A DNA stretch of 64,000 nucleotides, taken from NCBI GenBank assembly GCA_965219445.1, contig CBDCNQ010000005.1, forward strand, positions 1,568,001 to 1,632,000. Reading direction: 5' to 3'. Shown piece by piece: positions 1 to 64,000 of this stretch. The notes below the pieces were generated by a model. It saw only the letters and a program-made list of their open reading frames with translations, had not been told where the DNA came from and ran no database searches. Both the position numbers and the translations under genes were made by a program. Position 1 is the stretch's first letter. The number at the start of each line of letters is the position of its first letter. The DNA is from Longimicrobiales bacterium. Its GTDB lineage: Bacteria; Gemmatimonadota; Gemmatimonadetes; Longimicrobiales; Gaopeijiaceae.

Positions 1-134
1 ATGGTGAGCCTGTCCGATCTGGAGTTCACGGCTCGTCTGTTGGCTGCTTTCGTGTCGAGTCTCGCCGGAGACACAGACTTCACTCCGCGATGACACTAGG
101 ATAGGCTTGGCTTGGCCCCATTTCCTGAACCGGA

Positions 135-614
135 ATGATTCGAATGCTCGAACCGAACAATGTCTTGAGTGAGTTACACGAGCTGAGGAATAATGGATTT
201 CTCTCGGATGCACTCCTGCGCCGGGCCGTCAAGGACATCGCCGCGGCCGACGATCGGTTCGACTGGGTAGGCGTCTACCTCGTGAAGCCCGACGAGAACG
301 TGGTCTGGCTCCACAATTACGTCGGACGACCGACGCCGCACTCCAAGATCCCGGTCGGCGAGGGGGTATGCGGTGCAGCCATTGCGGAGGAGAAGAACTC
401 GAACGTCCCCGACGTGAGTGCGGTGGACGACTACATCGTGTGCGATCCGAGGGTCAAGTCTGAGATGGTCGTCCTGATACGCGGCCCCGATGACATCTTC
501 GGGCTGATCGATATCGACAGTAGGACGGCAGAGGCGTTCACAGACGAGGACAGCGCAGCCGTCCAGGTAGTGGCGGATATGCTCGCCGAACAGTTGGCCC
601 AGGAGCGAAACTGA
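135..614 (+). CDS. GAF-domain protein, free methionine-R-sulfoxide reductase (fRMsr/MsrC)-like
   Basis: Single GAF domain with DWVGVY, GEGVCG, YIVC, SEMVV and DIDS motifs typical of fRMsr. Confidence 0.7.
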   Translation: MIRMLEPNNVLSELHELRNNGFLSDALLRRAVKDIAAADDRFDWVGVYLVKPDENVVWLHNYVGRPTPHSKIPVGEGVCGAAIAEEKNSNVPDVSAVDDYIVCDPRVKSEMVVLIRGPDDIFGLIDIDSRTAEAFTDEDSAAVQVVADMLAEQLAQERN

Positions 615-678
615 CGGCCCACCCCGTCCACCGACGAAACGAGGCCGCCTAGCGTAGGGTGGGCACTTTCCCCGGGGG

Positions 679-2109
679 TTGGAGAACATATTGCCAGAGC
701 CGCTGACGAAGAAGCTGGGGGATCGCCTTCGAGGCGTTGTGGGAGACGCTTGGGTCATCGCCGACGCGGATCGTCTGCTGGCCTATGAGTCCGACGGGCT
801 GACCGCCTACCGCAGGACGCCGGGCGCGGTCGTCCTCCCTCAGAACACCGATGAAGTCAGCCGTGTGCTGGGCATCCTCTCACGAGAGGGCGTGCCCGTG
901 GTCCCGAGAGGCGCGGGAACAGGACTCTCTGGGGGGGCGCTGGCGGATGGTGAAGCGGTCGTCGTTGGCACGGCGCGGATGACCAGCATGCTCGAACTCG
1001 ATCCCGACAACCGACTGGCGCGGGTACAACCGGGGATGGTCAACGCGAATCTCACGACGGCCGCGGAGCCCTTTGGGCTTTACTACGCCCCCGATCCCTC
1101 ATCGCAGAGCGCCTGTACGTTGGGTGGGAACGTAGCAGAGAATTCGGGCGGGCCCCACTGTCTCAAATACGGCGTCACGTCGCGGTATGTGACGGGGCTC
1201 ACGGTCGTGACCTACGATGGGAACGTCGTAGAACTCGGCGGCTTCGGCAGGGAGCCCGGCGGATACGATCTACTGGGGTTGTTCGTCGGTTCCGAGGGAT
1301 GTTTCGGAATCGCTACCGAGATCGAGTTGCGGCTTCTTCCGAAGCCAGAGGGAGTGAGCACGCTCTTGGCGATCTTCGACCGATTGGGTGACGCGGGCAG
1401 TGCCGTGACGGAGATCATGGCTGAGGGTCTGATGCCGGCAGCTCTGGAAATCATCGATGGAGCCACCATTCGTGCGGTTGAGGCGAGCGTTTTCGCGGCG
1501 GGGTACCCGACCGACGCAGAGGCTGCTCTGGTGGTCGAATTCGACGGTGTCGAAGCGGGCCTGGCGGCCGATGCCGAACGGGCGGTGGTCCGGTGCCAGG
1601 AGGCCGGTGCCCGAGAGGTCCGAACGGCGGACTCCGCCGAGGAGAGGCTCGCACTCTGGAGAGGCCGAAAGAAGGCCTTCGGGGCCATGGGTCAGATCGC
1701 CACCGATCTGATGGTGCAGGACGGGACCGTTCCGCGGAGTAGGCTCACCGAGGTTCTCGGACGGATTTCCGAGATCGGCGTGCGCCACGATCTGATGATT
1801 GCCAACGTGTTTCATGCGGGGGACGGAAACCTCCATCCGAACATTCTGTTCGACCGGAGCAATGCTGAGGAGCTCAGCCGGGTCGATCGCGCATCGACGG
1901 AAATCATGGCGGTGTGCGTGGAGGCCGGAGGCACGATTACGGGAGAGCATGGCATCGGCGTGGACAAACGACGCTACATGAGCCTGGTGCATGGTCCGGA
2001 CGAGTTGGACACCATGCGGCGCGTCAAATCCGTCTTCGACCCGCTCGGGCGGATGAACCCCGGCAAGGTCCTTCCCGATCCACCCGACACCGGCGGAGCG
2101 GCCCTTTGA
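679..2109 (+). CDS. glcD: Glycolate oxidase FAD-linked subunit
   Basis: PRGAGTGLSGGA, PDPSSQSACTLGGNVAENSGG, HAGDGNLHP and GEHGIG motifs; first of three overlapping genes. Confidence 0.9.
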   Translation: MENILPEPLTKKLGDRLRGVVGDAWVIADADRLLAYESDGLTAYRRTPGAVVLPQNTDEVSRVLGILSREGVPVVPRGAGTGLSGGALADGEAVVVGTARMTSMLELDPDNRLARVQPGMVNANLTTAAEPFGLYYAPDPSSQSACTLGGNVAENSGGPHCLKYGVTSRYVTGLTVVTYDGNVVELGGFGREPGGYDLLGLFVGSEGCFGIATEIELRLLPKPEGVSTLLAIFDRLGDAGSAVTEIMAEGLMPAALEIIDGATIRAVEASVFAAGYPTDAEAALVVEFDGVEAGLAADAERAVVRCQEAGAREVRTADSAEERLALWRGRKKAFGAMGQIATDLMVQDGTVPRSRLTEVLGRISEIGVRHDLMIANVFHAGDGNLHPNILFDRSNAEELSRVDRASTEIMAVCVEAGGTITGEHGIGVDKRRYMSLVHGPDELDTMRRVKSVFDPLGRMNPGKVLPDPPDTGGAAL

Positions 2110-3425
2110 ATCCATTGGCCGGGCTCCTGTCAAAACGGTTATCCGAGGCGCAGGTGGTCGAGGGCTTCGAAACCGAGCGCTGGGCCGTGTGTGGGCGGGT
2201 TCCGCAGGCCGTCGTTTTTCCAGAAAGCGAAGAGCAAGTGGCCCAGGTCCTCTCGCTGTCCAGTGGGGAAGGCTGGCGGTGCGTTCCGGGTGGACGAGGA
2301 AGTTGGTTGAACGGAGGGCAGCCTCCTCAGAGCGTCGACGTACTCGTGAGCTCCGAGAGAATGAATGAAGTCTCGGCCTACGAGCCTGCCGACCTATACA
2401 TCGAGGCCCAGGCGGGAGCCGACTTGGACACACTGGCGCGCCGTACGACCGAGTGCCGGCAGTGGCTTGCACTCGATCCACCGGGTGGAGGCCGGGGTAC
2501 GCTCGGAGCCATGTTGGCGGTGGGGACCGCCGGACCGCTCCAGGCAGGCTACGGATCCCCCCGGGATCAGGTGTTGGGGGCCACGCTGGTAACCGGGGAC
2601 GGGCGAGTGCTCGGCCTCGGCGGAAGGGTGGTAAAGAACGTCGCGGGCTTCGATCTGCTCAAGCTGATCACGGGCAGCTGGGGTACATTGGGGATGATCA
2701 CGAGCGCGACCATGCGGCTGCACCCAGTCCCGGCGATGGATCGATCGCTTCTGTTCAAGGGTGACGATGTGGGGGACGTCGCCGCGCTGGCGTCCCACCT
2801 TGCCCAAACGCCGCTCTCGCTCGCGGCGGTCGAGCTGTTGGTGCCCGGGGATGGGGAGTCGGGAGGAGCTGCAGGTGCGTCGAGCCCGTTGGTCGCCGTC
2901 CGGATCTTGGAGTCGGTGGACGCGGCGGACGAGACCGAGCGTGTCGTGTCTGAGCGTGCGGGCATGCCGCCTTTTCAGCGGCTGGACGGAGAGAAATCTG
3001 CGGCGATTTTCGACAATGTGAGGGCCATGGAGGATGGTGCTGAACTCGTATTGCGTCTGAGCCTTCTTCCGACCCGGCTTCCGGAGTTGGTCGAGATGAC
3101 TTCTCGACTGAGCAGTCTATTCGATTCGAAGGCGGGCTGGGGGATGCGACTGGCGGCCCACGCCCATACCGGTGTGCTCAGGGTGATGATCGCGAGGGTG
3201 AGCCGGTCGGACGGATGGGCCGAGCGGGCCACGGCTGCTCTGGTGGACCTGCGGAGCTCCCTCGAGCCCGAGGGTGGAAGCCTGGTGATCTCTCAGGGTC
3301 CGCCGGAAGTCGTGGGTGCCATGGGTGCATGGGGTGAGTCGGGTGCGACGGCTCTGTTCACAGCGGGGATCCAGGCGGCGTTCGATCCCGCTTCGACTCT
3401 CTCACGGGGACGATCGCCGCAGTGA
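2106..3425 (+). CDS. glcE: Glycolate oxidase FAD-binding subunit
   Basis: GGRVVKNVAGFDL and GSWGTLG motifs; TTG start at 2106 overlapping the glcD stop, chosen over the ORF-track start at 1914. Confidence 0.85.
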   Translation: MNPLAGLLSKRLSEAQVVEGFETERWAVCGRVPQAVVFPESEEQVAQVLSLSSGEGWRCVPGGRGSWLNGGQPPQSVDVLVSSERMNEVSAYEPADLYIEAQAGADLDTLARRTTECRQWLALDPPGGGRGTLGAMLAVGTAGPLQAGYGSPRDQVLGATLVTGDGRVLGLGGRVVKNVAGFDLLKLITGSWGTLGMITSATMRLHPVPAMDRSLLFKGDDVGDVAALASHLAQTPLSLAAVELLVPGDGESGGAAGASSPLVAVRILESVDAADETERVVSERAGMPPFQRLDGEKSAAIFDNVRAMEDGAELVLRLSLLPTRLPELVEMTSRLSSLFDSKAGWGMRLAAHAHTGVLRVMIARVSRSDGWAERATAALVDLRSSLEPEGGSLVISQGPPEVVGAMGAWGESGATALFTAGIQAAFDPASTLSRGRSPQ

Positions 3426-4774
3426 AACGGCGCCCTGAAACTGCCCTGGCTGCCGCGCTCTGGGCGCAGGAAGACCGGCTTATGCCGTGTGTGCACTGCG
3501 GCTTCTGCTTACCGGCGTGCCCCACTTATGTCCGCTTGGGAGACGAAAACGACTCCCCCCGCGGCCGGCTCCACCTCATGCGTGCCGTGGTCGAGGGCCG
3601 GCTGAGTCCGGAGTCCGGAGCGTTTCAGACACATATCGACCGGTGCTTGGGATGCCGCGCATGTGAGCCCGTGTGTCCTTCCAGCGTTGCGTACGGCGTC
3701 CTGCTCGAGGCCGCCCGGGAATCCGTCTACCGGGCTCGAAAAACGCCCTTTGCCGTCCGGATGCTCCTAGCGGTCTTTTCGAGCCGTGGATGGACGCATT
3801 GGAGCATGCGTCTGGCGAGGGTTCTGCGAGGACTGGGCTTCGCCGGAATGACCGCGAAATGGATTCCAGCGACCCGCTTTCTCCACCCGATCCGCTTTGG
3901 CCTCGCGATGCTCGGAGCGAGCCGGGAACCACGGCTCCCCCTCGTCCCGCCCTCAGGTGCGGGAGCCCCGAGCATATCGGGGGTCGCGCCATCGGACGAC
4001 GCCCCACTTCCGGGGGTGGGTGATCGGGGACGGGTGGCCATCCTTCGGGGCTGCGTCCAGGAGGGTCTGTTCGCGAGGGTGAACGACGCCACAGAGAGGG
4101 TCCTTCGGGCCAACGGCTACGAGGTGATCGAAGTAAGCGGACAGGGCTGTTGTGGTGCCCTGCACACCCACGCGGGGGATGCGGTAGGGGCTCGGGCGCT
4201 GGCGCGTGCAAACGTTCAGGCTCTGGCATCGGCGGAGATCGACTTCGTTGCGGTGAACGCGGCCGGTTGTGGCGCTGCACTCAAGGAGTACGGTCATCTT
4301 CTCGTGGCCGACGCGGTTTACCGCGAATCGGCCGCAGCCCTAGCGGCTTCGACTCGTGATGTCTCGGAGCTCCTAGCCGGGGACACCCTACGGGTGGGTG
4401 CACCGGTGCAGGCTCGGGTCACGTACGATGCTGCCTGCCATCTATGCCACGCACAGGGTGTGCGGCAGGAGCCCCATGCTGTGCTCGGGGCGATTCCGGA
4501 GCTCGTCGTCCTGCCACTTCGGGACGAGGAGGAGTGTTGCGGTGGGGCCGGTATCTATGGGATCACCCATGCCGAGCTGGGAGCGGACATCGGTGCCGAC
4601 AAGGTGTCCGCGGTTGTGGCCACAGGGGCTGAGATCGTCGCGACCGGAAATCCCGGCTGCATGATGCAGATCGGCGCTGGGCTCCTGTTGGAGGGATCGG
4701 ACATCATAGCGCGTCACCCCGTGGAGCTGTTGGACGAGAGTTATCGGAGGGCCGGCCTCTATGACGGACCTTGA
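3422..4774 (+). CDS. glcF: Glycolate oxidase Fe-S subunit
   Basis: Two CxxCxxCxxxCP ferredoxin motifs and two CCG domains (CCGAL, CCGGAG). Confidence 0.88.
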   Translation: MKRRPETALAAALWAQEDRLMPCVHCGFCLPACPTYVRLGDENDSPRGRLHLMRAVVEGRLSPESGAFQTHIDRCLGCRACEPVCPSSVAYGVLLEAARESVYRARKTPFAVRMLLAVFSSRGWTHWSMRLARVLRGLGFAGMTAKWIPATRFLHPIRFGLAMLGASREPRLPLVPPSGAGAPSISGVAPSDDAPLPGVGDRGRVAILRGCVQEGLFARVNDATERVLRANGYEVIEVSGQGCCGALHTHAGDAVGARALARANVQALASAEIDFVAVNAAGCGAALKEYGHLLVADAVYRESAAALAASTRDVSELLAGDTLRVGAPVQARVTYDAACHLCHAQGVRQEPHAVLGAIPELVVLPLRDEEECCGGAGIYGITHAELGADIGADKVSAVVATGAEIVATGNPGCMMQIGAGLLLEGSDIIARHPVELLDESYRRAGLYDGP

Positions 4775-5951
4775 GGTCGCGGGCCTCGGGAACTTCCTTG
4801 CCGAGCGGAGAGAGGACATCATCTCGCTGCTCATGGGATTGGCCAATCTGGAGTCCCCCTCCTCGGTGCCCGAGTCCCAACAAGCCATTCAGGAGCTTCT
4901 GACTCGGCGGCTCGAGGCCATCGGCTTCGTAGGCCAGCTCTTCCCCGGCGAGAAGACGGGCGGGCACCTCTACCTGTCGCCGCAAGAAACACCCACCGAG
5001 GTGGGTCATGCGGCCGAGGGAGCGCCGGTCCAACTTCTGCTCGGGCACACGGACACGGTTTGGCCGATCGGTACCGTGTACGACATGCCCGTGGAGTGGG
5101 AAGAGGGGAAGGACCTCATCCGGGGTCCAGGAGTCTTCGACATGAAGGCAGGCATCGTCCAGATGGTGTTCGCCCTCGAGGCCCTCTCCGAACTCGGGCT
5201 CGAGCCGAGCGTTGTTCCCACGATCTTTCTGAACTCCGACGAGGAGATCGGCAGCCCCGAATCACAAGGTCATATCGAGCGACTGGCCCAGACCTCGAAT
5301 AGGGTTCTCGTGCTGGAGCCGGCCCTCGGTGACGAGGGTCTGATCAAGACGACCCGACGGGGCGTGGCGCGCTTCGAGATTCGGGTCGTTGGCCGAGCCT
5401 CGCATTCTGGTCTGGCACGCGAGGAGGGGGCGAGTGCGATCCAGGAGATGGCCCTCGTCATCCAGGCCCTTCATACGTTAACCGACCCGGAGCGAGGCAT
5501 CGCGGTCAACGTGGGAACGGTTTCGGGCGGCACGGGCGTAAACGTCGTTGCCGCCGAGTGCCGTGCCAGCGTGGACGTGAGAGTAGCCACGCTCGCCGAC
5601 GGTCGGTGGATCAAGGATCTCATTCTTGGTCTGGAGGCGACCACGCCAGGTACTCGGTTGGAGATCGATGTGCCGCTCGACCGCGGTCCAATGGAGGCCA
5701 CACCTCGAAACCGGATTCTGTGGGAAGCCGTTCAGGGGTGCGGTAGGCGCCTGGGGCTCGAATTGGAGGATGCCGAGTCCGGTGGCGCGTCGGATGGAAA
5801 TACGACGAGTCTCTTTACGGCGACGGTGGATGGATTGGGCGCCGTGGGGCATGGTGCCCACGCCCATCACGAGCACGTTCGTGTGAGCGAGCTTCTGGAA
5901 AGAACGACACTTTTAGCCCTCATTCTCATGATGCCCGCACTCGAGGGGTGA
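4761..5951 (+). CDS. M20 family metallopeptidase (carboxypeptidase G2-like; possible N-acyl-amino acid amidohydrolase)
   Basis: GHTDTVW, GPGVFDMKAG, DEEIGS, GGASDGN and GAH motifs. Confidence 0.85.
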   Translation: MTDLEVAGLGNFLAERREDIISLLMGLANLESPSSVPESQQAIQELLTRRLEAIGFVGQLFPGEKTGGHLYLSPQETPTEVGHAAEGAPVQLLLGHTDTVWPIGTVYDMPVEWEEGKDLIRGPGVFDMKAGIVQMVFALEALSELGLEPSVVPTIFLNSDEEIGSPESQGHIERLAQTSNRVLVLEPALGDEGLIKTTRRGVARFEIRVVGRASHSGLAREEGASAIQEMALVIQALHTLTDPERGIAVNVGTVSGGTGVNVVAAECRASVDVRVATLADGRWIKDLILGLEATTPGTRLEIDVPLDRGPMEATPRNRILWEAVQGCGRRLGLELEDAESGGASDGNTTSLFTATVDGLGAVGHGAHAHHEHVRVSELLERTTLLALILMMPALEG

Positions 5952-5986
5952 GGGGGTGACTCGTTCTTGCGGCTCAGGGCGAGCCA

Positions 5987-6940
5987 CTAGGAAGGGATCC
6001 GCTCACGGTACCGGTCCATGAAGCCCACGAGCGCTTCTAAGAACTCCGGGCGGCAGGACTCAAGAAACGCCATGTGGTCCCCACCCGGCACCTCGAGTGA
6101 TTCCCGGTCGGCCGTTCCTAGAGCCTGAAACAGCGAGGCACGCTGCTCAGGCGTCGCGATGGGATCGAACTCGGCGTGAAGAAGGAGGGTGGGCACTCGC
6201 ACCTGCGTAGGATCAAGCTCGTCCCACTCGCTCGCCCCGCGCCAATCCACGCGCACGGGGTCCGCGTCCATCGCCGCCTTCACATATGCGTCCACGGCGA
6301 CCTGGCTGATTGAGCCTGGCGTGATGAAATCGCTCGCGGCGACGGCGGCACCGTTTGGGGCCGCGGCGGGCGGAGTATCCCCTTCGCCATCCGCCAGAGG
6401 AGCTCCAGCGAACGTCGAGGAGTAGCCGAAGAAGACAAGGGACGAAACCAACTCCGGCCAGCGTTGGACCGTGAGCTGAGCCACCTTCGAGCCCCGGGAC
6501 CAACCGAGAAGCGTGGGTCTCGGGAGGCCCTCGGTGAGGAGTCCCACATATTCCAGCACCGCTTCCAGGTCTCTTGCGGCGCGATCGGGGTTCAACCATC
6601 CGGTCTCGTCTCGGGGTGTTTCGCCGTAGCCTCTGAAATCAGGAGCGAACACCGCGTACCCCGCCTCGACCAGCCCGTCCATCAGCGACAGGTCCTCACC
6701 TGGCACCTGCAGATCGAAGTTGGGACGCGCGCTCCAGGTGCGGCCGTGCAGTAGGACGATCGCCCCCCGGGCGTGAGACGGGCTCTTCTCCCAAACGGCG
6801 ATGGGGTGCCCATCAGCGTCGACGTTATGCCTTTTAATCATCTTTCCGGTGGTAGCGGTGATGTTGCGATTCCGAGGCAAGCTGGTCTCAAGCCGCGGAG
6901 TGCCGCAAGTTTCGATGCCGATTCCGACGCCGGAGGCCAC
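5987..6940 (-). CDS. Alpha/beta hydrolase
   Basis: LLHG, DFRGYG, GWSRG nucleophile elbow, Asp (EFDPI) and His (GDHMA); the true start may be ~100 nt downstream. Confidence 0.8.
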   Translation of the reverse strand: MASGVGIGIETCGTPRLETSLPRNRNITATTGKMIKRHNVDADGHPIAVWEKSPSHARGAIVLLHGRTWSARPNFDLQVPGEDLSLMDGLVEAGYAVFAPDFRGYGETPRDETGWLNPDRAARDLEAVLEYVGLLTEGLPRPTLLGWSRGSKVAQLTVQRWPELVSSLVFFGYSSTFAGAPLADGEGDTPPAAAPNGAAVAASDFITPGSISQVAVDAYVKAAMDADPVRVDWRGASEWDELDPTQVRVPTLLLHAEFDPIATPEQRASLFQALGTADRESLEVPGGDHMAFLESCRPEFLEALVGFMDRYRERIPS

Positions 6941-6993
6941 ATGGTGGATGTCCAGCGCCGACCGGCCGCTGATGCCCTTCCAGGAGTACCCTC

Positions 6994-7824
6994 GTGGGTT
7001 CCCATTTCACGATCCGCCCGTTCGTCTCCATTGAGGAGTTCAAGGAGTGCGTCGGCTTTCAAGAGGAGACGTGGGGTGAAGGCTTCTCCGATCGTGTGGC
7101 GGTAGCGATCCTCAAGGTGAGCCAGCGGCTCGGCGGGATCGCGGCCGGCGCCTATGACGCCGAGGGTCGTCTGGCAGGGTTCGTGTTCGGCATGACAGGG
7201 GTACAAGAGGGACGGGTCGTCCATTGGTCCGACATGCTCGCGGTACGTCCAGAGTTCCAGGACGCGGGGCTCGGGACCCGCCTCAAGGCCTACCAGCGGG
7301 AGGAACTCCTTTCCAGGGGCGTTACACGCATGCACTGGACGTTCGATCCCCTCGAGGCCAAGAACGCACATCTCAATCTCAACAAGCTCGGGGCCGTGGC
7401 AGGCGAGTATGTCCAGGACATGTACGGCCGGACCCGCTCCCCGCTCCACCGGGGCATCGGGACCGACCGACTCGTCCCGACTTGGGCCATGGACTCTCCG
7501 CGAGTGAACGACCGGCTCGTGGAGGGGCGATCCGGCCCCGACCCCGGTGCCGACCAGGGTGCAAAGCGGACGTTCGCGGTCCAGCGAGAGGGGGATTTGG
7601 ACCTCCCGGGAGAGCCGGATCTGGCCATCGATGCTGATCGGCTGCTGGTTCCGATTCCAGACTCGATCCAGGCGCTCAAGGACGCCTCGCTCGAGGCTGC
7701 GGTGCGTTGGCGAACCGTCACGCGCTCGGTCCTGCCGACGTACCTGGAGCGAGGCTTCGAGGCGCGCGAGTTTTACAAGCGGGACGGGTGGGGTGAGTAC
7801 CTACTCGTTTCCGAGCGATCCTAA
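6994..7824 (+). CDS. GNAT family N-acyltransferase (putative N-succinyltransferase partner of NSAR)
   Basis: HWSDMLAVRPEFQDAGLG and WTFDPLEAKNAHLNLNKLG motifs; AGGAG before the GTG; adjacent to OSBS/NSAR. Confidence 0.8.
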   Translation: MGSHFTIRPFVSIEEFKECVGFQEETWGEGFSDRVAVAILKVSQRLGGIAAGAYDAEGRLAGFVFGMTGVQEGRVVHWSDMLAVRPEFQDAGLGTRLKAYQREELLSRGVTRMHWTFDPLEAKNAHLNLNKLGAVAGEYVQDMYGRTRSPLHRGIGTDRLVPTWAMDSPRVNDRLVEGRSGPDPGADQGAKRTFAVQREGDLDLPGEPDLAIDADRLLVPIPDSIQALKDASLEAAVRWRTVTRSVLPTYLERGFEAREFYKRDGWGEYLLVSERS

Positions 7825-7876
7825 GTCGCCACCGGAGCTGCCGAATCGCAGCCGGCTCTCCCGGGGAGAGGATCAC

Positions 7877-8977
7877 GTGAAGATCGACCGTGTCGAAATA
7901 CGCGAAATCCGAATGCAGCTCCGGGAGCCATTCGAGATCTCGAGCGGCGTGTCCCACGACCGGCGCGTGCTCCTCGTGACGCTGCACTCCGGAGGGATCA
8001 CGGCCTGGGGAGAATGCGTGGCCAGCGAGACACCCGCCTATTCGTACGAGACCACCGAAACGGCATGGTCGATCCTTACGGACCTGATCCTCCCGAGGGT
8101 ATCGGGCTCAGTGATGGACTCGTCCGCTGATCTTCTCAACGTTTTTGAGGGCATTCGTGGCCACCCCATGGCCAAAGCGGCGGTGGAGATGGCCGCATGG
8201 GACCTAGAGGCGAAAGCGGGTGGCGGATCGTTGGCTTCACTGGTCGGGGGTGTGCGTAACTCCGTTCCGGTGGGCGTCAGCATCGGGCTTCAGCGGACCG
8301 ATGATGAGTTGCACCGCAAGGTTGCCGACTACATCGAGGAGGGGTATGCGCGCATCAAAATCAAGATCAAACCGGGGCGGGACGTCGGGATGCTTCGAGG
8401 GCTACGAGAACGGTTTCCGGACGTTTCACTCATGGCGGATGCCAACTCGGCTTATTCGCTCGAGGATCTGCCCCTCCTGAGGGAATTGGACGAGCTCGAT
8501 CTCATGATGGTCGAGCAACCGCTCGCACATGACGACTACCTCGATCACGCCCGCCTCCAGGGTGAAATGGAGACTCCCATCTGTCTGGACGAGTCCATAC
8601 GATCGGTCCGGGACGCCGCCCTGGCCCTCGAGCTCGGGGCCTGCCGGATCATCAACATCAAGCCGGGCCGCGTGGGCGGCCTCTCCGCCGCGAAGGCCAT
8701 CCACGACCTGTGCGTCGACCACGAGTTAGCTGTCTGGTGCGGGGGGATGCTTGAGTCGGGAGTCGGACGAGCCCACAACGTCGCCTTAGCCTCCCTCCCC
8801 GGATTCACACTCCCCGGGGATATTTCCGCTAGCAAACGCTATTGGAGCGAGGACATCGTGACGCCGGAGTTCGTGCTGGACGGGGGCGCGCTTATCGTCC
8901 CGTCCGGACCCGGTATTGGCGTGGAGGTGAGGGAGGATCTTGTCGACACATGGGCCGTGAGACAGGCCGACTTCTAG
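7877..8977 (+). CDS. menC: o-succinylbenzoate synthase / N-succinylamino acid racemase (enolase superfamily)
   Basis: KIKIK, DAN, EQP, LDES, NIKPGRVGGL, WCGGMLESG and PGDIS motifs; GTG at 7877 after GGAGAG. Confidence 0.85.
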   Translation: MKIDRVEIREIRMQLREPFEISSGVSHDRRVLLVTLHSGGITAWGECVASETPAYSYETTETAWSILTDLILPRVSGSVMDSSADLLNVFEGIRGHPMAKAAVEMAAWDLEAKAGGGSLASLVGGVRNSVPVGVSIGLQRTDDELHRKVADYIEEGYARIKIKIKPGRDVGMLRGLRERFPDVSLMADANSAYSLEDLPLLRELDELDLMMVEQPLAHDDYLDHARLQGEMETPICLDESIRSVRDAALALELGACRIINIKPGRVGGLSAAKAIHDLCVDHELAVWCGGMLESGVGRAHNVALASLPGFTLPGDISASKRYWSEDIVTPEFVLDGGALIVPSGPGIGVEVREDLVDTWAVRQADF

Positions 8978-9142
8978 GGGGATCGTGTAGCGGGATCCTG
9001 GGCTTTCTGGGCGGGCATCCCCCGGTATGACGGTCGTCTGCGCCGAGACGTCCTCCACTAAATCGTTGAATCTTTCGCGGACGTGTCGAGGATTAGATAA
9101 GAGACCTGGTGGGAGACCTCGAACAAGAAAAAGGAGCGAGTC

Positions 9143-9850
9143 ATGATTTTGCCCACGATTCGCGCCTCTCTGAGTCGAAATGACGCACAGCAGCTGGTAC
9201 GCCTTTTAGGCCGAACAGACTCGGAGCTGGCGGAGGCCGCACGGCTCCGTCTCGAGGAGAGTGGGATCGGGAGTCTACTGGACGACCCGAGAATCCAGAA
9301 CGCGTTGCTCGCCGACGCCGACGTGTCGGTTCCCCCCCCGATCATTTTCTACGTGCTTGTGCGGCAGGCTCTGCTGGAGGGAGGGATCGATGATGAGGAC
9401 ACCTCCGACTACGTCGCATCGATGCTGGTCTCGTTTGGTCGGGCTCGGCGCGCCTATCGAATCTCTGGGGAAGAAGAGAGCGAATTCCACTATCTGACAG
9501 ATATCGTATCGGAGCTGCGGAGCGCCGATGGCCGGCGGCGTTTCCTCTTGCGCGTACACATGGGCGACTTTGCGCTCTGGATGTCGGGACTGTTCCCGGA
9601 CTATCTCGAGGCCAGGACCCGCCGGAAGGGGGCACCGCCCATTACCTATTTCGAGGAGTGGGGAGCCACCGGCTACCTCGGTGCTTCGGAGAGTCTCGAG
9701 GCCGGCGAACTCGGGCTGGACATCGTCCTGAGGGATGTGGCGAATCAATTCAGCGCGGTTCGTACGGCACTCAATCGGATCTCCGATCGGCACTTTTGGC
9801 CGGGATCGGGCGACCCGGTCGGCCGTCTTCTTAGAGAAATCTCCAGGTAG
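9143..9850 (+). CDS. Conserved hypothetical protein
   Basis: AGGAG RBS, protein-like composition (HMGDFALWMSGLFPD); no family recognised. Confidence 0.65.
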   Translation: MILPTIRASLSRNDAQQLVRLLGRTDSELAEAARLRLEESGIGSLLDDPRIQNALLADADVSVPPPIIFYVLVRQALLEGGIDDEDTSDYVASMLVSFGRARRAYRISGEEESEFHYLTDIVSELRSADGRRRFLLRVHMGDFALWMSGLFPDYLEARTRRKGAPPITYFEEWGATGYLGASESLEAGELGLDIVLRDVANQFSAVRTALNRISDRHFWPGSGDPVGRLLREISR

Positions 9851-9902
9851 TAGCGTCCCTCGGACCCTGGCTTCCTTTGGAATAGGGTGGGGCAGGAGAT
9901 AA

Positions 9903-10640
9903 TCAACCTGGTGCTCTCGGGCGGCGGGGCGAGCCGGTGAGCTCCGAGAGGGTGACGACGCTACCCCGAGAGGCCCACCGGCCGAGCGTAACCTCCTCGT
10001 CTTCGAGGCCCAAGCCCCACGTCGCGTCTCGGACCGCCGTGACCCGGTATCCCCTCTCCTGCATCCCGTCCACGGCTTGGGTGACGCAGACATCCCGAGC
10101 CACACCGATGACCACGAGCTCCATCTGGACTTTCACCTCGTCTGCGAGAGTGGCCAGGAAGGTTTCGGTGGCGGTGTTGCCCTCGAAGACCTCGAAGCGG
10201 TTCTTCTGGATGAAGACCGATCGCCCACGGTGGATCGCCTCTCGGGCTGTCGCGGCGGCCTCCGCTCCGGTGGCACTCATGGGCAGGACCAGTGGATCGG
10301 TCGGCCGAACGACCCCTATGAGCTCGGCTCCAGCTCGTTGGTCCGGATCGTCAGACCGGCCCATGCAGTGAGGCGGATAGGTGCCCGCCTGAGGGTTTGG
10401 AGCGTGAGGATCGATCTCGGCGTCGTCGAGGGCGTGCCAATCCCCCGTATAGACGATGACGGTACAGTTCTCACGCATCCACGCCACCGCGTCCCCAAGG
10501 GTCGCGACGATGGAGGTGGCCCCGGGGTCGGAGGCGTCGCTCAGGTCGCGCACGTAGAGGCGGCCATCGGGCTCCATAAAGTCTCTCTGGACGTCTACTA
10601 CCCACCCGATCCGCATGACCGTGCCGGCGCTCGAGGTCAT
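9903..10640 (-). CDS. Nicotinamidase / isochorismatase family cysteine hydrolase
   Basis: VDVQRDF, DWH, PPHC and GVARDVCV motifs; overlaps the phosphoribosyltransferase stop. Confidence 0.8.
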   Translation of the reverse strand: MTSSAGTVMRIGWVVDVQRDFMEPDGRLYVRDLSDASDPGATSIVATLGDAVAWMRENCTVIVYTGDWHALDDAEIDPHAPNPQAGTYPPHCMGRSDDPDQRAGAELIGVVRPTDPLVLPMSATGAEAAATAREAIHRGRSVFIQKNRFEVFEGNTATETFLATLADEVKVQMELVVIGVARDVCVTQAVDGMQERGYRVTAVRDATWGLGLEDEEVTLGRWASRGSVVTLSELTGSPRRPRAPG

Positions 10641-11791
10641 GAGACGGTATCCATCCGCGGGTTGGGGCGATACCAGCGGCCCGTCTTCGCCAAAGGGCTG
10701 CCCTCTACCAATACGATGTCCGCCGTGAAGTCGTAACTGCCTCGAACCAGCGCCGAGCCCACGCCATAGGAATCCACAGGCACTCCCGCTTCCTTGAAAC
10801 GACGGATCTTGTCCGCATCGAAGCCGCCGGATACCACGATCTTCACATGCCTGAACCCCTCCCCGTCGAGAGCGTCTCGCACCTTCTCCACCAATCTCGG
10901 ATTGACCCCACGGGGATCGAAGTCACCCATCTCCCCCTGAAGGGACTGGTCCACCAGGTCGGCCGCCGTATCGAGGCGGACCGCCCAGAGGCGCTCCCGC
11001 AGGGCCCGTGCCACCGTCAGGGAGGTCTTCACACAATCATTTTCGAAGTCCACGAGGGAAATGATGTTCACGTCGTCGGAGATGTGACGCACCAGGGCTT
11101 CGGTGGCCCTCATGGTGTCCCCGCCGTAGGCGGCGATGAGAGCGTGGGGAACGGTCCCGTCGCCCTCACTCCCCCACCAGGAGGCCTGCGCGTCGGTCGA
11201 GACTCCGATGGCACCGGCCACGTGGGCCGCCCAGCCATCACCGGTCTGTACCATCCAATGGTCATGGCGCGCGGGGAAGAACAGGACCGGTTGGGGCCAG
11301 GCGGCCTCGACGACCTCACGGGTGCGCGTCGCGATCTTGGTGCGACGGCCCAGAACCCCGACGTAGAGCGTCTCGAGGTGGGCGAAGGCCGCGTACGGCC
11401 CACGGATCAGCATGACCGTCTCCCACGGCCCCACACGATCCCCGTCCCGCAAGGAGGATACCTCGAGGTCGGAGAAGGAATAGCCATCGGTCAAGCAGAG
11501 CTTGAGGATGGCGATGGCCTCGTCGGTACCGGCCACCCACGCCCGGTTCTTCTGGAAGACCTGTATCGTTACGACGGGGTCGTGCCCGTCGGCGATCAGC
11601 ACGTCCCGTGCCCGGACAAAGTACTTGTCCGAGTAGTATCCCGCCTTCATCCTCTCTGCCGGGAGCTGGAAAATCTCGGGGTCGAGACGATCCCCGTCCC
11701 GAATGGGATCCGGAGGACCCGCCGAGGCGGTGCTCACCCGACCTCCTCCCGCCGTCGCGTCGTGTAGAAGATGATCCACTCCTTCACCCAT
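10637..11791 (-). CDS. Nicotinate/quinolinate phosphoribosyltransferase family
   Basis: YYSDKYF, GTVPHAL, VRLDT, SGGF and YGVGS motifs; start at 11791 (ATG) or 11737 (GTG after GGAGG). Confidence 0.82.
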   Translation of the reverse strand: MGEGVDHLLHDATAGGGRVSTASAGPPDPIRDGDRLDPEIFQLPAERMKAGYYSDKYFVRARDVLIADGHDPVVTIQVFQKNRAWVAGTDEAIAILKLCLTDGYSFSDLEVSSLRDGDRVGPWETVMLIRGPYAAFAHLETLYVGVLGRRTKIATRTREVVEAAWPQPVLFFPARHDHWMVQTGDGWAAHVAGAIGVSTDAQASWWGSEGDGTVPHALIAAYGGDTMRATEALVRHISDDVNIISLVDFENDCVKTSLTVARALRERLWAVRLDTAADLVDQSLQGEMGDFDPRGVNPRLVEKVRDALDGEGFRHVKIVVSGGFDADKIRRFKEAGVPVDSYGVGSALVRGSYDFTADIVLVEGSPLAKTGRWYRPNPRMDTVS

Positions 11792-12168
11792 ACGCTTCCT
11801 CTCTTGCAGAGATAGTAGGAGGACCGATTCCAGGGGCACGAGCGTTCGACTCTTTGAGAATGGTGCGAAGTTGTCGAACCAGACAGGGGGGACGGCTATA
11901 CGCTCGAGATCTCCCGATCCTTGCCGCTCTGGCACGTGACATGCATAATCGGGCGGGTTACGGACGCTTGGGCTGCGAGGCCCTCCGGTCGCTCTGGCCA
12001 CCACGGTGCCGAGAGGAGGGTCGACTCTGTCGATGAGGACCACCCGCTTCACCAATGAGAAGGCCCCTTGTGGGCAGGCTTAATGTGGTCCACCACGACG
12101 GGACCGTCCTGGAAGACGAGCTCATTTATGGGCCATAGAGTTTCTAGACCTCGGTCCCGGGTCCTGTC

Positions 12169-13908
12169 GTGACCGCTTCTCATGACATAGTACTGGTGGG
12201 GGGCGGCGGAGCAGGATTACGTGCGGCCATTGCCATCGCGGAAGCCAACCCCCGCCTCAGCATCGCCGTCGTCTCCAAGGTGTATCCCATGCGCAGCCAC
12301 ACCGTCTCGGCAGAGGGCGGCGCTGCAGGAGTGATCGCCGAAGACGACTCCCTCGACGAGCACGCCTATGACACCATCTCCGGTGGCGCTTGGCTGTGCG
12401 ATCAAGACGCCGTCGACGAGTTCGTTAAGGAGGCGCCCCAGGAGTTGCTCCGGTTGGAACACTGGGGTTGTCCCTGGAGTCGCACGCCGGAGGGTCGAGT
12501 TGCCGTACGTCCGTTCGGCGGCATGAAGAAGAAGCGAACGTGGTACGCGGCCGATAAGACCGGCTTCCACATGCTCCACACGCTCTTCCAGACCTCCCTC
12601 AAATACACGAGCGTCGTTCGCTACGACGAGTGGTTCGTGACCAAGCTCCTCATCGATGATGGCCGTGTCCAAGGCGTCGTGGCGTTGGAGCTGATGTCCG
12701 GCGAGGTCCAGCCGATTCTGGCCAAAGCCGTCATTCTGTGCACGGGCGGCTGCGGCCGGGTGTTTCCGTTCACCACCAACGCCAGCATCAAGAACGGAGA
12801 CGGCATGGCGTTGGCCTACGCGGCCGGCGCCCCACTCAAGGACATGGAGTACATCCAGTATCACCCGACGGGCCTCCCGTTCACCGGCATCCTCATTACC
12901 GAGGCGGCGCGGGCCGAGGGAGGCTGGTTGCTCAACAAAGACGGCTACCGCTACCTGCAGGACTACGACCTGGGCACGCCGGAGCCGAAACCTGTTCTGC
13001 GGAGCATGGAGCTGGGGCCTCGGGATCGTCTGTCGCAGGCCTTCGTCAAGGAGGTGGAGAAGGGGCAGGCCATCGATGGCCCCTACGGCGCGGTGGTTCA
13101 CCTCGACCTGCGGCATTTGGGCGAGCAGGTCATAGACAGCAAGATTCCGTTTGTGCGCGAGTTGTGTCAGAAATACCAGAACATCGACCCGGTCAAGGAG
13201 ATGATCCCGGTTCGGCCGGTCATCCACTACATAATGGGAGGGGTCCACACCGACATCGACGGTGCTACGACCCTGGCCGGGCTGTACGCGGCTGGTGAGG
13301 TCGCGTGCGTGAGCATCAACGGCGCGAACCGGCTGGGGTCCAATTCCCTAACAGAGCTGCTCGTTTTCGGTGCGCGCGCCGGCCAGGCGGCGGCGGAGTA
13401 TGCGTCCACCCAGAAGGATCCGAGCTCTAGTCTGCTGGCGCAGGCGGAGGATGAAAAGCGGCGTTTGGAGCGCGACTTCCTGCACAAAACGGGTGGCACG
13501 GAGCGCTCCGCCACTATTCGCGAGGAGATGCAGGCGACCATGGAGCAGGGTGCCGGCATCTATCGCTCGGGCGAGGGACTGACCCGGGCGGCCGACCGGC
13601 TGCGCGAGCTTCAGGAGCGCTTTCGAAACGTGGCTGTGGAGGATAGCAGCCGAACGTTCAACACGGAGCTGACCTCCGTCTTGGAGTTGTCATCCATGCT
13701 CGACGTTTCCGAGGCGATGATCCACTCTGCTTTGTGGCGCGAAGAATCCCGGGGAGCACACCAAAGGACCGACTTCACCGACCGTGACGACGAGCGTTTC
13801 TTGGCGCACTCGCTCATCTATCGCAATTCCGACGGCTCCTCCAGAGTCGAATCCCTGCCGGTGACGATCACCCGGTGGCCCCCTGGCGAGCGAGTATACG
13901 GGAGGTAA
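12169..13908 (+). CDS. frdA: Fumarate reductase flavoprotein subunit
   Basis: [16 protein letters not shown] (covalent FAD His), [22 protein letters not shown] and ESRGAH motifs. Confidence 0.92.
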
Positions 13909-13913
13909 CGACT

Positions 13914-14657
13914 ATGGTTGACCGTATCACAATGCGGCTGGCGCGGTACCGCCCCGAGGAGGAGGACGAGCCAACGTTCGAGGAATACGAGGTGCCGTGC
14001 CACAAGGAGTGGGTGGTTCTCGACGGGCTCAACTACATCAAGGACCAGCTGGACGGCAGCTTGTCGTACCGTTGGTCGTGTCGCATGGGCATTTGCGGTA
14101 GTTGCGGCATGACCGTGAACGGAGAGCCGAAGCTGACATGCGCAACGTTCCTGACTGATTACGCGCCGGGTCCTGTGCATGTCGAGCCGATGCAAAACTT
14201 CCCCATCGTCCGGGACCTCATCGTCGAGATGACGGACTTCATGCAAAAGCTGACCACGATCAAACCCTGGATCGTGCGCGACGAGGAACGGGCTCTGGCG
14301 GAAGGAGAGTACAGGCAAACGCCGGACGAGCTGAGCGAGTACAAGCAGTACAGCATGTGTATCAATTGCATGCTGTGCTACGCCGCCTGCCCGGTTTACG
14401 GCCTCGACCCAGACTTCATCGGGCCGGCCGCGATCGCTCTGGCCCAGCGGTACAATCTCGATTCACGCGACGAGGGATCCGGTGAGCGTCTCGACCTTCT
14501 TTCCCTGCACGAGGGAATCTGGGCCTGCACCTTCGTGGGCGAATGCACTGAGGTCTGTCCGAAGAACGTCGATCCCGCCGGCGCCATTCAGCGTTACAAG
14601 CTGGATGCCGCGCTAACCTCGCTCAAAGATTTACTTTTGCCGTGGGGCGCCAGATGA
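13914..14657 (+). CDS. frdB: Fumarate reductase Fe-S subunit
   Basis: [22 protein letters not shown] and [13 protein letters not shown] motifs. Confidence 0.92.
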
Positions 14658-15076
14658 GCGAGCAACCGACGTACACGCCTTTCCACCCGCGCTGGTATCG
14701 TCCGCGGATTTCCACGTGGTGGTGGTTGAGGCGGCGGTCCTCGCTCGCGTTCATGTTTCGCGAGCTGAGCAGCATCTTCGTGGCGTGGTTTGTCGTCTTC
14801 TTTCTGCTGCTGGTCTCTGCAGTGGGGCGTGGAGAGGCTGCTTACCAGGAGTTCATGCGTTGGGCCGCGAACCCGGGCATCATGGTCGTGAACCTCGTCA
14901 GCCTGTTCTTTGTCGTATTCCACGCCGTCACTTGGTTCAACCTGGCACCCCAGGCAATGGTGGTGCACATGCGAGGCAAGCGAGTGCCGGGGAAATTGAT
15001 TGCCGCTTCCAACTACGGTGCATGGGTGGTGACCTCTCTCCTGGTGGCGTGGATTTTCCTCGCTGGGTCGAGGTAG
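14654..15076 (+). CDS. frdC: Fumarate reductase membrane anchor C
   Basis: [14 protein letters not shown] and [12 protein letters not shown]; three hydrophobic segments. Confidence 0.85.
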
Positions 15077-15078
15077 CG

Positions 15079-15432
15079 ATGGCAAGGCTAACGCTCGAGC
15101 CGCTCTTGTGGATTCTCTTCAGCGCCGGAGGCGTGGTGGCCGCCCTGGTGATCCCGGTCCTGCTGTTGCTGTTCGGCCTCGCGTTCCCTCTCGGCTGGCT
15201 CTCGCCCCCCAGTCATGCGCACATGCTCGCGGTGCTCGGCCACCCACTTTCGCGCGTGACGATTTTCGTCTCGTGCACGTTGTTGCTGTTCCACTGGGCG
15301 CACCGCTTTCGCTTCACACTGTACGACGCGTTGCAGATCAAGCACCTGAACAAGTTGATCGTCCTGCTGTCTTACGGGGCCGTGCTCGTCGGTACCGTTG
15401 CTGCAGGGTATCTCGTCTGGCAGCTTCCCTAG
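15079..15432 (+). CDS. frdD: Fumarate reductase membrane anchor D
   Basis: EPLLWILFSAGG and FHWAHR motifs; ATG 2 nt after the frdC stop. Confidence 0.85.
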   Translation: MARLTLEPLLWILFSAGGVVAALVIPVLLLLFGLAFPLGWLSPPSHAHMLAVLGHPLSRVTIFVSCTLLLFHWAHRFRFTLYDALQIKHLNKLIVLLSYGAVLVGTVAAGYLVWQLP

Positions 15433-15476
15433 GGGTAGAGCGACACTGAGGAGGCCCCTAATCGGAACTCAGGCCG

Positions 15477-17288
15477 CTAGGCCGCCGCGGGTCGCAGGCA
15501 GGCGGCACAGAATCTCCACCTCCTTCTCACGACGGCTCCACACGTACATAGGCGCCGCGCCACTCGCCCACAGTGCGGGCAGCCCATGGCGTCCCACGGC
15601 ACCTCGCCTCCGCAGTCGGGGCAAGGTATGACGGACCCCACGTCACTCTGAATAACTCGGGCCGCCTCGTGCGGAGACGTGAGGCCTTCGGCCACCTTCC
15701 GGCTCACGTCCTCCGTGAGGGATGCCATTCCGCTTTCGGACGCGAGGCGCCCGAGATCGGACGTCGAGGCGCCGCGCATGATCTGGTCTCGAATCGCGTC
15801 GTTCATCGCGAGCACCTGGAAGACCCCGGTCCGGCCCGAGTACCCGTCTGTGCACCGGGTACAGGCTTCGGGGTTCCGGCCACGGCAGAACCGACAAAAG
15901 GTCCTCACTAGCCGCTGGGCCACAACGGCACTCAGACCGCCTGCTACCAAATGGGGCGGCACTCCCATGTGGAGCAGCCTTGTGATGGCTCCGGGGGCGT
16001 CGGTCGCATGAATGGTGGACAGCACGAGGTGGCCCGTAACGGCAGCACCCATGGCGATTTCCGCTGTCTCACGATCCCGGATTTCGCCGACCATTACGAC
16101 GTCTGGATCCTGCCGGAGGATGGCGCGGAGAGCTACGGGAAAGGTCAGCCCGGCGAGCGGCCTCACTTGGACCTGATTGATGCCAGGGAGTTGGTACTCC
16201 ATAGGATCCTCGAGCGTGACCACGTTGAGCCTCTCCTGGTTCAACTCGCCCAGCGCCGCGAACAGACTGCTACTCTTTCCGCTGCCGGTCGGCCCGGCAG
16301 CGAGAATCACGCCCTGCCCTGCCCGGCCGAGTCGCCTCACGAGGGAGGCATCGCGCTCGGAGAGTCCAAGCCCGTCGAGGTTCCGAGGCACTTGGAGCGG
16401 ATCCAGAAGCCTGAGCACGATCTTTTCTCCCCCCGCCACAGGAAGTGCCGACGCCCTAATCCTGAGAGATCCAGCTGCATGCTCGACGGCGAGACCGCCG
16501 TCCTGCGGCTTTCTCTTCACGGAAATATCCATTCCGGACATCACCTTGATCCGTGAGGTGATAGAAGCCATGCCGCTCCCCGGAAGAGTGAGGAAGCGGC
16601 GCAGTACACCGTCAATGCGGTAGCGGATCAGAACCCGACCCGCGAACGGTTCGAGATGGATGTCGCTGGCTCCCAGGGCTGCGGCATGGTGAATGATATG
16701 ATCCACGAGTCGAACGACGGGTGCGGCCGCTGCGGCGGCCTTCAACGTCCCGTCGTCCTCTGAATTGGCGTCGTACGCTGGCAGGTTATTGACCAGCTCT
16801 GCCAGCTCCCCCGCGTATGCCGTGCGGATCCCCTCGGCTATGGTGGAAGGAGCGGCCACGATGGGTTCGACGTGGCGCCCGCTGCTGAAACGCAGCTCCT
16901 CCAGCGTCCCCTGGTCTAGCGGGTCGGAAACGGCCAGCCGGAGGGTTCGGTCAGTGGCCGACAACGGAAGAATGGCCCGAGCGCGGGCCAGCCCGGCGTC
17001 TACGAAGCCCAGGGCCTCGGCCTCGCAGATCAGGGGCCCCTCGGCGAAAGGGAGTCTGAGTTGAGACGCTAGCGATCGAGCGACGGCCCCGTCGTCGACG
17101 TATCCCCTTCGGACGAGAATGTTGCCGAGCCGCCGCCCGGAATCTTTCTGCTCGTCCAGCGCAGCGCGCAGATGTCGTTGTTCGAGCTGGCCAGATTCCA
17201 CAAGCGACTGGCCGAGCGGAAGAGGTCTCGTGGCCATCGGCACACGTTGGAGCATCCCCGCGCGCGTTGCCATGACCAGATCGGCCAT
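15477..17288 (-). CDS. GspE/PilB-family ATPase with N-terminal MshEN domain and C-terminal double zinc ribbon
   Basis: Tandem LGxxLVxxG motifs; SDIHLEP, GPTGSGKS, LEDPME, LRQDPDVVMVGEIRD and TGHLVLST; terminal CPDC/CPHC/CTC/CAAC. Confidence 0.88.
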   Translation of the reverse strand: MADLVMATRAGMLQRVPMATRPLPLGQSLVESGQLEQRHLRAALDEQKDSGRRLGNILVRRGYVDDGAVARSLASQLRLPFAEGPLICEAEALGFVDAGLARARAILPLSATDRTLRLAVSDPLDQGTLEELRFSSGRHVEPIVAAPSTIAEGIRTAYAGELAELVNNLPAYDANSEDDGTLKAAAAAAPVVRLVDHIIHHAAALGASDIHLEPFAGRVLIRYRIDGVLRRFLTLPGSGMASITSRIKVMSGMDISVKRKPQDGGLAVEHAAGSLRIRASALPVAGGEKIVLRLLDPLQVPRNLDGLGLSERDASLVRRLGRAGQGVILAAGPTGSGKSSSLFAALGELNQERLNVVTLEDPMEYQLPGINQVQVRPLAGLTFPVALRAILRQDPDVVMVGEIRDRETAEIAMGAAVTGHLVLSTIHATDAPGAITRLLHMGVPPHLVAGGLSAVVAQRLVRTFCRFCRGRNPEACTRCTDGYSGRTGVFQVLAMNDAIRDQIMRGASTSDLGRLASESGMASLTEDVSRKVAEGLTSPHEAARVIQSDVGSVIPCPDCGGEVPWDAMGCPHCGRVARRLCTCGAVVRRRWRFCAACLRPAAA

Positions 17289-17341
17289 GAGGGACTACCT
17301 GGAACGGGACGGAGAGATGGACTACAGGACGACAGGAGATA

Positions 17342-17941
17342 CTACGGGATCAGATCGATCGACTCGTCGTCTGGTGGCTGCACGTCCACGGGCCGCACGT
17401 CCATGGTGACCTGCACCGCGATGTGGCCCATGTCGGCGCGGTCCCGGAGGGCGTCCCGAACCCTCGGCTCGACCTTCCTGTACGCGGCTAGTACGCCATC
17501 TCGGATCTCCCTGCGGAGCACCTTCAACGCGTTGACATCGGGGCGGCTCGTCTTCGTTTCCTTCTTTGCTTCGACAAGGCGCTCCGGGAAGATCTCGAAC
17601 GGGGCCATTCCGATATCGTCGAGCCGAGCCGAATCGATGTACTGGATGGAAACCGAAACGTCGCCACGCGCATGGTGCGTCGGGATGTCGCCGACGGCAC
17701 GGAAGTGCGACGCCAACTTCCCGAGCTCCGCGTTTGACGCTGCCTTCGTGTAGCTGCGTTCCACGATGGCGAATATGCGCTTCATACGCTCCGGTGTCGT
17801 TGCGTCCACATCTGGAATTTCTGTCTCTAGCTCCCGGCCGACAGCCTGGCGGTCCTGCCCAGCTTGAGCCTCCTCTTCCCGGATCCTTTGCCGATCGATG
17901 TTCTCAAGAATTCGGTCAGGGTTTGTCCGAAGCCCCATCAC
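17342..17941 (-). CDS. Hypothetical protein
   Basis: GGAGAG RBS, charged protein-like sequence, co-oriented with the ATPase. Confidence 0.6.
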   Translation of the reverse strand: MMGLRTNPDRILENIDRQRIREEEAQAGQDRQAVGRELETEIPDVDATTPERMKRIFAIVERSYTKAASNAELGKLASHFRAVGDIPTHHARGDVSVSIQYIDSARLDDIGMAPFEIFPERLVEAKKETKTSRPDVNALKVLRREIRDGVLAAYRKVEPRVRDALRDRADMGHIAVQVTMDVRPVDVQPPDDESIDLIP

Positions 17942-18077
17942 TCTCTCCGTAACACAGGCATTAAAAGCGTTCGTTCATGCTCTACAGCAAACGATAACCT
18001 GATCTGTCTGTCACGGCCAAGTGGTTCCGGCTGTCGGCTGGTGACCGTGGCGACGGGCCGAAGAAGATGATTTCGCC

Positions 18078-18452
18078 GTGGCTGTCCGCATCGTAGACTG
18101 GACACGTCGTACCTCCCACCTCAGCAAAAGAATGATTAGAGGGGCCACCGGCGCCAGAGGTGAAATCTTGAATACGAAGGAAGTGGGCCAACTCCAGTGC
18201 CAGCGGCACGAGTTTGGCCTTCCGGACGGGTGGCGGGCCGATCATCTGTTCGGATTGCGTATGCCGGAGGGCTTGAAGTTGGAGGCACTGAAGGAGGAGC
18301 TGGAGTCACGACGAATCTTTGTGTCACTGAGGGGAAATGCGCTTCGCGTGTCGCCCCGCGTCTACAACGACGAGAGCGACGTGGGGGCTTTGATCGAAGC
18401 GCTTCAGGACGTCGTGACCCCGACGACTAGTGCGGGCAGCAAGGGCCTGTAA
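18078..18452 (+). pseudogene. C-terminal remnant of a class V aminotransferase (cysteine desulfurase-like)
   Basis: Only the last ~80 aa look like the family C-terminus (RIFVSLRGNALRVSPRVYNDESDV); no PLP-lysine region. Confidence 0.55.
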
Positions 18453-18505
18453 CGAACACGCTCGGCTTCTCCAGGCAGTCCGCAGGGGGCGGAACTCTCC
18501 GGGGT

Positions 18506-18964
18506 CTACCGCGAAAAGATCAGCTGGCAGCGGTCGCCGACCGCGATGCCTTTTTCGGCGAACCACCCCTGTCGGACCTCGAGGGCGAACATCGCGGGTC
18601 TCGCGCCGTCATGGATGTCGGTGGTTTCGGGCTCCATCTGCTGTATATCGACGACCCTGAAGTCGGCGTCGATGAAGGCGAGGTCGAGCGCGACGTACGT
18701 ATTCTGCATCCAGAACGAGCGCTCCCCCTCCGTGTCGAAGACGAAGAGCATACCGGTGCCCTCGGGGACGGCATCTCGGTACATGAGACCCCGAGATCTG
18801 AGGGCAGGCGTATTCGCTACCTCCGCGCGCACCGTATCACTGCCGAAGACGACCAATGCGGTGGCCACACGCGAGGCCAAGGGGTCCTTTAGCCGAACGG
18901 CCGCGTCCGAGCTCGCGTGTGGTAGGGCCATTGTTGTGGTTAGCAGAAGGATGAGTGATTTCAT
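18506..18964 (-). CDS. DUF192 family protein
   Basis: EVANTP..R.RGLM, GMLFVF and FWMQNTYVALD motifs; signal peptide. Confidence 0.85.
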   Translation of the reverse strand: MKSLILLLTTTMALPHASSDAAVRLKDPLASRVATALVVFGSDTVRAEVANTPALRSRGLMYRDAVPEGTGMLFVFDTEGERSFWMQNTYVALDLAFIDADFRVVDIQQMEPETTDIHDGARPAMFALEVRQGWFAEKGIAVGDRCQLIFSR

Positions 18965-19087
18965 TGTTCGTCGCTGGCCGCGCTCCGACTCCCCACCGGA
19001 TGGCGAGGGTGATAGATTCCCGCGTTGAACTCCCCATCGTGAAGCAAAACGTGTCTTCCATACCGAGCTTGAGACGAAGGCGTTCCC

Positions 19088-19345
19088 ATGGTCGATCCTG
19101 AACTACTCGAGATTCTTGTATGCCCTGAGACTCACCAACCGGTGCGCCCTGCCGAGGCGGAGGTTCTGGATCGACTCAATCGGGCGATCCGGTCCGGAGG
19201 CGTGACCAATCGAGGCGGTAGTGAGGTGGTCGATCCAGTTGAAGAGGGCCTTGTGCGAGAGGACGACAAGATCCTATACCCGGTTCGGGAGGATATTCCG
19301 ATCATGTTGATCGATGAGGCCATCGAGCTCGACAAGCTGGCCTGA
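19088..19345 (+). CDS. Trm112-like protein
   Basis: LLEILVCP...YPVREDIPIML. Confidence 0.85.
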   Translation: MVDPELLEILVCPETHQPVRPAEAEVLDRLNRAIRSGGVTNRGGSEVVDPVEEGLVREDDKILYPVREDIPIMLIDEAIELDKLA

Positions 19346-19508
19346 GTGCCTGCTATGACGTACGGCTTCCGGTCGTGACCCGCGGGAGGTCCCCGGCTGA
19401 ACCGATCGAGGCTATCTTAGCGACGCCATCTTGGCGACACTATCTTGATATCCGGACTTGGACCCGGAACCGATTTTCCGGGCCACGCGTCACACGGAGA
19501 TACACGGC

Positions 19509-19709
19509 TTGTCCCTCATCAGCTTTCATCGGATCCTCATCGCTACCGCCATCTTGTTTTGCGCAGGATACGGCGTGTACGAACTCTCCGCATTCACCAA
19601 GGGCGGGGGAAACGGATCCCTGGTGATTTCGGGACTCTTCTTCGTCTTCACGGCTGCCCTGACCTACTATCTCCGGCACCTGAAGCACTTCCTCGGCATC
19701 GAGAAGTAG
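19509..19709 (+). CDS. Small two-TM membrane protein
   Basis: GGAG then TTG at 19509; two hydrophobic segments (FHRILIATAILF; GLFFVFTAALTYYL). Confidence 0.55.
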   Translation: MSLISFHRILIATAILFCAGYGVYELSAFTKGGGNGSLVISGLFFVFTAALTYYLRHLKHFLGIEK

Positions 19710-19712
19710 GGC

Positions 19713-20675
19713 TCAGGCCGTCTTGTCCATCGGATGGGCCGCGAGCGCCTGCCGCAGTTTCGGGTGCTTGACCCACAGATAGTATCCCATTGACAAGGTG
19801 GCTAGAACGTTGCCCACCAGAATCGCCCACCAGGCCAAGGCACTGAGCAGAAACTCGGCCGACAGCGCCATCAGTCCCATGAAGAACGCTTCGAAGGCCG
19901 CGAAGAGCATCACGGCACCGATGATGAGCGGAGGCGTGTCCTCGGCATACCCGGCGATGGCTGCCGCGATGAAGCCCGTGGCGAAGAAGGCGCCGATGTG
20001 GATGATGCTGTAGCCGGCCACCGTGGCCAACGAGACGTTTACAGTGGTCGGATCCGAGGAGCCGAGAAAGAGCGCCGAGCCGAGCGCGCCGGGCGTGAAG
20101 AAGGGCTGTCCTCGTCCCATGTCGATGATCAGGAACCACAGCGCGACGGTGCCCGCCCCGACGAGCCCCGCCATGGAGCCTTCCTTGAATACCCTATTCT
20201 GGCCGACGATGGCCCACCACGATACGGGTTGCGTCGCGCCGGCGAAGTGGAGAAAGCGCATGAGAGACACACCGGCGATGAGGTTGCCCACCAGAACGGC
20301 AGGCCACCCGAACTCACCAATGACGTCGACCCCCGTGACCGTGACGCTCGTGTAGAAGACCAGATCGAAGAGCCCGAAGCCGAGGACCAGCCCCAGGAAT
20401 AAGCTCGGTGTCGGTGGGATCTTGGGGAGGACCCACGATACGCCGACACCCAAGACGATGAAGGCGACGTAGTGAATGAGGGTGTAGAGAAGCACAGGAC
20501 CGGCGGTCGGTTCGAGGGCATCTCGGCCCAAGAGAGCGCCTCCCAGGAACCCCGGCGTACGGAAAGGCTCACCCTGGGAGCCGTCGATCACCAAGAACCA
20601 GAAGGCGAGAGCAGTGGCGCCGATCACTCCGGCGACTACTCCACGGGGAACGAGGCCTCTAAACCGTATACTCAT
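19713..20675 (-). CDS. Polytopic membrane protein made of two internal repeats
   Basis: Two copies of AG..GA...A.WFL.ID...G.PF.TPG.LG.AL....Y..IH..AF. Confidence 0.75.
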   Translation of the reverse strand: MSIRFRGLVPRGVVAGVIGATALAFWFLVIDGSQGEPFRTPGFLGGALLGRDALEPTAGPVLLYTLIHYVAFIVLGVGVSWVLPKIPPTPSLFLGLVLGFGLFDLVFYTSVTVTGVDVIGEFGWPAVLVGNLIAGVSLMRFLHFAGATQPVSWWAIVGQNRVFKEGSMAGLVGAGTVALWFLIIDMGRGQPFFTPGALGSALFLGSSDPTTVNVSLATVAGYSIIHIGAFFATGFIAAAIAGYAEDTPPLIIGAVMLFAAFEAFFMGLMALSAEFLLSALAWWAILVGNVLATLSMGYYLWVKHPKLRQALAAHPMDKTA

Positions 20676-20711
20676 GGTTCACCCCCTTGCCTGGTCGTTT
20701 TGGTCGGCTAG

Positions 20712-20834
20712 CTAGCGCTCCTCGCGATATTTCTTAAATAGGAAGATCACTGCCGCGATGCCCACCGCCACGGGTATGGCGGCCATGAGGAGGCCGCCAA
20801 CGAGCAACCCGAGCCTCAGACCTTCATTGTCCAC
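20712..20834 (-). CDS. 40-aa single-TM protein (not in the ORF track)
   Basis: Read by hand: GTG start, MDNEGLRLGLLVGGLLMAAIPVAVGIAAVIFLFKKYREER*; ends 37 nt before the next co-oriented gene. Confidence 0.55.
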   Translation of the reverse strand: MDNEGLRLGLLVGGLLMAAIPVAVGIAAVIFLFKKYREER

Positions 20835-20913
20835 GGCTGTGATCTCAAAGGAAAATGAACGGGATGGCGGCCCTCGGCCGCCGTGACAGCACTAGCCAGG
20901 ATAACGAGCAGAA

Positions 20914-20946
20914 GCCCGGACGGAAACCAATGGTTCCCGTCCGGGC
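20914..20946 (-). terminator. Hairpin after coxIV, probable intrinsic terminator
   Basis: Minus strand gcccggacgggaacca-t-tggtttccgtccgggc followed by a weak U-tract (ttct). Confidence 0.55.
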
Positions 20947-20970
20947 CTCCACGACCCTTTAGTGGGGTCT

Positions 20971-21240
20971 CTAGAACTCGGTAATGACAGCCAATACGAG
21001 GATGACTGCCAGGGGAAGCGGTGACACCGCCAGAACCCACAACCGTCTCGGCTCGTATCGCAGATGCATGTAATACATCGCCACCAAGAGCGCCTTCCAA
21101 AGCGCCATGAGAATGAGTCCCACCGCCAATACCACCTTCGGTAGATCCAGGAAGGCGTATCCTAGCTCACCCAGAGTGAGCACGAGAAGTATGAACCAAA
21201 TCAGGATATAGCGCGGGTGCGCGTGTTCTTGCTCTTCCAT
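20971..21240 (-). CDS. Cytochrome c oxidase subunit IV family protein
   Basis: Y..IW..L.VLT..E and KA.LVA.YYMHLRYE motifs. Confidence 0.85.
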   Translation of the reverse strand: MEEQEHAHPRYILIWFILLVLTLGELGYAFLDLPKVVLAVGLILMALWKALLVAMYYMHLRYEPRRLWVLAVSPLPLAVILVLAVITEF

Positions 21241-21258
21241 GATTGCTCCCCGCCGTCA

Positions 21259-21561
21259 GAAGGCTGTTGAAGGAGTACAGTGGGCCGCGTTGCGGATGCC
21301 ACGGTCCCAGACCCTAGGCGGAGCGACGACGCCATAGCCGTAGCTATGGCTAGGAGCTCCAACAACGGAGATGGGGCCGTGCCACCGCAACCCTTCGACT
21401 TGTAAGGTCATGTCATTCCTGTTTGTGGGCACAGGGCGGTTGTGCGGTTGATCCGGCGTCTCTCCTCCTCGGAGTAGCTCTGCTACGCCTCGTCGTCGTT
21501 CCTTGCCTGAACGCGCACAAGCGCCCTGTGCGCGACCCGCTGTACTCCTTCAACAGCCTTC
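21259..21561. mobile_element. MITE-like element (~303 bp) between coxIII and coxIV
   Basis: Terminal inverted repeat gaaggctgttgaaggagtacag(t/c)ggg(c/t)cgcg; tca on both sides (21256-58 and 21562-64); no transposase. Confidence 0.8.
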
Positions 21562-22185
21562 TCATATGAGGTAGACGATGGTGAACAGGATAATCCAAAC
21601 GAGATCGACGAAATGCCAGTAGAGGCCGATCACCTCCACACCCTCGCAGTCCTGAACCGTGTAAGCGCCACGGAGCGCCATGACGTAGACGAAAATCAAG
21701 CAGAGGACCCCGATCGTCACATGGGCCCCGTGGAACCCGGTCATAGCGTAGAAGGTGGCTCCGTAAAGCGGGCCGCCCTCGGCCCCGTACGCATCTAGCA
21801 TCGGGACGAAGGCCTCATGCGTCAGCGCGATGTACTCGACGGCTTGGATGCCCACGAAGCTCGCTCCGATCAGAATCGTGGCGAGGAGCCACTTCTTGAG
21901 GCCGTTCTGGTCGCCGTCCTGGATGGCCGCAAAGGCCTTGACCATTGTGACCGACGAACAGATCAGGATGAACGTGTTCACGGCGGTCAAAGGCACGTTC
22001 AGGACGACTCCCGGCTCGGTCCAGTGGTCCGGGTGGGCAAACCGGAGGATGATGTAGGAACCGATCAACGACGTGAAGAACATCACCTCGCTGAGCAGGA
22101 ACACCCACATACCCAACTTCTTGTTGTAGACCTTCATCCCTGGCATGGGCTTGCGGTCCATGGTCGCAACGGCTGCGTTGCTCAT
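21562..22185 (-). CDS. coxC: Heme-copper oxidase subunit III
   Basis: GMWVFLLSEVMFF, TGFHGAHV and GLYWHFVDLVW motifs. Confidence 0.9.
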   Translation of the reverse strand: MSNAAVATMDRKPMPGMKVYNKKLGMWVFLLSEVMFFTSLIGSYIILRFAHPDHWTEPGVVLNVPLTAVNTFILICSSVTMVKAFAAIQDGDQNGLKKWLLATILIGASFVGIQAVEYIALTHEAFVPMLDAYGAEGGPLYGATFYAMTGFHGAHVTIGVLCLIFVYVMALRGAYTVQDCEGVEVIGLYWHFVDLVWIILFTIVYLI

Positions 22186-22188
22186 GCG

Positions 22189-23988
22189 TCAGTCTCCAGG
22201 AACGGGTTCGGGGGTCGGGGATACGGCCGGCTTTCCGTCCGTCCCGCTGGTCGCGGGCGGAGCGTCCTGAGGCCAGAAGTCCTCTTCGACGTCCGGATGA
22301 CTGTACTCGTACGGGCCACGGTACACGATGGGCATCTCCGGGAAGTTGCCGTGGGGTGGGGGAGACGGAGTGGTCCACAACAGCGTGTTGGACTTCCAGG
22401 GGTTGTTGCCGGCTTCCTTACCGTAGCGCAGGCTCCACAGGAAGTTGAACGCGAAGATCACCTGCGTGACCGCGAAGAGGAATACGCTGATCGAGATGAA
22501 CGTATTCATAGGCTGTAGCCCCTGCAGGAACTCGTATTGGTTGGGATCGTAGATGCGGCGCATCATCCCTTGCACACCCAGATTGTGCATCGGGAAGAAC
22601 GCCATGTTATAGAAGACGAACGAGAGCCCGAAATGCCACTTGCCGAGTCCCTCGTGCATCATCCGGCCGAACATCTTCGGATACCAGAAGATAATCCCCG
22701 CGAAAATTCCGAAGAGGCTTCCACCCACCAGAACGTAGTGGAGGTGCGCCACGATGAAGTAGGTGTCGTGGATGTAGATGTCGACTGGAGCCGCGGCCAT
22801 GAAAACCCCCGACAGCCCTCCGATGATGAAGAGCGACACGAATGCGACCGCGTGCAGGAGGGGCGCGTCGAAGTGGATGTCCCCACGCCAGAGCGTTCCC
22901 ATCCAGTTGAATACCTTGATCGCCGAGGGAACAGCGATCACGACCGTCGTCACCACGAAGGTCATACCGAGGAGCGGGTTCATGCCGCTCTGGAACATGT
23001 GGTGGCCCCAGACGACCCATGACAAGAACGCGATGGACACCAACGCGATCACCATGGAGTGGTAGCCGAAGATCGGCTTCCGGGACCGGCACGCGATCAC
23101 TTCGGACGTGAAGCCCATGGCGGGCAGGATCAGGATGTACACTTCGGGGTGGCCGAAGAACCAGAATATGTGCTGCCAGAGGAGAGGTTCGCCGCTACCC
23201 TCGGGGCGGAAGAAGGCCGTTCCGATCGTCTGATCGAAGAGCAGCAGAATCAGCCCGCCCGTGAGAATCGGGATGGCCAAAAGAAGAAGCCACGCGGTGA
23301 TGAAGAGCGACCACGTGCCAAGCGGGATCCGAAACCATGTCATCCCCGGCGCCCGCATGTTGATCACGGTCGAGACGTAGTTCAAAGAGCCCAGGATCGA
23401 GGAGAAGCCCAGAACGATCAGAGAGACCAGCCAGAGGATCTGCCCCATGTAGACGCCCGTCCACTCACCCGAGCTGCTCAACGGCGCATAGGAGGTCCAA
23501 CCGGCTCCCGCGGCGCCTCCCTCGACGAAGAAGCTTGCCAGCATGATCACTCCCGCGACGGGCATGATCCAGAAGGACGCCATGTTGATCCGGGGGAACG
23601 CCATGTCCTCCGCGCCGATCTGGAGCGGGATCAGGAGATTGCCGAAAACCCCCGCCATGAGCGGCATGAGCGCGAAGAACACCATGAAGGTGGCGTGCAT
23701 CGTGACCAGGGAATTGTAGAACTCGGGTAGGATGATGCCGCCCGGTGCCATGGTGTCCGGAAAGATACCCCTTATGAAAGAGGGCAGGGGTCGTCCCGGG
23801 AAACCGAGCTGCCAGCGAACCATGACCGCGAGCAGTCCTCCCAGCAGCAGGAAGAACAATCCGCTGAAGAGGAACTGTCTCGCGATCATCTTGTGATCGG
23901 TAGAGAAGATGTAGGTTCGGATGAAGCCGAGATCGTGGTGCTCCTCGGCGTGTCCGGTATGCGGCTCCGTCGCAGTGATCGTGCTCAT
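22189..23988 (-). CDS. coxA: Cytochrome c oxidase subunit I, A1-type
   Basis: STDHK, TMHA, WFFGHPEVY, WGHHM, VAHLHY and MMRR motifs. Confidence 0.95.
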   Translation of the reverse strand: MSTITATEPHTGHAEEHHDLGFIRTYIFSTDHKMIARQFLFSGLFFLLLGGLLAVMVRWQLGFPGRPLPSFIRGIFPDTMAPGGIILPEFYNSLVTMHATFMVFFALMPLMAGVFGNLLIPLQIGAEDMAFPRINMASFWIMPVAGVIMLASFFVEGGAAGAGWTSYAPLSSSGEWTGVYMGQILWLVSLIVLGFSSILGSLNYVSTVINMRAPGMTWFRIPLGTWSLFITAWLLLLAIPILTGGLILLLFDQTIGTAFFRPEGSGEPLLWQHIFWFFGHPEVYILILPAMGFTSEVIACRSRKPIFGYHSMVIALVSIAFLSWVVWGHHMFQSGMNPLLGMTFVVTTVVIAVPSAIKVFNWMGTLWRGDIHFDAPLLHAVAFVSLFIIGGLSGVFMAAAPVDIYIHDTYFIVAHLHYVLVGGSLFGIFAGIIFWYPKMFGRMMHEGLGKWHFGLSFVFYNMAFFPMHNLGVQGMMRRIYDPNQYEFLQGLQPMNTFISISVFLFAVTQVIFAFNFLWSLRYGKEAGNNPWKSNTLLWTTPSPPPHGNFPEMPIVYRGPYEYSHPDVEEDFWPQDAPPATSGTDGKPAVSPTPEPVPGD

Positions 23989-24671
23989 CAGTCAGCCTCC
24001 GCTGCGGCTTGCTGCTCCGCGAGCCAATCTTGGAAATCAGCCTGTGAGTGGACGGTGACCGTCCCTCCCATTCGATAGTGCCCGAGCCCGCAGAGCTCGG
24101 CACAGGCCAGGGTAAACTCACCGGTCCGTGTCGCTTCGAACCAGACCGGGATCACCATGCCCGGCACCGCGTCCTGCTTCACCCGGAATTCGGGAAGGAA
24201 GAAGGAGTGGATCACGTCCTCGGCCATCAGTTCGACCCGAACGGGTCGATCGACCGGAATGTGTAGGGCATTTAGGGAGACGAAATCGTCCGACGTGTTG
24301 AACTGTCCGTCGGCGCCCGCATAGGTGGCGCTCCACTCGAACTGAGCGCCCGTGATGTGGATCGGATATGCGTTGGCCGGGATGCGATCGGGATCACGGA
24401 TCTCGTCCCAGATGCCCTTCGAGTAGAATGCCAAAGCCATGACGATGACAAACGGAACCGCGGTCCAGATGATCTCGGCCTTGGTGCTGCCGTGGATGTA
24501 CTCCGCTTTCCGTCCTTCCTTGTGGCGGTACTTCACCATGAAGTACAGCAAGGGAATCTCCGTGGCAAAGAAGATGATCCCCGTGACCCAGAGGATCACG
24601 ACCCACAGGCTGTCTAGAGCCGGCCCGAACGTCGACACGACGTTGTCCGGCATGAGCCAGGAAAAATTCAT
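23988..24671 (-). CDS. coxB: Cytochrome c oxidase subunit II (CuA, no fused cytochrome c)
   Basis: EIIWT, DVIHSF and CAELCGLGHYRM motifs. Confidence 0.93.
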   Translation of the reverse strand: MNFSWLMPDNVVSTFGPALDSLWVVILWVTGIIFFATEIPLLYFMVKYRHKEGRKAEYIHGSTKAEIIWTAVPFVIVMALAFYSKGIWDEIRDPDRIPANAYPIHITGAQFEWSATYAGADGQFNTSDDFVSLNALHIPVDRPVRVELMAEDVIHSFFLPEFRVKQDAVPGMVIPVWFEATRTGEFTLACAELCGLGHYRMGGTVTVHSQADFQDWLAEQQAAAEAD

Positions 24672-24720
24672 CCCACTCGTCTCCCGAGCTTGAATGTGAG
24701 GCCTACGGTTACGATGGAGA

Positions 24721-24761
24721 GGCGCCTACCGGTCCGTTCAAGGACCGAACCGGCAGACGCC
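24721..24761 (-). other. Intergenic RNA hairpin upstream of coxII
   Basis: 16-bp stem that pairs fully only on the minus strand, using G-U pairs: ggcgtctgccggttcg / cggaccggtaggcgcc. Confidence 0.5.
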
Positions 24762-24769
24762 CTAATCAT

Positions 24770-25621
24770 TTAGGATGCTTCCGCGATTGCGTGAAGGTCG
24801 ATCGGAGCGCCGAGAGGCACCACGGCGTTCTGAGCCATGGGGGCACTGAACGTAAACGTGACCTCGGTGGTCTCGCCCGTGGTCACTGTCACCGTCTGGG
24901 TCTGAGTACCGTAGCGCTCATGCCACGCTTCGATCACGTACTCGCCCGGAGGCAGCGTGGACAGGTCGAAAGCACCACTGCCGTTTGAGACGGAGTGATA
25001 CGGATGATCCAGAACACCGACATAGGCGTTCATCCAACCGTGGACATCACAGCGCAGAGGCACCATGACCTCGGTCGTGCCGAAGTTGCGCGTGGTCTCC
25101 ATGTTGACCGGCTGACTGGTGTTGAAGCCACGCTGCTCATTCGGCGACGCGTTGATGTTGTGCAGAACGCCGTCGCTGTTCCGAATCGTGATGTCTTGAT
25201 CCACCATAACGCCAAGGACATGAGGGATGTAGACACACCCGTTCTGATCTAGCAGAGCTGGTCCGGGCGTCGGGAACTGGAGGCTCTCGAGCCCCTCCCT
25301 CACGTAGACGAAAACGTTGGCCAGAGTGCCGTTGCCGTTGACGACGACTTCCGGGACCATCGGTGTGGACGAGTGCTTGGCCGCACACACGGACTCGCTG
25401 GCCATGTTGATGGCATCCATGCTGGGCGCGCTGCCCTCGAAGACGATGGAGCCCGCGATGTTGCCGGCCGTGGCCGCGTCGACCGGGTTTTCCACGGCTG
25501 CTCCACCTCCGGCGCCACCACCTCCGGCACCTCCTCCTCCATCTCCGCCCCCGCAGCCGGCCATGAGCAGGAGCATGAGTGCGGGCGCGACGACTCCGCG
25601 CAATTCAGATCGATCCGACAT
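24770..25621 (-). CDS. Lipoprotein with cupredoxin-like and carboxypeptidase-regulatory-like domains
   Basis: Lipobox MAGC, Gly-rich linker, DQNGC, LHN, CDVHGWM and GEYVIEAWHE. Confidence 0.75.
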   Translation of the reverse strand: MSDRSELRGVVAPALMLLLMAGCGGGDGGGGAGGGGAGGGAAVENPVDAATAGNIAGSIVFEGSAPSMDAINMASESVCAAKHSSTPMVPEVVVNGNGTLANVFVYVREGLESLQFPTPGPALLDQNGCVYIPHVLGVMVDQDITIRNSDGVLHNINASPNEQRGFNTSQPVNMETTRNFGTTEVMVPLRCDVHGWMNAYVGVLDHPYHSVSNGSGAFDLSTLPPGEYVIEAWHERYGTQTQTVTVTTGETTEVTFTFSAPMAQNAVVPLGAPIDLHAIAEAS

Positions 25622-25646
25622 TATGCCTCCAATAGGATAAAATGGT

Positions 25647-27278
25647 TCAGTAATTCGGTGTCTCGCTTTCTACTTTGCCGCCCTTCCGCTCCCTCTTCTG
25701 AGCGCGGCCTACTACCAAGAATCCCAACGCGGCCGTCAACATCATAGCCAAAGCGGGCGCTACATATACCGTGGCGGGAGTGGCGTCCTCTAGGAACAAA
25801 AAGTACCAGGAACTGACCGCACCCCTTGTGCCCGATTCCCCGTTGTCTCCATCCCAGGCGAACAAAGCCATCGGAATGGCCTCACCGATCACGAAGTCGA
25901 GGTCGCCTTCGTCCTCCGTGACGAGCGACCTCGTGAACATGACCTGCCACTGGCCGTCGGCATGCGAGACGTCTAGGGTAAGGTCTCGCCCCTCCGATTG
26001 GAAGGCCTCGGTTCCGAGGCCGCGGGCCTCGCCTTCGAGGGCATCTTCACGATCACTTTGCCACTGCCAGAGATAGACCGGACGGCGGTTGTCCCCACCC
26101 AGAAAAAACGGCCGCTCCATACCCTCTGGCATCTGCATCGGGAACTGGACCACGAGCTGATCGGGCGTCGGCCCCTCATCCGGTGGGTCGCCCTCCTTCG
26201 GTTGCATGAGCGAAATCACTTGGGACTTCCAGTCGGCCCATCGAGGGTCGGGGCTGTTGTTGGGATCGCTCCAAGAAACGCGAACGGCCACGGACCCGCC
26301 GTCATGTGCGGCCTGCACCCAAACGCCCACCACGCGCGGGTCGAACCACCGCGGCATCACAATGATTTGTCCGACGAGCGGGAGGTAGGCGCGCTCGACA
26401 CCTTCCCACGCCTCGTCGTCGACGGACGACGGAAGCGGAACGCCCTCGAAGAGGACGCCCCGAACCACCTCGGTGATTCCCGGCGGGTCCTCAGGGGCGA
26501 GACTGCGAACGTAATGCGAAATGGCCCAGAGCTGATCGTCGGTGATGACGCCCGCCTCGATGATGTCACCGAAGTTCGGCATGGGCGTACCGTCCAGGCC
26601 CGTCCGCAGTCGACGGTAGATGTCCTCGACGTCTCCGCCGCCGTTGAACAGCCAGTTTTTGGTCAGGTCAGCCGCACGAATAGGAAAGTCGCCGTCGTCG
26701 ACGAGCGTCGGAGAAGATTCTCCGTCGCCTCTGCCCCCGTCCCCGTGGCACTGCCAACACTCGATCGCTTGGTACTGTGCCTGGCCTTCGGCGAGGACCT
26801 CGTCGTTGACCCGGGTCGCGCTACCGAAGTCGAGCGGCTGTGGGACTTCATCGGGAGAGAAGAAGCGCGAGAACGTCTTGAGGTACTCGACCAGCGCCTC
26901 TTTCTCGTCGCCCGAAAGAAGTTCCTCCCATCCGGGCATCGTCGTGCCCGGCATCCCCCGGTCGATGATGTTGAGAATATCCTCATCCGTCGGGAGCGCG
27001 CCGCTGGCTGTGGTGCGAATCTGGTAAAGCGCCTGGGTAAAGTCTCGCGGCCGCGGAAGCATGTAGCCGGCGCCGTCGCCGTCGCCGGTCCCGTCCACCC
27101 CGTGACAGCCCGCACACCAACGGTCATAAGTAACCTGACCAAGATTATCGCCGTCCTGGGCACTCAGGCCACCCACTGTCAATGCCGATGCCGCAGCGAG
27201 TAAGACCGCCAGGGGCATCCACCTCGGGATAGAGCCGGCGCTCTGGTACATCGTTCCCTTCGTCGACGCGGCCGTCAT
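25647..27278 (-). CDS. Diheme c-type cytochrome with EB_dh/DOMON-like domain and C-terminal membrane anchor
   Basis: CAGCH and CWQCH, each followed by GMPGTTMP / GLDGTPMP; WDGDNGE and SSWYF at the end; terminal TM. Confidence 0.8.
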   Translation of the reverse strand: MTAASTKGTMYQSAGSIPRWMPLAVLLAAASALTVGGLSAQDGDNLGQVTYDRWCAGCHGVDGTGDGDGAGYMLPRPRDFTQALYQIRTTASGALPTDEDILNIIDRGMPGTTMPGWEELLSGDEKEALVEYLKTFSRFFSPDEVPQPLDFGSATRVNDEVLAEGQAQYQAIECWQCHGDGGRGDGESSPTLVDDGDFPIRAADLTKNWLFNGGGDVEDIYRRLRTGLDGTPMPNFGDIIEAGVITDDQLWAISHYVRSLAPEDPPGITEVVRGVLFEGVPLPSSVDDEAWEGVERAYLPLVGQIIVMPRWFDPRVVGVWVQAAHDGGSVAVRVSWSDPNNSPDPRWADWKSQVISLMQPKEGDPPDEGPTPDQLVVQFPMQMPEGMERPFFLGGDNRRPVYLWQWQSDREDALEGEARGLGTEAFQSEGRDLTLDVSHADGQWQVMFTRSLVTEDEGDLDFVIGEAIPMALFAWDGDNGESGTRGAVSSWYFLFLEDATPATVYVAPALAMMLTAALGFLVVGRAQKRERKGGKVESETPNY

Positions 27279-28075
27279 TCCGCCTCCCCTTCCCCGCCCT
27301 CTTCCTCGAACGTGCGTGGCTCGTGGCCGGCCTGCTCATACAAGAAGATGATCACGGACCAGATCTCATCTTCGGTGAGAAAGTCCTCCCATGCCGGCAT
27401 GGCCGAGTCCCACGAAGCCCCCTCGTTGGGGAGCCCGGGACCTCCCTTCGAGACCCGCCAAAAAACAAAGCTCTCGGTAAGCTGCGCGATGGTGCCGATG
27501 TCCTGGAAGTTCAAGGGGGCGGGATTGAATCCATGCGCGTAATGCCCCTGGCCGTCGAGCCCGTCACCGTGGCAAGCCAGGCAGTTCTCATAGTAGACGC
27601 GCTTCCCCTCTTCGTAGTGCTCCTCCATGGAGCCTTGCGAGCGCAAGGGGTTCTCCAGGGTGGCGAGCTCCATGAGGGTTCCCTGGAAGTCGATCTGGCC
27701 GGGAGGCGCGGGGTGAATCGAGCGAAGGCTCACGGGCGCGGCCACGGACGGCATTACCTGATTGAAGGTCGCGTACGCAACGAAGACAGGGACCAGCACC
27801 ATGAGCGAGTTTCGCGTCGTCTTCCGGCTCGGATCTACCATCACGCTATGGATCGGCGCCTTGAATTCCGTCCAGCGGGCCTCGTTGTCGCTGACCCAGA
27901 GGAGGACCCCAACGCCCACGGTGACGAGGAACTGGAGAAGCACGGAATTCGGGACCGGAGCACTCGGGATTCCGATCAAAGGCGGGATGTACGCGATCCC
28001 GAAATCCAGCAAGAGGTAAGAAACCACGAGGACCAGGACTGCCTGGCCCAAGGGATGCTTCAAGTGTTTGCCCAT
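27275..28075 (-). CDS. Membrane-anchored monoheme cytochrome c
   Basis: Three N-terminal TMs, CLACH, SAMPAW. Confidence 0.85.
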   Translation of the reverse strand: MGKHLKHPLGQAVLVLVVSYLLLDFGIAYIPPLIGIPSAPVPNSVLLQFLVTVGVGVLLWVSDNEARWTEFKAPIHSVMVDPSRKTTRNSLMVLVPVFVAYATFNQVMPSVAAPVSLRSIHPAPPGQIDFQGTLMELATLENPLRSQGSMEEHYEEGKRVYYENCLACHGDGLDGQGHYAHGFNPAPLNFQDIGTIAQLTESFVFWRVSKGGPGLPNEGASWDSAMPAWEDFLTEDEIWSVIIFLYEQAGHEPRTFEEEGGEGEAE

Positions 28076-28093
28076 CGCTATTCTCGCCTCCCC

Positions 28094-29536
28094 TTAGCGC
28101 TGGCTTGCCAGGAACTGTACGACGGTTTCCAACTGACTCGCAGAGAGCTGGTTGCCGAAAATTGGAGGCATCACGCCCACGAGACTATCGAAACCCACTG
28201 ATGCGCCGGCAGCCGGATCCAGGATCGATTCTCGGATATAGTCGGCATCGATGCGTGCGCCGATCCCGTCGAACGCAGGACCCATCGGCAAACCCTGTCC
28301 GTCGAATTCGTGGCAGCTGAGGCATGCATTTGCGTTCATGATCTCGACGGGATCAGTGGACGCGGTGACAGGCGGTGCTGCGGCCGTCGCCAGAGCACCC
28401 GAGCCATCGTCGCCCACACCAATGTCTGCACCGGTTACGGTGACCTCACCGCCGATGGACTCCAGGTAAGCTACGACCGCCCAGATCTGCTGGTTCGAGA
28501 GGGAGCGGCGCATATCGGGCATGATCGGGTCGAAGCCCTCCACGAGGTAGGCGCCCGGATCTATCATCGAGGCGTAGAGGTATGCCTTGCAGTCTTCGCC
28601 GGCTACGCGATTCGCGCACCGGACGCCGACCGTGCCCGTGCCTTCGTGGTCGGTGAGAAGATTCGGAGCCCTCGTGCCCAGTCCGTGACAGGCCACGCAG
28701 CCACCCGCGCCGTTGTACAGGAGCTCTCCGGAGGACGTCAACTCCTCGGCGCTCACGTCGGAGCCGAAGCTGAGCTCCACGGGCACCTCGGACTGTACCT
28801 GCGGAATGGAATTGGCCACGAGCGTGAAGGTGGCAAGGGTGCCGATCACGACCGCGAAAATCTTGAGGTTTTCTACCAGCATCGAGCGAGCCTCGTATCC
28901 TGATTCAACTCCTGAGTCGAATCCTGACGCCGCATGGGCCACCCCCACCGGCTCTTCCAGGGGCTCAGATCCTGGGTCGAGTCCTGGCGGCCCAGGGGCC
29001 ACCCCCACCGGATCTTCCCGGAGTTCATACGGATCCTGGCCCATCAGGATGCCCCTGGCTCGCTCGAGGCGATCCGCCGCCACCGTCACGTAGATCCCGA
29101 ACTTGCCCGCACTGAACTCCGGATCGTAGACGACCATCGGTTTGATATAGGGCAGGCGGCTGCTGATGAAGAGCCCGATCACGGTGGCCAACGCACCGAA
29201 CAACACCATCATCTCGAACGCGATGACGACGTAAGCGGGAATCGAGAGGATCGGCTTTCCACCCGTGACCAATGGCCAATCCATCGAGGTAAACGACGTG
29301 AGCGCGAACCCTCCGGCAGCGCCGCAGAGCCCGCCCGCCAACGCCCACACCCTGACGGGACTCTGATCGTACCCGAGCGCCTCTTCGATTTGATGCTCGG
29401 GGTACGGCGTGTAGGCCGTGATCTTCTTGAGGCCGGCCGCCTGAAGCTCCTCGATGGCGTTCACGGCCGAATCTACGTAATCGAACGAGGCCAGGAGGCC
29501 CATCGTGCCGCTCCGACCTTCAATCAAATTCTGCAT
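28094..29536 (-). CDS. ActD (DUF3341)-like domain fused to a diheme cytochrome c
   Basis: YTPYP, DWPLVTGGKP and FEMMVLFGAL, then CVACH and CLSCH; ATG at 29536 overlaps the upstream stop. Confidence 0.75.
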   Translation of the reverse strand: MQNLIEGRSGTMGLLASFDYVDSAVNAIEELQAAGLKKITAYTPYPEHQIEEALGYDQSPVRVWALAGGLCGAAGGFALTSFTSMDWPLVTGGKPILSIPAYVVIAFEMMVLFGALATVIGLFISSRLPYIKPMVVYDPEFSAGKFGIYVTVAADRLERARGILMGQDPYELREDPVGVAPGPPGLDPGSEPLEEPVGVAHAASGFDSGVESGYEARSMLVENLKIFAVVIGTLATFTLVANSIPQVQSEVPVELSFGSDVSAEELTSSGELLYNGAGGCVACHGLGTRAPNLLTDHEGTGTVGVRCANRVAGEDCKAYLYASMIDPGAYLVEGFDPIMPDMRRSLSNQQIWAVVAYLESIGGEVTVTGADIGVGDDGSGALATAAAPPVTASTDPVEIMNANACLSCHEFDGQGLPMGPAFDGIGARIDADYIRESILDPAAGASVGFDSLVGVMPPIFGNQLSASQLETVVQFLASQR

Positions 29537-31320
29537 CAATCGCCTGCGGCAGGAGCGAGCTCCGGCCCTCTTGGGGATACGGATGGACCCTCTGCCGCCG
29601 GCGATACAATGGGTTTCTCCGCCAACCCACCGAGCCAGAAAATGAACGCCACGAGGACGAAGAAGATCAGCACACAGGCGGAGATCACGATCGCCGCGTA
29701 CCCGAGCGCCGGCGTCGCTGCCCATTCACTGGTGTCCCGTACGACTTCCCACACATGCCAGTGCTGGCGGATTCCGCTCCGGGCGAAGCCCATGAGACCC
29801 ATCAGCCATGTGAACGTGACGGCCAGGATGAAGAGCGCGTACTGGGAACGAGGGGGCATCTGACCCCATCGGATCTCACCACGCGACACCGCGCCCCGCA
29901 TCATGAAGACATTGATCGCGACCACGCCGACGATGGTCACGAGCACCGCCAGGACCTGATAGACCGAGAAGCCGACTCGCACGATTGCGCTGACGAAGTA
30001 GCCGTACACCCCGTAGAACACAACGATGATCGTGGAGATCATGAACAAAGCCGCCTGCACCATCGTCCCCGTCCTGGCCCACGGAACCGTCGGATCCGAG
30101 TTCGCGCGCAAGTAGAGCAGGAACGAGAGGAACGTCGTCAAGATCATGATGTTTACGGCCGTGTTCTTGGCGCTCATGACGCCGAGTACTCCGAGGAAGG
30201 GGTGGTGTGTTCCACCCATTGCTGCAATCTCTTCACGGTTGGCGATCATCGTGTGCGGTGTCGCCCATACGATGACGCCAACGACCAGGACGATCAGCAT
30301 GTATTTCGTGTAGGGTGTGAAGCGCTCGGCCCCCGGGATCCGTCCCATACCGACCCACAGGTAATAGTTGCCTGCTAGGAACAGCACTCCGATCAGGAAG
30401 GCCTGGATGATCCAGAGCCAGCTCATGAACCCACCCATCAAGGTGATGCCCATCTGCTGGTTGTACTCGTAGATCTCTCGGCCGAGGTAATAGCCGGCGA
30501 AGGGCAGGACAAGGAGCGCGGAGATCGCGATCAAGTTTCCGATGTAGCCCATCCAGTCGTAGTGGGCGCGCTCCTCATCGGTCCTGGCCAGCAGGAAGCG
30601 GTAGGCCGCATAGGCGCCCACGATCGCTCCGCCGAACACGACATTGGCGATGACCCGGTGGATGTTGATGGGCATCCAGGTCGCATTCGCGAAGGCACTC
30701 CACGTCTGCACCATCGCGGGCGCGGTGTCCGGGCCAACGTCCGCTGGCGGACTCATCATGTATGTGAGCCACGAGTTGGCGATGAGCATCACCGCCGTGC
30801 CCCAGACATTCAGCAGGATCCCCAATGTCCAGTGGCCCAGTTTGGCCCGTCCCTGATTCCAGCGGTCCCAACCGTAGTAGTACAAGTAGAGAGTGAACGA
30901 CTCGAAGAAGAAGAGCCCCACGTAGAACCACATGGAGACCTCGAAGATTTCCGCAAGGTAGACCCAGAGGTTCGGGAAGATCGTGACCAGGAGGAAGGAG
31001 AGGATGGCACCCCAGATCGCCGTGGCAGAGTATGCGACGAGCAAGAGCCGTGTGAACTCCTTCGCGAGTTTATCGTACTTCGACTCCCCCCCGAACATGC
31101 CAATGGCCTCGGCGACCACCGCGAACATGGGCACGCCGAGCACGAACGCCGCGAAGAGAAGGTGGACTTGCGCCGCGACCCAGACGGCCACGCGCCCCCC
31201 AACCAAAGGAAAATCTCCGTAGGATCGGCCGGCGATTTCCTGCGCCCAGGCCACCTCGGGGAAAACGTGAAGGGCCAGCGCGGACAGGCTCATGGCCCCC
31301 AGGAGCTTCAAGCTCATCAT
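29536..31320 (-). CDS. Cytochrome bd subunit I-like (CydA-like) membrane protein
   Basis: QVHLLFAAFVLG, FFFES, ANSW..YMMSP, NIHR and RSGIRQHW resemble CydA motifs; ATGA overlap with the radical SAM gene. Confidence 0.8.
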   Translation of the reverse strand: MMSLKLLGAMSLSALALHVFPEVAWAQEIAGRSYGDFPLVGGRVAVWVAAQVHLLFAAFVLGVPMFAVVAEAIGMFGGESKYDKLAKEFTRLLLVAYSATAIWGAILSFLLVTIFPNLWVYLAEIFEVSMWFYVGLFFFESFTLYLYYYGWDRWNQGRAKLGHWTLGILLNVWGTAVMLIANSWLTYMMSPPADVGPDTAPAMVQTWSAFANATWMPINIHRVIANVVFGGAIVGAYAAYRFLLARTDEERAHYDWMGYIGNLIAISALLVLPFAGYYLGREIYEYNQQMGITLMGGFMSWLWIIQAFLIGVLFLAGNYYLWVGMGRIPGAERFTPYTKYMLIVLVVGVIVWATPHTMIANREEIAAMGGTHHPFLGVLGVMSAKNTAVNIMILTTFLSFLLYLRANSDPTVPWARTGTMVQAALFMISTIIVVFYGVYGYFVSAIVRVGFSVYQVLAVLVTIVGVVAINVFMMRGAVSRGEIRWGQMPPRSQYALFILAVTFTWLMGLMGFARSGIRQHWHVWEVVRDTSEWAATPALGYAAIVISACVLIFFVLVAFIFWLGGLAEKPIVSPAAEGPSVSPRGPELAPAAGD

Positions 31321-32750
31321 CCCCTTCCTCCTCTTCTGAGAAAGAACGGAAGCTTCTTGGAGAAATCCACGGGAAGGTTGCGACGAACCTCCTCCATGAC
31401 CTCCACATCTACACGTGTGTAACCGCGGTCCTGGGCGAACTTCTCGACCCTTGCCATGACCACTCCACGAACGAAGCTCGGTACGCTGTCGATACGGGCG
31501 AGGGCCTGCGGAGACCACTCGATCACGGCGGTTGCGGCGTGCTCGGCGGAGACCGGTCCGTCGTCTGCGATCAACCGCCTGTCTGGGCCCGACCGCCCGT
31601 AGGAGACAGATCGGCGAGGCTCAATGAGGGGTGTCTCTCCAGAGGGCTCGTAGGCGCAGGAGTCATCCGGACCCATGAAGTCGCCGCTGTCGGCGTAGGC
31701 GCGAGCACGGCATCCTCCACACACCTCCCGAAACTCGCACCGTCCGCACCGTCCGCCGAGCTCGCCCGACCTGAGCTGAGTGAATATGAGCGACGACTCC
31801 CAGATTTCCTTGAAGCTCTGCGTCAACAAGTCCCCCGCGGCCACGGGCATGTAAGGACACGGGGTGACTTTGCCCTCCGGTGTGATACGCACGTAGTGGA
31901 CGCCGCATGGGCAGCGAGTCTCATAATTGAGAAGGGGAGACTCCGGATCACCCTGGACCACGTGGCGCATTATTTGAGGTTGGCACTTCGAGCGGACCAT
32001 CATGCGGCCCCGATACGTTCCCTCCAGCTCGACGAGTTCTCGCAAGACGCTGTCGTTCTCTTCAGGACTCATGCCCTGCATGAGTCCTGCTCGCCCGGTG
32101 GGCACCACGAAGTAGACGTTGAAGGAAACGGCGCCCGCCTCGGCGGACCAGCGAGCCAAATCTGCTATCTCGTGCCTATTGCCGGTTGTGACCGTCGTCT
32201 GAATAACGAAATCGAGCGTTCGGGTGGCGCAACGCTCGACCGCCGCCATCGTGTCCGTGAGTGCGCCCCCGCCGTGCCGGAATCGATCATGGTACTCGGG
32301 ACGGAGCGAGTCGATGCTGACGGCGACACCTTTGACACCGGCCCCCATTAGAGAGTCGATGCGCTCCTCGGTCAGGCGCGTCCCGTTCGTGCCCACCACG
32401 ACCGTGGCGCCCCGCCCCGAGGCTCGCTCGGCCAGGGCTTCCAGGTCGTCTCGCAGGAGGGGCTCTCCCCCCGTGAGGATCAGCATGGGGTTGGGGTTCA
32501 CGTCGAGGATCTCATCCACGATGCGCAGGCATTGATCCGTTGTGAGCTCATCGTCGGCTGCATGCCAGGAACCCGCCGAGATATAACAGTGCGCGCACGC
32601 CAGGTTGCATCGTTTCGTGAGGTTCCACGCAACGATGTGCGGAATGTACGGACCACGCTCACGGCTCGGTGAGACCGTCTCAAGCCCATCCGGAAGGGGG
32701 GGGGTCAGAGCTGCCGAAGAGGCGGACCTGAGATCGGCTGCGAGGGTCAC
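31317..32750 (-). CDS. Radical SAM/SPASM protein (AhbC/AhbD/NirJ-like) with C-terminal PCP_red domain
   Basis: WNLTKRCNLACAHC, GGEP, CPCG..ITPEGKVTPCPY, CGRCEFREVCGGCRARA; C-terminal WSPQA..R...VPSFVRG. Confidence 0.82.
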   Translation of the reverse strand: MTLAADLRSASSAALTPPLPDGLETVSPSRERGPYIPHIVAWNLTKRCNLACAHCYISAGSWHAADDELTTDQCLRIVDEILDVNPNPMLILTGGEPLLRDDLEALAERASGRGATVVVGTNGTRLTEERIDSLMGAGVKGVAVSIDSLRPEYHDRFRHGGGALTDTMAAVERCATRTLDFVIQTTVTTGNRHEIADLARWSAEAGAVSFNVYFVVPTGRAGLMQGMSPEENDSVLRELVELEGTYRGRMMVRSKCQPQIMRHVVQGDPESPLLNYETRCPCGVHYVRITPEGKVTPCPYMPVAAGDLLTQSFKEIWESSLIFTQLRSGELGGRCGRCEFREVCGGCRARAYADSGDFMGPDDSCAYEPSGETPLIEPRRSVSYGRSGPDRRLIADDGPVSAEHAATAVIEWSPQALARIDSVPSFVRGVVMARVEKFAQDRGYTRVDVEVMEEVRRNLPVDFSKKLPFFLRRGGRG

Positions 32751-34915
32751 GCTTCGCTCGGTTCCTGTCTCATGAATTGTTCGATCGCGGCCTTTGCGTC
32801 CTCCGGTGAGACGGTCTTGAAGTCCACCGGGCAGTCCTCGGCGGCCTCGGCCACGTCCCGAATCGGGCAGCGCGTCACGCCGCTGGCCTTGGCCTCCTCG
32901 ATGAATTTCCGCATCTCGGGGGTCATGCCGTCGACGCCCTCGGCTGCCGCTTTGATCTGCTTTGTCTGGAGTTCTCGGAACATGACCAACATGGTGTCCA
33001 TGTCGAACTCGTCGGCCTCGATCATGGCCTGCTTGTTCTCATCCATCACAGGCGTGGTGACTCTCCAGAAGTCGTTCTCACGGGCGAAGCGCTCCACCGT
33101 GTTGCGGGCCAACGGCCTCGCGATCAACGGCACCTGCTTCAGTCGGTCGAAAGCCTCCTCGGTCCACTCGATAAGATCGTCCGCCGTCCGTTCGCGCATT
33201 AACGGATGACCACTGTACGGGCAGGTGGCGGAGATCATGGGGACCTCCGGCTGCGGGTCGGAATCCAAACCGTTGACCAGCGTCCGCTTCATCGCTTCGT
33301 CGGCCTTCACCTCGGCGAGGGCGAGCTCCTCTGCTGTGCCGATCCCCATGATCAACTGCATGTGGGTCGGAAGCAGCTTCGTGATGGCTTCGTCCAAGCG
33401 AGGGCTCGTCACCATCGGAAGACCGCCAACGCCGAGCGGGGGCACCGACGCGCCCGGATCCGCACCGTTGGTGGCGGCCTCGGTTCCCGTGAGGGTTGCC
33501 CCTTCGCCGTTAGCCGAGGAGCCGCTTCCGTTTTTCGTGGTGGCGGTGCCCTTCGAGGCCGCCTGCACGATCGACTCTTCGCGGTACGTGCCATTGGCTC
33601 CAGCGCCGTAGTTGTCGAGCACGTATTCTTCAACCGCTTTACGGGCGATCCCGAGTGCGAACGGCGGCACCCGAAGAATTCGGACTTCGGCATCGGGCGC
33701 CCACTCGAGCCCGGTCTCACCGTCCTCTTCGATCCAGGGAATGTCGTCCGGGCGAACGTCGGTCGTGCCGATGAGCAGGATGTTCGTGGGTGAGAGGCGG
33801 CACAGATTATCCGCCTGAGATCCCATGTCGGTACCCTCGATCCGGTGCCCCCCGTGGCGTGCGAGGATCAGAAGGCTCGGCTCGATCTCCTCGATCCACT
33901 GAAGGATGCATTGGAAGGGTTTACCGATGAGGATCTGCGTCTCGACCTGGACCTCGGGGAACTCCTGCGCCATCACCTCGGCCCGCTTGAGATTGGCCTG
34001 TGCCAGCTTCAGAAGACCCTTGTCGATGATGTTGTTATGGAGCTCTTCCTGCTCCTCGAACTTGAAGACCTTCGAGGCTTGCACGGAAAGAATGTCCTTG
34101 ATGTTCCCGAACACGGCGTGGTGGTATTCCACATCGAAGGCCGAGCACACATGAAGCTTCGCCCCGAACTCCTTGGCCATCTCCAAGGCATGCCGCATGG
34201 CCTTGTAGGAGTACGAAGAACCGTCGACACAGACGATCCAATCACCGCCTTCTAGTGCGCGTTCGTCCCTGACGATCAAGGTGTCCTTTTCGACCTGGCG
34301 GATGACCCGCGAAACCATCCCACCCAACTGTGAGTAGGGCTGCTTGCCGATCCCATGCGCACCGATGGCGAGGAGGTCATAGTCGCGACCACTCGAGCCG
34401 GCGAGCTTCTCATCCTGGTCCTCGTCCTCCGCGACGATCCGCCCGTCCTCGTCCACGATGACGTCGCTACGGACGCTTTCACCGCCGTCGTACTTGTCCG
34501 CGATGTTCGGGTCGAAGCCGATCAAGCTGGGAAGGCGGCCGGCGCCTCGGTTGGCCTCCCGAGAGACCTCCTCATAGTTGATGCCCTCGAGGAGCTGCCG
34601 GGTCAGCGGTACGCCCGCCGTCTCACAACTGTTGGCGGTCTGATCGAGAAAGGAATCCGATATGAGCTGGAGGCCCTTCTCGATCAGCTTGTCGTGAACC
34701 TTCCTCTGCCGCTTGATTTCTTCCGCGCTCTGGAACTGGGCGGGGAGCCCGGTCTCCAACTGTCGAAACCGCACATCGTGAAGGCGAGCAGCGTACACAT
34801 GATTGCCAGTGATCCGCCCCTCGGAGCGTTTACAAAGCTCGATGGCGCGGTCAACCGCCCAGTGTGAATTATCGGAGTTGTCGACGGGTACGAAGACTTC
34901 ACGGTACATAAGCAC
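32747..34915 (-). CDS. Tandem universal stress protein domains plus two PCP_red-like domains
   Basis: VPVDNS..S, GAHG, VCVDGSSYS, ARHG and MGSQA; WAPDAE.R..RVP.F and WTEEA..RL..VP. Confidence 0.75.
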   Translation of the reverse strand: MLMYREVFVPVDNSDNSHWAVDRAIELCKRSEGRITGNHVYAARLHDVRFRQLETGLPAQFQSAEEIKRQRKVHDKLIEKGLQLISDSFLDQTANSCETAGVPLTRQLLEGINYEEVSREANRGAGRLPSLIGFDPNIADKYDGGESVRSDVIVDEDGRIVAEDEDQDEKLAGSSGRDYDLLAIGAHGIGKQPYSQLGGMVSRVIRQVEKDTLIVRDERALEGGDWIVCVDGSSYSYKAMRHALEMAKEFGAKLHVCSAFDVEYHHAVFGNIKDILSVQASKVFKFEEQEELHNNIIDKGLLKLAQANLKRAEVMAQEFPEVQVETQILIGKPFQCILQWIEEIEPSLLILARHGGHRIEGTDMGSQADNLCRLSPTNILLIGTTDVRPDDIPWIEEDGETGLEWAPDAEVRILRVPPFALGIARKAVEEYVLDNYGAGANGTYREESIVQAASKGTATTKNGSGSSANGEGATLTGTEAATNGADPGASVPPLGVGGLPMVTSPRLDEAITKLLPTHMQLIMGIGTAEELALAEVKADEAMKRTLVNGLDSDPQPEVPMISATCPYSGHPLMRERTADDLIEWTEEAFDRLKQVPLIARPLARNTVERFARENDFWRVTTPVMDENKQAMIEADEFDMDTMLVMFRELQTKQIKAAAEGVDGMTPEMRKFIEEAKASGVTRCPIRDVAEAAEDCPVDFKTVSPEDAKAAIEQFMRQEPSEA

Positions 34916-34997
34916 CTCGGGCGGCGGCCCTCATTATCACGGTCTTCGGCGCCCCTACAAAGGGCGCTTGTTCCAAATGGTGCATGTTGTGCGCATG

Positions 34998-35027
34998 AGT
35001 ATACCCGACCCCTCTCAGGGCTGTCAA
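34998..35027 (-). promoter_or_regulatory. Sigma70-like promoter for the USP-to-cox gene run
   Basis: Minus strand TTGACA (35027-35022), N18, TATACT (35003-34998), ~80 nt upstream of the USP start. Confidence 0.6.
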
Positions 35028-35058
35028 CAAAGGGTGAGTCGGGGTGTCTAATCGGTTC

Positions 35059-35772
35059 TCATCGGCCGCCGAGCCCTATCGCATAGCGGCCGGCTACAGC
35101 AAGCAGAAGCAACACTGCGAGCGTGGCTCCGATGGGTGCTGTGAGCAGTGCCGGGTCCAAGTCGGACCCGCCGGCCCCGGCTGCCGAGAGTAAGGTCTCA
35201 TGGAGCGGACGGAAGGGATTCCACGCCTCCAGCGTGGCCTGCCATGTTTCTGGAACGGGGGTACGAAACGTGCCCGCCCAATGCAGAAACAGGAGAGCAG
35301 CCACGGCCGAGAAGAGTGCTCCTTCGGCGACGGATTTGGCCAAGGCAGCAGTGAGTGCCCCGAGCGCGTTCGCTGCCAGCAGTCCGAGTACCATGGCTGG
35401 TACGACGATGGCCAGCTGAGAAGCCGAACTTCCCCTCGCTGCGGCGATGACCAGCACCGACGGCGCCAGCTCGATCAGGTCGAGTACGGTGGTGGCGAGT
35501 ACGCGCTGAAGAAGGAGGCCACCGGGGTGAACTCCTGTGAGCACGTAACGCCGGAGAAGCCCCGACTCACCATCACGGATCAGTGGGATGCTCGAGCCGA
35601 ACGTGCCGAACAGGGCGAAGAGCACGGTGAAGACGGCCGCCGCGTGTACGGCGGGCGCCGAGCTGAGCGCGATGGTGGCCACGAACGTCAGGGGAATCAG
35701 AATGTTGAACAGAAAGAGGCGTCGGCGCCGTAGGGCGGTGAGCCATTCCGTCCTCCACACGGCGAGCGTCAC
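35059..35772 (-). CDS. ABC-2 type permease
   Basis: About six TMs, RD.ESG.L motif; GTG overlaps the ATPase stop. Confidence 0.75.
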   Translation of the reverse strand: MTLAVWRTEWLTALRRRRLFLFNILIPLTFVATIALSSAPAVHAAAVFTVLFALFGTFGSSIPLIRDGESGLLRRYVLTGVHPGGLLLQRVLATTVLDLIELAPSVLVIAAARGSSASQLAIVVPAMVLGLLAANALGALTAALAKSVAEGALFSAVAALLFLHWAGTFRTPVPETWQATLEAWNPFRPLHETLLSAAGAGGSDLDPALLTAPIGATLAVLLLLAVAGRYAIGLGGR

Positions 35773-36728
35773 GCGTCCTCTTTCTGTGTGCCCAAGGCGT
35801 GTCTCTCTGGGCCGAAGGCTTCGCCGGTGAAATGCGTGAACACGTCCGTGAGGTCGGGTTCCCGGAGCTCGATCCGCTCGATCTTCAGCCCCGTGCCGAG
35901 AATCGTGCCAACCAACTGCGGAAGGACGTCTGGGCCGGATCCGCTCTCGGCGATGATCCGCCCCGGTAGTTGTTGGATCGAAAGGATGTCCGCCGGGAGC
36001 TCCGCGAGGTCCACCGGAGGGCCAGCGACGTGCACCTCGATTCGCGTGGCACCGCCGACTTCGGCGAGAAGCTGGGATGGACTGCCGTGCGCGACGACCT
36101 TCCCTTCGTGGAGAAGAACCACCACTGTGGCCAATGCTTGGGCCAGTGCGGGTTCGTTGGTGGCGACGAGCGTGCACACACCCTTTGCCGAGCGCTCCTC
36201 GAGTATAGAAAGGAGTGCTTCCCGCGAAGGTGGATCGAGGCCGAGCGCCGGCTCGTCCAAAATGAGCATCTTGGGCTCGTGAACCAGAGCCTGTGTGATG
36301 AGAAGCTTTTTCTTCATCCCGTACGAGTACTCCCTCGTGGGGACGTGAAGCGCATCATCGAGGCCCATCGACGTGAAAAGCGCCTCCAGGGCCCTCGCAG
36401 ACCTGTCCCGAGGTAAACCGTAGAGCTCGGCGAACAGGAGTCCGTTCTCCATCCCGGTGAGATAGTCGACGTGGACCGGCGTATCCTGAACGATGCCGAT
36501 CTTTCTGCGGACCTCTCGCGAAGAGCGTCCGTAGGCTTCGCCGAAGAGGGTGAGCGATCCGGGGCGGGAGGGGAGTTCCGTGGATACCAGGCGAAGCAAA
36601 GTGCTTTTTCCGGATCCGTTCGGGCCCATCACGACCACGCGATCCCCGGGGCCTCCTCCGAGGGAGACCCCTCGCAGGCCCCTACGGCCCGAGGGATAGG
36701 TGAAGGAAAGCTCCGTGGCGCCGAACAA
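35769..36728 (-). CDS. ABC transporter ATP-binding protein
   Basis: GPNGSGKST, YSYGMKKK and LILDEP; probable TTG start just after the upstream stop. Confidence 0.85.
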   Translation of the reverse strand: MFGATELSFTYPSGRRGLRGVSLGGGPGDRVVVMGPNGSGKSTLLRLVSTELPSRPGSLTLFGEAYGRSSREVRRKIGIVQDTPVHVDYLTGMENGLLFAELYGLPRDRSARALEALFTSMGLDDALHVPTREYSYGMKKKLLITQALVHEPKMLILDEPALGLDPPSREALLSILEERSAKGVCTLVATNEPALAQALATVVVLLHEGKVVAHGSPSQLLAEVGGATRIEVHVAGPPVDLAELPADILSIQQLPGRIIAESGSGPDVLPQLVGTILGTGLKIERIELREPDLTDVFTHFTGEAFGPERHALGTQKEDA

Positions 36729-36730
36729 GC

Positions 36731-37231
36731 CTACATCCCTTCCAGGCCCAACTCCGTGCGTGCCCGGTCCATGATATCGGGCGTGATCTCGGAAATCCCC
36801 TTCTCGCGTGCCCAATCGGTGTAAATCCGCTTCACCATGCCGCGGACGAAGCTGGGCACACGCTCGAGCCGGCCCGCGGCCTCGGCGGTCCACACGACTG
36901 GGCCCCCGGCGGCCTCGGCGGCGCTCACGCCCTCGCCCCGGATCGCCGGTTCACCCGAGGCGAGCGGGATATCCTCGGACAGAGCGAACGCACCCTCGCG
37001 GCCGCCCTCGAGTGACGTGCGCGCCAGCTCCATGGGCTGGGTGGGGACTTCGCGTCCGCCGATCTTCACACCCATACTCGAGACCAGCTGCGTCTCCATC
37101 GGGTTGGTGAGCATCGCCATCTCCCGTCCGCATGACCCGCACGTGAATACGGCCGCCAGCGTACCGTCCCCGGGAATCTGTCGCTCGGCGAACTCCATGA
37201 CGTTGTCACAGTCCACGCAGAGAAACTTCAT
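36731..37231 (-). CDS. Zn-ribbon (CxxC...CxxC) plus PCP_red domain protein
   Basis: MKFLCVDC...CGSC; C-terminal WTAEAAGRLERVPSFVRGMVK...ITPDIMDRAR; ATGA overlap with the Mrp gene. Confidence 0.75.
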   Translation of the reverse strand: MKFLCVDCDNVMEFAERQIPGDGTLAAVFTCGSCGREMAMLTNPMETQLVSSMGVKIGGREVPTQPMELARTSLEGGREGAFALSEDIPLASGEPAIRGEGVSAAEAAGGPVVWTAEAAGRLERVPSFVRGMVKRIYTDWAREKGISEITPDIMDRARTELGLEGM

Positions 37232-38151
37232 GAGCCCGCCTCCTCGACCGCGTCCTCGGCCCGGGTCCCGACACGCTTTTCGACCTGATCGGCCAAGGTG
37301 AGAATCGCCCGGCTCGAGTGGGCGTCGGAGTCCGTGATCACGAGCGGCGTGCCCGAGTCCGTGGCGGCGCCGAACCGTGGATCGAAAGGAATCTCCGCCC
37401 AAACCGGTACGCCGGACTCCTCTTCGAGGCGTTTGGCGCCATCGCCCCTGAAGAGCTCGGACACGTGACCGCACTCCGGACATGTGTGACCCACCATGTT
37501 CGAAACCAACGCGACCTCTCCCACAGCGGCCTCACGGGCCATCCGAACTGATTTCGAAACCACGAAACGAGCCGCCTCGGACGGGGTCGTTACGAGGAGC
37601 ATCTGATCCACGTCAGGGACCAGTTCCAAGAGCCGTCGAATCTTGTCCGTCCCGGGGGGAACGTCGACCAGGAGTACGTCCAGCTCCCCCCACTCCACGT
37701 CACCCAGAAACTCCCGGAGGACCCCCGTTTCGAGCGTGCTTTGCCAAATGAACCCACCCATTCCGGGTTCGCGCCAGCGAAGGGGGGCGTCCTCCTCCTC
37801 CTGGAGCAACTCCATGGATATCACCCGGACTCCCGACGGGCTTTGGGCGGGCGCCACTCCGCTTGGCCGATCGGCCAGCCGCGCCCCGGATACGCCCAAC
37901 ATACCGGCTAACGAGGGTCCGTTGAGGTCGGCGTCGGCGGCCCCGACTGCGAGCCCCCTGGCCGCGAGAGCGGCGGCCAGGTTGGCCGTGATGGCGCTCT
38001 TGCCGACGCCCCCTTTGCCGCTAGCGATGGCCACGACCGACCGAACCCGAGCGAGGCGGTCGGCGAGGCGGCGTTGCTGGTCTACGACTTGCTCGAGCAG
38101 GTCCGAGCCGGTCTCATGGGTGACGTCTTGATAGGTTCGAATTTTTCGCAT
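37228..38151 (-). CDS. Mrp/ApbC/NBP35 Fe-S carrier P-loop ATPase
   Basis: SGKGGVGKS, DADLNGPS, WGELDVLLVDVPPGT and CPEC motifs. Confidence 0.88.
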   Translation of the reverse strand: MRKIRTYQDVTHETGSDLLEQVVDQQRRLADRLARVRSVVAIASGKGGVGKSAITANLAAALAARGLAVGAADADLNGPSLAGMLGVSGARLADRPSGVAPAQSPSGVRVISMELLQEEEDAPLRWREPGMGGFIWQSTLETGVLREFLGDVEWGELDVLLVDVPPGTDKIRRLLELVPDVDQMLLVTTPSEAARFVVSKSVRMAREAAVGEVALVSNMVGHTCPECGHVSELFRGDGAKRLEEESGVPVWAEIPFDPRFGAATDSGTPLVITDSDAHSSRAILTLADQVEKRVGTRAEDAVEEAGS

Positions 38152-38235
38152 CGGATCAGTCGTTTTGCAACGCCCGAAAGATCGCGCCGGATCCAGAGCC
38201 GCGGCACTCCCGGTGGCTCGCGAACTTCCGGGACA

Positions 38236-38469
38236 TCACGCTACTTGCTCCCCCTCTTCGTCGAACGCGGAGAGTGCGTCAACGGGGCAAGAGGCGCAGG
38301 CCTCGATCAATACTTCCCGCCCGATCGCATCGGTCTCACTGACAAAGACCGCTATCTCCTCGTCGTCGAACTCGAAGACGCCTGGCGCTGCTTCAATGCA
38401 GTCCCCGAAGCTGACACATAGGTCTCGGTCGATATGGACCCGGAGACCCTCTATAATACGCTCGGACAT
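38236..38469 (-). CDS. Monocluster ferredoxin
   Basis: DRDLCVSFGDC...AP.VF and ACASCPVDAL. Confidence 0.85.
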   Translation of the reverse strand: MSERIIEGLRVHIDRDLCVSFGDCIEAAPGVFEFDDEEIAVFVSETDAIGREVLIEACASCPVDALSAFDEEGEQVA

Positions 38470-38623
38470 ATATTGTCGGGGAAATCGTGGCGACCGTCTC
38501 CGGTCGCTGGTGGATGTAATTCAACCCCGCCGCTCATGCGCGATGAGTGAGCCGTAACGTGTCCGAGAGTGATCGGGGTGGCAAGGGGAATCTTGGCCCA
38601 TCCACTGATTTGGGAGAACCACT

Positions 38624-39112
38624 GTGGACGGACATCACACGGAAGCCCATGAGCCCTCCGCGGAGGGCCGTGGAGGTTCCTCCGATCCCTCCCAAAATCG
38701 CATAGGACTGGCCACGAGTGCGACCGTCCACTGTCTGGCCGGCTGCGGCCTGGGAGAGGTTCTGGGTGTCGTCATCGGAGTGGGGATCGGGCTGACGGCC
38801 GTCGCGACGATCGTTCTTGCCGTAATCCTCGGCTTCGTCTTCGGGTTTGCGTTGGGCCTCATTCCGCTGTTGCGAGGGGGATTTTCTTGGTCGTGGGCCA
38901 TCCGCCAAGTGCTCGTCGCCGAGGGCTTGAGCATCGCCGTAATGGAGACGGCTGAGGTCCTGGTGGAGGTCTATACGCCGGGTGTGATGCAAGCGGGTCT
39001 CAGCAGCCCGATTTTTTGGGGCGGAATGCTTCTGGCGTTGACCGCCGGCTTCCTCGCCGCCTGGCCGGTGAACTACTGGTTGGTGGGAAAGGGTGTCCGT
39101 CATATTCATTAG
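38624..39112 (+). CDS. DUF4396 family membrane protein
   Basis: ATVHCLAGCGLGE, LSIAVME and AWPVNYWLV.KG motifs. Confidence 0.8.
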   Translation: MDGHHTEAHEPSAEGRGGSSDPSQNRIGLATSATVHCLAGCGLGEVLGVVIGVGIGLTAVATIVLAVILGFVFGFALGLIPLLRGGFSWSWAIRQVLVAEGLSIAVMETAEVLVEVYTPGVMQAGLSSPIFWGGMLLALTAGFLAAWPVNYWLVGKGVRHIH

Positions 39113-39194
39113 ACGGGCTACCTTTTAGAGGACGCCCATCACCGCCTGGACCACCCAGACGATGGCGAAGAGCAGGGCCGGAAACAGGGCGAGG

Positions 39195-41429
39195 CTAGTT
39201 GCTGGGTGGCGGCGCCTCGATATGCATCTCAACGAGCATCGCCTGGAACCTGGGGTCCTCCCTGATCGGATCCACGTCCGGCAGCCAGGCGAGCGTCGCT
39301 ACTCCGAAAGCACGGAGGTCGATTGCTCGCTGCAGTGTGGCGATAGCCGAGTCGTACTGACCGACGGCTAACTGATACCGAGCCAGGTCGACCGATCGCT
39401 CGCGGAGCGCCGCGCTCAGGTCGGCGGGAACCTCCTGGGCCTGCCCGGTCGTGGCGAGGTGCTCGGCACCCGCCAGGAACTCAGCCATCGGCTCCGCATC
39501 GATCCCTTTCACCTCGGCCACGCGCGCGAAAGCATCCCCCGCGTCCCCGAAGCGCTTCTCAGCGAGGAATAGGAACCCGATCTCGGTCCAGATCCGTTCG
39601 TCGTTCGGGCTCAGCCGGATCCCGTCCTGAGCCTTGCCGATCGCCTGTTCCAGCCGCCCCGAAGCGGCGAATACGCGCGTTGCAGCGAGCTTCACGGCCG
39701 ACGACAGCATATCGACGCGCTCAGCGGCCCGAATCGTCGCGACGGCCCGCTCATGTTGTCCGGCACCCGCGAGCCCGCGGGCCCGGCGCAGGAGCGTCGA
39801 GGATGACGTTGGCCCACTCGCCAACGCTCGCTGGAACTCCACGCCGGCACCGGTCCAATCGTAGGACCTCGACAGGAAGAGCCCCATCGCCGATGGCGCC
39901 TCGCTCGACCCTGGGTCGATCCTCAGCGCTTCCAACGCGGTGCTAGCACCTTCCTCGAGCACCTCACCGACTTGTCGATCGGGCAGGATCTCAGAAGCCC
40001 GCGCGTATGCTTCCGCCGCACCGGCCCAGGCAGGCGCATAGGCGGAGTCCAACGCGATCGCCATGTGGTAATTGTCAATCGCCGCGAGGACTCCAGCCTC
40101 CGTATGGCGATTCACGTTGAACTGGCCCCACAGGTACTTGTCGTACGCCATCTGGTTGGTGGTTGGCACTTCATCGATCATGGACAGCTCACCCTCGGCG
40201 AATCGCATCTCGAGCGCGCCGAGGATCGCGCGCGATACTTCGTCTTGCACCACAAAGAGGTCATCGATAAGGCGCTCGTACTCCGCGCTCCAGATCTCCC
40301 CTCCATCGGCGGACAACAAGCGCGTCTGGACCCGAACACGGGCGTCGCTCTTCGCCACCGTGCCGGCGAGCACGCTGCGTACGCCCAACGCGGAAGCTAC
40401 GGCTGCATGGTCTACCCCTCCCATCATGGCGGCGAGAGAGGATGCTCGAGCGGCGACATCGAGCTCCGGAACGCTGGACAGGCGAATGCGCAGCTCGTCC
40501 GACAGCCCATCGCTGAAGTAGTCGTCCTCTGGGTTGTCCCCCACGTTCTCGAAAGGCAGGACGGCGATCGATCGGATCGCGCCGCCACCTGCGATGGGCT
40601 CCGGAGCCACGGAAGTCGCGTCGGTGAGGAACCACCCGAGCCCTCCCGCAGCCAAGACACCCGCGATCAAGAGCGCGGATCCGCCGCTCAGGAGACGAAT
40701 GGGAGCCGGTGACTCGCCGTGACTCCCGGCCGTGCGGATGAGCCCCTGGGACGTGATGTCGAAGAGCCAGGACCCCGCGAACGCGAGCGGCAATCCCACC
40801 AGGGTCGTGATTACGAGGAGCCGCATGACGAAGTAGGGCAGCCCAAGGGCGGGGAGCATGATGTCGGCGGCTTGCAGCACGGCGAACATCGCCGCCCCAT
40901 AGATCAGCACGACGCGAAAGACCCGGCGGCGCTTGAGCTCGGCGACGAAGTCCTTCACTGCGGAGGGGTCTCTTTTCTCAACGTCGTCTCGCATGGGGAC
41001 TTCCAGTCCGTCTGCCGCGATCGCATGGATTGCCACGGGTGAAACGACGTTCTTGAGACAGAAATGACCGAGGGACACGGTTGGAATCGACGGCCGGTTC
41101 TTGAGCTCGTCGAAAATTTTTTCCGAGACGAGAACACTCCCGGGAACCGCTAGCACCTGAATTCGAGCCGCTACGTTGACGGCGTCTCCGTAGACACCCT
41201 GATCGTCGAAGGAGACCTCTCCTTGATGGACCCCGATCCGTACGGGCACGGGGCTGTCGCTGGCGAGTGCACGTTGAATGTCGATTGCGGCTGAAACCGC
41301 AGCGACTGCACTCGGAAAGACGGTGAGGCTGCCGTCGCCATAGTGCTGGACAACCTTACCACCGTGCTCCCCAGCGGAGGAAGCAACCGCGTCACGCTGA
41401 CGCCGCCGAGCGGAAAGCGCGTTTGGGTC
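39195..41429 (-). pseudogene. 5'-truncated class III cyclase / TolB-like / TPR membrane protein
   Basis: YGDG, RIGVHQG, GDAVNVAARI, ELKRRRVFRV, SIAVLPFEN and TPRs; frame open to 41429, then TGA with no start and no first cyclase motif. Confidence 0.7.
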
Positions 41430-42079
41430 TCAGCGTGAAGGATTTGCTTCATCACGTGCTGGCTGTGCTCCACGATCCGGTCTACCGCAAGGCCAACGCC
41501 GGGGCGCTCAGGATGGAATGGCCGCGCATCCCGCTGCCCGGCTGGCCAGACGGCGAGGCTGAAGGAGCAGCTGAGGCGCTCGCCCGGTCGGCGACACATG
41601 GGCGCGAGCTAGCCGCTCTACTCGATCCAGAAATGCCGGTGCCCGGCGTCACTCGAACCCCGCTGCGTCCCGCCGCCGCCGCTATCGCTGTTCCGTGTAC
41701 CGTCGGGGGACGCAACATGGCGGGCGCCGATTTCGTCGTCACCGTCGGCTGGGGGCACTACGGGTCGGGCGACGCTGTGATGCCCGGCCGAGGCCGCGCC
41801 GAGGAACGAGCCTACACACCGGAGGAAACTACGGCCATGTTGGACGCGTTGCCGGTTCTCGGCGACAAGACCTTCGATGTCTACCTCAACGGGGAGGCAT
41901 TCTGGCGCAACATCCCCGCCGCGGTCTGGGACTACAGGCTCGGTGGCTACCAGATCCTCAAGAAGTGGTTGTCATACCGGGAACGTGAAGTCCTCGGCCG
42001 GAGACTTCGGACCGAGGAAGTTCAGCACTTCACCGATACGGCACGACGAATCGGTGCGATACTGGTAGCGCTAGGTTAG
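41423..42079 (+). pseudogene. C-terminal fragment of a Type ISP restriction-modification enzyme (specificity domain)
   Basis: AVLHDP.YR..NA..L...WPRIPLP and W.Y.LGGYQILKKWLSYRE; no methylase or helicase part. Confidence 0.7.
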
Positions 42080-42265
42080 GATGTCCTGCACGAGTTGCTT
42101 ACGCCGTGACTCTAACCCTCTCAAACGCGGGCGCAGGTGAATTGTCGTCGAGCCAGCGAGAAAGACCTAGACGCCGGGAGCGAGCCACCGCGCGGCGACG
42201 CCTACCAAGATCTTGGTAATTGTATACCCCTTACACGACAGGGACAGGGCGGCTAGCGTAGACGA

Positions 42266-42952
42266 ATGCGGAAACTCATCGTGCTGTGCGTTGCCGAAAT
42301 CATGATCGTAGCAGGGAGTTTCCTGGCCGAATATTTCTGGCCAGCAGGAGACCTTCGTTGGGCTTACGTATTGCTCGCTGGAGCAATCGTGATTCCACTG
42401 CTCTATAGTCCAGAAATTTGGGGCTTCATTCGCCGTCAAGCAACGAAGAGCAGAGAGGCAGACGACACCGAAGTAGAGTCGTCACCACTCCCCCCGGTTA
42501 TTCCCGAGCCGCGTGTTGTCACTACGGTTGACCCAGGGGAAAGCCAAGTTAGCCAGGGGAGAGGCAACCCACTCATCGTTCCAATCTGCATTACAGTAGA
42601 AAACGGCCTTGACGTAGCTGCGCACTTTAGCAAGCTCACACTCGATATTGAAATGAAGGGAGGGGAACGCTCAAGCTGTCAGTTCAAGCACTATCAGATT
42701 TCTCCTCCACCTAGTACCGAACCCAAGCCAGCTGTTTTCCTGTATCGGGTTAGTGATATATCTGTACCAGCTAGACAGTCTATACAGGGATGGGTGTGCT
42801 TTCAGCACGACATCATACGTATTCCATCTTTTGAGAGGTTCGTGTTCACTGCTCAGGCCATAGGTGAGCCCGAGCAAGAATTCAGTTTTGAGCCCTATGA
42901 TTGGCCGCAGGCGACCAATCATCATTCACGGCTCGTCAAGGTGTCGCAGTGA
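42266..42952 (+). CDS. Hypothetical protein with two N-terminal TMs
   Basis: Long ORF in visibly lower-GC DNA; no family recognised. Confidence 0.55.
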   Translation: MRKLIVLCVAEIMIVAGSFLAEYFWPAGDLRWAYVLLAGAIVIPLLYSPEIWGFIRRQATKSREADDTEVESSPLPPVIPEPRVVTTVDPGESQVSQGRGNPLIVPICITVENGLDVAAHFSKLTLDIEMKGGERSSCQFKHYQISPPPSTEPKPAVFLYRVSDISVPARQSIQGWVCFQHDIIRIPSFERFVFTAQAIGEPEQEFSFEPYDWPQATNHHSRLVKVSQ

Positions 42953-43292
42953 GGGGGCGGTCTATGCGTAGTAGCACATTGGGATCCTGCGGAGAAGGTA
43001 GATGACTCATCGCTTGCTGCTGCCTGACCTTGAAATACGCTCGGGAGCGTTCGGAAAGGTCCACCGGAACAACATCTACAATGTCATCGCTGTGTCCGTA
43101 CTAGGCGGTGAGCCAATGCGCCTGTGAGCTAGGATCAAAGGCATCATAGGGGCATGGCGACCGCTACCGGTACCGATCAGCAGCGAAGCAGCCCGAAGAC
43201 GAAGAGGCGTTCTCCTCCGGGAGCGGGTGCGCGTTCATCATTATTCGCGCAAGCAAGCAACCCAACCCGTCCTACCCAAGAGGAGGATGCCC

Positions 43293-44540
43293 ATGGAGAG
43301 GTATATCGGACTCGACGCACACGCGTCGAGCTGCACGCTGGGGATTGTAGGCCCCAGCGGCAAGCGCTTGGGCTCGCAGGTGGTGGAGACGAACGCGCGG
43401 GCGCTGATCGAGGTGCTGCGAGGGATTCCGAGGAACCGGCACTTATGCCTGGAAGAAGGGACGCTGTCGGGGTGGCTGTACGAGGTGCTGAAGCCGCACG
43501 TGGAGGAGCTGACGGTGGCGGGGGTCGGCAAGAGCCGGGGCCCGAAGACCGACAAGCTGGACGCGTTTGCCCTGGCGGAGAAGCTGCGGATCGGATCACT
43601 GGAGACGACGGTCTACAAGAACCGGGGCCAGTTCAGGCGGCTGGGGGAACGGGCGAAGAGCTACGACTTCTTGGTCGGCGACACGGTGCGGGTGAAGAAC
43701 CGGCTCAAGAGCGTGCTGCGCTCGAGAGGAGTGGCCTACGGCGCGGGGCGCTCGGTCTACTTAAAGCGCGACCGGGAGGAGTGGTTGGCCAAGCTGCCGG
43801 AAGCGAGCAGGACGACGGCCGGGTTGCTGTACGAGGAGCACGACGCACTCGTGGCATTGAGGGCGAAGGCCGAGAAGGCGTTGCTGGCGGAAGCACGCAA
43901 GCATCGAGAGTGGCATGTGCTGAAGACGTGCCCGGGTCTGGGTCCGATCCGGACGGCGGAGCTCCTGCCGGTGGTGGTGACGCCGTACCGGTTCCAGAGC
44001 CGGAGCAGGTTCTGGGCGTACTGCGGACTGGGCGTCGTGATGCGGAGCTCGTCGGACTGGGTGCGGGGTCCGGGTGGGCGGTGGGTAAGGGAACCGGTAC
44101 AGCAGACGCGGGGGCTGAATCGGAACTTCAACCACACGCTGAAGCGTGTGTTCAAGGGCGCAGCGACGACGGTGATCGGTCGGGCCGAGGACGAGCCCTT
44201 GTACCGCCACTACGAGCGACTCCTGGAGGGGGGCACGAAGCCGAATCTGGCGAAGCTGACGATCGCGCGTCAGCTCGCCTCGATCGTGCTAGCGGTGTGG
44301 CGCACGGGCGAAGCGTACGACCCAAGAGACTGGAAGCGACGGAGTAAACCGGCCTGGGATCGGCGAGCGTGGGGTCGAAAGCGGTCACAACATGGGGTCC
44401 GACGAAACGGAAGCGAACCGGTTACAGGGGACAGCATCCATACACACCGTGGGCCGGGGCAGAGAGCCCAAGCCCCCACTCAAAGGCTATGCACCCCTGG
44501 AAGAGCCGAACGAAGCGATGGGCCACAGAGTCCCAGATAG
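43293..44540 (+). CDS. IS110-family DEDD recombinase/transposase, C-terminus extended by an apparent 1-nt deletion
   Basis: YIGLDAH, CLEEG, KTDKLDA, PGLG and AYCGLG...RSS; AGGAGG RBS; probable ancestral stop at 44347. Confidence 0.9.
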   Translation: MERYIGLDAHASSCTLGIVGPSGKRLGSQVVETNARALIEVLRGIPRNRHLCLEEGTLSGWLYEVLKPHVEELTVAGVGKSRGPKTDKLDAFALAEKLRIGSLETTVYKNRGQFRRLGERAKSYDFLVGDTVRVKNRLKSVLRSRGVAYGAGRSVYLKRDREEWLAKLPEASRTTAGLLYEEHDALVALRAKAEKALLAEARKHREWHVLKTCPGLGPIRTAELLPVVVTPYRFQSRSRFWAYCGLGVVMRSSSDWVRGPGGRWVREPVQQTRGLNRNFNHTLKRVFKGAATTVIGRAEDEPLYRHYERLLEGGTKPNLAKLTIARQLASIVLAVWRTGEAYDPRDWKRRSKPAWDRRAWGRKRSQHGVRRNGSEPVTGDSIHTHRGPGQRAQAPTQRLCTPGRAERSDGPQSPR

Positions 44541-44605
44541 AAGGATGGTTCCCGCTCCAGAGCGGAGAACGCGACGGCTGTGAACGTCTTCCGGACTGCG
44601 ATGCG
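44425..44605 (+). ncRNA. Candidate bridge/seek RNA core in the IS110 3' non-coding end (ends approximate)
   Basis: Stem-enclosed loop with tacacacc (44441-48) and tcaaagg (44480-86) matching the target; atagaagg (44537-44) matching the donor. Confidence 0.7.
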
Positions 44606-44735
44606 GACCCTGCGAGCGCACCCCTCCCCACCCTGAGTCGTCGACCGGGCAATCCAAACCATGCGGACGCCGACGGTCAAAAAATGAGCCGACGGCGCGT
44701 GGGGAAGGTGCGTCTTGACCGCCAGCCCCATAGAA

Positions 44736-45245
44736 GGGGGGCACGAAGCCGAATCTGGCGAAGCTGACGATCGCGCGTCAGCTCGCCTCGATCGTGCTAG
44801 CGGTGTGGCGCACGGGCGAAGCGTACGACCCCAAGAGACTGGAAGCGACGGAGTAAACCGGCCTGGGATCGGCGAGCGTGGGGTCGAAAGCGGTCACAAC
44901 ATGGGGTCCGACGAAACGGAAGCGAACCGGTTACAGGGGACAGCATCCATACACACCGTGGGCCGGGGCAGAGAGCCCAAGCCCCCACTCAAAGGCTATG
45001 CACCCCTGGAGAGCCGAACGAAGCGATGGGCCACAGAGTCCCAGATAGAAGGATGGTTCCCGCTCCAGAGCGGAGAACGCGACGGCTGTGAACGTCTTCC
45101 GGACTGCGATGCGGACCCTGCGAGCGCACCCCTCCCCACCCTGAGTCGTCGACCGGGCAATCCAAACCATGCGGACGCCGACGGTCAAAAAATGAGCCGA
45201 CGGCGCGTGGGGAAGGTGCGTCTTGACCGCCAGCCCCATAGAAGG
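44736..45245 (+). repeat. Tandem 508-bp repeat of the IS110 3' part (44228-44735), including the non-coding end
   Basis: Direct comparison; two 1-nt indels relative to copy 1 (gacccc vs gaccc; ctggagag vs ctggaagag). Confidence 0.9.
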
Positions 45246-45341
45246 GTGTGTAAAAAAAGAGGCGACGTACCTTTCCGCTAGGTAGTAAGAAGTTAACCAG
45301 CGAATCCCGGGTGAGCGCCCGGGGGAAAGGAACGATGCCTC

Positions 45342-46586
45342 GTGAGGAAGAATATGGTGGGACCCGAGAGTGAGTCCAGCACGCCGACGTGGGAGTGCTT
45401 GGAAGCGCTGGTTCGTGAGAAGGCCCAGGAGATGGTCCAGCGGATTCTGGAGGAGGAAGTGACGGAGTTGCTCGGCCGGGAGAAGTCGGAGCGGAAGACG
45501 GTCGTAGACCCGGCGCCAGGCTACCGCAACGGCTACGGCAAGGCTCGGCGGCTGGCGATGAGCTCGGGCACGATCATGCTCCGACGGCCCCGGGTTCGAG
45601 GCATTGAGGAGCGGTTCGAGAGTCGGGTGTTGCCGTTGTTCGCACGACGGACGAAGGAGGTGGGTGCTCTGCTTCCGGAGCTGTATCTGCACGGGCTGGC
45701 GGAGGGAGACTTCGAGCTGGCGATGCGGGGCCTGCTGGGCGAGGGGGCCCCGTTGTCGAAGTCTTCGATTTGGCGGCTGCGGGCGGGATGGACAAGGAAA
45801 TTCGAGGAATGGTCGAAGCGCTCGCTGGCCGACCGTGAGGTCGTCTACGTCTGGGCGGACGGGATCTACGTGAAGGCGGGGCTCGAGCGGGACAAGGCAG
45901 CGCTGCTGGTGGTTCTCGGTGCGATGCGAGATGGTACGAAGGAGGTGTTGGCCCTGAGATCGGGCTACCGAGAGTCGGTCGAGTCCTGGTCCGAGGTGTT
46001 GCGGGATCTGAAGGCACGCGGCATCGAGGCGCCCCGGCTTTTGATGGCGGACGGCAACGCGGCGATCTGGGGCGCAGTACGGCAGGTATGGCCTGAGGCG
46101 GGCGAGCAACGGTGCTGGAACCACAAGATGAGGAACGTGCTGGACCGGCTGCCTCAGCGGGAGCAGAGCGAGGCGAAGGACCTTCTCAGGACCGTGGTCT
46201 ACGCACCGAGGCGGTCCGAGGCGCTGAAGGCCCGTGAGGCGTTCGCCAGGCGCTACAGACCGTGGTATCCGAAGGCGGTGGATGTACTCGAGGACGACTG
46301 GGAGCGGATGGTGGCGTTCTACGACTTCCCCGAGGACCACTGGAAGCATCTACGCACGACGAACGTGGTCGAGAGCCCCTTTGCCGCAGTACGGCTCAGG
46401 ACAACGGCGGCGAAGCGCTTCAAGCGGGTCGAGAGCGCTACGGCGCTGATCTGGAAGCTGCTCTTGGTGGCGGAGAAGCGCTTCAGAAGGCTCGACGCTC
46501 CTCACCTCCTCAAGGACGTATTTGAAGGAAGAAAGTTCGAAGACGGAAAGCCCGTCTCAACCCAACAGCGGAAAAACGCCGCCTGA
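45342..46586 (+). CDS. IS256-family (Mutator-like) DDE transposase
   Basis: YRNGYG, LYLHGL, VWADGIY, MADG, QRCWNHK and RTTNVVES motifs. Confidence 0.92.
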   Translation: MRKNMVGPESESSTPTWECLEALVREKAQEMVQRILEEEVTELLGREKSERKTVVDPAPGYRNGYGKARRLAMSSGTIMLRRPRVRGIEERFESRVLPLFARRTKEVGALLPELYLHGLAEGDFELAMRGLLGEGAPLSKSSIWRLRAGWTRKFEEWSKRSLADREVVYVWADGIYVKAGLERDKAALLVVLGAMRDGTKEVLALRSGYRESVESWSEVLRDLKARGIEAPRLLMADGNAAIWGAVRQVWPEAGEQRCWNHKMRNVLDRLPQREQSEAKDLLRTVVYAPRRSEALKAREAFARRYRPWYPKAVDVLEDDWERMVAFYDFPEDHWKHLRTTNVVESPFAAVRLRTTAAKRFKRVESATALIWKLLLVAEKRFRRLDAPHLLKDVFEGRKFEDGKPVSTQQRKNAA

Positions 46587-46750
46587 AACATTTACACACC
46601 TATTGACCCAACCTCTGCGCCTGACTGCCGACGCATTGAGCGCAAATGAGTTCTCATCCTACGTGGAGAACCTAAAGAAGCGATTAGACACTCTTGTGGC
46701 AGAGGCGAGGGCCGACGAGACGAAGCTTCGAAAGAGCCAGGGTCTACCCC

Positions 46751-47640
46751 TTATGCGGCCGTCAGCTCCCGATATCGAAGAGCCTCCCGATCCAGGAGCC
46801 GGGTCATGATCGTCTCGAAGATGTACGGGTTGTGCCGGTTGTTGAACCTGAACTCGACCTCGGAGAGGTAGGCGTCCAGGTGCTTCGCGCTGATCTGGTG
46901 CCACGCGCCGACGATGGAGCGCTTGAGCAGGCTCCAGACGCCCTCGACGCTGTTCGTGTGAACGTCACCGGCCACCCCACTCCTCCTCGCAGTGCCTGAC
47001 CGTCTCGTGGCGCGTGTCGTGGTCGGCGATCCCGAGGTAGGACTTGAGCTCGTCGGTGTAAATCGCCTCGGTGTCGGGCCGCGTGTTCCTGGCGATGAAG
47101 GCGTGGAGCGTGGCCCGCTTGATGTCGGGAACGGCCTTGATGCGGACCTCGCCGCCACGCTGGACGGCCCCTGCCACCCATGTCTTGTCGACCCGGTTGC
47201 CGGTCCCGACCCCGCGCCTCTTGCCGCTGATCAGGGTCTCGTCCACCTCGACCACCCCGAACAGGGTCGGTCCGCCGACTACACGGCTCTTCATGGCCGT
47301 ACGGATGCGGTGGCACAGGTGCCACGCGGTCTTGTAGGAGACGCCGATCATCCGCTTGATCTGGTTCGCGCTGATGCTCTTCTTCGACTCGCAGATCAGG
47401 TAGATCGTCACGAACCACTTCCAGAGCGGAAGGTTCGTGTTGTCGAAGATCGTCCCAGACGTGACGCTGAAGCGGTAGCGGCACCCGTTGCAATCGAACT
47501 GGTCGCGGGTGCTGATCTCGGAGACGGACAGGCCCCCGCAACGGGGGCAGCAGACGCCAGCGGACCAGCGCAGCTTTTCGAGATACTCGCGGCAAGTCTC
47601 TTCGTCGCGGAACTTCTCGATCAAGGAAATCAGATTGATT
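46751..47640 (-). pseudogene. IS1595-family transposase, frameshifted
   Basis: Zn ribbon CPRC/CNGC, TAW..CHRIR, VEVDET, IYTDE, HTNSVEGVWS and YLSE..FRFN; extra G near 46975. Confidence 0.85.
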
Positions 47641-48229
47641 CTCCCGTCCTAGCTGTCTCTCGCGAAGGCGGTACAGCGCTAATGGGCGCGGCGTTTCAAC
47701 GGACCGGACCAGCGGCCTCCCGGTTTCGACGCTCGCTGGCCAGATAGGCCGACCGGTCGTCCATGAGTCGGCCAAAGTGGGATCGCTTCGGTCGAGGTAT
47801 GGAATCACCCTGCCGACGGGTGAGGCTCGGTGCGCACGGGCGACCGGACTCCTTTGATGGCAGCCACTTTCAACCTCCTACCGGTCCGCGTCATCACACC
47901 ACGACCGAACGGCTACCTTCGGTCGGCGCTCATCCGGCGACGCCTCGTATCGGGCGCGGCCAACCCCTGCTGCAGCCGCCCGTTCGTTTTGTATATCCGA
48001 AGTGATCCACAACGTATCGGCTACCGGCTAACCGCAAGCGTAGCAATAGGTTACTGAATCATTCGTCGGTTCAACCAGGACTGCGCGATCTGCTGCACTT
48101 GCCGTCCTACCATACCTGATGCTGCCGTGCTTAAAGGGCGGGGAAACGGCATCAAGTGGCGGGTATGACTGGCAGGCATCTCGAACCCGGATCAAGGACC
48201 AGTTGTTTGGGGTCAGCACCGGTCCATTC

Positions 48230-49062
48230 GGATGTGTTGCAACTTTCAAAAATCAGCAAGAGAGCGACTGGTTGGGTCGACCAGGCTCCGTCTTACTGCG
48301 GCCACTTCGAACAGCTTGTTGATGAACTGAATCTGTTGCCGAACATCCGAACCGCTCACCCACCTCGCCTGACCCTTCCGGATCATGTGAATTGCCTCAT
48401 AATCCTTGGATCGTTCGCCGTGCCGCGTGAAATTCACGAAAGCCCTGCTTGGCCTTCACGCGTCGTTTGATCGCTCGATGATCCTGCTCCAGGATGTTGT
48501 TCAAGTATTGGATCGGCCGGTGACGGCAACGGTGTCGCAGGATTCCTTCCTGCTTCACTCCTGAAATCGCCGCGCCATAGAGGCGTGCTTGGTCCGTATA
48601 GATAACCCGGGGCTGCCGATGCGACGGATTCGTCAGCGCCTGGCGGAACAGGCGTTTGGCCGTAGCGGCATCGCGCAACCTCGAGAGCACGAAGTCGGTC
48701 GTGGCGCCGGTGGAATCGATGGCTCGGTAGAGGTAGCACCAACGGCCCTTGACACGAACGTAGGTCTCATCGACCCGCCAGGACCTGTTGGTTGGCTTGA
48801 GATGACGGCGCAGCCGCGCCTCCAGTTCGGGACCGTAGCGCTGGACCCGGCGCCAGATTGTCGTGTGGTCCGCCTCCAGGCCGCGCTCGCTGAACAGCTC
48901 TTCGACATCGCGGAACGAGAGCGAGTACCGAAGGTACCAGCGCACGGCGCAAAGAATCGGCTCGGGCTCGGTTTGTCGCCACTTGAAGATCGCCGGTCGG
49001 ATTGTCTTTTTCATGATCTCTTCAGGTTACCAGCCGCTGTCCGCCAAAGTTGCAACACAACC
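48230..49062 (-). mobile_element. IS6-family element (833 bp) with frameshifted transposase
   Basis: 17-bp IRs ggatgtgttgcaacttt / aaagttgcaacacaacc; VRWYLRY.LS, WRVDETY and NNILEQDHR; +1 shift near 48400. Confidence 0.88.
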
Positions 49063-49296
49063 CTTCGAAGTGCAGTTCCGACTCCGTCGTCTTGCTGCCC
49101 TCAACTAAATCCATCGCTTTCAAGCTTGTACCACAGATCGAAAGGAGTTAAGTGTCAGGTGAGGAATCCGTGGGAAAAGCCCGCATTAGAACCGAGCAGT
49201 GCAACGATCCGGACGACCGCCCTTGACATCGGTCAGCCGGTGGGTCATTCCCCGTAATCAAAATTGCGCGCTATGCGGCCTATCAGGAGAAGCACG

Positions 49297-50235
49297 ATGC
49301 AAGTCATCTTGGCACAACCGCGCGGTTTTTGCGCCGGTGTCGAGCGCGCCATCGAAATCGTCGAAACGGCCCTGCATCAATACGGCCCCCCGGTTTACGT
49401 GCGCCACGAAATCGTCCATAACCGGCACGTCGTGGAGGATCTGAAGGCGAAGGGCGTGCGTTTCGTCGACCAAGTCGAGCAGATTCCCAGCGGGGCCCTC
49501 ACGGTATTCAGTGCCCACGGCGTGTCGGCAAAGGTCGAGCAGGACGCATCGGTGCGCCGCCTGCGGACGCTGGATGCTACTTGCCCGCTGGTCTCCAAGG
49601 TACACATCGAGGGGCGCCGCTACGCCGCCAAGGGCTACACCATCATTCTGATCGGTCATGAAAACCATCCGGAGGTCGAGGGCACCGTGGGTCAGATCCC
49701 GGGGCGGGTACTGCTGGTGGGCGACGTGGCCGATGTGGAAATGCTCCAGGTCCGCGACCCCGACAGAGTTGCCTATATCACACAGACGACTCTGTCGGTC
49801 GACGACACCCGGGACGTGATCTCAGCCCTGCGCAATCGATTCCCCAAGATTGTCGGCCCGGGGGTCAAGGACATTTGCTACGCGACCCAGAACCGTCAGG
49901 CCGCCGTAAGAACGCTCGCCTCCTTCGTGGACCTGGTGTTCGTGGTCGGTGCCCAGAACAGCTCCAATTCAAACCGCTTGTGCGAGGTCAGTAACGACAG
50001 CGGCGTGCCGAGCTATCTGATCGAGGATCCGTCGGCGCTCGATCCAGTTTGGCTCCACGGCAAGAAGAGCGTCGGCATTACCGCCGGTGCCTCGACCCCC
50101 GAGGAACTGGTGCAGGACCTCATCGCGAAGATGCGGGAATACGTTGACGTCGAACTCTCGACGATGGATGGCATCGTCGAGAACGTTCGCTTCAGCCTGC
50201 TTCCAAAACTGAGCCAAGCCGCCGTTGCCCAATAG
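49297..50235 (+). CDS. ispH: 4-hydroxy-3-methylbut-2-enyl diphosphate reductase
   Basis: [35 protein letters not shown] and TAGASTP motifs. Confidence 0.93.
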
Positions 50236-50684
50236 CGGGAAGGTGTCACACCGATTGCCACGACACCCGCGGCCGAGATCTCGATACACTGGACCGCGAC
50301 GGCAGGCGGTCAAAGAGTACCGGCCCACCGGCCTGGTAGCGCGTAGATGCTTGCGCACTTGAGCCGGAGCATGCGGATAGCGGCGCGGTCCCCGCCGAGA
50401 CAGAAAGCGTTCGGCTTGACAGGGACCCTCAACCAGTCCACATACATGCCCACTGGCCACACACACCAAGCCACCAGGGGCGGCGTGTGGGAGTCTTAAC
50501 ACTGACGGGCATGGTTCTGTTACCATCCGCGGATGGAACTCGCCAAAGCTACCGCGCTTTCGCACCTGACCCGCGACGCTCTCCGCCGAATCTTCTTCGA
50601 CAAGCTTGACGTGGTCTTCCTCGGATTCATCCTCTTCGCACTCATCCTCGGAGGCCGCCGTCATGCCAGGGCCTGTTACCGCTA

Positions 50685-51716
50685 ATGTGCTCCGATGGGA
50701 TATCAGACAGCGATCTCGCCTACCAGGCAGAACTCCTGCAGCGCGTATCCCGCACCTTCGCTCTCACGATTCCGCAGCTTCCAACCGGGCTCCGCGATGT
50801 GGTGGAAAACGCCTACCTCCTGTGCCGGATTACCGACACGATCGAAGACGAGCCCGCGCTGTCCGCCAGGCAGAAGCGGGTGTTCTGGGAACGGTTCATC
50901 GACATTGTCGCTGGTCGGGACACCGTGGAGCCGTTCGCGCGCGAGCTCGGTGCCGGGCTGTCGTCGTCGACCCCCACTAGTGAACATGACCTGATCGCCA
51001 ACACTGCCCGCGTAATCCGCATCACACGCGGGTTTGAGCCCGCGCAGCGCGAGGCGCTCGCACGCTGCGTGCAAATCATGGCCCGAGGCATGGCGGACTT
51101 TCAGTTGCAGGCAACTCCTGTTGTCGGCCTAGCCGACCTAGCTCACCTCGACCGCTACTGCTACTACGTCGCTGGCGTGGTAGGCGAGATGCTTACCGAG
51201 CTGTTCTGCGATTATTCCGCGGAAATCAACGCGCATCGGGAGGAGTTGCTCAGGTTATCCGTGTCGTTCGGCCAAGGGCTGCAGATGACCAACATCCTCA
51301 AGGATGTATGGGACGACTGGCAGCGCGGGGCGTGCTGGTTGCCGCGGGACGTCTTCCTGGATGCCGGTTTCGACCTGCGCTCCCTGTCAGCGAACCGGAA
51401 CGATCCGCGCTTCGCTAATGGACTTTTCACCCTGGTGGGCATCGCCCACGGTCACCTGGCAAATGCGCTGCGCTACATCCATATCATCCCGGCCCACGAA
51501 ACCGGCATCCGCCGACACTGCCTGTGGGCGTTGGGCATGGCTGTGCTGACGCTACGCCGCATTCACGCGAGGCCGGCGTTCCAAAGTGGCCGGCAGGTCA
51601 AGATCTCGCGGCGCAGCGTGCGGACAGTCACCGTCGTCACCAGCAGCCTGGTCCGCTCGAACCTGGCGCTAACGCTGCTGTTCAGGGCACTCACTCGCGG
51701 ACTGCCACGTGGGTGA
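50685..51716 (+). CDS. Squalene/phytoene synthase family protein (squalene synthase-like)
   Basis: [31 protein letters not shown] and [10 protein letters not shown] motifs. Confidence 0.85.
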
Positions 51717-51741
51717 TTCAGACGCGCGGTTATGTTTCACG

Positions 51742-52043
51742 GGTTCTGGTGCAGACAGCCAACGGGGATTGGCGATAATGAGATATGGCGCATCGCAAAA
51801 CTGAAAGGAATCCTCTATTTGCCGGACGTTGGTTCGAAGACGACATCATTCTCCTCTGCCTTCGCTGGTATTTTCGCTTCAAACTGAGTTACCGGGACCT
51901 GGTCGCGATCTTAGGTGAGCGGGGTTTATCGATTTCGCACACCACGATCTTGCGTTGGGTCATTCGCTATGCCGAAATCTGCGAAAAGCGGTGGAGCCGA
52001 TTCGAGCGGCCGGTGGGTGGAAGTTGGCAAGTTGATGAAACGT
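51742..52043 (+). mobile_element. Truncated IS6-family element (left IR and transposase N-terminus)
   Basis: ggttctggtgcag IR-like start; LRWYFRFKLSYRDL, HTTILRWV and SWQVDET, then a break. Confidence 0.75.
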
Positions 52044-52057
52044 TGCCGGACAGACCG

Positions 52058-52669
52058 CCGTCTCGGTGCTCGCGGGCGTCACGTCGGCCGGACTGAAGGC
52101 GGCAGACGCGGACGACGATTCCGATGGGTCACGCACGGGCGTATCTCTGGGCGCTGCGGTGACCGTTCCGGTAGTCCCCCAACCTCGGAATTCGTCTTGG
52201 CGGCGCCTATGTTCAAAAGGGCGGAAGCATCGGCGTTCGCGCGGACGATATCGTCAACGCGTTCTACGCTGATCTGAAGCTCGACTACATCGAATTGTCG
52301 GCGCTGGCGAAAGCGAGCGCCCCGGGCAGCGTCGGCTTCCTCTACCTGCTCGCGGGGCCAACCGTTTCCTTCGAAGTGCGGTGTACGACCGATCTGACGT
52401 ATTCCCTCGGCGGGGACACGGTCGAGCCCCAGTTGGGGCGCGACTATTCGGACGTTCCTTGTTCCGAGAGGGATTACGGAATCGGAGCCGCTAACACCGA
52501 AGCGGTCGAGTTCGCCGTCGCGGGAGGAATCGGCACAGAATTCCCGGTGGGCGCATCGACCCGGGTCTCGGTGGAGCTGCTCTATACACTCGGTTTGGTC
52601 TCGGTTCTTGACGACAGCAGGAACCGCGCCATCACGCTCCGGGCCGGAGTCTCCCTTCCGATCGGGTAG
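52058..52669 (+). pseudogene. Degraded outer-membrane beta-barrel protein gene
   Basis: Pieces in different frames (RTGVSLGA; GGAYVQKG; LKLDYIEL...AGP; ELLYTLGL...LRAGVSLP); 5' end lost. Confidence 0.5.
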
Positions 52670-52959
52670 CGAGTCCAAAAGGCACCGGACCGGGGAGCCA
52701 AGCCGGAGTGTGCCGCGCGCCTTGCCCGCAGCGGGCGCCCGATCTGCTCCCGGAGAGCCCGCGGAAAACCTCAATCGCGGTCGGTCGAAGTGCGTGCTAT
52801 CCGGGGCAGTTCATGGCCGTCAGGGTCCGAGCTTTTTGACACAATACAAATAGGGCATGGAAACAATGCAATTATGCTATTGACGAGACGTTCAGCGAGC
52901 CCAAGGTTTCCGTTGAAATCGCTGCTGGACTCCCATCTTTCGGACATTCAGGAATCCGA

Positions 52960-53130
52960 ATGAGCTGTCGCCGCACCATCATCCGGCTGTCCGCCGTGCT
53001 AGCGGTTGTGGCCTTGACCAAGGGGTGCGGGGACGGTGACAGCCCTGCCGCGCCTCCAACGCCAGAGCCCACCCGCCCGACGACGGTCACGGTGAGCCCG
53101 GCCACGCACGAGCTCCCACGCCAGCGGACC
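52960..53130 (+). pseudogene. N-terminal remnant of an Ig-like-domain lipoprotein
   Basis: Signal peptide with KGC, Pro-rich linker and TTVTVSPAT, then runs antisense into LOG. Confidence 0.45.
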
Positions 53131-53151
53131 CGTGCTGCCGACGGCAATAGT

Positions 53152-53811
53152 TTACCGTTCATATGTCTTGATCACGTCGAGCATGGCCTGTTCCGCGTCG
53201 TCCCACGCGGTCTGAATCGTCCGGAGCGCCGCCGGGGCGTTCGGCACCTGGCTGGCGAGCGCGCGGTTCTGCGGCAGCAGGAGACCCTGTGCGGTCGCAC
53301 GATCGAGGAAGGCGAACAGGTGGTCGTAGTAGCCGTCAATGTTGGCGAAGCAGCACGGCTTTTCGTGCAGCTCCAGCGGTCGTTGTGACCAGCACAGGAC
53401 TTCGAAGATCTCCTCCAGCGTGCCGAACCCGCCGGGTAGAGCGATGCAGCCCTGCGCCAACCGCTGCATCAGGTGTTTGCGCTCGTGCATCGTGGCGACT
53501 TCGAGGAGACGGCTGAGTCCCTCGTGGGCGAGTTCCTGGTACGACAGCTGCCGGGGAACCACACCGGTCACGAAGCCGCCGCCCTCCAGCACAGCATTTG
53601 CCAGCACACCCATCAGTCCGACGCTACCGCCACCGTAAACCAGCCCGATGCCCTCGGCCGCCATCAGTCGCCCTAGGGCCTCGGCCTCGTCGATGTAGCG
53701 CTGCTCGCGTCCTAGGTTGCCGCCCAGGTAGACGCAGATGTTTTTTCCGCTGGGCGGCCCATCGGGTTCTGCGGGGTTCTCGCCCGCCGCCAATGCTCTC
53801 GCGTTCGGCAT
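53152..53811 (-). CDS. LOG family nucleotide phosphoribohydrolase (TIGR00730-like)
   Basis: LVYGGGSVGLMG, MHERK and PGGFGTLEE motifs. Confidence 0.88.
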   Translation of the reverse strand: MPNARALAAGENPAEPDGPPSGKNICVYLGGNLGREQRYIDEAEALGRLMAAEGIGLVYGGGSVGLMGVLANAVLEGGGFVTGVVPRQLSYQELAHEGLSRLLEVATMHERKHLMQRLAQGCIALPGGFGTLEEIFEVLCWSQRPLELHEKPCCFANIDGYYDHLFAFLDRATAQGLLLPQNRALASQVPNAPAALRTIQTAWDDAEQAMLDVIKTYER

Positions 53812-54101
53812 TCTGTAAGTTTTCCTTGTCGCGCTCCGGCATCAGTACGCTGCCAGACCATCGAGAAGGAACCCCTAGTGCTACCACGGATCGTGTGCCC
53901 TAGTGGGCCCCTTCAGGTAAAGCGGTGGTTTCATTGTGCGTTCTCTCGCGGACGGATAGAATCGGCACAGCCCCGGCCAAGCAAATTTCGAAATCCGGCG
54001 GTCGCGGGTGACCATGTGGCAAGTTTAACCTACAAGGAAGGCATAGTCACCTTCAGCCCGTCAAGCACGACAACTCATCGCCGTGTAGGTAACATTTCGT
54101 C

Positions 54102-54896
54102 ATGAAGAATCTTACCCAGACTGGTTCGCTCCGGGGCTGGCTTGTCGCTGTGGCGGTTCTTGCGGCTGCACCGGTCGGGACGGCCGCACAGACGGAGTTT
54201 CACTATCAGTACGGCAAGCTCACCAACCCCTTTGACGGAGCGCAGCACTACACGCACATCCTGACCTTCCAGCAGGCATCGAGCTGGTCGCTCGGCGACA
54301 GCTTCTTCTTCATCGACTTGCTCGACGACGGCGTCACGGACGGATTCAACGACATAGAGGTCTACGGCGAATGGTATCCCACCCTGAGCCTGGGTAGGCT
54401 CGCGGACCGGACGGTGGGCGCAGGACCGGTGAGGGATATCGCACTGATCGGGGGCATTAACTTCGACAGCGACGCCGACGTCTTCAAGTGGTTGCCCGGT
54501 GCGCGACTCTCCTGGGACATCCCTGGCTTCATCTTCTTCAACACCGACGTAACTGCCTTCATCGATGCCAGCAGCGGTGTGGACCAGGGAAGTGCGCCGA
54601 GGACGAATGACAGCTTCATGTTCGATGTAAGCTGGGGCGCCGCCTTCGATCTCGGTAGCCAGTCGTTCTGGTTCACTGGCCACGCGGAGTACATTGGTGG
54701 GACGACCAACGAACTCGGTGATGCCGTAGCGGGGTGGATCCTCGCGCAGCCGCAGCTTGGTTGGGATGTTGGAAAGGCACTGACGGACAGTGCCAATCAG
54801 CTCTTTGTCGGCGTCGAGTACCAGTACTGGTGGAACAAGCTGGGTGAGAACAACGACGACAACGTCCCACAGTTGTGGGTGATGTGGCGTCTGTGA
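54102..54896 (+). CDS. Tsx-like outer-membrane channel
   Basis: Signal peptide; GDSFFFID, YGEW, LAQPQL.WDVG and GVEYQYWWNKLG motifs. Confidence 0.75.
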   Translation: MKNLTQTGSLRGWLVAVAVLAAAPVGTAAQTEFHYQYGKLTNPFDGAQHYTHILTFQQASSWSLGDSFFFIDLLDDGVTDGFNDIEVYGEWYPTLSLGRLADRTVGAGPVRDIALIGGINFDSDADVFKWLPGARLSWDIPGFIFFNTDVTAFIDASSGVDQGSAPRTNDSFMFDVSWGAAFDLGSQSFWFTGHAEYIGGTTNELGDAVAGWILAQPQLGWDVGKALTDSANQLFVGVEYQYWWNKLGENNDDNVPQLWVMWRL

Positions 54897-54926
54897 TGTC
54901 TGGGCGCTGCCGCACAGGATAGTGAG

Positions 54927-57467
54927 GTGAACCAGAACGCGACGGACGCACAGGACGCGCCGACCACAGAGATCCGGTCGACAAAGAGGGGACTGCGTCT
55001 TGCGGCGCGAGGCTTCCTCGCGCTTGCCGCGCTGCTCACCGTCACGATCACCGCGACCTCTGCCACCATGCTCTACAACTCCGCCACCGCGCTTCGTGAC
55101 GGGGCGGAGGCGGCCGCCACGCACCTAGCGGAACTTCTGGCGGCAAGCTTCGCCGACATGGGTGAGATCTCGCTGGCCAATGTTGCCCGTACGCTCGATG
55201 CAACGCTCGACGACCAGATGATCGCACAGGCCCGCATCGCGGCACACCTCGTGGCGGCGGCCGAGGAAGCAGGGCAAGATCCCGGGCGCATCATCGAGAC
55301 CCTAGACGCGATCTTGGCGAGCACGGTGCTGGACGAGTTCTGGATCACGGACAATGTGGGCTTTTCCTATCTCACTAACGTCCGTGATGAGAACGGGGAG
55401 CTCGTGCCCTTCCGATTCGAGGCTGATCCGGCGGTGCAGCCACAGGCGTCGAAGTTCTACGTGCTCCTCGAATCGGATATCGACGACGACGATTTCATCA
55501 CACAGCCAGCGCAAGTCCGGGAGATCGATCAAGAAGTCTACAAGTACGTCGGAGTCGGCGGCGTCGATCAGGAGCGGATCGTGCAGATCGGCAATGCACT
55601 CGACTTTGGTGAGCAGGAGATTTTGACGAACGTCTACGCCACGGAGCGGGCGGACGTTTCGGCCGTGGTCGAGGGGATCATCGGTCAGCACATGCTGGCG
55701 CAGGCGACCATAGCGGGCCACTTCATCGTTGCGGCTGAGGAGGCCGGCTGGACGGCGGAGGAGATCAACAGCCGACTGCGACGTATCGCCGGAGCGACGG
55801 TCATCGGTGAAATCCGGGTTCTCGACCTGGACGGCTCGGTTGCCTACTCCAGTCTGCTTCCGCCGCTAGAAGGCGGGGCAGACGTACCCGTACCTCGTGT
55901 GGAGGAGATCACGCCGCTCCTGGAGGGTTCCGAGGGCAGCGTGGAATTTGCGACGGCCCCGCGCGCCTCGGACGGCGAGGTCTACAAGTACGTGGCGGCT
56001 GCCGGCGCCGGCTCGCCGCGGGTCGTGCAAGTTGGCGTACCCATCGAGGGTAGCTCGGGCAACCTGCTCTATGCCGTGTACCAGCGGGAGGCGGACCTGC
56101 TTGTCCGATCGCGTAATTTGGAGGCGCTCTGGGTCGTCAATCTTGACCGCGACTTGGCTGCGTCCGCGCCGCGGGCCGGACAGTCGGGCACCCAGCCGGT
56201 GGGCGCAGCCAGCGTCTTCTCGCGCCGGGCTGAATCGGTCGTGGAGCAGGCCATGGACCAGGGTCAGGTGGTGAGCGAGGCTAGCCTGAGCCTGCTGGCG
56301 CCCGCCGACCGCGGCATTTGGGTCGCCTCACCGATCATCAATACAGGAGGGATCCCGATCGGAGGGCTCGCGCTCGCGGTCAGCCTAGACGACATCGCCG
56401 GCACGGTTCGGGGCGAAGCACGGAACACGACCCTGATCGCTTTTGTCCTCTTCGCTCTTACCGGCGCCGCTGCGCTCTGGGGAACGCGGTGGCTGACGCA
56501 GCCCATCGAGGCCATCGCCACGGCAGCCCGCCAGGTGGAAGCGGGCAGGCAGCCGGACGATGGCTTGATTGAGCCAGTGATGGAACGGACCGACGAGCTG
56601 GGGAGCCTAGCACGGGTGTTTGACGCCATGACGATCCAAGTCTTCGACCGGGAGGAGCAGCTCGAGACGATGGTCTCGGCGCGGACCGAGGAGCTCCAGC
56701 AGAGCAACCGCAACCTGCGCCGTGCCCAGCGGGCACTGGAGCAGGACCTGGAGATGGCGAGGGTGGTGCAATCCGCACTAGTGCGTGAAGGCAACGTGGA
56801 TTTGGCCGGCTTCGCGGCCTACGCGCGGATGACCCCGGCGCAGCAGGTGGGCGGCGACTTCGTCGACGTGTTCGAGTCGTCCGAGGGCCAGCTGTTCTTC
56901 AGCGTTTGCGACGTCTCTGGCAAGGGGGTGGCAGCGGCCCTGTTCATGGCAGTGTCGCAGGGCACGATCAACGCTGCGGCCACCAAGAGCCAGAACGGCG
57001 GCGTCGGCGTAATCGCCACCGAAGCCAACCGTCTGCTCTGCAGCGAGAACCCGATGGGGCTCTTTGTGACCGGCATGCTCGCCATCGTCGACCTCGAGCG
57101 GGCCGTCATGGAATACGTCTGCGCTGGGCATGAGCCTGCTTTCCTGGTGAGCCCCGACGACTCCCGGCGAGTTCTCCCGCTGACTCGCGGGGTGCCGATG
57201 GGCGTGTTAGACGACTTCGAGTACGAGAGCCGCCAGGAAGAGTTGCGCCCCGGTGACTCGCTCTTCCTCTACACGGACGGACTCACGGACGCGGTGAACA
57301 TGAGCGGCGAGCTCTTCGGGAAGGAGCGGCTAGAGAAGACGCTCGACGGCGCATCCGCGCGCTCGCCCGAAGAGATCGTGGGCCACGTCTGGAGGGAGAT
57401 CGAAGCCTATTCCGCGGGAGCTCCCGCCGCCGACGACATGACCTGTCTAGTTCTGCGTCGCCGGTAA
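54927..57467 (+). CDS. Membrane sensor with HAMP and SpoIIE/RsbU PP2C phosphatase domains
   Basis: Two TMs, RTDELGSL, VGGDF, DVSGKG, AGHEP, LYTDG and DDMT motifs. Confidence 0.9.
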   Translation: MNQNATDAQDAPTTEIRSTKRGLRLAARGFLALAALLTVTITATSATMLYNSATALRDGAEAAATHLAELLAASFADMGEISLANVARTLDATLDDQMIAQARIAAHLVAAAEEAGQDPGRIIETLDAILASTVLDEFWITDNVGFSYLTNVRDENGELVPFRFEADPAVQPQASKFYVLLESDIDDDDFITQPAQVREIDQEVYKYVGVGGVDQERIVQIGNALDFGEQEILTNVYATERADVSAVVEGIIGQHMLAQATIAGHFIVAAEEAGWTAEEINSRLRRIAGATVIGEIRVLDLDGSVAYSSLLPPLEGGADVPVPRVEEITPLLEGSEGSVEFATAPRASDGEVYKYVAAAGAGSPRVVQVGVPIEGSSGNLLYAVYQREADLLVRSRNLEALWVVNLDRDLAASAPRAGQSGTQPVGAASVFSRRAESVVEQAMDQGQVVSEASLSLLAPADRGIWVASPIINTGGIPIGGLALAVSLDDIAGTVRGEARNTTLIAFVLFALTGAAALWGTRWLTQPIEAIATAARQVEAGRQPDDGLIEPVMERTDELGSLARVFDAMTIQVFDREEQLETMVSARTEELQQSNRNLRRAQRALEQDLEMARVVQSALVREGNVDLAGFAAYARMTPAQQVGGDFVDVFESSEGQLFFSVCDVSGKGVAAALFMAVSQGTINAAATKSQNGGVGVIATEANRLLCSENPMGLFVTGMLAIVDLERAVMEYVCAGHEPAFLVSPDDSRRVLPLTRGVPMGVLDDFEYESRQEELRPGDSLFLYTDGLTDAVNMSGELFGKERLEKTLDGASARSPEEIVGHVWREIEAYSAGAPAADDMTCLVLRRR

Positions 57468-57815
57468 CGCCGCCCCGCCCGAGTCGCACTTGAGGCTCTG
57501 ATCACCCATGGGGTGAGCCACGGCCCCTGAGGGTGAAGCCGAACCGAGATCCAGATCACGATGCGGAGCGACTGCGGCACGCCGACCCTGATGAAGGAGG
57601 ACACCGGTCAGCCGTTGGATCCGCCGCAGAGACATGAATCCTGACGCCACGTCATCGCTGGAGGGACGGTCCCTCAGTGGTTCGGGGTTGCACGTAGTGG
57701 AGGGCCTCGCGGAGCGCATTTCCTACGAGTCCGCCGTCAAGGGGCCCGGCCTTGTCCCGCGACCAGGCAGTGACTAGAGTTGCGTGGTTGCCTGCACGGG
57801 AAGGGATCGTTCGCA

Positions 57816-58244
57816 ATGATGAATGAACTGCGCGTCTCGTTGGCACCCAGCCTGCCCGCAGTACGCGGCCTGGCGCAGATGGTAGAGGAATTCGGGGACG
57901 CCAACGATCTGCCGGATCAGAAGATCTACATGATCAACCTGGCCCTCGAGGAATTGATCACCAATATGGTGAGCTACGGTCTTCGAGGCGTGGCCCAACC
58001 AAAGATCGAGATCACCGTGCAGGTCAACGGTACCGTCCTGGTGCTGACCGTGGCGGACAACGGCCAACAGTTTGATCCGACGCAAGACACGAGTCCCGAC
58101 CTGTCATCGGCGGTGGACGATCGGCCGATCGGCGGCTTAGGGCTGCATCTGATCAAGACGTTTGCCGACCGCATGAAATACGAGTACGTGGAGGGCAAGA
58201 ACCGGCTGACGCTGGAACACGATCTCGCGCCACAGGCTGTGTGA
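57816..58244 (+). CDS. RsbW-like anti-sigma factor kinase
   Basis: LALEELITN, DNGQQFDP and GGLGLHLI motifs. Confidence 0.88.
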   Translation: MMNELRVSLAPSLPAVRGLAQMVEEFGDANDLPDQKIYMINLALEELITNMVSYGLRGVAQPKIEITVQVNGTVLVLTVADNGQQFDPTQDTSPDLSSAVDDRPIGGLGLHLIKTFADRMKYEYVEGKNRLTLEHDLAPQAV

Positions 58245-58276
58245 CGAGGCCAGCGTAGCAACGAGGGGTGCATCGA

Positions 58277-58618
58277 ATGGATATCGAAGTCGGCGAGGAA
58301 CGCAGTGGCGAGGTGTTGGTGCTGGTGCCCATTGGACGACTGGACAGCGGAAACGCCAGCTCGTTCGAATCCATCGTCATGGATCGCGTCAGCAGCGGAG
58401 AGCTGCGCCTGATCGTCGACTTCAGTCGCCTCGACTTCATCAGCAGCTCGGGCTTGCGGGTGCTCCTCATCGCCGCCAAGGCGCTGAGGGTGGCGGACGG
58501 AACGCTCGTTCTCTGCTCCATGAAGGACCACATCGAGGAAGTCTTCCAGGTCAGCGGCTTCGGCCAGATCATTCCCATCAAGGAGTCTCGCAAAGCGGCC
58601 CTCTCCGTCGCGTCCTAA
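58277..58618 (+). CDS. STAS anti-anti-sigma factor (RsbV-like)
   Basis: GRLD, DFISSSGLRVL and VFQVSGF motifs. Confidence 0.88.
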   Translation: MDIEVGEERSGEVLVLVPIGRLDSGNASSFESIVMDRVSSGELRLIVDFSRLDFISSSGLRVLLIAAKALRVADGTLVLCSMKDHIEEVFQVSGFGQIIPIKESRKAALSVAS

Positions 58619-58624
58619 CGGGGA

Positions 58625-59000
58625 TCACGTTGAGCATGCGCAGTAGTTGCCTTCGCTCGACGGAGATGCTAGGCGGGGAGAAGTCAGTGTGCATACGACT
58701 TCGGTCGATGTCATGTCTTCGCGTGCCCGGGTCAGATCGCGTAGCACCTCCTGTTCCGGTCCCGGCACCCACACCGCGCTCAACTCCCCGGCGCGGTGAA
58801 GACGCGCCAGACTCAGCGCGTCGCGCCGGTCCGTCTTCATCCTATCCCCCCGGCTTGCGCGGGATCAGGCTCGGCGCCACCATCGCGCAGTGGTGCCCGG
58901 TCGCGATGATCTCCCGATACACCCCGTAGCCGCACGTGCTGGCTTCGTGGCAGAAGCTCAACACCTCCCCGTGTGGGCTCAGCTTGCCCATCAGACGAGA
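58625..59000 (-). pseudogene. Degraded transposase of a different IS110 subgroup
   Basis: [19 protein letters not shown] / [16 protein letters not shown] and RDLTRARED; frameshifted and truncated. Confidence 0.75.
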
Positions 59001-59595
59001 CCGCCCATAGCCAATCGCTTCAAAGGTGGCTCTGACCTGCGGCAACATATTCGGGCGGCCACGGCCAGCAACGACCTGCACTTGCTCCAAGGAATCGGCA
59101 AGACGGATGAAACCTGCATCGGTGGGAACCCCCGCAAAGGAACCCGCCGTGACGACGACAAGCCCAGCCCGAGAGAGCGTGCAACCCGGAAGATCCCGGC
59201 TATCGGTGCCGTAGAACGCGGAGGGGCGCCTCGGTATGGCAATAGTTGGTGAGGGAGTCAACCCGGGTGGAATAGAGTGCCACCCACACGGCGTCGGTCA
59301 ACACCGATCCCTCTCGGAGGGTGCAACGGCAATCACCGCGCGGTCGCGGTGGCGGAGTAGGTATTCTCCAGGGCCTGGAACGCGAGGAGTTGCGGATTGT
59401 CGTGCCTGAAGAGGACGAGGCAATCGCTCGTAACGACGATGAAGAGGGCGCAGGTCGTCACGGGCCGTCATGAGCGAGGCAGTGAACGCAGCAACCATCC
59501 AGTAGTGGCGCACGGTGGCGACGACGTAGCGGTCCAGCAGGGAAAGAGTCGTCGCTTCGACTATCTCGGATCGGGAGCGAGGAGCTAGTCGATCG

Positions 59596-60792
59596 TCACC
59601 ACGGGTTTGATTGCGACGTGTGGACGTGGTCGGGCATCTTGTAGCTCAGCCCCTCGCCGTCGAACACCGATATCTGGAGAAGCTGGGTGAAATTATCCGA
59701 TCTGACCATCTTGTTGGTCCGCAACAATCGCAGAAAGCGCTGCTGCATCCGGTACTTGAACAGGGTCGCGAATTTGGGGTCCCGTGGAAAGTCGAAGCTG
59801 TCGGCGAGCTCGGTGCCGATGAGGCCCCGCGACAGACGGTAGGCCAAGCCCACCAATCTCTCCCGTTCAGCCGGGTCCTGTATGCCCGCAACCTTTGGAA
59901 TGGACTGGATCAACAAGTTGGCGACGGCTACAGAATCGGCATCCGGGGGCGGCTCGCACAGGTAGCCGATCTTGTACATCTTTTCCGCTTCCTCGGCGTT
60001 CGTATAGAGGATGGTTTCTGGTATCCCCATGAGGTAGCCGGCGTAGCGCCAGACGGCGAGAACGCTCTTCCTTTCATCCTTGCTGAATTTGGCGCCCAGC
60101 AACATCGAGTACTCCAGCAGCCGCTTCGAAAAGACGGAGATTGCGAAACCCAGGTGCGCCGCGCTCAACGGCGTCCCCCAGGCTTCGTGATTCCATTCAT
60201 CCGACTTCGCCAGCAGGCCCCGTATACGGGTATGAACGAACCGAATGCGCGTGGACAGCTTCCACCCCTCGCTGCTTCTCTGCAGGCCGGCAGGAAAGAA
60301 GATCTCCAGCATGTGGCGGTTGTTTTGCTGCAGACGCCTTCTGGTGCTCGCCACTCGCCCGGTAATGCTGAAGGACTTGGCGATGAGAGTCGAAAAGCCT
60401 TCCACCAGCACTCCCGTGACGAACGCGGCGAGCATCCGGTCCACGTTTTCGTGGAAGGCACGGACCCCGGGACGAAAACCTTCGTAGTAGAGCCACGGAG
60501 GCTCCCGGAAGTTCTTGAAGAAATCGCGCAAGGCACGCGGCGCGAGACGCAGAGCTTCCTCGTTCTGCTCTATGCCGGCCCCGATGAACCGGTGCAGGTC
60601 GCCTGGAGACAACTCCGCCGAGAGCTCCTCCATGAGCGGGTCGAGCTCGGGGTCACCGATGGTGACGTGCTTGAGGTAGTTATCGGCCAAGGCCTGATCG
60701 TAGAGACGGGCCTTTTCGTAGCCTTCGACGTACGCGGTGGGCATCTTTGGCGTGACGTCGCCGGTGACCGATGAGAAAACGACAGAATTCAC
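59596..60792 (-). CDS. MpaB/Lcp-like (DUF2236) heme oxygenase family protein
   Basis: RRLQQN, RIRFVHTRIR, WGTPLS and WRYAGYLMGIPE motifs; AGGAGG RBS. Confidence 0.78.
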   Translation of the reverse strand: MNSVVFSSVTGDVTPKMPTAYVEGYEKARLYDQALADNYLKHVTIGDPELDPLMEELSAELSPGDLHRFIGAGIEQNEEALRLAPRALRDFFKNFREPPWLYYEGFRPGVRAFHENVDRMLAAFVTGVLVEGFSTLIAKSFSITGRVASTRRRLQQNNRHMLEIFFPAGLQRSSEGWKLSTRIRFVHTRIRGLLAKSDEWNHEAWGTPLSAAHLGFAISVFSKRLLEYSMLLGAKFSKDERKSVLAVWRYAGYLMGIPETILYTNAEEAEKMYKIGYLCEPPPDADSVAVANLLIQSIPKVAGIQDPAERERLVGLAYRLSRGLIGTELADSFDFPRDPKFATLFKYRMQQRFLRLLRTNKMVRSDNFTQLLQISVFDGEGLSYKMPDHVHTSQSNPW

Positions 60793-60904
60793 GAGAAACC
60801 CTCCTGTGGCAACCTAATCGCGGCGATCGGACCCCACGGATGCTCAGGACGGGGGCACGGGCAACTGATGTCAAGGGGCTGCTCGTGGCAGGCCAAAGGT
60901 TATA

Positions 60905-60934
60905 AGCTTAGGCCAGTATGGTCCCCACTGTCAA
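60905..60934 (-). promoter_or_regulatory. Possible sigma70 promoter for the oxygenase
   Basis: Minus strand TTGACA-N18-TAAGCT. Confidence 0.35.
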
Positions 60935-61216
60935 GCCCATAACCAGTCGTTGCTTAATCTCGTACAGCATATGAGCGGACACATCGCGGCTACCGACTCC
61001 GCGGCCAGACGCCAGCTGCGACGGCCAGCGGATCCAGAGGGTTCCGTAGGAGCTAGGATCAAAGGCATCATAGGGGCATGGCGACCGCTACCGGTACCGA
61101 TCAGCAGCGAAGCAGCCCGAAGACGAAGAGGCGTTCTCCTCCGGGAGCGGGTGCGCGTTCATCATTATTCGCGCAAGCAAGCAACCCAACCCGTCCTACC
61201 CAAGAGGAGGATGCCG

Positions 61217-62464
61217 ATGGAGAGGTATATCGGACTCGACGCACACGCGTCGAGCTGCACGCTGGGGATTGTAGGCCCCAGCGGCAAGCGCTTGGGCTCG
61301 CAGGTGGTGGAGACGAACGCGCGGGCGCTGATCGAGGTGCTGCGAGGGATTCCGAGGAACCGGCACTTATGCCTGGAAGAAGGGACGCTGTCGGGGTGGC
61401 TGTACGAGGTGCTGAAGCCGCACGTGGAGGAGCTGACGGTGGCGGGGGTCGGCAAGAGCCGGGGCCCGAAGACCGACAAGCTGGACGCGTTTGCCCTGGC
61501 GGAGAAGCTGCGGATCGGATCACTGGAGACGACGGTCTACAAGAACCGGGGCCAGTTCAGGCGGCTGGGGGAACGGGCGAAGAGCTACGACTTCTTGGTC
61601 GGCGACACGGTGCGGGTGAAGAACCGGCTCAAGAGCGTGCTGCGCTCGAGAGGAGTGGCCTACGGCGCGGGGCGCTCGGTCTACTTAAAGCGCGACCGGG
61701 AGGAGTGGTTGGCCAAGCTGCCGGAAGCGAGCAGGACGACGGCCGGGTTGCTGTACGAGGAGCACGACGCACTCGTGGCATTGAGGGCGAAGGCCGAGAA
61801 GGCGTTGCTGGCGGAAGCACGCAAGCATCGAGAGTGGCATGTGCTGAAGACGTGCCCGGGTCTGGGTCCGATCCGGACGGCGGAGCTCCTGCCGGTGGTG
61901 GTGACGCCGTACCGGTTCCAGAGCCGGAGCAGGTTCTGGGCGTACTGCGGACTGGGCGTCGTGATGCGGAGCTCGTCGGACTGGGTGCGGGGTCCGGGTG
62001 GGCGGTGGGTAAGGGAACCGGTACAGCAGACGCGGGGGCTGAATCGGAACTTCAACCACACGCTGAAGCGTGTGTTCAAGGGCGCAGCGACGACGGTGAT
62101 CGGTCGGGCCGAGGACGAGCCCTTGTACCGCCACTACGAGCGACTCCTGGAGGGGGGCACGAAGCCGAATCTGGCGAAGCTGACGATCGCGCGTCAGCTC
62201 GCCTCGATCGTGCTAGCGGTGTGGCGCACGGGCGAAGCGTACGACCCAAGAGACTGGAAGCGACGGAGTAAACCGGCCTGGGATCGGCGAGCGTGGGGTC
62301 GAAAGCGGTCACAACATGGGGTCCGACGAAACGGAAGCGAACCGGTTACAGGGGACAGCATCCATACACACCGTGGGCCGGGGCAGAGAGCCCAAGCCCC
62401 CACTCAAAGGCTATGCACCCCTGGAAGAGCCGAACGAAGCGATGGGCCACAGAGTCCCAGATAG
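61217..62464 (+). CDS. IS110-family recombinase/transposase, copy 2
   Basis: Same translation as 43293-44540. Confidence 0.9.
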   Translation: MERYIGLDAHASSCTLGIVGPSGKRLGSQVVETNARALIEVLRGIPRNRHLCLEEGTLSGWLYEVLKPHVEELTVAGVGKSRGPKTDKLDAFALAEKLRIGSLETTVYKNRGQFRRLGERAKSYDFLVGDTVRVKNRLKSVLRSRGVAYGAGRSVYLKRDREEWLAKLPEASRTTAGLLYEEHDALVALRAKAEKALLAEARKHREWHVLKTCPGLGPIRTAELLPVVVTPYRFQSRSRFWAYCGLGVVMRSSSDWVRGPGGRWVREPVQQTRGLNRNFNHTLKRVFKGAATTVIGRAEDEPLYRHYERLLEGGTKPNLAKLTIARQLASIVLAVWRTGEAYDPRDWKRRSKPAWDRRAWGRKRSQHGVRRNGSEPVTGDSIHTHRGPGQRAQAPTQRLCTPGRAERSDGPQSPR

Positions 62465-62529
62465 AAGGATGGTTCCCGCTCCAGAGCGGAGAACGCGACG
62501 GCTGTGAACGTCTTCCGGACTGCGATGCG
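62349..62529 (+). ncRNA. Candidate bridge/seek RNA core, copy 2 (ends approximate)
   Basis: Same guide-bearing stem-loop; tacacacc at 62365. Confidence 0.7.
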
Positions 62530-62757
62530 GACCCTGCGAGCGCACCCCTCCCCACCCTGAGTCGTCGACCGGGCAATCCAAACCATGCGGACGCCGACGG
62601 TCAAAAAATGAGCCGACGGCGCGTGGGGAAGGTGCGTCTTGACCGCCAGCCCCATAGAAGGGTGTGTAAAAAAAGAGGCGACGTACCTTTCCGCTAGGTA
62701 GTAAGAAGTTAACCAGCGAATCCCGGGTGAGCGCCCGGGGGAAAGGAACGATGCCTC

Positions 62758-64000
62758 GTGAGGAAGAATATGGTGGGACCCGAGAGTGAGTCCAGCACGC
62801 CGACGTGGGAGTGCTTGGAAGCGCTGGTTCGTGAGAAGGCCCAGGAGATGGTCCAGCGGATTCTGGAGGAGGAAGTGACGGAGTTGCTCGGCCGGGAGAA
62901 GTCGGAGCGGAAGACGGTCGTAGACCCGGCGCCAGGCTACCGCAACGGCTACGGCAAGGCTCGGCGGCTGGCGATGAGCTCGGGCACGATCATGCTCCGA
63001 CGGCCCCGGGTTCGAGGCATTGAGGAGCGGTTCGAGAGTCGGGTGTTGCCGTTGTTCGCACGACGGACGAAGGAGGTGGGTGCTCTGCTTCCGGAGCTGT
63101 ATCTGCACGGGCTGGCGGAGGGAGACTTCGAGCTGGCGATGCGGGGCCTGCTGGGCGAGGGGGCCCCGTTGTCGAAGTCTTCGATTTGGCGGCTGCGGGC
63201 GGGATGGACAAGGAAATTCGAGGAATGGTCGAAGCGCTCGCTGGCCGACCGTGAGGTCGTCTACGTCTGGGCGGACGGGATCTACGTGAAGGCGGGGCTC
63301 GAGCGGGACAAGGCAGCGCTGCTGGTGGTTCTCGGTGCGATGCGAGATGGTACGAAGGAGGTGTTGGCCCTGAGATCGGGCTACCGAGAGTCGGTCGAGT
63401 CCTGGTCCGAGGTGTTGCGGGATCTGAAGGCACGCGGCATCGAGGCGCCCCGGCTTTTGATGGCGGACGGCAACGCGGCGATCTGGGGCGCAGTACGGCA
63501 GGTATGGCCTGAGGCGGGCGAGCAACGGTGCTGGAACCACAAGATGAGGAACGTGCTGGACCGGCTGCCTCAGCGGGAGCAGAGCGAGGCGAAGGACCTT
63601 CTCAGGACCGTGGTCTACGCACCGAGGCGGTCCGAGGCGCTGAAGGCCCGTGAGGCGTTCGCCAGGCGCTACAGACCGTGGTATCCGAAGGCGGTGGATG
63701 TACTCGAGGACGACTGGGAGCGGATGGTGGCGTTCTACGACTTCCCCGAGGACCACTGGAAGCATCTACGCACGACGAACGTGGTCGAGAGCCCCTTTGC
63801 CGCAGTACGGCTCAGGACAACGGCGGCGAAGCGCTTCAAGCGGGTCGAGAGCGCTACGGCGCTGATCTGGAAGCTGCTCTTGGTGGCGGAGAAGCGCTTC
63901 AGAAGGCTCGACGCTCCTCACCTCCTCAAGGACGTATTTGAAGGAAGAAAGTTCGAAGACGGAAAGCCCGTCTCAACCCAACAGCGGAAAAACGCCGCCT
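62758..64000 (+). CDS. IS256-family transposase, copy 2 (stop codon cut by the window edge)
   Basis: Matches 45342-46586. Confidence 0.9.
   Translation, partial: MRKNMVGPESESSTPTWECLEALVREKAQEMVQRILEEEVTELLGREKSERKTVVDPAPGYRNGYGKARRLAMSSGTIMLRRPRVRGIEERFESRVLPLFARRTKEVGALLPELYLHGLAEGDFELAMRGLLGEGAPLSKSSIWRLRAGWTRKFEEWSKRSLADREVVYVWADGIYVKAGLERDKAALLVVLGAMRDGTKEVLALRSGYRESVESWSEVLRDLKARGIEAPRLLMADGNAAIWGAVRQVWPEAGEQRCWNHKMRNVLDRLPQREQSEAKDLLRTVVYAPRRSEALKAREAFARRYRPWYPKAVDVLEDDWERMVAFYDFPEDHWKHLRTTNVVESPFAAVRLRTTAAKRFKRVESATALIWKLLLVAEKRFRRLDAPHLLKDVFEGRKFEDGKPVSTQQRKNAA

Follow-up and report, generated by a model that had tools for sequence, protein, structure and literature searches.

An ActD–diheme cytochrome c fusion in an operon of a bd-like OR-N protein and an aa3 oxidase suggests a link between ACIII and the OR-N module in Gemmatimonadota

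The window analysed here, a stretch of 64,000 nucleotides from a Longimicrobiales bacterium (contig CBDCNQ010000005.1 of assembly GCA_965219445.1), contains five genes of a module headed by a CydA-like membrane protein, all located on the minus strand between positions 24770 and 31320 and followed by the genes of an aa3 oxidase (Table 1). The coordinates and gaps confirm the original prediction, which described these genes as overlapping or near-adjacent and placed directly before coxII-I-III-IV: from the CydA-like gene to coxIII, the intergenic gaps are -1, 18, -4, 25, 98, -1 and 3 nt, and coxIV lies 321 nt beyond coxIII. The module genes and the A1 aa3 oxidase genes form one operon. The usp gene and the radical SAM/SPASM gene travel with the module in 75 and 76 of 80 related loci, respectively, and the product of the latter may have a role in heme maturation. 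A terminator scan (17 sites found, 11.7 expected by chance) placed none in the intergenic gaps from usp to coxIII, which is weak evidence. The promoter scan was a consensus match alone and returned 5 sites compared to 3.7 expected by chance.

Table 1. Features of the operon within the 64,000-nucleotide window.
Feature	Position	Strand	Remark
Sigma-70-like promoter match	34998..35027	-	11/12 consensus, 83 nt upstream of usp gene; candidate operon start
Tandem universal-stress domains and PCP_red domains, 722 aa (usp gene)	32747..34915	-	
Radical SAM/SPASM protein with PCP_red	31317..32750	-	closest models NirJ2/AhbD, scores below their cut-offs
CydA-like membrane protein, OR-N type, 594 aa	29536..31320	-	no Q-loop
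Fusion of ActD and diheme cytochrome c (two CxxCH), 480 aa	28094..29536	-	
ActD domain of fusion, ~residues 1-170	29027..29536	-	
Linker of fusion, ~48 residues	28883..29026	-	repeats of ActD C-terminal unit
Membrane-anchored diheme cytochrome c half of fusion	28094..28882	-	Kuenenia Kustd1711 homologue
Monoheme cytochrome c, 2-3 N-terminal hydrophobic segments	27275..28075	-	
Diheme cytochrome c with EB_dh/NxrC-like domain and C-terminal helix ('alt-NxrC' layout)	25647..27278	-	
Predicted lipoprotein, likely type-1 copper site	24770..25621	-	invariant His...Cys-x2-His-x2-Met
CoxII, CuA motif, without heme c domain	23988..24671	-	
CoxI, A1 type	22189..23988	-	GHPEVY, D- and K-channel motifs
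CoxIII	21562..22185	-	
CoxIV	20971..21240	-	

In the CydA-like protein, the PF01654 match (E 7e-17) is confined to residues 43-297, and there is no CxxCH motif. In the alignment, H53, E140 and H221 correspond to His19, Glu107 and His186 of E. coli CydA, and none of the aligned rows from the 80 loci deviates at H53, E140, H221 or R518 (equivalents of His19, Glu107, His186 and Arg448). H163, H373, H522, M382, M507 and M510 are invariant as well. The two candidate histidine ligands and the lack of a recognisable Q-loop had been correctly predicted: in the structural model, helix 248-286 is connected to helix 301-327 by 14 residues, and the quinol-site residues Lys252 and Glu257 have no equivalent. 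The position of Glu99/101 is occupied by Tyr133, Glu445 has no counterpart in the alignment, and Met393 of heme b558 is not matched by alignment. Y133...E140 aligns without gaps to E101...E108 of Geobacillus CydA, which corresponds to the short, 6-residue spacing of the proton channel with the first Glu replaced by Tyr, and a nearby tyrosine pair (Y147, Y149) is kept. The alignment-based AF2 model (pLDDT 81; a single-sequence fold with pLDDT 46 was discarded) comprises 13 long helices and an N-terminal hydrophobic helix, likely a signal peptide, compared to 12 in a hydropathy scan, and the helix number fits the approximately 14 transmembrane helices of OR-N proteins. According to a VIA-align wide search, the model matches the CydA fold along its whole length (Z 24.8, rmsd 4.0, 356 aligned) and also shares a helical-bundle layout with ActF/PsrC (Z 13.7-16.3); this layout is common to CydA and CydB as well.

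No cydB was found in the 91.8% complete genome (PF02322 unmatched; control positive in 9/14), and the CydA-like gene is its single cydA-like match, so that the operon is without a second one. In a tree built without labelled OR-N2 references, the Gemmatimonadota proteins, whose orthologues are at least 69% identical across the phylum, group in a clade that includes neither of the two Nitrospirota-like copies. Compared with the CydA-like protein, the module-heading copy of the Nitrospirota-like locus L158, which has the same gene order, reaches 44% and the solo copy 38%. Judged from its sequence, the protein, a CydA homologue with the first four helices and His19 retained as in the OR-N definition, is a bd-like protein of the OR-N (N1/N2) type and not a canonical quinol-oxidising CydA. 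The absent Q-loop and the lack of a cydB match agree with the earlier description of a CydA-like protein without CydB, and the identification of the OR-N module agrees with the earlier reference to Nitrospira, Nitrospina and anammox bacteria.

CoxI contains the GHPEVY glutamate, D- and K-channel residues and six His ligands, and CoxII the CuA motif, which we take to be the hallmarks of an A1 heme-copper oxidase. CoxI is encoded by the sole COX1-family gene found in the genome, and ctaA is present. None of 63 loci with the module has a heme c on CoxII; in 5 of 5 module-less genomes examined, CoxII either carries its own heme c (2) or is preceded directly by a multiheme c gene (3). The diheme c/EB_dh gene is present as predicted; however, its EB_dh domain lacks the Met/Lys pair of EbdC/NxrC, since the aligned positions 394 and 486, presumably those of the heme-b ligands, are both Gly. 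Of 70 loci, 43 have Met at position 394; position 486 is listed as Gly (50), Ser (6), Ala (6), Met (4) or Asn (1), with Lys not among these residues. The predicted cupredoxin-like nature of the lipoprotein is backed by His154, Cys191, His194 and Met197, which are invariant in 66 of 66 loci and, read against what we assume to be the type-1 copper motif, likely form such a site, but not by Pfam, which makes no cupredoxin call for 24770-25621; a PDB sequence search yielded low-complexity or unrelated matches only. The diheme c half of the fusion matches Kustd1711 (7ZS0, E 2.6e-21). The hemes of this Kuenenia homologue lie near +350 mV (PMC11791136), a potential that would suit the transfer of electrons from ACIII to an oxidase.

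Module orthologues were found in 86 of 301 Gemmatimonadota genomes. The proposed synteny survey revealed a conserved neighbourhood: the gene order is seen again across 80 related loci (with diheme c in 79, monoheme c in 73, diheme c/EB_dh in 72/70, cupredoxin in 67 and coxII in 63), so the arrangement is not due to chance. ActD, which had been counted as part of the module, is fused to it here, but is joined to the module operon in only 3 of the 80 loci. The paralogous modules L121-L124 and L158 have no aa3 genes within the fetched stretches, and the anaerobe Kuenenia carries the same module (PMC3578206). In other lineages, the CydA-like protein bears this diheme c as a C-terminal extension, either with both hemes (P0242, E 4e-36) or partially (P0254, P0263 and P0387). 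No nitrite-oxidoreductase-type alpha subunit was detected in the genome, where the best score was 55.6 bits at a cut-off of 985, and a link to nitrite oxidoreductase was rejected on these grounds.

The genome's only actD match is the in-frame fusion to the diheme cytochrome c. The fused ActD domain is recognised by PF11821 (E 3.6e-43) and matches 6LOD_D, 6F0K_D and 6BTM_D; its Glu108, equivalent to the conserved membrane glutamate Glu122 of R. marinus, is kept in 73 of 74 protein clusters, with one gap. The fusion reading frame is open in all 74 clusters, which were formed at 90% identity and come from several sources, so that an assembly artefact was rejected as its cause. Mean identity to the query amounts to 88% for the ActD part, 77% for the cytochrome part and 57% for the linker, which spans 27-87 residues in relatives (58 rows measured) and has gained or lost whole repeats in frame. 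Met219, the ancestral start of the diheme c, is retained here and preceded by a GAGG at a distance of 8 nt. Of the 74 clusters, 71 retain this start Met and three have lost it; together with the GAGG, this suggests that free diheme c may be made too. The fused ActD is nested next to canonical sister ActDs and, by this position in the tree, is the native copy; horizontal gain of a second actD was rejected because there is a single copy nested among native ones. The fusion is restricted to one genus and has a single origin, with the eight genomes without actD forming one clade (UFBoot 96). G317 (L107), which is unfused, is found on a long branch inside the fused clade in the ActD tree, but outside in the ActC+ActE tree, and its position in the former was treated as an artefact.

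The window was correctly said to contain no actA, actB or actC genes: an ACIII operon, actA-B-C-E-F, is located outside of it at G000:C5:106377-113323, as is the genome's only NrfD/ActC. In this operon, the stop codon of actC overlaps the start of actE and actD is missing, ActA has five hemes, and ActF was assigned by position and length, as it has no Pfam match. Neither cydB nor bc1 genes, reported as absent from the window, were found anywhere in the 91.8% complete genome; a search for bc1, ACIII and NXR-like genes, as had been proposed, thus returned ACIII, but neither a bc-type cytochrome b nor an NXR alpha subunit. The actD gene is absent from the ACIII operon in 7/7 fused genomes with both loci examined (G000, G301, G302, G303, G430, G444 and G454), whereas it is kept there in 9/9 unfused genomes (G304, G305, G326, G337, G324, G312, G317, G482 and G059); due to the single origin of the fusion, this pattern represents one event. 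In unfused relatives, the ACIII and module operons are separate and often 30-75 kb apart. By hand count, actD is present in 84 of 86 sampled module-bearing Gemmatimonadota genomes, and a PF13631 match in 34 of the 86; actD was matched in 289 of all 301 sampled genomes, so the module need not substitute for an absent complex III. Thus, what is new here is the relocation of actD from the ACIII operon and its fusion to the diheme c of an OR-N module, whereas the bd-like module itself was already known.

The fusion suggests that complex III is the module's electron source and is not replaced by it, and since the ActD of the window is the missing subunit of the distant ACIII operon, the module would act downstream of complex III. 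The chances seem even that ACIII is tethered to the module, which feeds oxygen reduction at the aa3 oxidase and probably also at the bd-like site. Electrons would pass from menaquinol via ACIII to the diheme c, and from there via the other cytochromes and the copper protein to oxygen. According to PMC5928083, both termini of ActD are cytoplasmic and ActD contacts ActC in solved ACIII; fused ActD would still dock on ActC, the linker would then lie in the cytoplasm, and the next helix would bring the diheme domain to the periplasmic side, next to ActA/ActE, where it may bind the CydA-like protein. As no other actD was found, any ActD-containing ACIII has the cytochrome attached to it, barring cleavage of the linker. 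In line with the original prediction, the module is plausibly a second cytochrome c-fed reductase. More tentatively, and with somewhat less than an even chance, ACIII, an OR-N bd-like O2 reductase and the aa3 oxidase could form a covalently tethered three-part supercomplex via ActD-diheme c, in which two terminal oxidases from different superfamilies would draw their electrons from a single quinol-oxidising complex.

Several observations count against the tethered, oxygen-reducing module: the single origin of the fusion, the kept internal Met, the separate operons of unfused relatives and the paralogous modules without aa3 genes in the fetched stretches. Against an O2-reductase outlet speak Tyr133, the missing Glu445 counterpart, the unmatched Met393 and the presence of the module in an anaerobe; according to PMC10839748, O2 reductase activity is not known for any OR-N protein. 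It is conceivable, though somewhat unlikely, that the tether is the same but has a single outlet, with the module bridging ACIII and the aa3 oxidase and the CydA-like protein serving as a heme-bearing scaffold, or acting on NO or peroxide, without reducing oxygen. The Glu99 to Tyr exchange, the lack of a Glu445 counterpart and the module of Kuenenia would fit such a bridge, as would the CoxII proteins without heme c, given the other cytochromes that take over in module-less genomes, and the additional invariant His and Met residues, which suggest cofactors unlike those of CydA. However, the invariance of the His19, Glu107, His186 and Arg448 equivalents and the identity of at least 69% among orthologues go beyond the needs of an anchor, and modules without neighbouring aa3 genes argue that the module has its own outlet.

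A tolerated rearrangement accident, in which the diheme c is mostly made from the internal start or the linker is cut and the fusion is uninformative on contacts, is doubtful: the single origin in one genus, the Met kept in 71 of 74 clusters, the long, variable and repetitive linker and the common unfused sisters are in its favour, but no stop codon was regained in 74 clusters despite in-frame repeat changes in the linker (27-87 aa), the Met was lost in three of them, and an ActD-bearing ACIII must carry the cytochrome unless the linker is cut. Most improbable is that quinol is oxidised at a non-canonical site of the CydA-like complex, which would then take the place of complex III before the aa3 oxidase, the role envisaged in the original prediction. 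The missing bc-type cytochrome b, the layout shared with ActF/PsrC and a quinone-interacting role floated by Luecker et al. 2013 (PMC3578206) would agree with it; however, it is contradicted by the complete ACIII gene set and the counts of actD and PF13631 in module-bearing genomes, the Q-loop and Lys252/Glu257 are absent, and the ActF-like layout is found in CydA and CydB alike.

In Nitrospira and Nitrospina, OR-N proteins are presumed to act as terminal oxidases. If the tethered module exists, the fusion reveals which complex donates electrons to OR-N2 proteins in heterotrophs, namely ACIII, and offers a purification handle. Together, the natural ActD-diheme c and diheme c-CydA-like fusions provide a wiring diagram that can be put to the test, and a site for a tag. 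Furthermore, the actD matches correct the picture of Gemmatimonadota respiration, as a genomic survey assigned ACIII to <10% of genomes (PMC9426454).

OR-N1 and OR-N2 are described as subfamilies of the cytochrome bd superfamily by Murali, Gennis & Hemp (bioRxiv 10.1101/2021.01.16.426971). With these systems, including the NIDE0901-type and TO_1 of Ca. Manganitrophus (10.1101/2021.11.15.468770), the module shares a CydA-like protein with His19, approximately 14 helices and no quinol site, the lack of CydB and of a second cydA in the operon, and c-type cytochromes and an EB_dh-type domain encoded after the CydA-like gene; the Nitrospirota-like locus L158 even has the identical four-gene order. 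In contrast, the host here is of heterotroph type without a detected nitrite-oxidoreductase-type alpha subunit, an A1 aa3 oxidase is part of the operon, the diheme c carries ActD as a fusion partner, no Met/Lys pair is present in the EB_dh domain, and the Gemmatimonadota proteins form their own clade. The NXR-cluster module of Kuenenia, Nitrospina and Nitrospira likewise combines a bd-like protein, monoheme c, diheme c, an alternative NxrC and a cupredoxin-like protein (PMC3578206; Kustd1711, PMC11791136); however, the annotated operon genes here include no TorD-like or NXR genes, and the likely electron donor is ACIII rather than nitrite oxidoreductase. In the supercomplexes of Rhodothermus marinus (caa3) and Flavobacterium johnsoniae (aa3), ACIII and an A-type oxidase are joined by a heme c domain without soluble carriers (PMC5928083, PMC8552683). 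The bridging heme c is located there on CoxII or ActA, both of which lack it here (ActA has five hemes and CoxII none); the candidate bridge here is the OR-N diheme c on ActD, and the act and cox operons are unlinked. A precedent for the genetic pairing of ACIII with a bd-like protein is found in Nitrospirales, where ACIII is followed by OR-N5 CydAA', and in TO_3 of Ca. Manganitrophus (PMC12342949; 10.1101/2021.11.15.468770). Those are two-paralogue proteins beside an ActF-less ACIII, whereas here a single 14-helix OR-N1/N2-type protein occurs with ActF present, and the link consists of gene relocation and fusion.

One of the two readings in the original prediction put the CydA-like complex in the position of complex III, ahead of the aa3 oxidase; this is contradicted by genome content, as 84 of the 86 module-bearing Gemmatimonadota genomes carry actD. 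This gene of the alternative complex III (ACIII) was matched in 289 of the 301 sampled Gemmatimonadota genomes, and actC was found in 60 of 61 genomes of the family; a genomic survey reported ACIII in <10%, and its authors themselves cautioned about low similarity (PMC9426454). In the window's own genome (G000), the ACIII operon lies far from the window and consists of actA (five hemes), actB, actC, actE and actF, actE beginning within the stop codon region of actC, and the sole actD match is the copy inside the window. G000 (91.8% complete) yielded one CydA-like gene, one COX1 gene and ctaA, but neither cydB nor a bc-type cytochrome b; for the alpha subunit of type II DMSO reductases, nothing scored above the cut-off.

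The new element is that actD has moved out of the ACIII operon and now shares one reading frame with the module's diheme c gene. ActD lies inside the module in 3 of 80 related loci, every one an in-frame fusion with diheme c. The actC survey covered 35 loci, namely the 30 top-ranking ones of the family search and five chosen, which come from 33 different genomes; actD follows actC in 29 genomes, and the remaining four are the fused ones. At ACIII, actD is likewise absent from three more fused genomes and from one in which no module was found, while the unfused genome G482 retains it there. All eight genomes that lack actD at ACIII group in a single clade, so relocation and fusion were one event. 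Among the best 150 rows of a search over 251 family genomes, where any fusion would head the list, fusions are limited to the window's genus (seven fused, one unfused and four without a match, these 73-88% complete). In many family genomes (G197, G059, G222, G338, G326, G337, G317), the ACIII operon shares a contig with the module at a distance of 30-75 kb, a proximity that may have eased the move.

Among the best 120 matches, 74 clusters have the fusion frame open. The linker is built from copies of the C-terminal unit of ActD itself, repeated in frame, and spans 27-87 residues (58 measurable of 75 rows). The ActD half is more conserved than the cytochrome half and retains its membrane glutamate, and the internal methionine of the cytochrome is missing in 3 of 74 clusters. 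In the window's gene, GAGG stands 8 nt upstream of Met219.

The five module genes and coxII-I-III-IV are present as predicted, and all lie on the minus strand. Successive gaps between usp and coxIII measure -4, -4, -1, 18, -4, 25, 98, -1 and 3 nt, and a strong sigma-70-like promoter match (a consensus match only) precedes usp; a single transcript from usp through coxIII is thus likely. The neighbourhood proved conserved. Of 577 confirmed loci the best 80 were kept, and the module order recurs in most of these, with diheme c (79), monoheme c (73), diheme c/EB_dh (72/70), cupredoxin (67) and coxII (63) after the CydA-like gene and radical SAM (76) and usp (75) ahead of it; mrp accompanies the module in 60 loci and pcp in 62. 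Missing neighbours are mostly contig ends among the loci listed. Homologues carry the source labels Gemmatimonadota/Longimicrobiales, and a full-length CydA-like orthologue is present in 86 of the 301 Gemmatimonadota genomes sampled (a hand count of rows of at least 71% identity; the tallies take in G155, an unpublished genome that no individual claim depends on). Some Gemmatimonadota carry a second, divergent module (loci L121-L124 of G125, G058, G288 and G084; 46-48% identical, 660-670 aa). Two cupredoxin-like genes stand ahead of it wherever the stretch extends far enough; the fetched stretches around it contain no cox genes, and in L122 an actA/actB-like pair lies ~5 kb downstream.

Features in and beyond the window
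Location	Strand	Feature	Remarks
window 31317-38151	-	mrp/NBP35 ATPase, small PCP_red protein, ABC ATPase and membrane gene, Usp, AhbD/NirJ-like radical SAM	accompany module; PCP_red domains in three proteins; perhaps a maturation set for heme or a cofactor
window 19713-20675	-	unnamed membrane protein after coxIV, 320 aa	two similar halves; matched in 43/80 loci; no match in Pfam or NCBIfam
G000:C4:261276-262214		paralogue (33%) of the 320-aa protein	
G000:C5:776575-777318		second cupredoxin-like lipoprotein	31% identical; apart from module
G000:C5:799460-801142		molybdopterin-family gene	single in-frame TGA; possibly a selenoprotein, e.g. formate dehydrogenase
G000:C3:443143-445410		frame with eight CxxCH motifs	
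G000:C4:1077745-1080156		frame with eight CxxCH motifs	
G000:C5:724101-726086		frame with eight CxxCH motifs	
window 14642-15432	+	fumarate reductase subunit C and likely subunit D	
window 15477-17288	-	type II/IV secretion ATPase	
window 43227-44540	+	IS110 transposase	end partly repeated; probable second copy, other strand

Alignment of the CydA-like protein with E. coli CydA equates H53, E140, H221 and R518 with His19, Glu107, His186 and Arg448, and puts Tyr133 at the place of Glu99/101; it gives no counterpart for Lys252, Glu257 and Glu445 and matches no position to Met393. H163, H373, H522, M382, K385, M507 and M510 are invariant across 80 loci, and most of 34 distant relatives retain them. 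The structure model (me0704e1c4cb2; 82-sequence alignment, pLDDT 81, pTM 0.81) has an N-terminal hydrophobic helix followed by 13 long helices and lacks a Q-loop. Its closest structures are four CydA chains (Z 23.1-24.8), followed by CydB, ActF (Z 15.4-16.3) and PsrC (Z 13.7), so CydA, CydB and NrfD-like subunits have a bundle layout in common. The protein fits OR-N1/N2 as defined in the preprint of Murali et al.; the tree gives no decision between the two, and the genomic context is OR-N2-like, since a Nitrospirota-like locus has the identical order of four genes and also a divergent copy that stands alone.

In the diheme c/EB_dh protein, both positions aligned with the heme-b ligands of EbdC/NxrC are glycines, so that heme b binding by its EB_dh domain is doubtful; across 70 loci the first is methionine in 43 and the second mostly glycine. 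The lipoprotein retains its His, Cys, His, Met set in 66/66 loci. Kustd1711 from the NXR cluster of Kuenenia, with hemes at about +350 mV (PMC11791136), is a match to the diheme c, and the diheme c/EB_dh protein shares the alt-NxrC layout described for Nitrospina (PMC3578206). Given these partners, the module is the bd-like/TO_1 set already known from genomes.

The ActD of R. marinus ACIII touches ActC; both of its ends are cytoplasmic, and its Glu122 lies close to the quinol site (PMC5928083). A C-terminal linker followed by the anchor helix of the cytochrome would fit this topology, and the fusion would place two hemes alongside the ACIII heme wire. Other lineages carry the same cytochrome as a fusion that follows the CydA-like protein (matched in 4 of 150 listed representatives), a sign that the two may bind each other directly. 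CoxII lacks heme c in 63/63 loci, no oxidase genes stand beside the ACIII operon in the stretches fetched, and module-less genomes have another heme c on or beside CoxII in 5/5 cases; the module therefore likely passes electrons from ACIII both to CuA and to a heme site of its own. Reduction of oxygen at that site would follow from Murali et al. and from the invariance of its active-site residues, but given the changed glutamates its role may be a different one. Against this reading stand the origin of the fusion in one event only, a possible internal start at Met219, which may give free cytochrome, and the presence of the module in an anaerobe.

ACIII adjoining OR-N5 proteins is already described, and the taxon tables of Murali et al. 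may already list Gemmatimonadota OR-N proteins. Neither a move of actD nor a fusion of ActD with diheme c is mentioned in the literature searched, from which the review of ACIII variants by Refojo (2013) stands apart. In the known ACIII-oxidase supercomplexes, a heme c is carried by CoxII or ActA, whereas here CoxII has none.

Follow-up and report, generated by a model that had tools for sequence, protein, structure and literature searches.

Analysis of a 64,000-nucleotide window, the whole stretch of a Longimicrobiales contig considered here, revealed an element of IS1111 type with right-end sequences that correspond to the left inverted repeat (IRL) of an IS256-family insertion sequence. These sequences probably serve as an RNA guide directing insertion of the element into this repeat, which would be split, likely immobilizing the host IS (probability about 0.88). 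Likely parasitism and immobilization of IS256 are deduced from tabulation of the flanks, which placed 23 of the 24 element copies in this genome at one point of the IRL, together with guide-like sequences that spell this point. The targeting of the IRL proposed in the initial annotation is borne out by these 23 copies, seven other genomes, empty sites, orthologous pairs, and covariation of the guides.

Structure of the Interrupted IS256 Elements

The first unit (43117–46623) is comprised of an IS256 element with the IS1111-type element inside its left IR.

43117–43124, + strand: IS256 target-site duplication, left copy, TGCGCCTG; separated from the IRL by a single extra T at 43125
43126–43140, + strand: outer 15 bp of the IS256 left IR, with the AG core of the IS1111 target at its end (43139–43140)
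43141–45244, + strand: IS1111-type element, one core copy plus a 508-bp internal duplication
43146–43159, + strand: left imperfect sub-terminal inverted repeat; 12/12 right-arm bases match, with two 1-nt gaps
43293–44347, + strand: DEDD IS110-family recombinase gene; D8, E55, D87, D90, and S253 conserved; end given for the 351-aa allele
44737–45244, + strand: second copy of the 508-bp 3' duplication (first copy 44229–44736); AG core joined to an internal AG; second guide set at 44949–45052
45228–45239, − strand: right imperfect sub-terminal inverted repeat, then a 3-bp extension
45245–45254, + strand: inner IS256 left IR, bp 16–25, with the TGTAAA motif inside (motif described in the accessible part of PMC7780238)
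45342–46586, + strand: IS256-family transposase, 414-aa open frame (NF033543, 295 bits)
46591–46615, − strand: IS256 right IR, unoccupied, both core bases unlike the target
46616–46623, + strand: right copy of the IS256 target-site duplication, TGCGCCTG

Deletion of 43142–45245 restores a 25-mer identical at 20 of 25 positions to the reverse complement of 46591–46615, as had been claimed. The direct repeats also described there are present as the 8-bp TGCGCCTG on both sides of the unit, but do not abut the IRL exactly, which is preceded by the extra T (8 + 1). The junctions have the letters AAGG in common, with the core placed at AG (43139–43140 and 45243–45244) from relatives; the alternative element limits of 43139–45242, which follow the IS1111 convention of 7 bp on the left and 3 bp on the right, leave the rejoined site unchanged. 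The first copy exceeds the normal length by 508 bp because 44229–44736 is present in tandem duplicate. This internal duplication, the guide sequences, and the altered empty ends described below were absent from the initial annotation.

The identical junctions were found again at 61050–62670, in agreement with that annotation, within a second unit (from 61041 past the window end).

61050–61064, + strand: outer part of the IS256 left IR, AG core included; a 9-bp duplication occupies 61041–61049
61065–62660, + strand: second IS1111-type copy, 1596 bp, without the duplication; guides at 62364–62373 and 62402–62410
62661–64000, + strand: body of the second IS256, comprising the inner left IR and the transposase; its right IR is just beyond the window end

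The host transposase scores 295.4 bits against NF033543 (cut-off 150) and also matches PF00872, as a Mutator-type DDE enzyme. The 20/25 IR match, the TGTAAA motif, and duplications of 8 or 9 bp are all present, and the accessible part of PMC7780238 describes IS256-family ends as ∼25-bp IRs with TGTAAA and 8–9-bp target duplications. In the ISCth4 structure, as given in the same portion of PMC7780238, the IR is at least 25 bp, with contacts at bp 7–11 and 14–25. The occupied IS256 may be immobilized, which fits the ISCth4 structure because the insertion falls after IRL bp 15. The core of the right IR reads TA in place of AG, differing at both bases, and this fits the explanation first offered for why the right IR is free; the left IR alone is hit, a preference presumably due to this difference in the core.

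The Recombinase Is a Divergent IS110-family Member

Both IS110 domains were found in the recombinase (PF01548, 39.8 bits, cut-off 29; PF02371, 32.4 bits, cut-off 21.3), and D8, E55, D87, and D90 are kept in 56–57 of 57 relatives. The full-length match to NCBIfam NF033542 (residues 1–345, E 2.5e-32) scores 112.3 bits, below the equivalog cut-off of 140, and the protein is therefore a divergent member of IS110. Ser253 is invariant (57/57) in the context GLG...RSSSD, where the SG and the P of the G--P----SG motif are absent. The best hits to the transposase in a plasmid collection are 23–27% identical, none above 27%, and a PDB sequence search gave 0 matches.

The 351-aa reading is found in 17 of 23 copies. 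In the two window copies, a run of Cs late in the transposase gene is one base short, giving 415 aa; in the first, the missing base lies near 44320 and the frame continues to 44540. The extra C is present in contigs from four of five DNA runs.

The layout is that of IS1111, with ∼150 bp upstream and ∼390 bp downstream of the transposase gene and guides downstream. The IS1111 group has sub-terminal inverted repeats of 11–13 bp with 7-bp and 3-bp extensions; here the extensions are 7 and 3 bp, but the arms match at 12 bases only when two 1-nt gaps are allowed. Empty and occupied orthologous sites differ by the element alone, with no new target duplication, as is characteristic of IS110 insertion.

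Target Choice in This Genome and Its Relatives

The single off-target copy (1 of 24) lies between ACTCAAAG and GTGTGA, a near match to the guides with no IS256 there; a further hit, C2-661602, is a sister-element remnant and was left out of the copy count. Among 401 genomes of the order, the junction was seen in eight, this one and seven others, and in one of the seven it lies in the right IR. In three pairs of genomes (G279/G329, G006/G007, and G209/G120), an IS256 locus that is intact and unoccupied in one member has an ortholog carrying the insertion in the other. A metagenome contig (L223) carries a relative of 69% aa identity. Its guide words are those found here, and it interrupts the IRL of an IS256 that is 73% identical at the aa level. 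IS256-specific guides are found in two separate transposase clades.

These repeated junctions could instead represent one event, in which a single insertion built a composite IS256::IS1111 that was then copied whole by the IS256 transposase. Eight composite copies do retain their own 8–9-bp duplication, and at C3+162174 and C5+1629066 both parts are identical in allele. This origin is nonetheless unlikely in view of the orthologous empty and occupied pairs, the spread of one IS1111 allele group over IS256 subtypes ∼78–100% alike, the 11 IS1111 alleles held by 12 identical IS256 bodies, the off-target copy without IS256, the occupation of the same site by an unrelated clade, and the ∼25 contiguous bp required at IS256-family ends according to the accessible text of PMC7780238. 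Across all 23 copies, 10 retain their own target duplication; the flanks have been shuffled by recombination between copies, which blurs arguments from allele linkage. Composite copying as the sole route is largely refuted, and is possible for a few copies, whereas entry of the copies singly into resident IS256 elements is well supported.

One-base homopolymer indels among the copies, and the shuffled flanks, could also point to the repeated junctions being an artefact of a repeat-rich metagenome assembly. The chance of this is practically negligible, as the junctions recur in seven other genomes and in the L223 contig with distinct flanks per copy, and the element is covered by contigs from four studies; for the junction itself, an assembly artefact is refuted.

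Guide Sequences in the Right End

The long right end contains a predicted bridge/seekRNA with sequences that match the two sides of the target.

44420–44610, + strand: predicted bridge/seekRNA, with conserved scaffold and variable guide columns; approximate, inferred limits
44440–44449, + strand: top-strand (right-target) guide loop, TACACACC, complementary to IRL bp 16–23
44478–44486, + strand: bottom-strand (left-target) guide, ACTCAAAGG, in which TCAAAGG equals IRL bp 10–16
44535–44544, + strand: left-donor guide with ATAGAAGG, matching the element's own right end; in L214 and in the ATGGAAG clade the two change together
45223–45228, + strand: TTGACC, −35-like hexamer, 17 bp before CATCAT (43142–43147) in the joined ends; predicted circle-junction promoter, spacing computed

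Both guide words lie within the 389-nt right end, a pair held by 9 of 100,000 shuffles, and are the same in 23/23 copies. The top-strand match (44440–44449) is 5' of the bottom-strand match (44478–44486), which is the IS1111 rule given in the accessible part of PMC11187229. In the occupied sites of G232, an A at bp 16 produces one mismatch to the right guide. Guides and flanks covary, with 43 and 46 distinct guide sets scoring 5.56 and 5.63 of 7 compared with 4.0 and 3.33 for shuffled sets; 0 of 5000 shuffles reach the observed scores, the rows being kin and not independent.

Should the site be picked by protein-DNA recognition, by end-bound IS256 transposase, or by DNA structure, the guide matches would be incidental. 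In keeping with this, the left guide matches at only 6–7 of 9 positions and no RNA was detected in the contigs of the runs, where the RNA-run contigs did not cover the element and give no evidence either way on expression. Such recognition is, however, very improbable: guide words covary with flanks over the 43–46 guide sets, sisters ∼80% identical with different guides occupy different sites, and a 95%-identical sister with changed guides (L068) lies at a right-IR-type flank. A search of five genomes for a natural target of the L068 guides returned one unrelated 1-mismatch hit. Another relative, L221, has IS256-type guides yet a GGATAG-type left flank. As a target for the GGATAG-type sisters, attC was rejected, with GTTRRRY absent within 150 nt in 14/14 of the flanks shown.

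An Rfam scan of 42900–47000 gave 0 matches, a linear promoter scan found 0 sites, predicted folding of the right end is not stronger than that of shuffled sequences (z −1.2 and −1.35), and the candidate right-donor guide is not conserved. A circle or precise-excision joint was not seen in contigs of five DNA and three RNA runs, although contigs cannot show absence.

Guide-directed insertion may be pictured as follows. The element probably circularizes, TTGACC-17-CATCAT then acting as a putative junction promoter, and the guide region is predicted to be expressed as RNA. Within IRL bp 10–23, TCAAAG(G) of the bridge/seekRNA from the right end would base-pair to the bottom strand, and TACACACC to the top strand, a step suggested at the sequence level by the match and the covariation. 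The DEDD/serine recombinase would swap strands at the AG core, IRL bp 14–15, with no new duplication, as observed at the junctions.

Relation to Known Systems

IS4321 and IS5075, of the IS1111 group, are reportedly found at one position inside the terminal IR of Tn21-family transposons (Partridge and Hall 2003). The present element is similar in its IS1111 type, its sub-terminal repeats, and its fixed position inside the terminal IR of another mobile element, but its host is an IS256-family IS, not a Tn21-family transposon, and the left IR alone is hit. The habit itself has precedents, as IS1111 elements that parasitize transposon ends have been described before, and the mechanism is already known from IS4321/IS5075 and bridge/seekRNA systems.

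The seekRNA elements ISEc11, ISKpn4, and ISPa11, as described in the accessible part of PMC11187229, share the long downstream non-coding region, 7-bp/3-bp extensions, guide order, overlapping matches, and a junction promoter, which is putative here. The present element, known from sequence alone, differs in its imperfect sub-terminal repeats (two gaps), RSSSD in place of SG/TG, and its target. ISEc21, an IS110-group element in the same source, also undergoes RNA-guided insertion into another IS; its guide RNA is upstream, and instead of an IS end it targets the DDE codon in genes for IS3-family transposases. IS621, in the accessible parts of PMC11208160 and PMC13626964, has a comparable two-nucleotide core, left and right target guides, a donor guide, and insertion favored over excision, with its RNA in the left end and REP elements as target. 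On the host side, ISCth4/IS256 matches in its Mutator-type DDE transposase, ∼25-bp IRs, TGTAAA, and 8–9-bp duplications, and a parasite of the IR is not mentioned in the accessible part of PMC7780238. In the literature searched (titles and abstract openings), no element of IS110/IS1111 type was described as targeting IS256 repeats. The term "IS256" is absent from the main text of PMC11187229, PMC11208160, and PMC10849738, and from the legible supplementary files of the former two.

Empty IS256 Ends

Every intact site in this genome is filled: exact 14-bp empty targets number 0 in 4.56 Mb, and 5/5 empty left ends have a one-base change in the 14-bp target, at bp 12–20. The exact empty left-IR site anticipated in the initial annotation is thus missing here but present in relatives (44 in G063, 5 in G061, and 1 in G007). 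In a second genome, nine empty left ends among the matches listed are likewise one-base-changed. For three of the five altered ends, the IS256 body shows no difference from occupied ones over 1370 bp (∼1e-6 if changes were even). No IS256 copy tipped by just a short IS1111 right-end piece was found in this genome.

Target saturation is not universal. G007 has five exact empty 14-mers alongside four full-length parasite copies, and genomes exist with damaged or retargeted parasite copies next to 1–46 intact sites. The G063 copy carries G101R, its effect judged from conservation alone, as a single-sequence fold (pLDDT 40.5) was unusable. Variant ends are present too in genomes without a detected parasite.

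The altered empty ends may be escape mutants or scars of imprecise excision. A serious competitor for this part alone, not far short of an even chance, is that the targeting is real and the altered ends are normal differences among IS256 subtypes, or assembly errors, that remain once filling has taken place, the parasite having neither selected nor damaged them. Within this genome, no variant is found more than once, and bp 14–15 are already unlike between the IRL and right IR. G209, where the parasite junction was not found, has 40 left ends, 3 of them exact, with the AAAAGG type making up 8/9 among those listed, and four further junction-less genomes have variant ends only. Against ordinary variation, 3/5 variants are the sole change in 1386 bp and can be written as the left flank plus the element's right-junction letters, joined at slightly shifted points, and in G232 a core-destroying AAATGG allele occurs in at least seven copies with exact sites gone.

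We tentatively suggest an arms race, as a scenario somewhat less likely than not. An RNA-guided lineage, mostly at IS91-type ends, would have switched its guides on two or more occasions to the TGTAAA half of the IS256 left repeat, which is under constraint, filling and silencing all intact copies; IS256 would escape by changing repeat positions its transposase can spare, or be immunized by imprecise-excision scars, and a sister element would already have shifted its target in the direction of the right repeat. In this scenario, the parasite would be a natural RNA-programmed brake on IS256 expansion. The present case allows a direct test of whether bridge-RNA elements restrict other IS and whether their hosts evade them. 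The guide, the fully consumed target, and survivors with single core changes add a testable population picture, enlarged by the same guide words in two separate clades and by genomes with intact sites beside damaged or retargeted copies. The case also supplies natural mismatch data (core, bp 12–14, and bp 20) for an uncharacterized clade of IS1111-type recombinases.

Architecture of the Nested Units

Two nested units are present in the window, each comprised of an outer IS256 left inverted repeat (IRL), an IS110-family element, the remainder of the IS256 host and its right inverted repeat (IRR). The features of the region are as follows.

43141-45244: IS1111-type element, first copy, with a 508-bp 3' duplication
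61065-62660: IS1111-type element, second copy
41423-42079: Type ISP specificity-domain fragment
46751-47624 (-): IS1595-family transposase, split over two frames, starting ~130 bp past the nested unit
48397-49014: IS240/IS6-type DDE ORF

Deletion of 43142-45245 rejoined the left repeat as proposed in the initial annotation, the resulting 25-mer matching the right repeat at 20/25, and the insertion point recurs in the second unit with the same nested arrangement. The 8 bp reported as direct repeats around the first unit are indeed duplicated, but one additional base is present; the target duplication of the second unit is 9 bp. The host gene encodes an IS256 transposase (295, NCBIfam cut-off 150), and the inserted gene scores over the cut-off with both PF01548 and PF02371, but reaches 112, under the cut-off of 140, on the NCBIfam IS110 model. 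In both copies of the window a single C is missing close to the transposase gene's end, and a 351-aa transposase is encoded by 17 of 23 copies in the genome under study, G000.

AAGG is common to both junctions of the element. The right junction of relatives always ends in ATAG(A/G)AG or ATGGAAG and the following base varies (A in genome G062), which assigns the core to AG (IRL bp 14-15). This core leaves 7-bp left and 3-bp right extensions outside imperfect sub-terminal repeats, and such extensions are described for IS1111 elements in PMC11187229. Most of the IS1111 features tested were found, the assignment being by features. In a circularised element the joined ends would read TTGACC-17-CATCAT (computed), a predicted junction promoter; neither RNA nor a circle was found in the contigs searched, which cannot show absence. 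Tandem 3' duplications occur in two genomes (window 44229-45244, 508 bp x2; locus L064:3579-4838, ~458 bp x3), every one with the right-end AG core fused to an internal AG. Their sequence suggests by-products made by the recombinase, which would multiply the guide cassette.

Occupied and Empty Left Repeats in G000

A left-end probe gave 25 matches in G000, one of them a sister-element remnant. The outer part of the IS256 left repeat, the insertion point originally proposed, directly precedes 23 of the remaining 24 copies; the other lies without IS256 at ACTCAAAG|GTGTGA. Twenty-three of the 28 IS256 left ends are occupied, and all five empty ones are changed inside the 14-bp guide-matched target (IRL bp 10-23) by +G, -A, A>G (twice) or T>A. 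The IS256 bodies of three of these ends show no difference over 1370 bp from 12 occupied ones, and the chance of all three changes falling in the target, assuming even spread, is about 1e-6. None of the 29 right ends found, with a probe that detects intact ones only, is interrupted, and no copy was found inside a right repeat in G000. The core difference noted initially holds, with TA in the right repeat and AG in the left-repeat target.

Of the 23 IS256 copies having both ends, 10 have retained their own target duplication, and 11 of 28 left flanks equal the right flank of a different copy, indicating many rearrangements between G000 IS256 copies. A 1.9-kb group II intron-like element, present in 13 near-identical copies, lies at G000:C4:1169769-1171675 (-), with a 481-aa ORF containing YADD, inside an IS256 left repeat and 3 nt right of the IS1111 junction in that repeat.

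Guide-like Sequences Match the Target

The 389-nt right end of the element contains TACACACC, the complement of IRL bp 16-23, and then TCAAAGG, equal to IRL bp 10-16; both words occurred together in 9 of 100000 shuffles. This order is that of the IS1111 guides in PMC11187229, with whose seekRNA elements, and with IS4321/IS5075, the present one appears to work alike. In an alignment of relatives, the two words are variable columns within a conserved scaffold. From 159 loci examined, 90 were parsable and yielded 66 distinct guide pairs, with left flanks for 43 and right flanks for 46. Mean guide-flank matches were 5.56 (left) and 5.63 (right) of 7, compared with 4.0 and 3.33 after shuffling, the right guide being scored at the best of three registers in both cases; 0 of 5000 shuffles reached the real score, among rows that are kin. 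The donor guide ATAGAAGG corresponds to the element's own end and co-varies with it in locus L214 and one clade. No assignment of a second donor guide was reached in the right end, and its folding gave no independent signal.

Separate Insertions in Related Genomes

A search of the order (401 genomes) detected the element-in-repeat junction in eight genomes, all within one family.

Junctions, exact empty 14-bp targets and element copies (equal signs join labels of one genome, with equal coordinates)
Genome; junctions; empty targets; copies
G000; 22 (by that pattern); 0; full-length with usual G101
G232=G062; 5; 0; full-length with usual G101
G120=G064; 2; 0; full-length with usual G101
G007; 6; 5; four full-length with usual G101
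G329; 6; 5; altered
G331=G063; 1; 46; altered
G267; 1; 1; altered
G279=G061; 1 (right repeat); 7; altered

The intact empty left end that had been predicted is missing from G000 (zero exact 14-mers in 4.56 Mb) but exists elsewhere, the exact 25-bp site occurring 44 times in G063, five times in G061 and once in G007. At three orthologous loci, the IS256 is intact and empty in one genome, whereas another genome carries it with the element inserted; the G000 IS256 at a fourth locus is occupied, its empty G007 counterpart having a changed core. Moreover, 12 identical IS256 bodies in G000 hold 11 alleles of the element, and a single allele group is found in divergent hosts. Taken together, these data show that the copies entered resident IS256 copies separately. 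Insertion into the IS256 left repeat is real and well supported. No report of IS256 repeats as target of such elements was found in the open-access literature searched, and the term IS256 is absent from PMC11187229, PMC11208160 and their readable supplements.

The flank AAACCCGG... adjoins an IS256 right repeat in several genomes (G000:C2:600543, L068, L144, L298), and in G063 (L147) an IS256 of opposite orientation stands where the second window unit is located. These may be shared old insertions or hotspots.

Variant Ends and Possible Escape

The altered copies carry G101R, frameshifts, truncation or altered guides, and the frameshifts may be assembly errors. G101R is common to G329 (L289-L292) and G331/G063 (L065), both of which retain intact empty targets; 54 of 57 relatives have G at this position. 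In G232, nine listed of 10 empty left ends read AAATGG (seven) or AATAAG (two), with the AG core missing. Thirteen junction-free genomes have IS256 left ends, nine with exact sites and four with variant ends only; these counts and those of G209 (40 left ends, only three exact) tell against a simple account of saturation and escape. With small numbers and kin genomes, the pattern is suggestive only. The natural data set is unusually complete and hints at an arms race between the element and IS256.

The ISCth4 transposase, according to PMC7780238, touches bp 7-11 and 14-25 and requires ~25 bp; insertion behind IRL bp 15 would split these two contact blocks. The conserved inner block of IRL is the part matched by the right guide, and most variant positions are at bp 12-15, the seam already differing between left and right repeats.

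Sister Elements and Origin of the Target

Locus L223, on a metagenome contig, encodes a transposase of 69% identity, carries guides CATCAAAGG and ATACACACCA, and occupies an IS256 left repeat whose host shows 73% aa identity. A quick tree (57 rows) placed L223 and L221 among sisters with GGATAG-type guides, and the left flank of L221 is itself GGATAG-type. A single clade for the five IS256-guide rows was rejected (p-AU 3e-42, 21 rows), and their RNA scaffolds look like those of their own clades. Judged from these sequences, the IS256 guides likely arose by independent reprogramming; their spread by exchange of short guide tracts is a possible alternative.

The majority of sister elements have GGATAG / TTG(A/G)ATT-type guides (among them loci L076, L085, L212, L228, L234, L241 and L274). 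IS91-type (Y2) transposase sequence was found in the right flank of 7 of 29 GGATAG-type loci, many others being short-flanked, and IS91 ends may be the usual target of this clade. A sister 95% identical to the element, at L068:2345-3945 (G061/G279), has altered guides ATCACTAGG and ATACGCACCG; its left flank is the outer half of a right IS256 repeat and its right flank is unrelated DNA. The IS256 left ends of that genome are intact.

Follow-up and report, generated by a model that had tools for sequence, protein, structure and literature searches.

Organization of the Locus

The window, i.e., the whole 64,000-nucleotide stretch of the Longimicrobiales contig CBDCNQ010000005.1 that was analysed, contains an IS110-family element lodged in the left terminal inverted repeat of an IS256-family element. 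The IS110-family element comprises a DEDD recombinase gene with 151 bases of non-coding DNA on its 5′ side and approximately 390 bases on its 3′ side, the latter carrying a predicted bridge/seek RNA whose target loop begins about 80 bases behind the gene. A duplication that agrees at 8 of its 9 bases flanks the whole IS256::IS110 composite. The main features, in window coordinates, are the following.

43117–43125 (+): left copy of the IS256 target-site duplication, 8/9 bases identical to 46616–46624
43126–43140 (+): outer segment of the left inverted repeat of the IS256-family element, with TCAA (left target) and the core AG (43139–43140) at its end
43141–43292 (+): left non-coding end of the IS110-family element, starting with the right donor GCATCAT
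from 43146 (+): imperfect subterminal repeat of the left end
within the left end (+): CATCAT, predicted from spacing as the −10 box of a circle-junction promoter
43293–44347 (+): IS110-family DEDD recombinase gene (D8, E54, D87, D90, S253)
44425–44499 (+): predicted bridge/seek RNA target-binding loop
44425–44437 with 44489–44499: outer stem of the target loop
44441–44448 (+): right target guide TACACACC, complementary to top-strand positions +1 to +8 (family column of 9 nt, 44441–44449)
44479–44486 (+): left target guide (C)TCAAAGG, in top-strand sense and thus pairing with the bottom strand (kappa 0.57–1.0 along the diagonal)
44510–44544 (+): donor loop
44510–44516 (+): ACGAAGC, predicted right donor guide, pairing with the left end of the element at 5/7 positions
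44537–44544 (+): ATAGAAGG, left donor guide with the same sequence as the right end of the element
44715–44736 (+): first right end, with the predicted −35 box TTGACC, a subterminal repeat, and the left donor ATAGAAG
44737–45244 (+): tandem 508-bp duplicate of the gene 3′ end, the whole RNA, and the right end, joined at the right-end core
44934–45008 (+): second target loop, within the tandem duplicate
45245–46615 (+): remainder of the IS256-family element, whose right inverted repeat ends at 46615
45245–45252 (+): inner left repeat, right target GGTGTGTA
45342–46586 (+): Mutator-family transposase of the IS256-family element
61050–62660 (+): second copy of the IS110-family element, in the left repeat of another IS256 copy and without the tandem duplicate
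62349–62423 (+): target loop of the second element copy

The left junction reads TCAAAGG (43135–43141), and the right flank is GGTGTGTA. The 508-bp duplicate differs from the first copy by two one-base indels, of which it is itself free. Tandem duplicates also occur in genome G063 (loci L192, L196, and L199), where 458 bases are repeated three times from another breakpoint; in both genomes the duplicates are joined exactly at the right-end core. Because a like triple exists in G063 with a different breakpoint, the joints were probably made by the recombinase, rather than by an assembly slip.

The region 3′ of the composite is an insertion hot spot, with an apparently truncated or frameshifted IS1595-family transposase (46804–47624, −) and a partial IS6-family transposase (48397–49014, −). 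Before the composite lie an isolated C-terminal fragment of a Type ISP restriction-modification protein (41423–42079, +) and a 228-residue membrane-anchored protein without a Pfam match (42266–42952, +).

The Recombinase

The recombinase contains the PF01548 and PF02371 domains. Its D8, E54, D87, D90, and S253 residues are invariant in 38 homologs, and this DEDD set and serine align with D11, E60, D102, D105, and S241 of IS621. Intact copies are 351 residues long; in the window copy, a one-base deletion near 44321 alters the last seven residues, and the frame reads on to 44540 (415 residues). Its identity to named references is 17–28%, and no protein in the plasmid collection exceeds 28%. In a tree of 26 sequences, which took in 17 references (IS1111 itself not among them), it forms its own clade (bootstrap 100) with a haloarchaeal IS110 protein as sister (95) and falls outside the group of IS4321, ISPa25, ISGdi15, and ISMno22 (98), the deep nodes being weak (76). 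It is best placed as a deep branch of the bridge recombinases. The branch numbers 3,195 proteins at E ≤ 1e-20 among 8,000 scored, with close relatives in Longimicrobiales genomes and more distant ones in Gemmatimonadota, Myxococcota, and other groups. A 40%-identical relative in G005 (L006, L017, and L026) attains 15 copies, several of them clustered within a few kilobases; the RNA profile gave no match to it.

Fold of the Predicted Guide RNA

A previous sequence-only reading of this DNA had proposed that 44425–44499 is the readable target-binding loop of a candidate guide RNA. This observation is confirmed, and the wider reading is largely supported. The stem, hairpin, and guide motifs it quoted all lie where it had placed them, with the qualification that the two outermost pairs of the inner gtggg/cccac hairpin are lineage-specific and missing from the family consensus. 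The guide segments, which should be unpaired in a working loop of this kind, are largely so: TACACACC is 90–100% unpaired and the TCAAA of the left guide 96–100% unpaired, while the last GG of the left guide is only 39% unpaired in the single-sequence ensemble, yet unpaired in the family consensus.

Single-sequence folding was rejected as proof of structure because the z-scores (−1.2 for 390 nt and −1.7 for 86 nt) are not significant. Both exact guide words occur together in 4 of 20,000 shuffles of the 390-nt region, and 415 of the 20,000 contain a looser match, in which some 8-mer of the target region is accompanied by a separate 7-mer. The evidence from the window locus is therefore modest when taken by itself, but covariation among homologs settles the guide reading. 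Across 72 diverse sequences, 12 of the 23 pairs in the consensus stems show two-sided changes, and 96% of cells pair as opposed to 37–58% in slid controls, a comparison that favors pairing since the structure was derived from the same alignment used to score it. A search of 43000–46700 against Rfam returned no matches at E ≤ 1. The order of guides along the RNA is right target, left target, right donor, left donor.

Covariation of the Target Guides with Flanking DNA

The homolog sample comprised 79 loci out of 498 matches in genomes, 80 out of at least 565 in metagenomes, and 30 from relatives. These 189 loci gave 175 protein matches, 162 with enough downstream DNA, 149 RNA-profile matches, and 144 with both guides. 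Element ends were called from end motifs, independently of the RNA; L062, L143, and (on the left side only) L099 were dropped as mis-anchored, and three extra bases at the right junction were trimmed in 7 of 87 loci.

The left guide matches the left flank (positions −7 to −4) at 3.63 of 4 bases compared with 1.94 after shuffling (73 distinct guide pairs); when the commonest guide type is removed, the values are 0.88 and 0.34 (38 rows). The right guide matches the right flank, in the best of three registers, at 0.80 compared with 0.48 after shuffling (56 pairs, 13 of them below 0.7), and wrong-sense controls give 0.30–0.46. The observed match was reached in 0 of 10,000 permutations for the left guide and 0 of 5,000 for the right, counts that overstate significance because the homologs are related. 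The right-guide register varies, with 29 in one register, 11 shifted by one (the window element included), and three by two. When every RNA column was compared without bias with every flank position (six rows left out), the top pairs were the same-sense diagonal at 44479–44485 and the complementary anti-diagonal at 44441–44448. This bears out both the guide–target covariation and the arrangement that the sequence-only reading had described, i.e., an RNA located 3′ of the gene with the right guide before the left.

Natural reprogramming of the guides is visible in these alignments. The nearest relatives (79–85% protein identity) have scaffolds that are 86–90% identical, and they keep only 3–4 of the 14 guide letters; homologs with other targets have thus altered exactly the segments in question, where an unchanged guide would have spoken against the proposal. 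Many relatives (L042, L043, L054, L075, L110, L116, and L131) share a target type consisting of GGATAG, the core, five variable bases, and CAA. The three extra bases, AAG, at the right junction occur in 7 of 87 loci, one of them a duplicate fetch, spread across distant members (L016, L049, L063, L066, L089, and L119), which suggests a recurring slip in strand exchange.

Donor Loop, Core, and Element Ends

The sequence-only reading did not include the donor loop (44510–44544). In this loop, the left donor guide ATAGAAGG tracks the right end of the element at five variable positions in 77 RNAs (kappa 0.85–1.0). The right donor guide pairs imperfectly (5/7 positions), and one of its positions tracks the left element end with a kappa of 0.76 (window position 44512 against donor +4); the covariation scan numbers this part of the loop one base lower.

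The core had been read as GG. This assignment is ruled out because five copies in G062 have A at target position +1 while their left junction still has G, and because only 55 of 76 distinct flanks have G at +1. Together with the left guide ending in AGG or AAG in 105 of 107 pairs, these data define the shared core as AG (or AA), located at 43139–43140 in the window and hence one base from the earlier placement. It follows that the last G of the left junction is donor-derived. Comparison of filled and empty sites shows insertion at this short shared core without target duplication, the exception being the 7 of 87 loci with three extra bases.

When the element ends are joined on paper, they read TTGACC, 17 bases, and CATCAT, a spacing that would suit a junction promoter; a consensus scan found no promoter in the linear element. 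No circle junction was seen in the contigs of four runs, and the one RNA run among them had one contig of 286 bases within the gene and nothing covering the RNA; in both cases, contigs cannot show absence. Across the joined ends, 10 bases (terminal extensions of 7 and 3) part two imperfect subterminal repeats. The longest exact stretch shared by these repeats is 4–9 bases in 43 distinct end pairs (first 22 bases per end), and in the window element it is five bases, or 12 with two one-base gaps. Decayed remnants of related elements include a lone donor loop (G000:C5:1023333-1023425) and a lone left end behind a GGATAGG-type target (G000:C2:661546-661605).

The Target and Its Empty Copies

An IS256-family element supplies the target, which the earlier reading had left unnamed: it is the left terminal inverted repeat of that element. 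This genome has 24 element left ends plus one diverged remnant. Of the 24, 23 lie in the IS256 left repeat behind the same 15–16 bases (43126–43140 in the window), and 21 of the 24 right ends run into GGTGTGTA, which empty copies reach directly. The IS256 right repeat was rejected as the target here (0 of 24 left junctions). Two off-target copies, one here and one in G062, still resemble the guides. The 14-nt target given in the earlier reading is absent in empty form from this genome and was recovered intact inside the IS256 left ends of relatives; since the repeat is uninterrupted there, the insertion point is fixed independently of the RNA.

Perfect empty ends are unevenly distributed. None of the five empty IS256 left ends here is perfect, and they carry five different changes inside the guide-matched 14 bases. 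Among relatives with intact copies, the counts are 0/10 in G062, 0/1 in G063, and 1/3 in G065. By comparison, G064 has 44 perfect ends out of 45; its one full copy carries R49Q and G101R at otherwise invariant residues and probably encodes an inactive protein. In G061, whose one copy carries other guides, 5 of 6 are perfect. The overall contrast of 1/19 (four genomes) with 49/51 (two genomes) is a pattern and not a test, because the genomes are few and related, and the search pattern for empty ends would miss some variants. Within this pattern, perfect targets are often left empty only in genomes whose sole copy of the element is mutated or retargeted. IS256 left ends are still present in numbers (28 in this genome and ~46 in G064).

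Three of the changed empty ends here belong to IS256 bodies that are otherwise unchanged over 1,371 bases. Approximately 0.09 such changes are expected among 17 near-identical copies (rough P ~1e-4, with four more diverged copies left out). Each of the three is interpretable as a left–right junction hybrid and is possibly an excision scar.

The G061 element is a sister with 95% protein identity, 99% scaffold identity, and 8 of 14 guide letters in common. It sits behind an IS256 right repeat, which its left guide matches at 7 of 8 positions. Its retargeting rests on one junction, because the element is a single copy with a rearranged right flank, and a search of its genome found no further copies.

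These data allow a tentative view, which we regard as somewhat less probable than its negation, of an arms race between the two insertion sequences. A retargeted deep-branch element would fill every perfect IS256 left end, and IS256 would survive through copies changed in the core or guide-matched bases, some of them immunizing scars of imprecise excision; the sister element would have rewritten its guides toward the IS256 right end.

In G000, several composites have left flanks that match the right flanks of other composites, a sign either that recombination between copies has rearranged the genome or that flanks were swapped in the assembly. The IS256 right repeats of L039 and G000:C2:600543 adjoin nearly the same 20 bases (left flank of L027 and L039), which we take to resemble the end of another insertion sequence.

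Proposed Mechanism and Alternatives

The predicted two-loop bridge/seek RNA very likely directs insertion by the IS110-family recombinase to the left terminal inverted repeat of IS256. Sequence and comparison establish the element ends, the target, the conserved RNA fold, and the four guides; transcription, binding, circle formation, and catalysis are modeled on work with IS621 and ISEc11. We hold with high confidence that the most likely scheme is the standard bridge mechanism in mirror order. The element would be excised as a circle whose joined ends form a promoter (TTGACC, 17 bases, CATCAT), and this junction promoter would transcribe the gene and the RNA. A recombinase tetramer would bind both RNA loops, TACACACC pairing with the top strand of the target and TCAAAG with the bottom strand, while the donor loop would pair likewise with the circle junction. 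Strand exchange would take place just after the shared AG core, without target duplication. Targeting a repeat that IS256 itself spreads would provide a renewing supply of harmless sites. One observation that runs counter to this scheme is the perfect empty site that persists in G065, a genome with intact copies.

Part of the two-loop scheme could be dispensable if insertion is guided by the target loop only, acting as a short seekRNA. The other loop would then be structural or vestigial, and the protein would read the element ends via subterminal repeats, which is what Siddiquee et al. propose in the case of IS1111 elements (PMC11187229). The same source gives 82–96 nt for the predominant IS1111 seekRNAs, which suffice for transposition, and the right donor guide is indeed imperfect here. 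The close tracking of the right end by the left donor guide (kappa 0.85–1.0 in 77 RNAs), the one tracking position of the right donor guide (0.76), and the weakness of the subterminal repeats (4–9 exact bases) all argue for a functional donor loop and make the short-RNA alternative unlikely.

It is still less probable that a single insertion was followed by spread of the IS256::IS110 composite, with no repeated guided targeting. Several composites do have matching 8–9-base flanking duplications, and near-identical composites occur in several related genomes. Such a history is unlikely because twelve identical IS256 bodies hold IS110 copies differing by up to ~29 changes and because IS256 variants only 80–89% alike are also filled; many flanks are swapped between copies, and recombination among copies blurs this evidence. 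In addition, the off-target copies match the guides, and the family-wide covariation would be left without explanation. That the guide matches are due to chance or copied DNA (e.g., remnants of earlier insertions), with the protein alone picking the target, appears highly implausible. At the window locus, a loose match arises in 2% of shuffles and the fold stability is ordinary, which this explanation would accommodate; it has no account of position-specific covariation that has opposite senses for the two segments, falls in fixed columns of a conserved fold, and spans proteins 49–100% alike. The mirror-order bridge mechanism thus remains the preferred explanation.

Relationship to Known Bridge and Seek RNA Systems

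Bridge and seek guide RNAs have been known since 2024 (PMC11187229, PMC11208160). The novelty that the sequence-only reading implied for the layout does not hold: an RNA in the 3′ non-coding region with the top-strand match first, as well as natural reprogramming, is already described for IS1111 seekRNAs by Siddiquee et al. 2024 (PMC11187229). The same authors also note exceptions with 3′ regions and weak repeats, and ISEc21, which targets IS3-family genes. Durrant et al. 2024 (PMC11208160) predict that 93% of IS1111s carry a bridge RNA in their right end, the donor bases often lying within a multi-loop. Variants of bridge RNAs have been mined on a large scale in a study whose supplements may include the present clade (bioRxiv 2026.10.21.760802); further comparison literature comprises PMC13626964, PMC13604230, bioRxiv 2025.10.25.684509, and PMC12288879.

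The IS1111 seekRNA elements ISEc11, ISKpn4, ISPst6, and ISPa11 (PMC11187229) share with the present element a DEDD recombinase and a long 3′ non-coding region. They further share (i) a top-strand match 5′ of the bottom-strand match, (ii) natural reprogramming, and (iii) an end spacing of 7 and 3 bases around the subterminal repeat. Unlike the 11–13 near-perfect bases of IS1111 elements, the subterminal repeat here is short and imperfect. The recombinase also differs, being ~20% identical to IS4321 and ISPa25, outside their clade, and with an SS in place of the SG motif, and in the RNA a second, simple internal loop covaries with the donor.

The likeness to the IS621 bridge RNA (PMC11208160, PMC11208158) extends to two internal loops, a target loop 5′ of the donor loop, four guides, a dinucleotide core, the same catalytic residues, and a junction promoter (predicted here). 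In contrast to IS621-type RNAs, which lie in the left end, the present RNA is 3′ of the gene, and the right guide precedes the left in both loops, whereas in IS621 the LTG (50–58) precedes the RTG (77–80). The right target guide has 8–9 bases instead of four, the core is AG or AA instead of CT, and the proteins are 22% identical.

In the broad sense, the element belongs with IS110: it has the recombinase domains and residues, a structured RNA that covaries with the target, a loop that covaries with the donor, and insertion at a core without duplication. It also has the downstream non-coding region, the top-strand match in first position, and the 7- and 3-base extensions of IS1111 in the strict sense. 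Strict IS1111 membership is rejected by the weak subterminal repeats and by a position outside the IS1111-group proteins in the tree with 17 references, and membership in the IS110 group (IS621 type) by the reversed guide order and an RNA that is not in the left end. Given its deep-branch recombinase and weak subterminal repeats, the element works like IS1111 without conforming to the family definition; it is best described as putatively IS1111-seekRNA-like in its working with an IS621-like donor loop, two defining IS1111 features being missing.

Targeting of a conserved piece of another mobile element is itself familiar from a known IS110/IS1111-type element, and Partridge and Hall reportedly described in 2003 that IS4321 and IS5075 target the terminal repeats of Tn21. 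The present case differs from that known element in that the target is an IS256-family left repeat, the lineage is unrelated beyond the family level, and the saturation of perfect sites along with changed empty sites is visible within single genomes. Literature searches found no relevant report of an IS256-end target for such an element.

Implications

What is new here is the lineage and the pattern of IS256 saturation and escape, the kind of RNA being already known. The element confirms that a large recombinase branch far from the characterized bridge recombinases has a readable guide subject to natural reprogramming. Its long right guides (8–9 bases), AG/AA core, clean two-loop RNA, and reversed order make it a candidate orthogonal genome-writing enzyme, and it offers a test of whether a donor loop is used by RNAs with the IS1111 layout. 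The IS256 ends, filled and empty, constitute a natural mismatch table, and the pair provides a tractable case of one insertion sequence parasitizing another.
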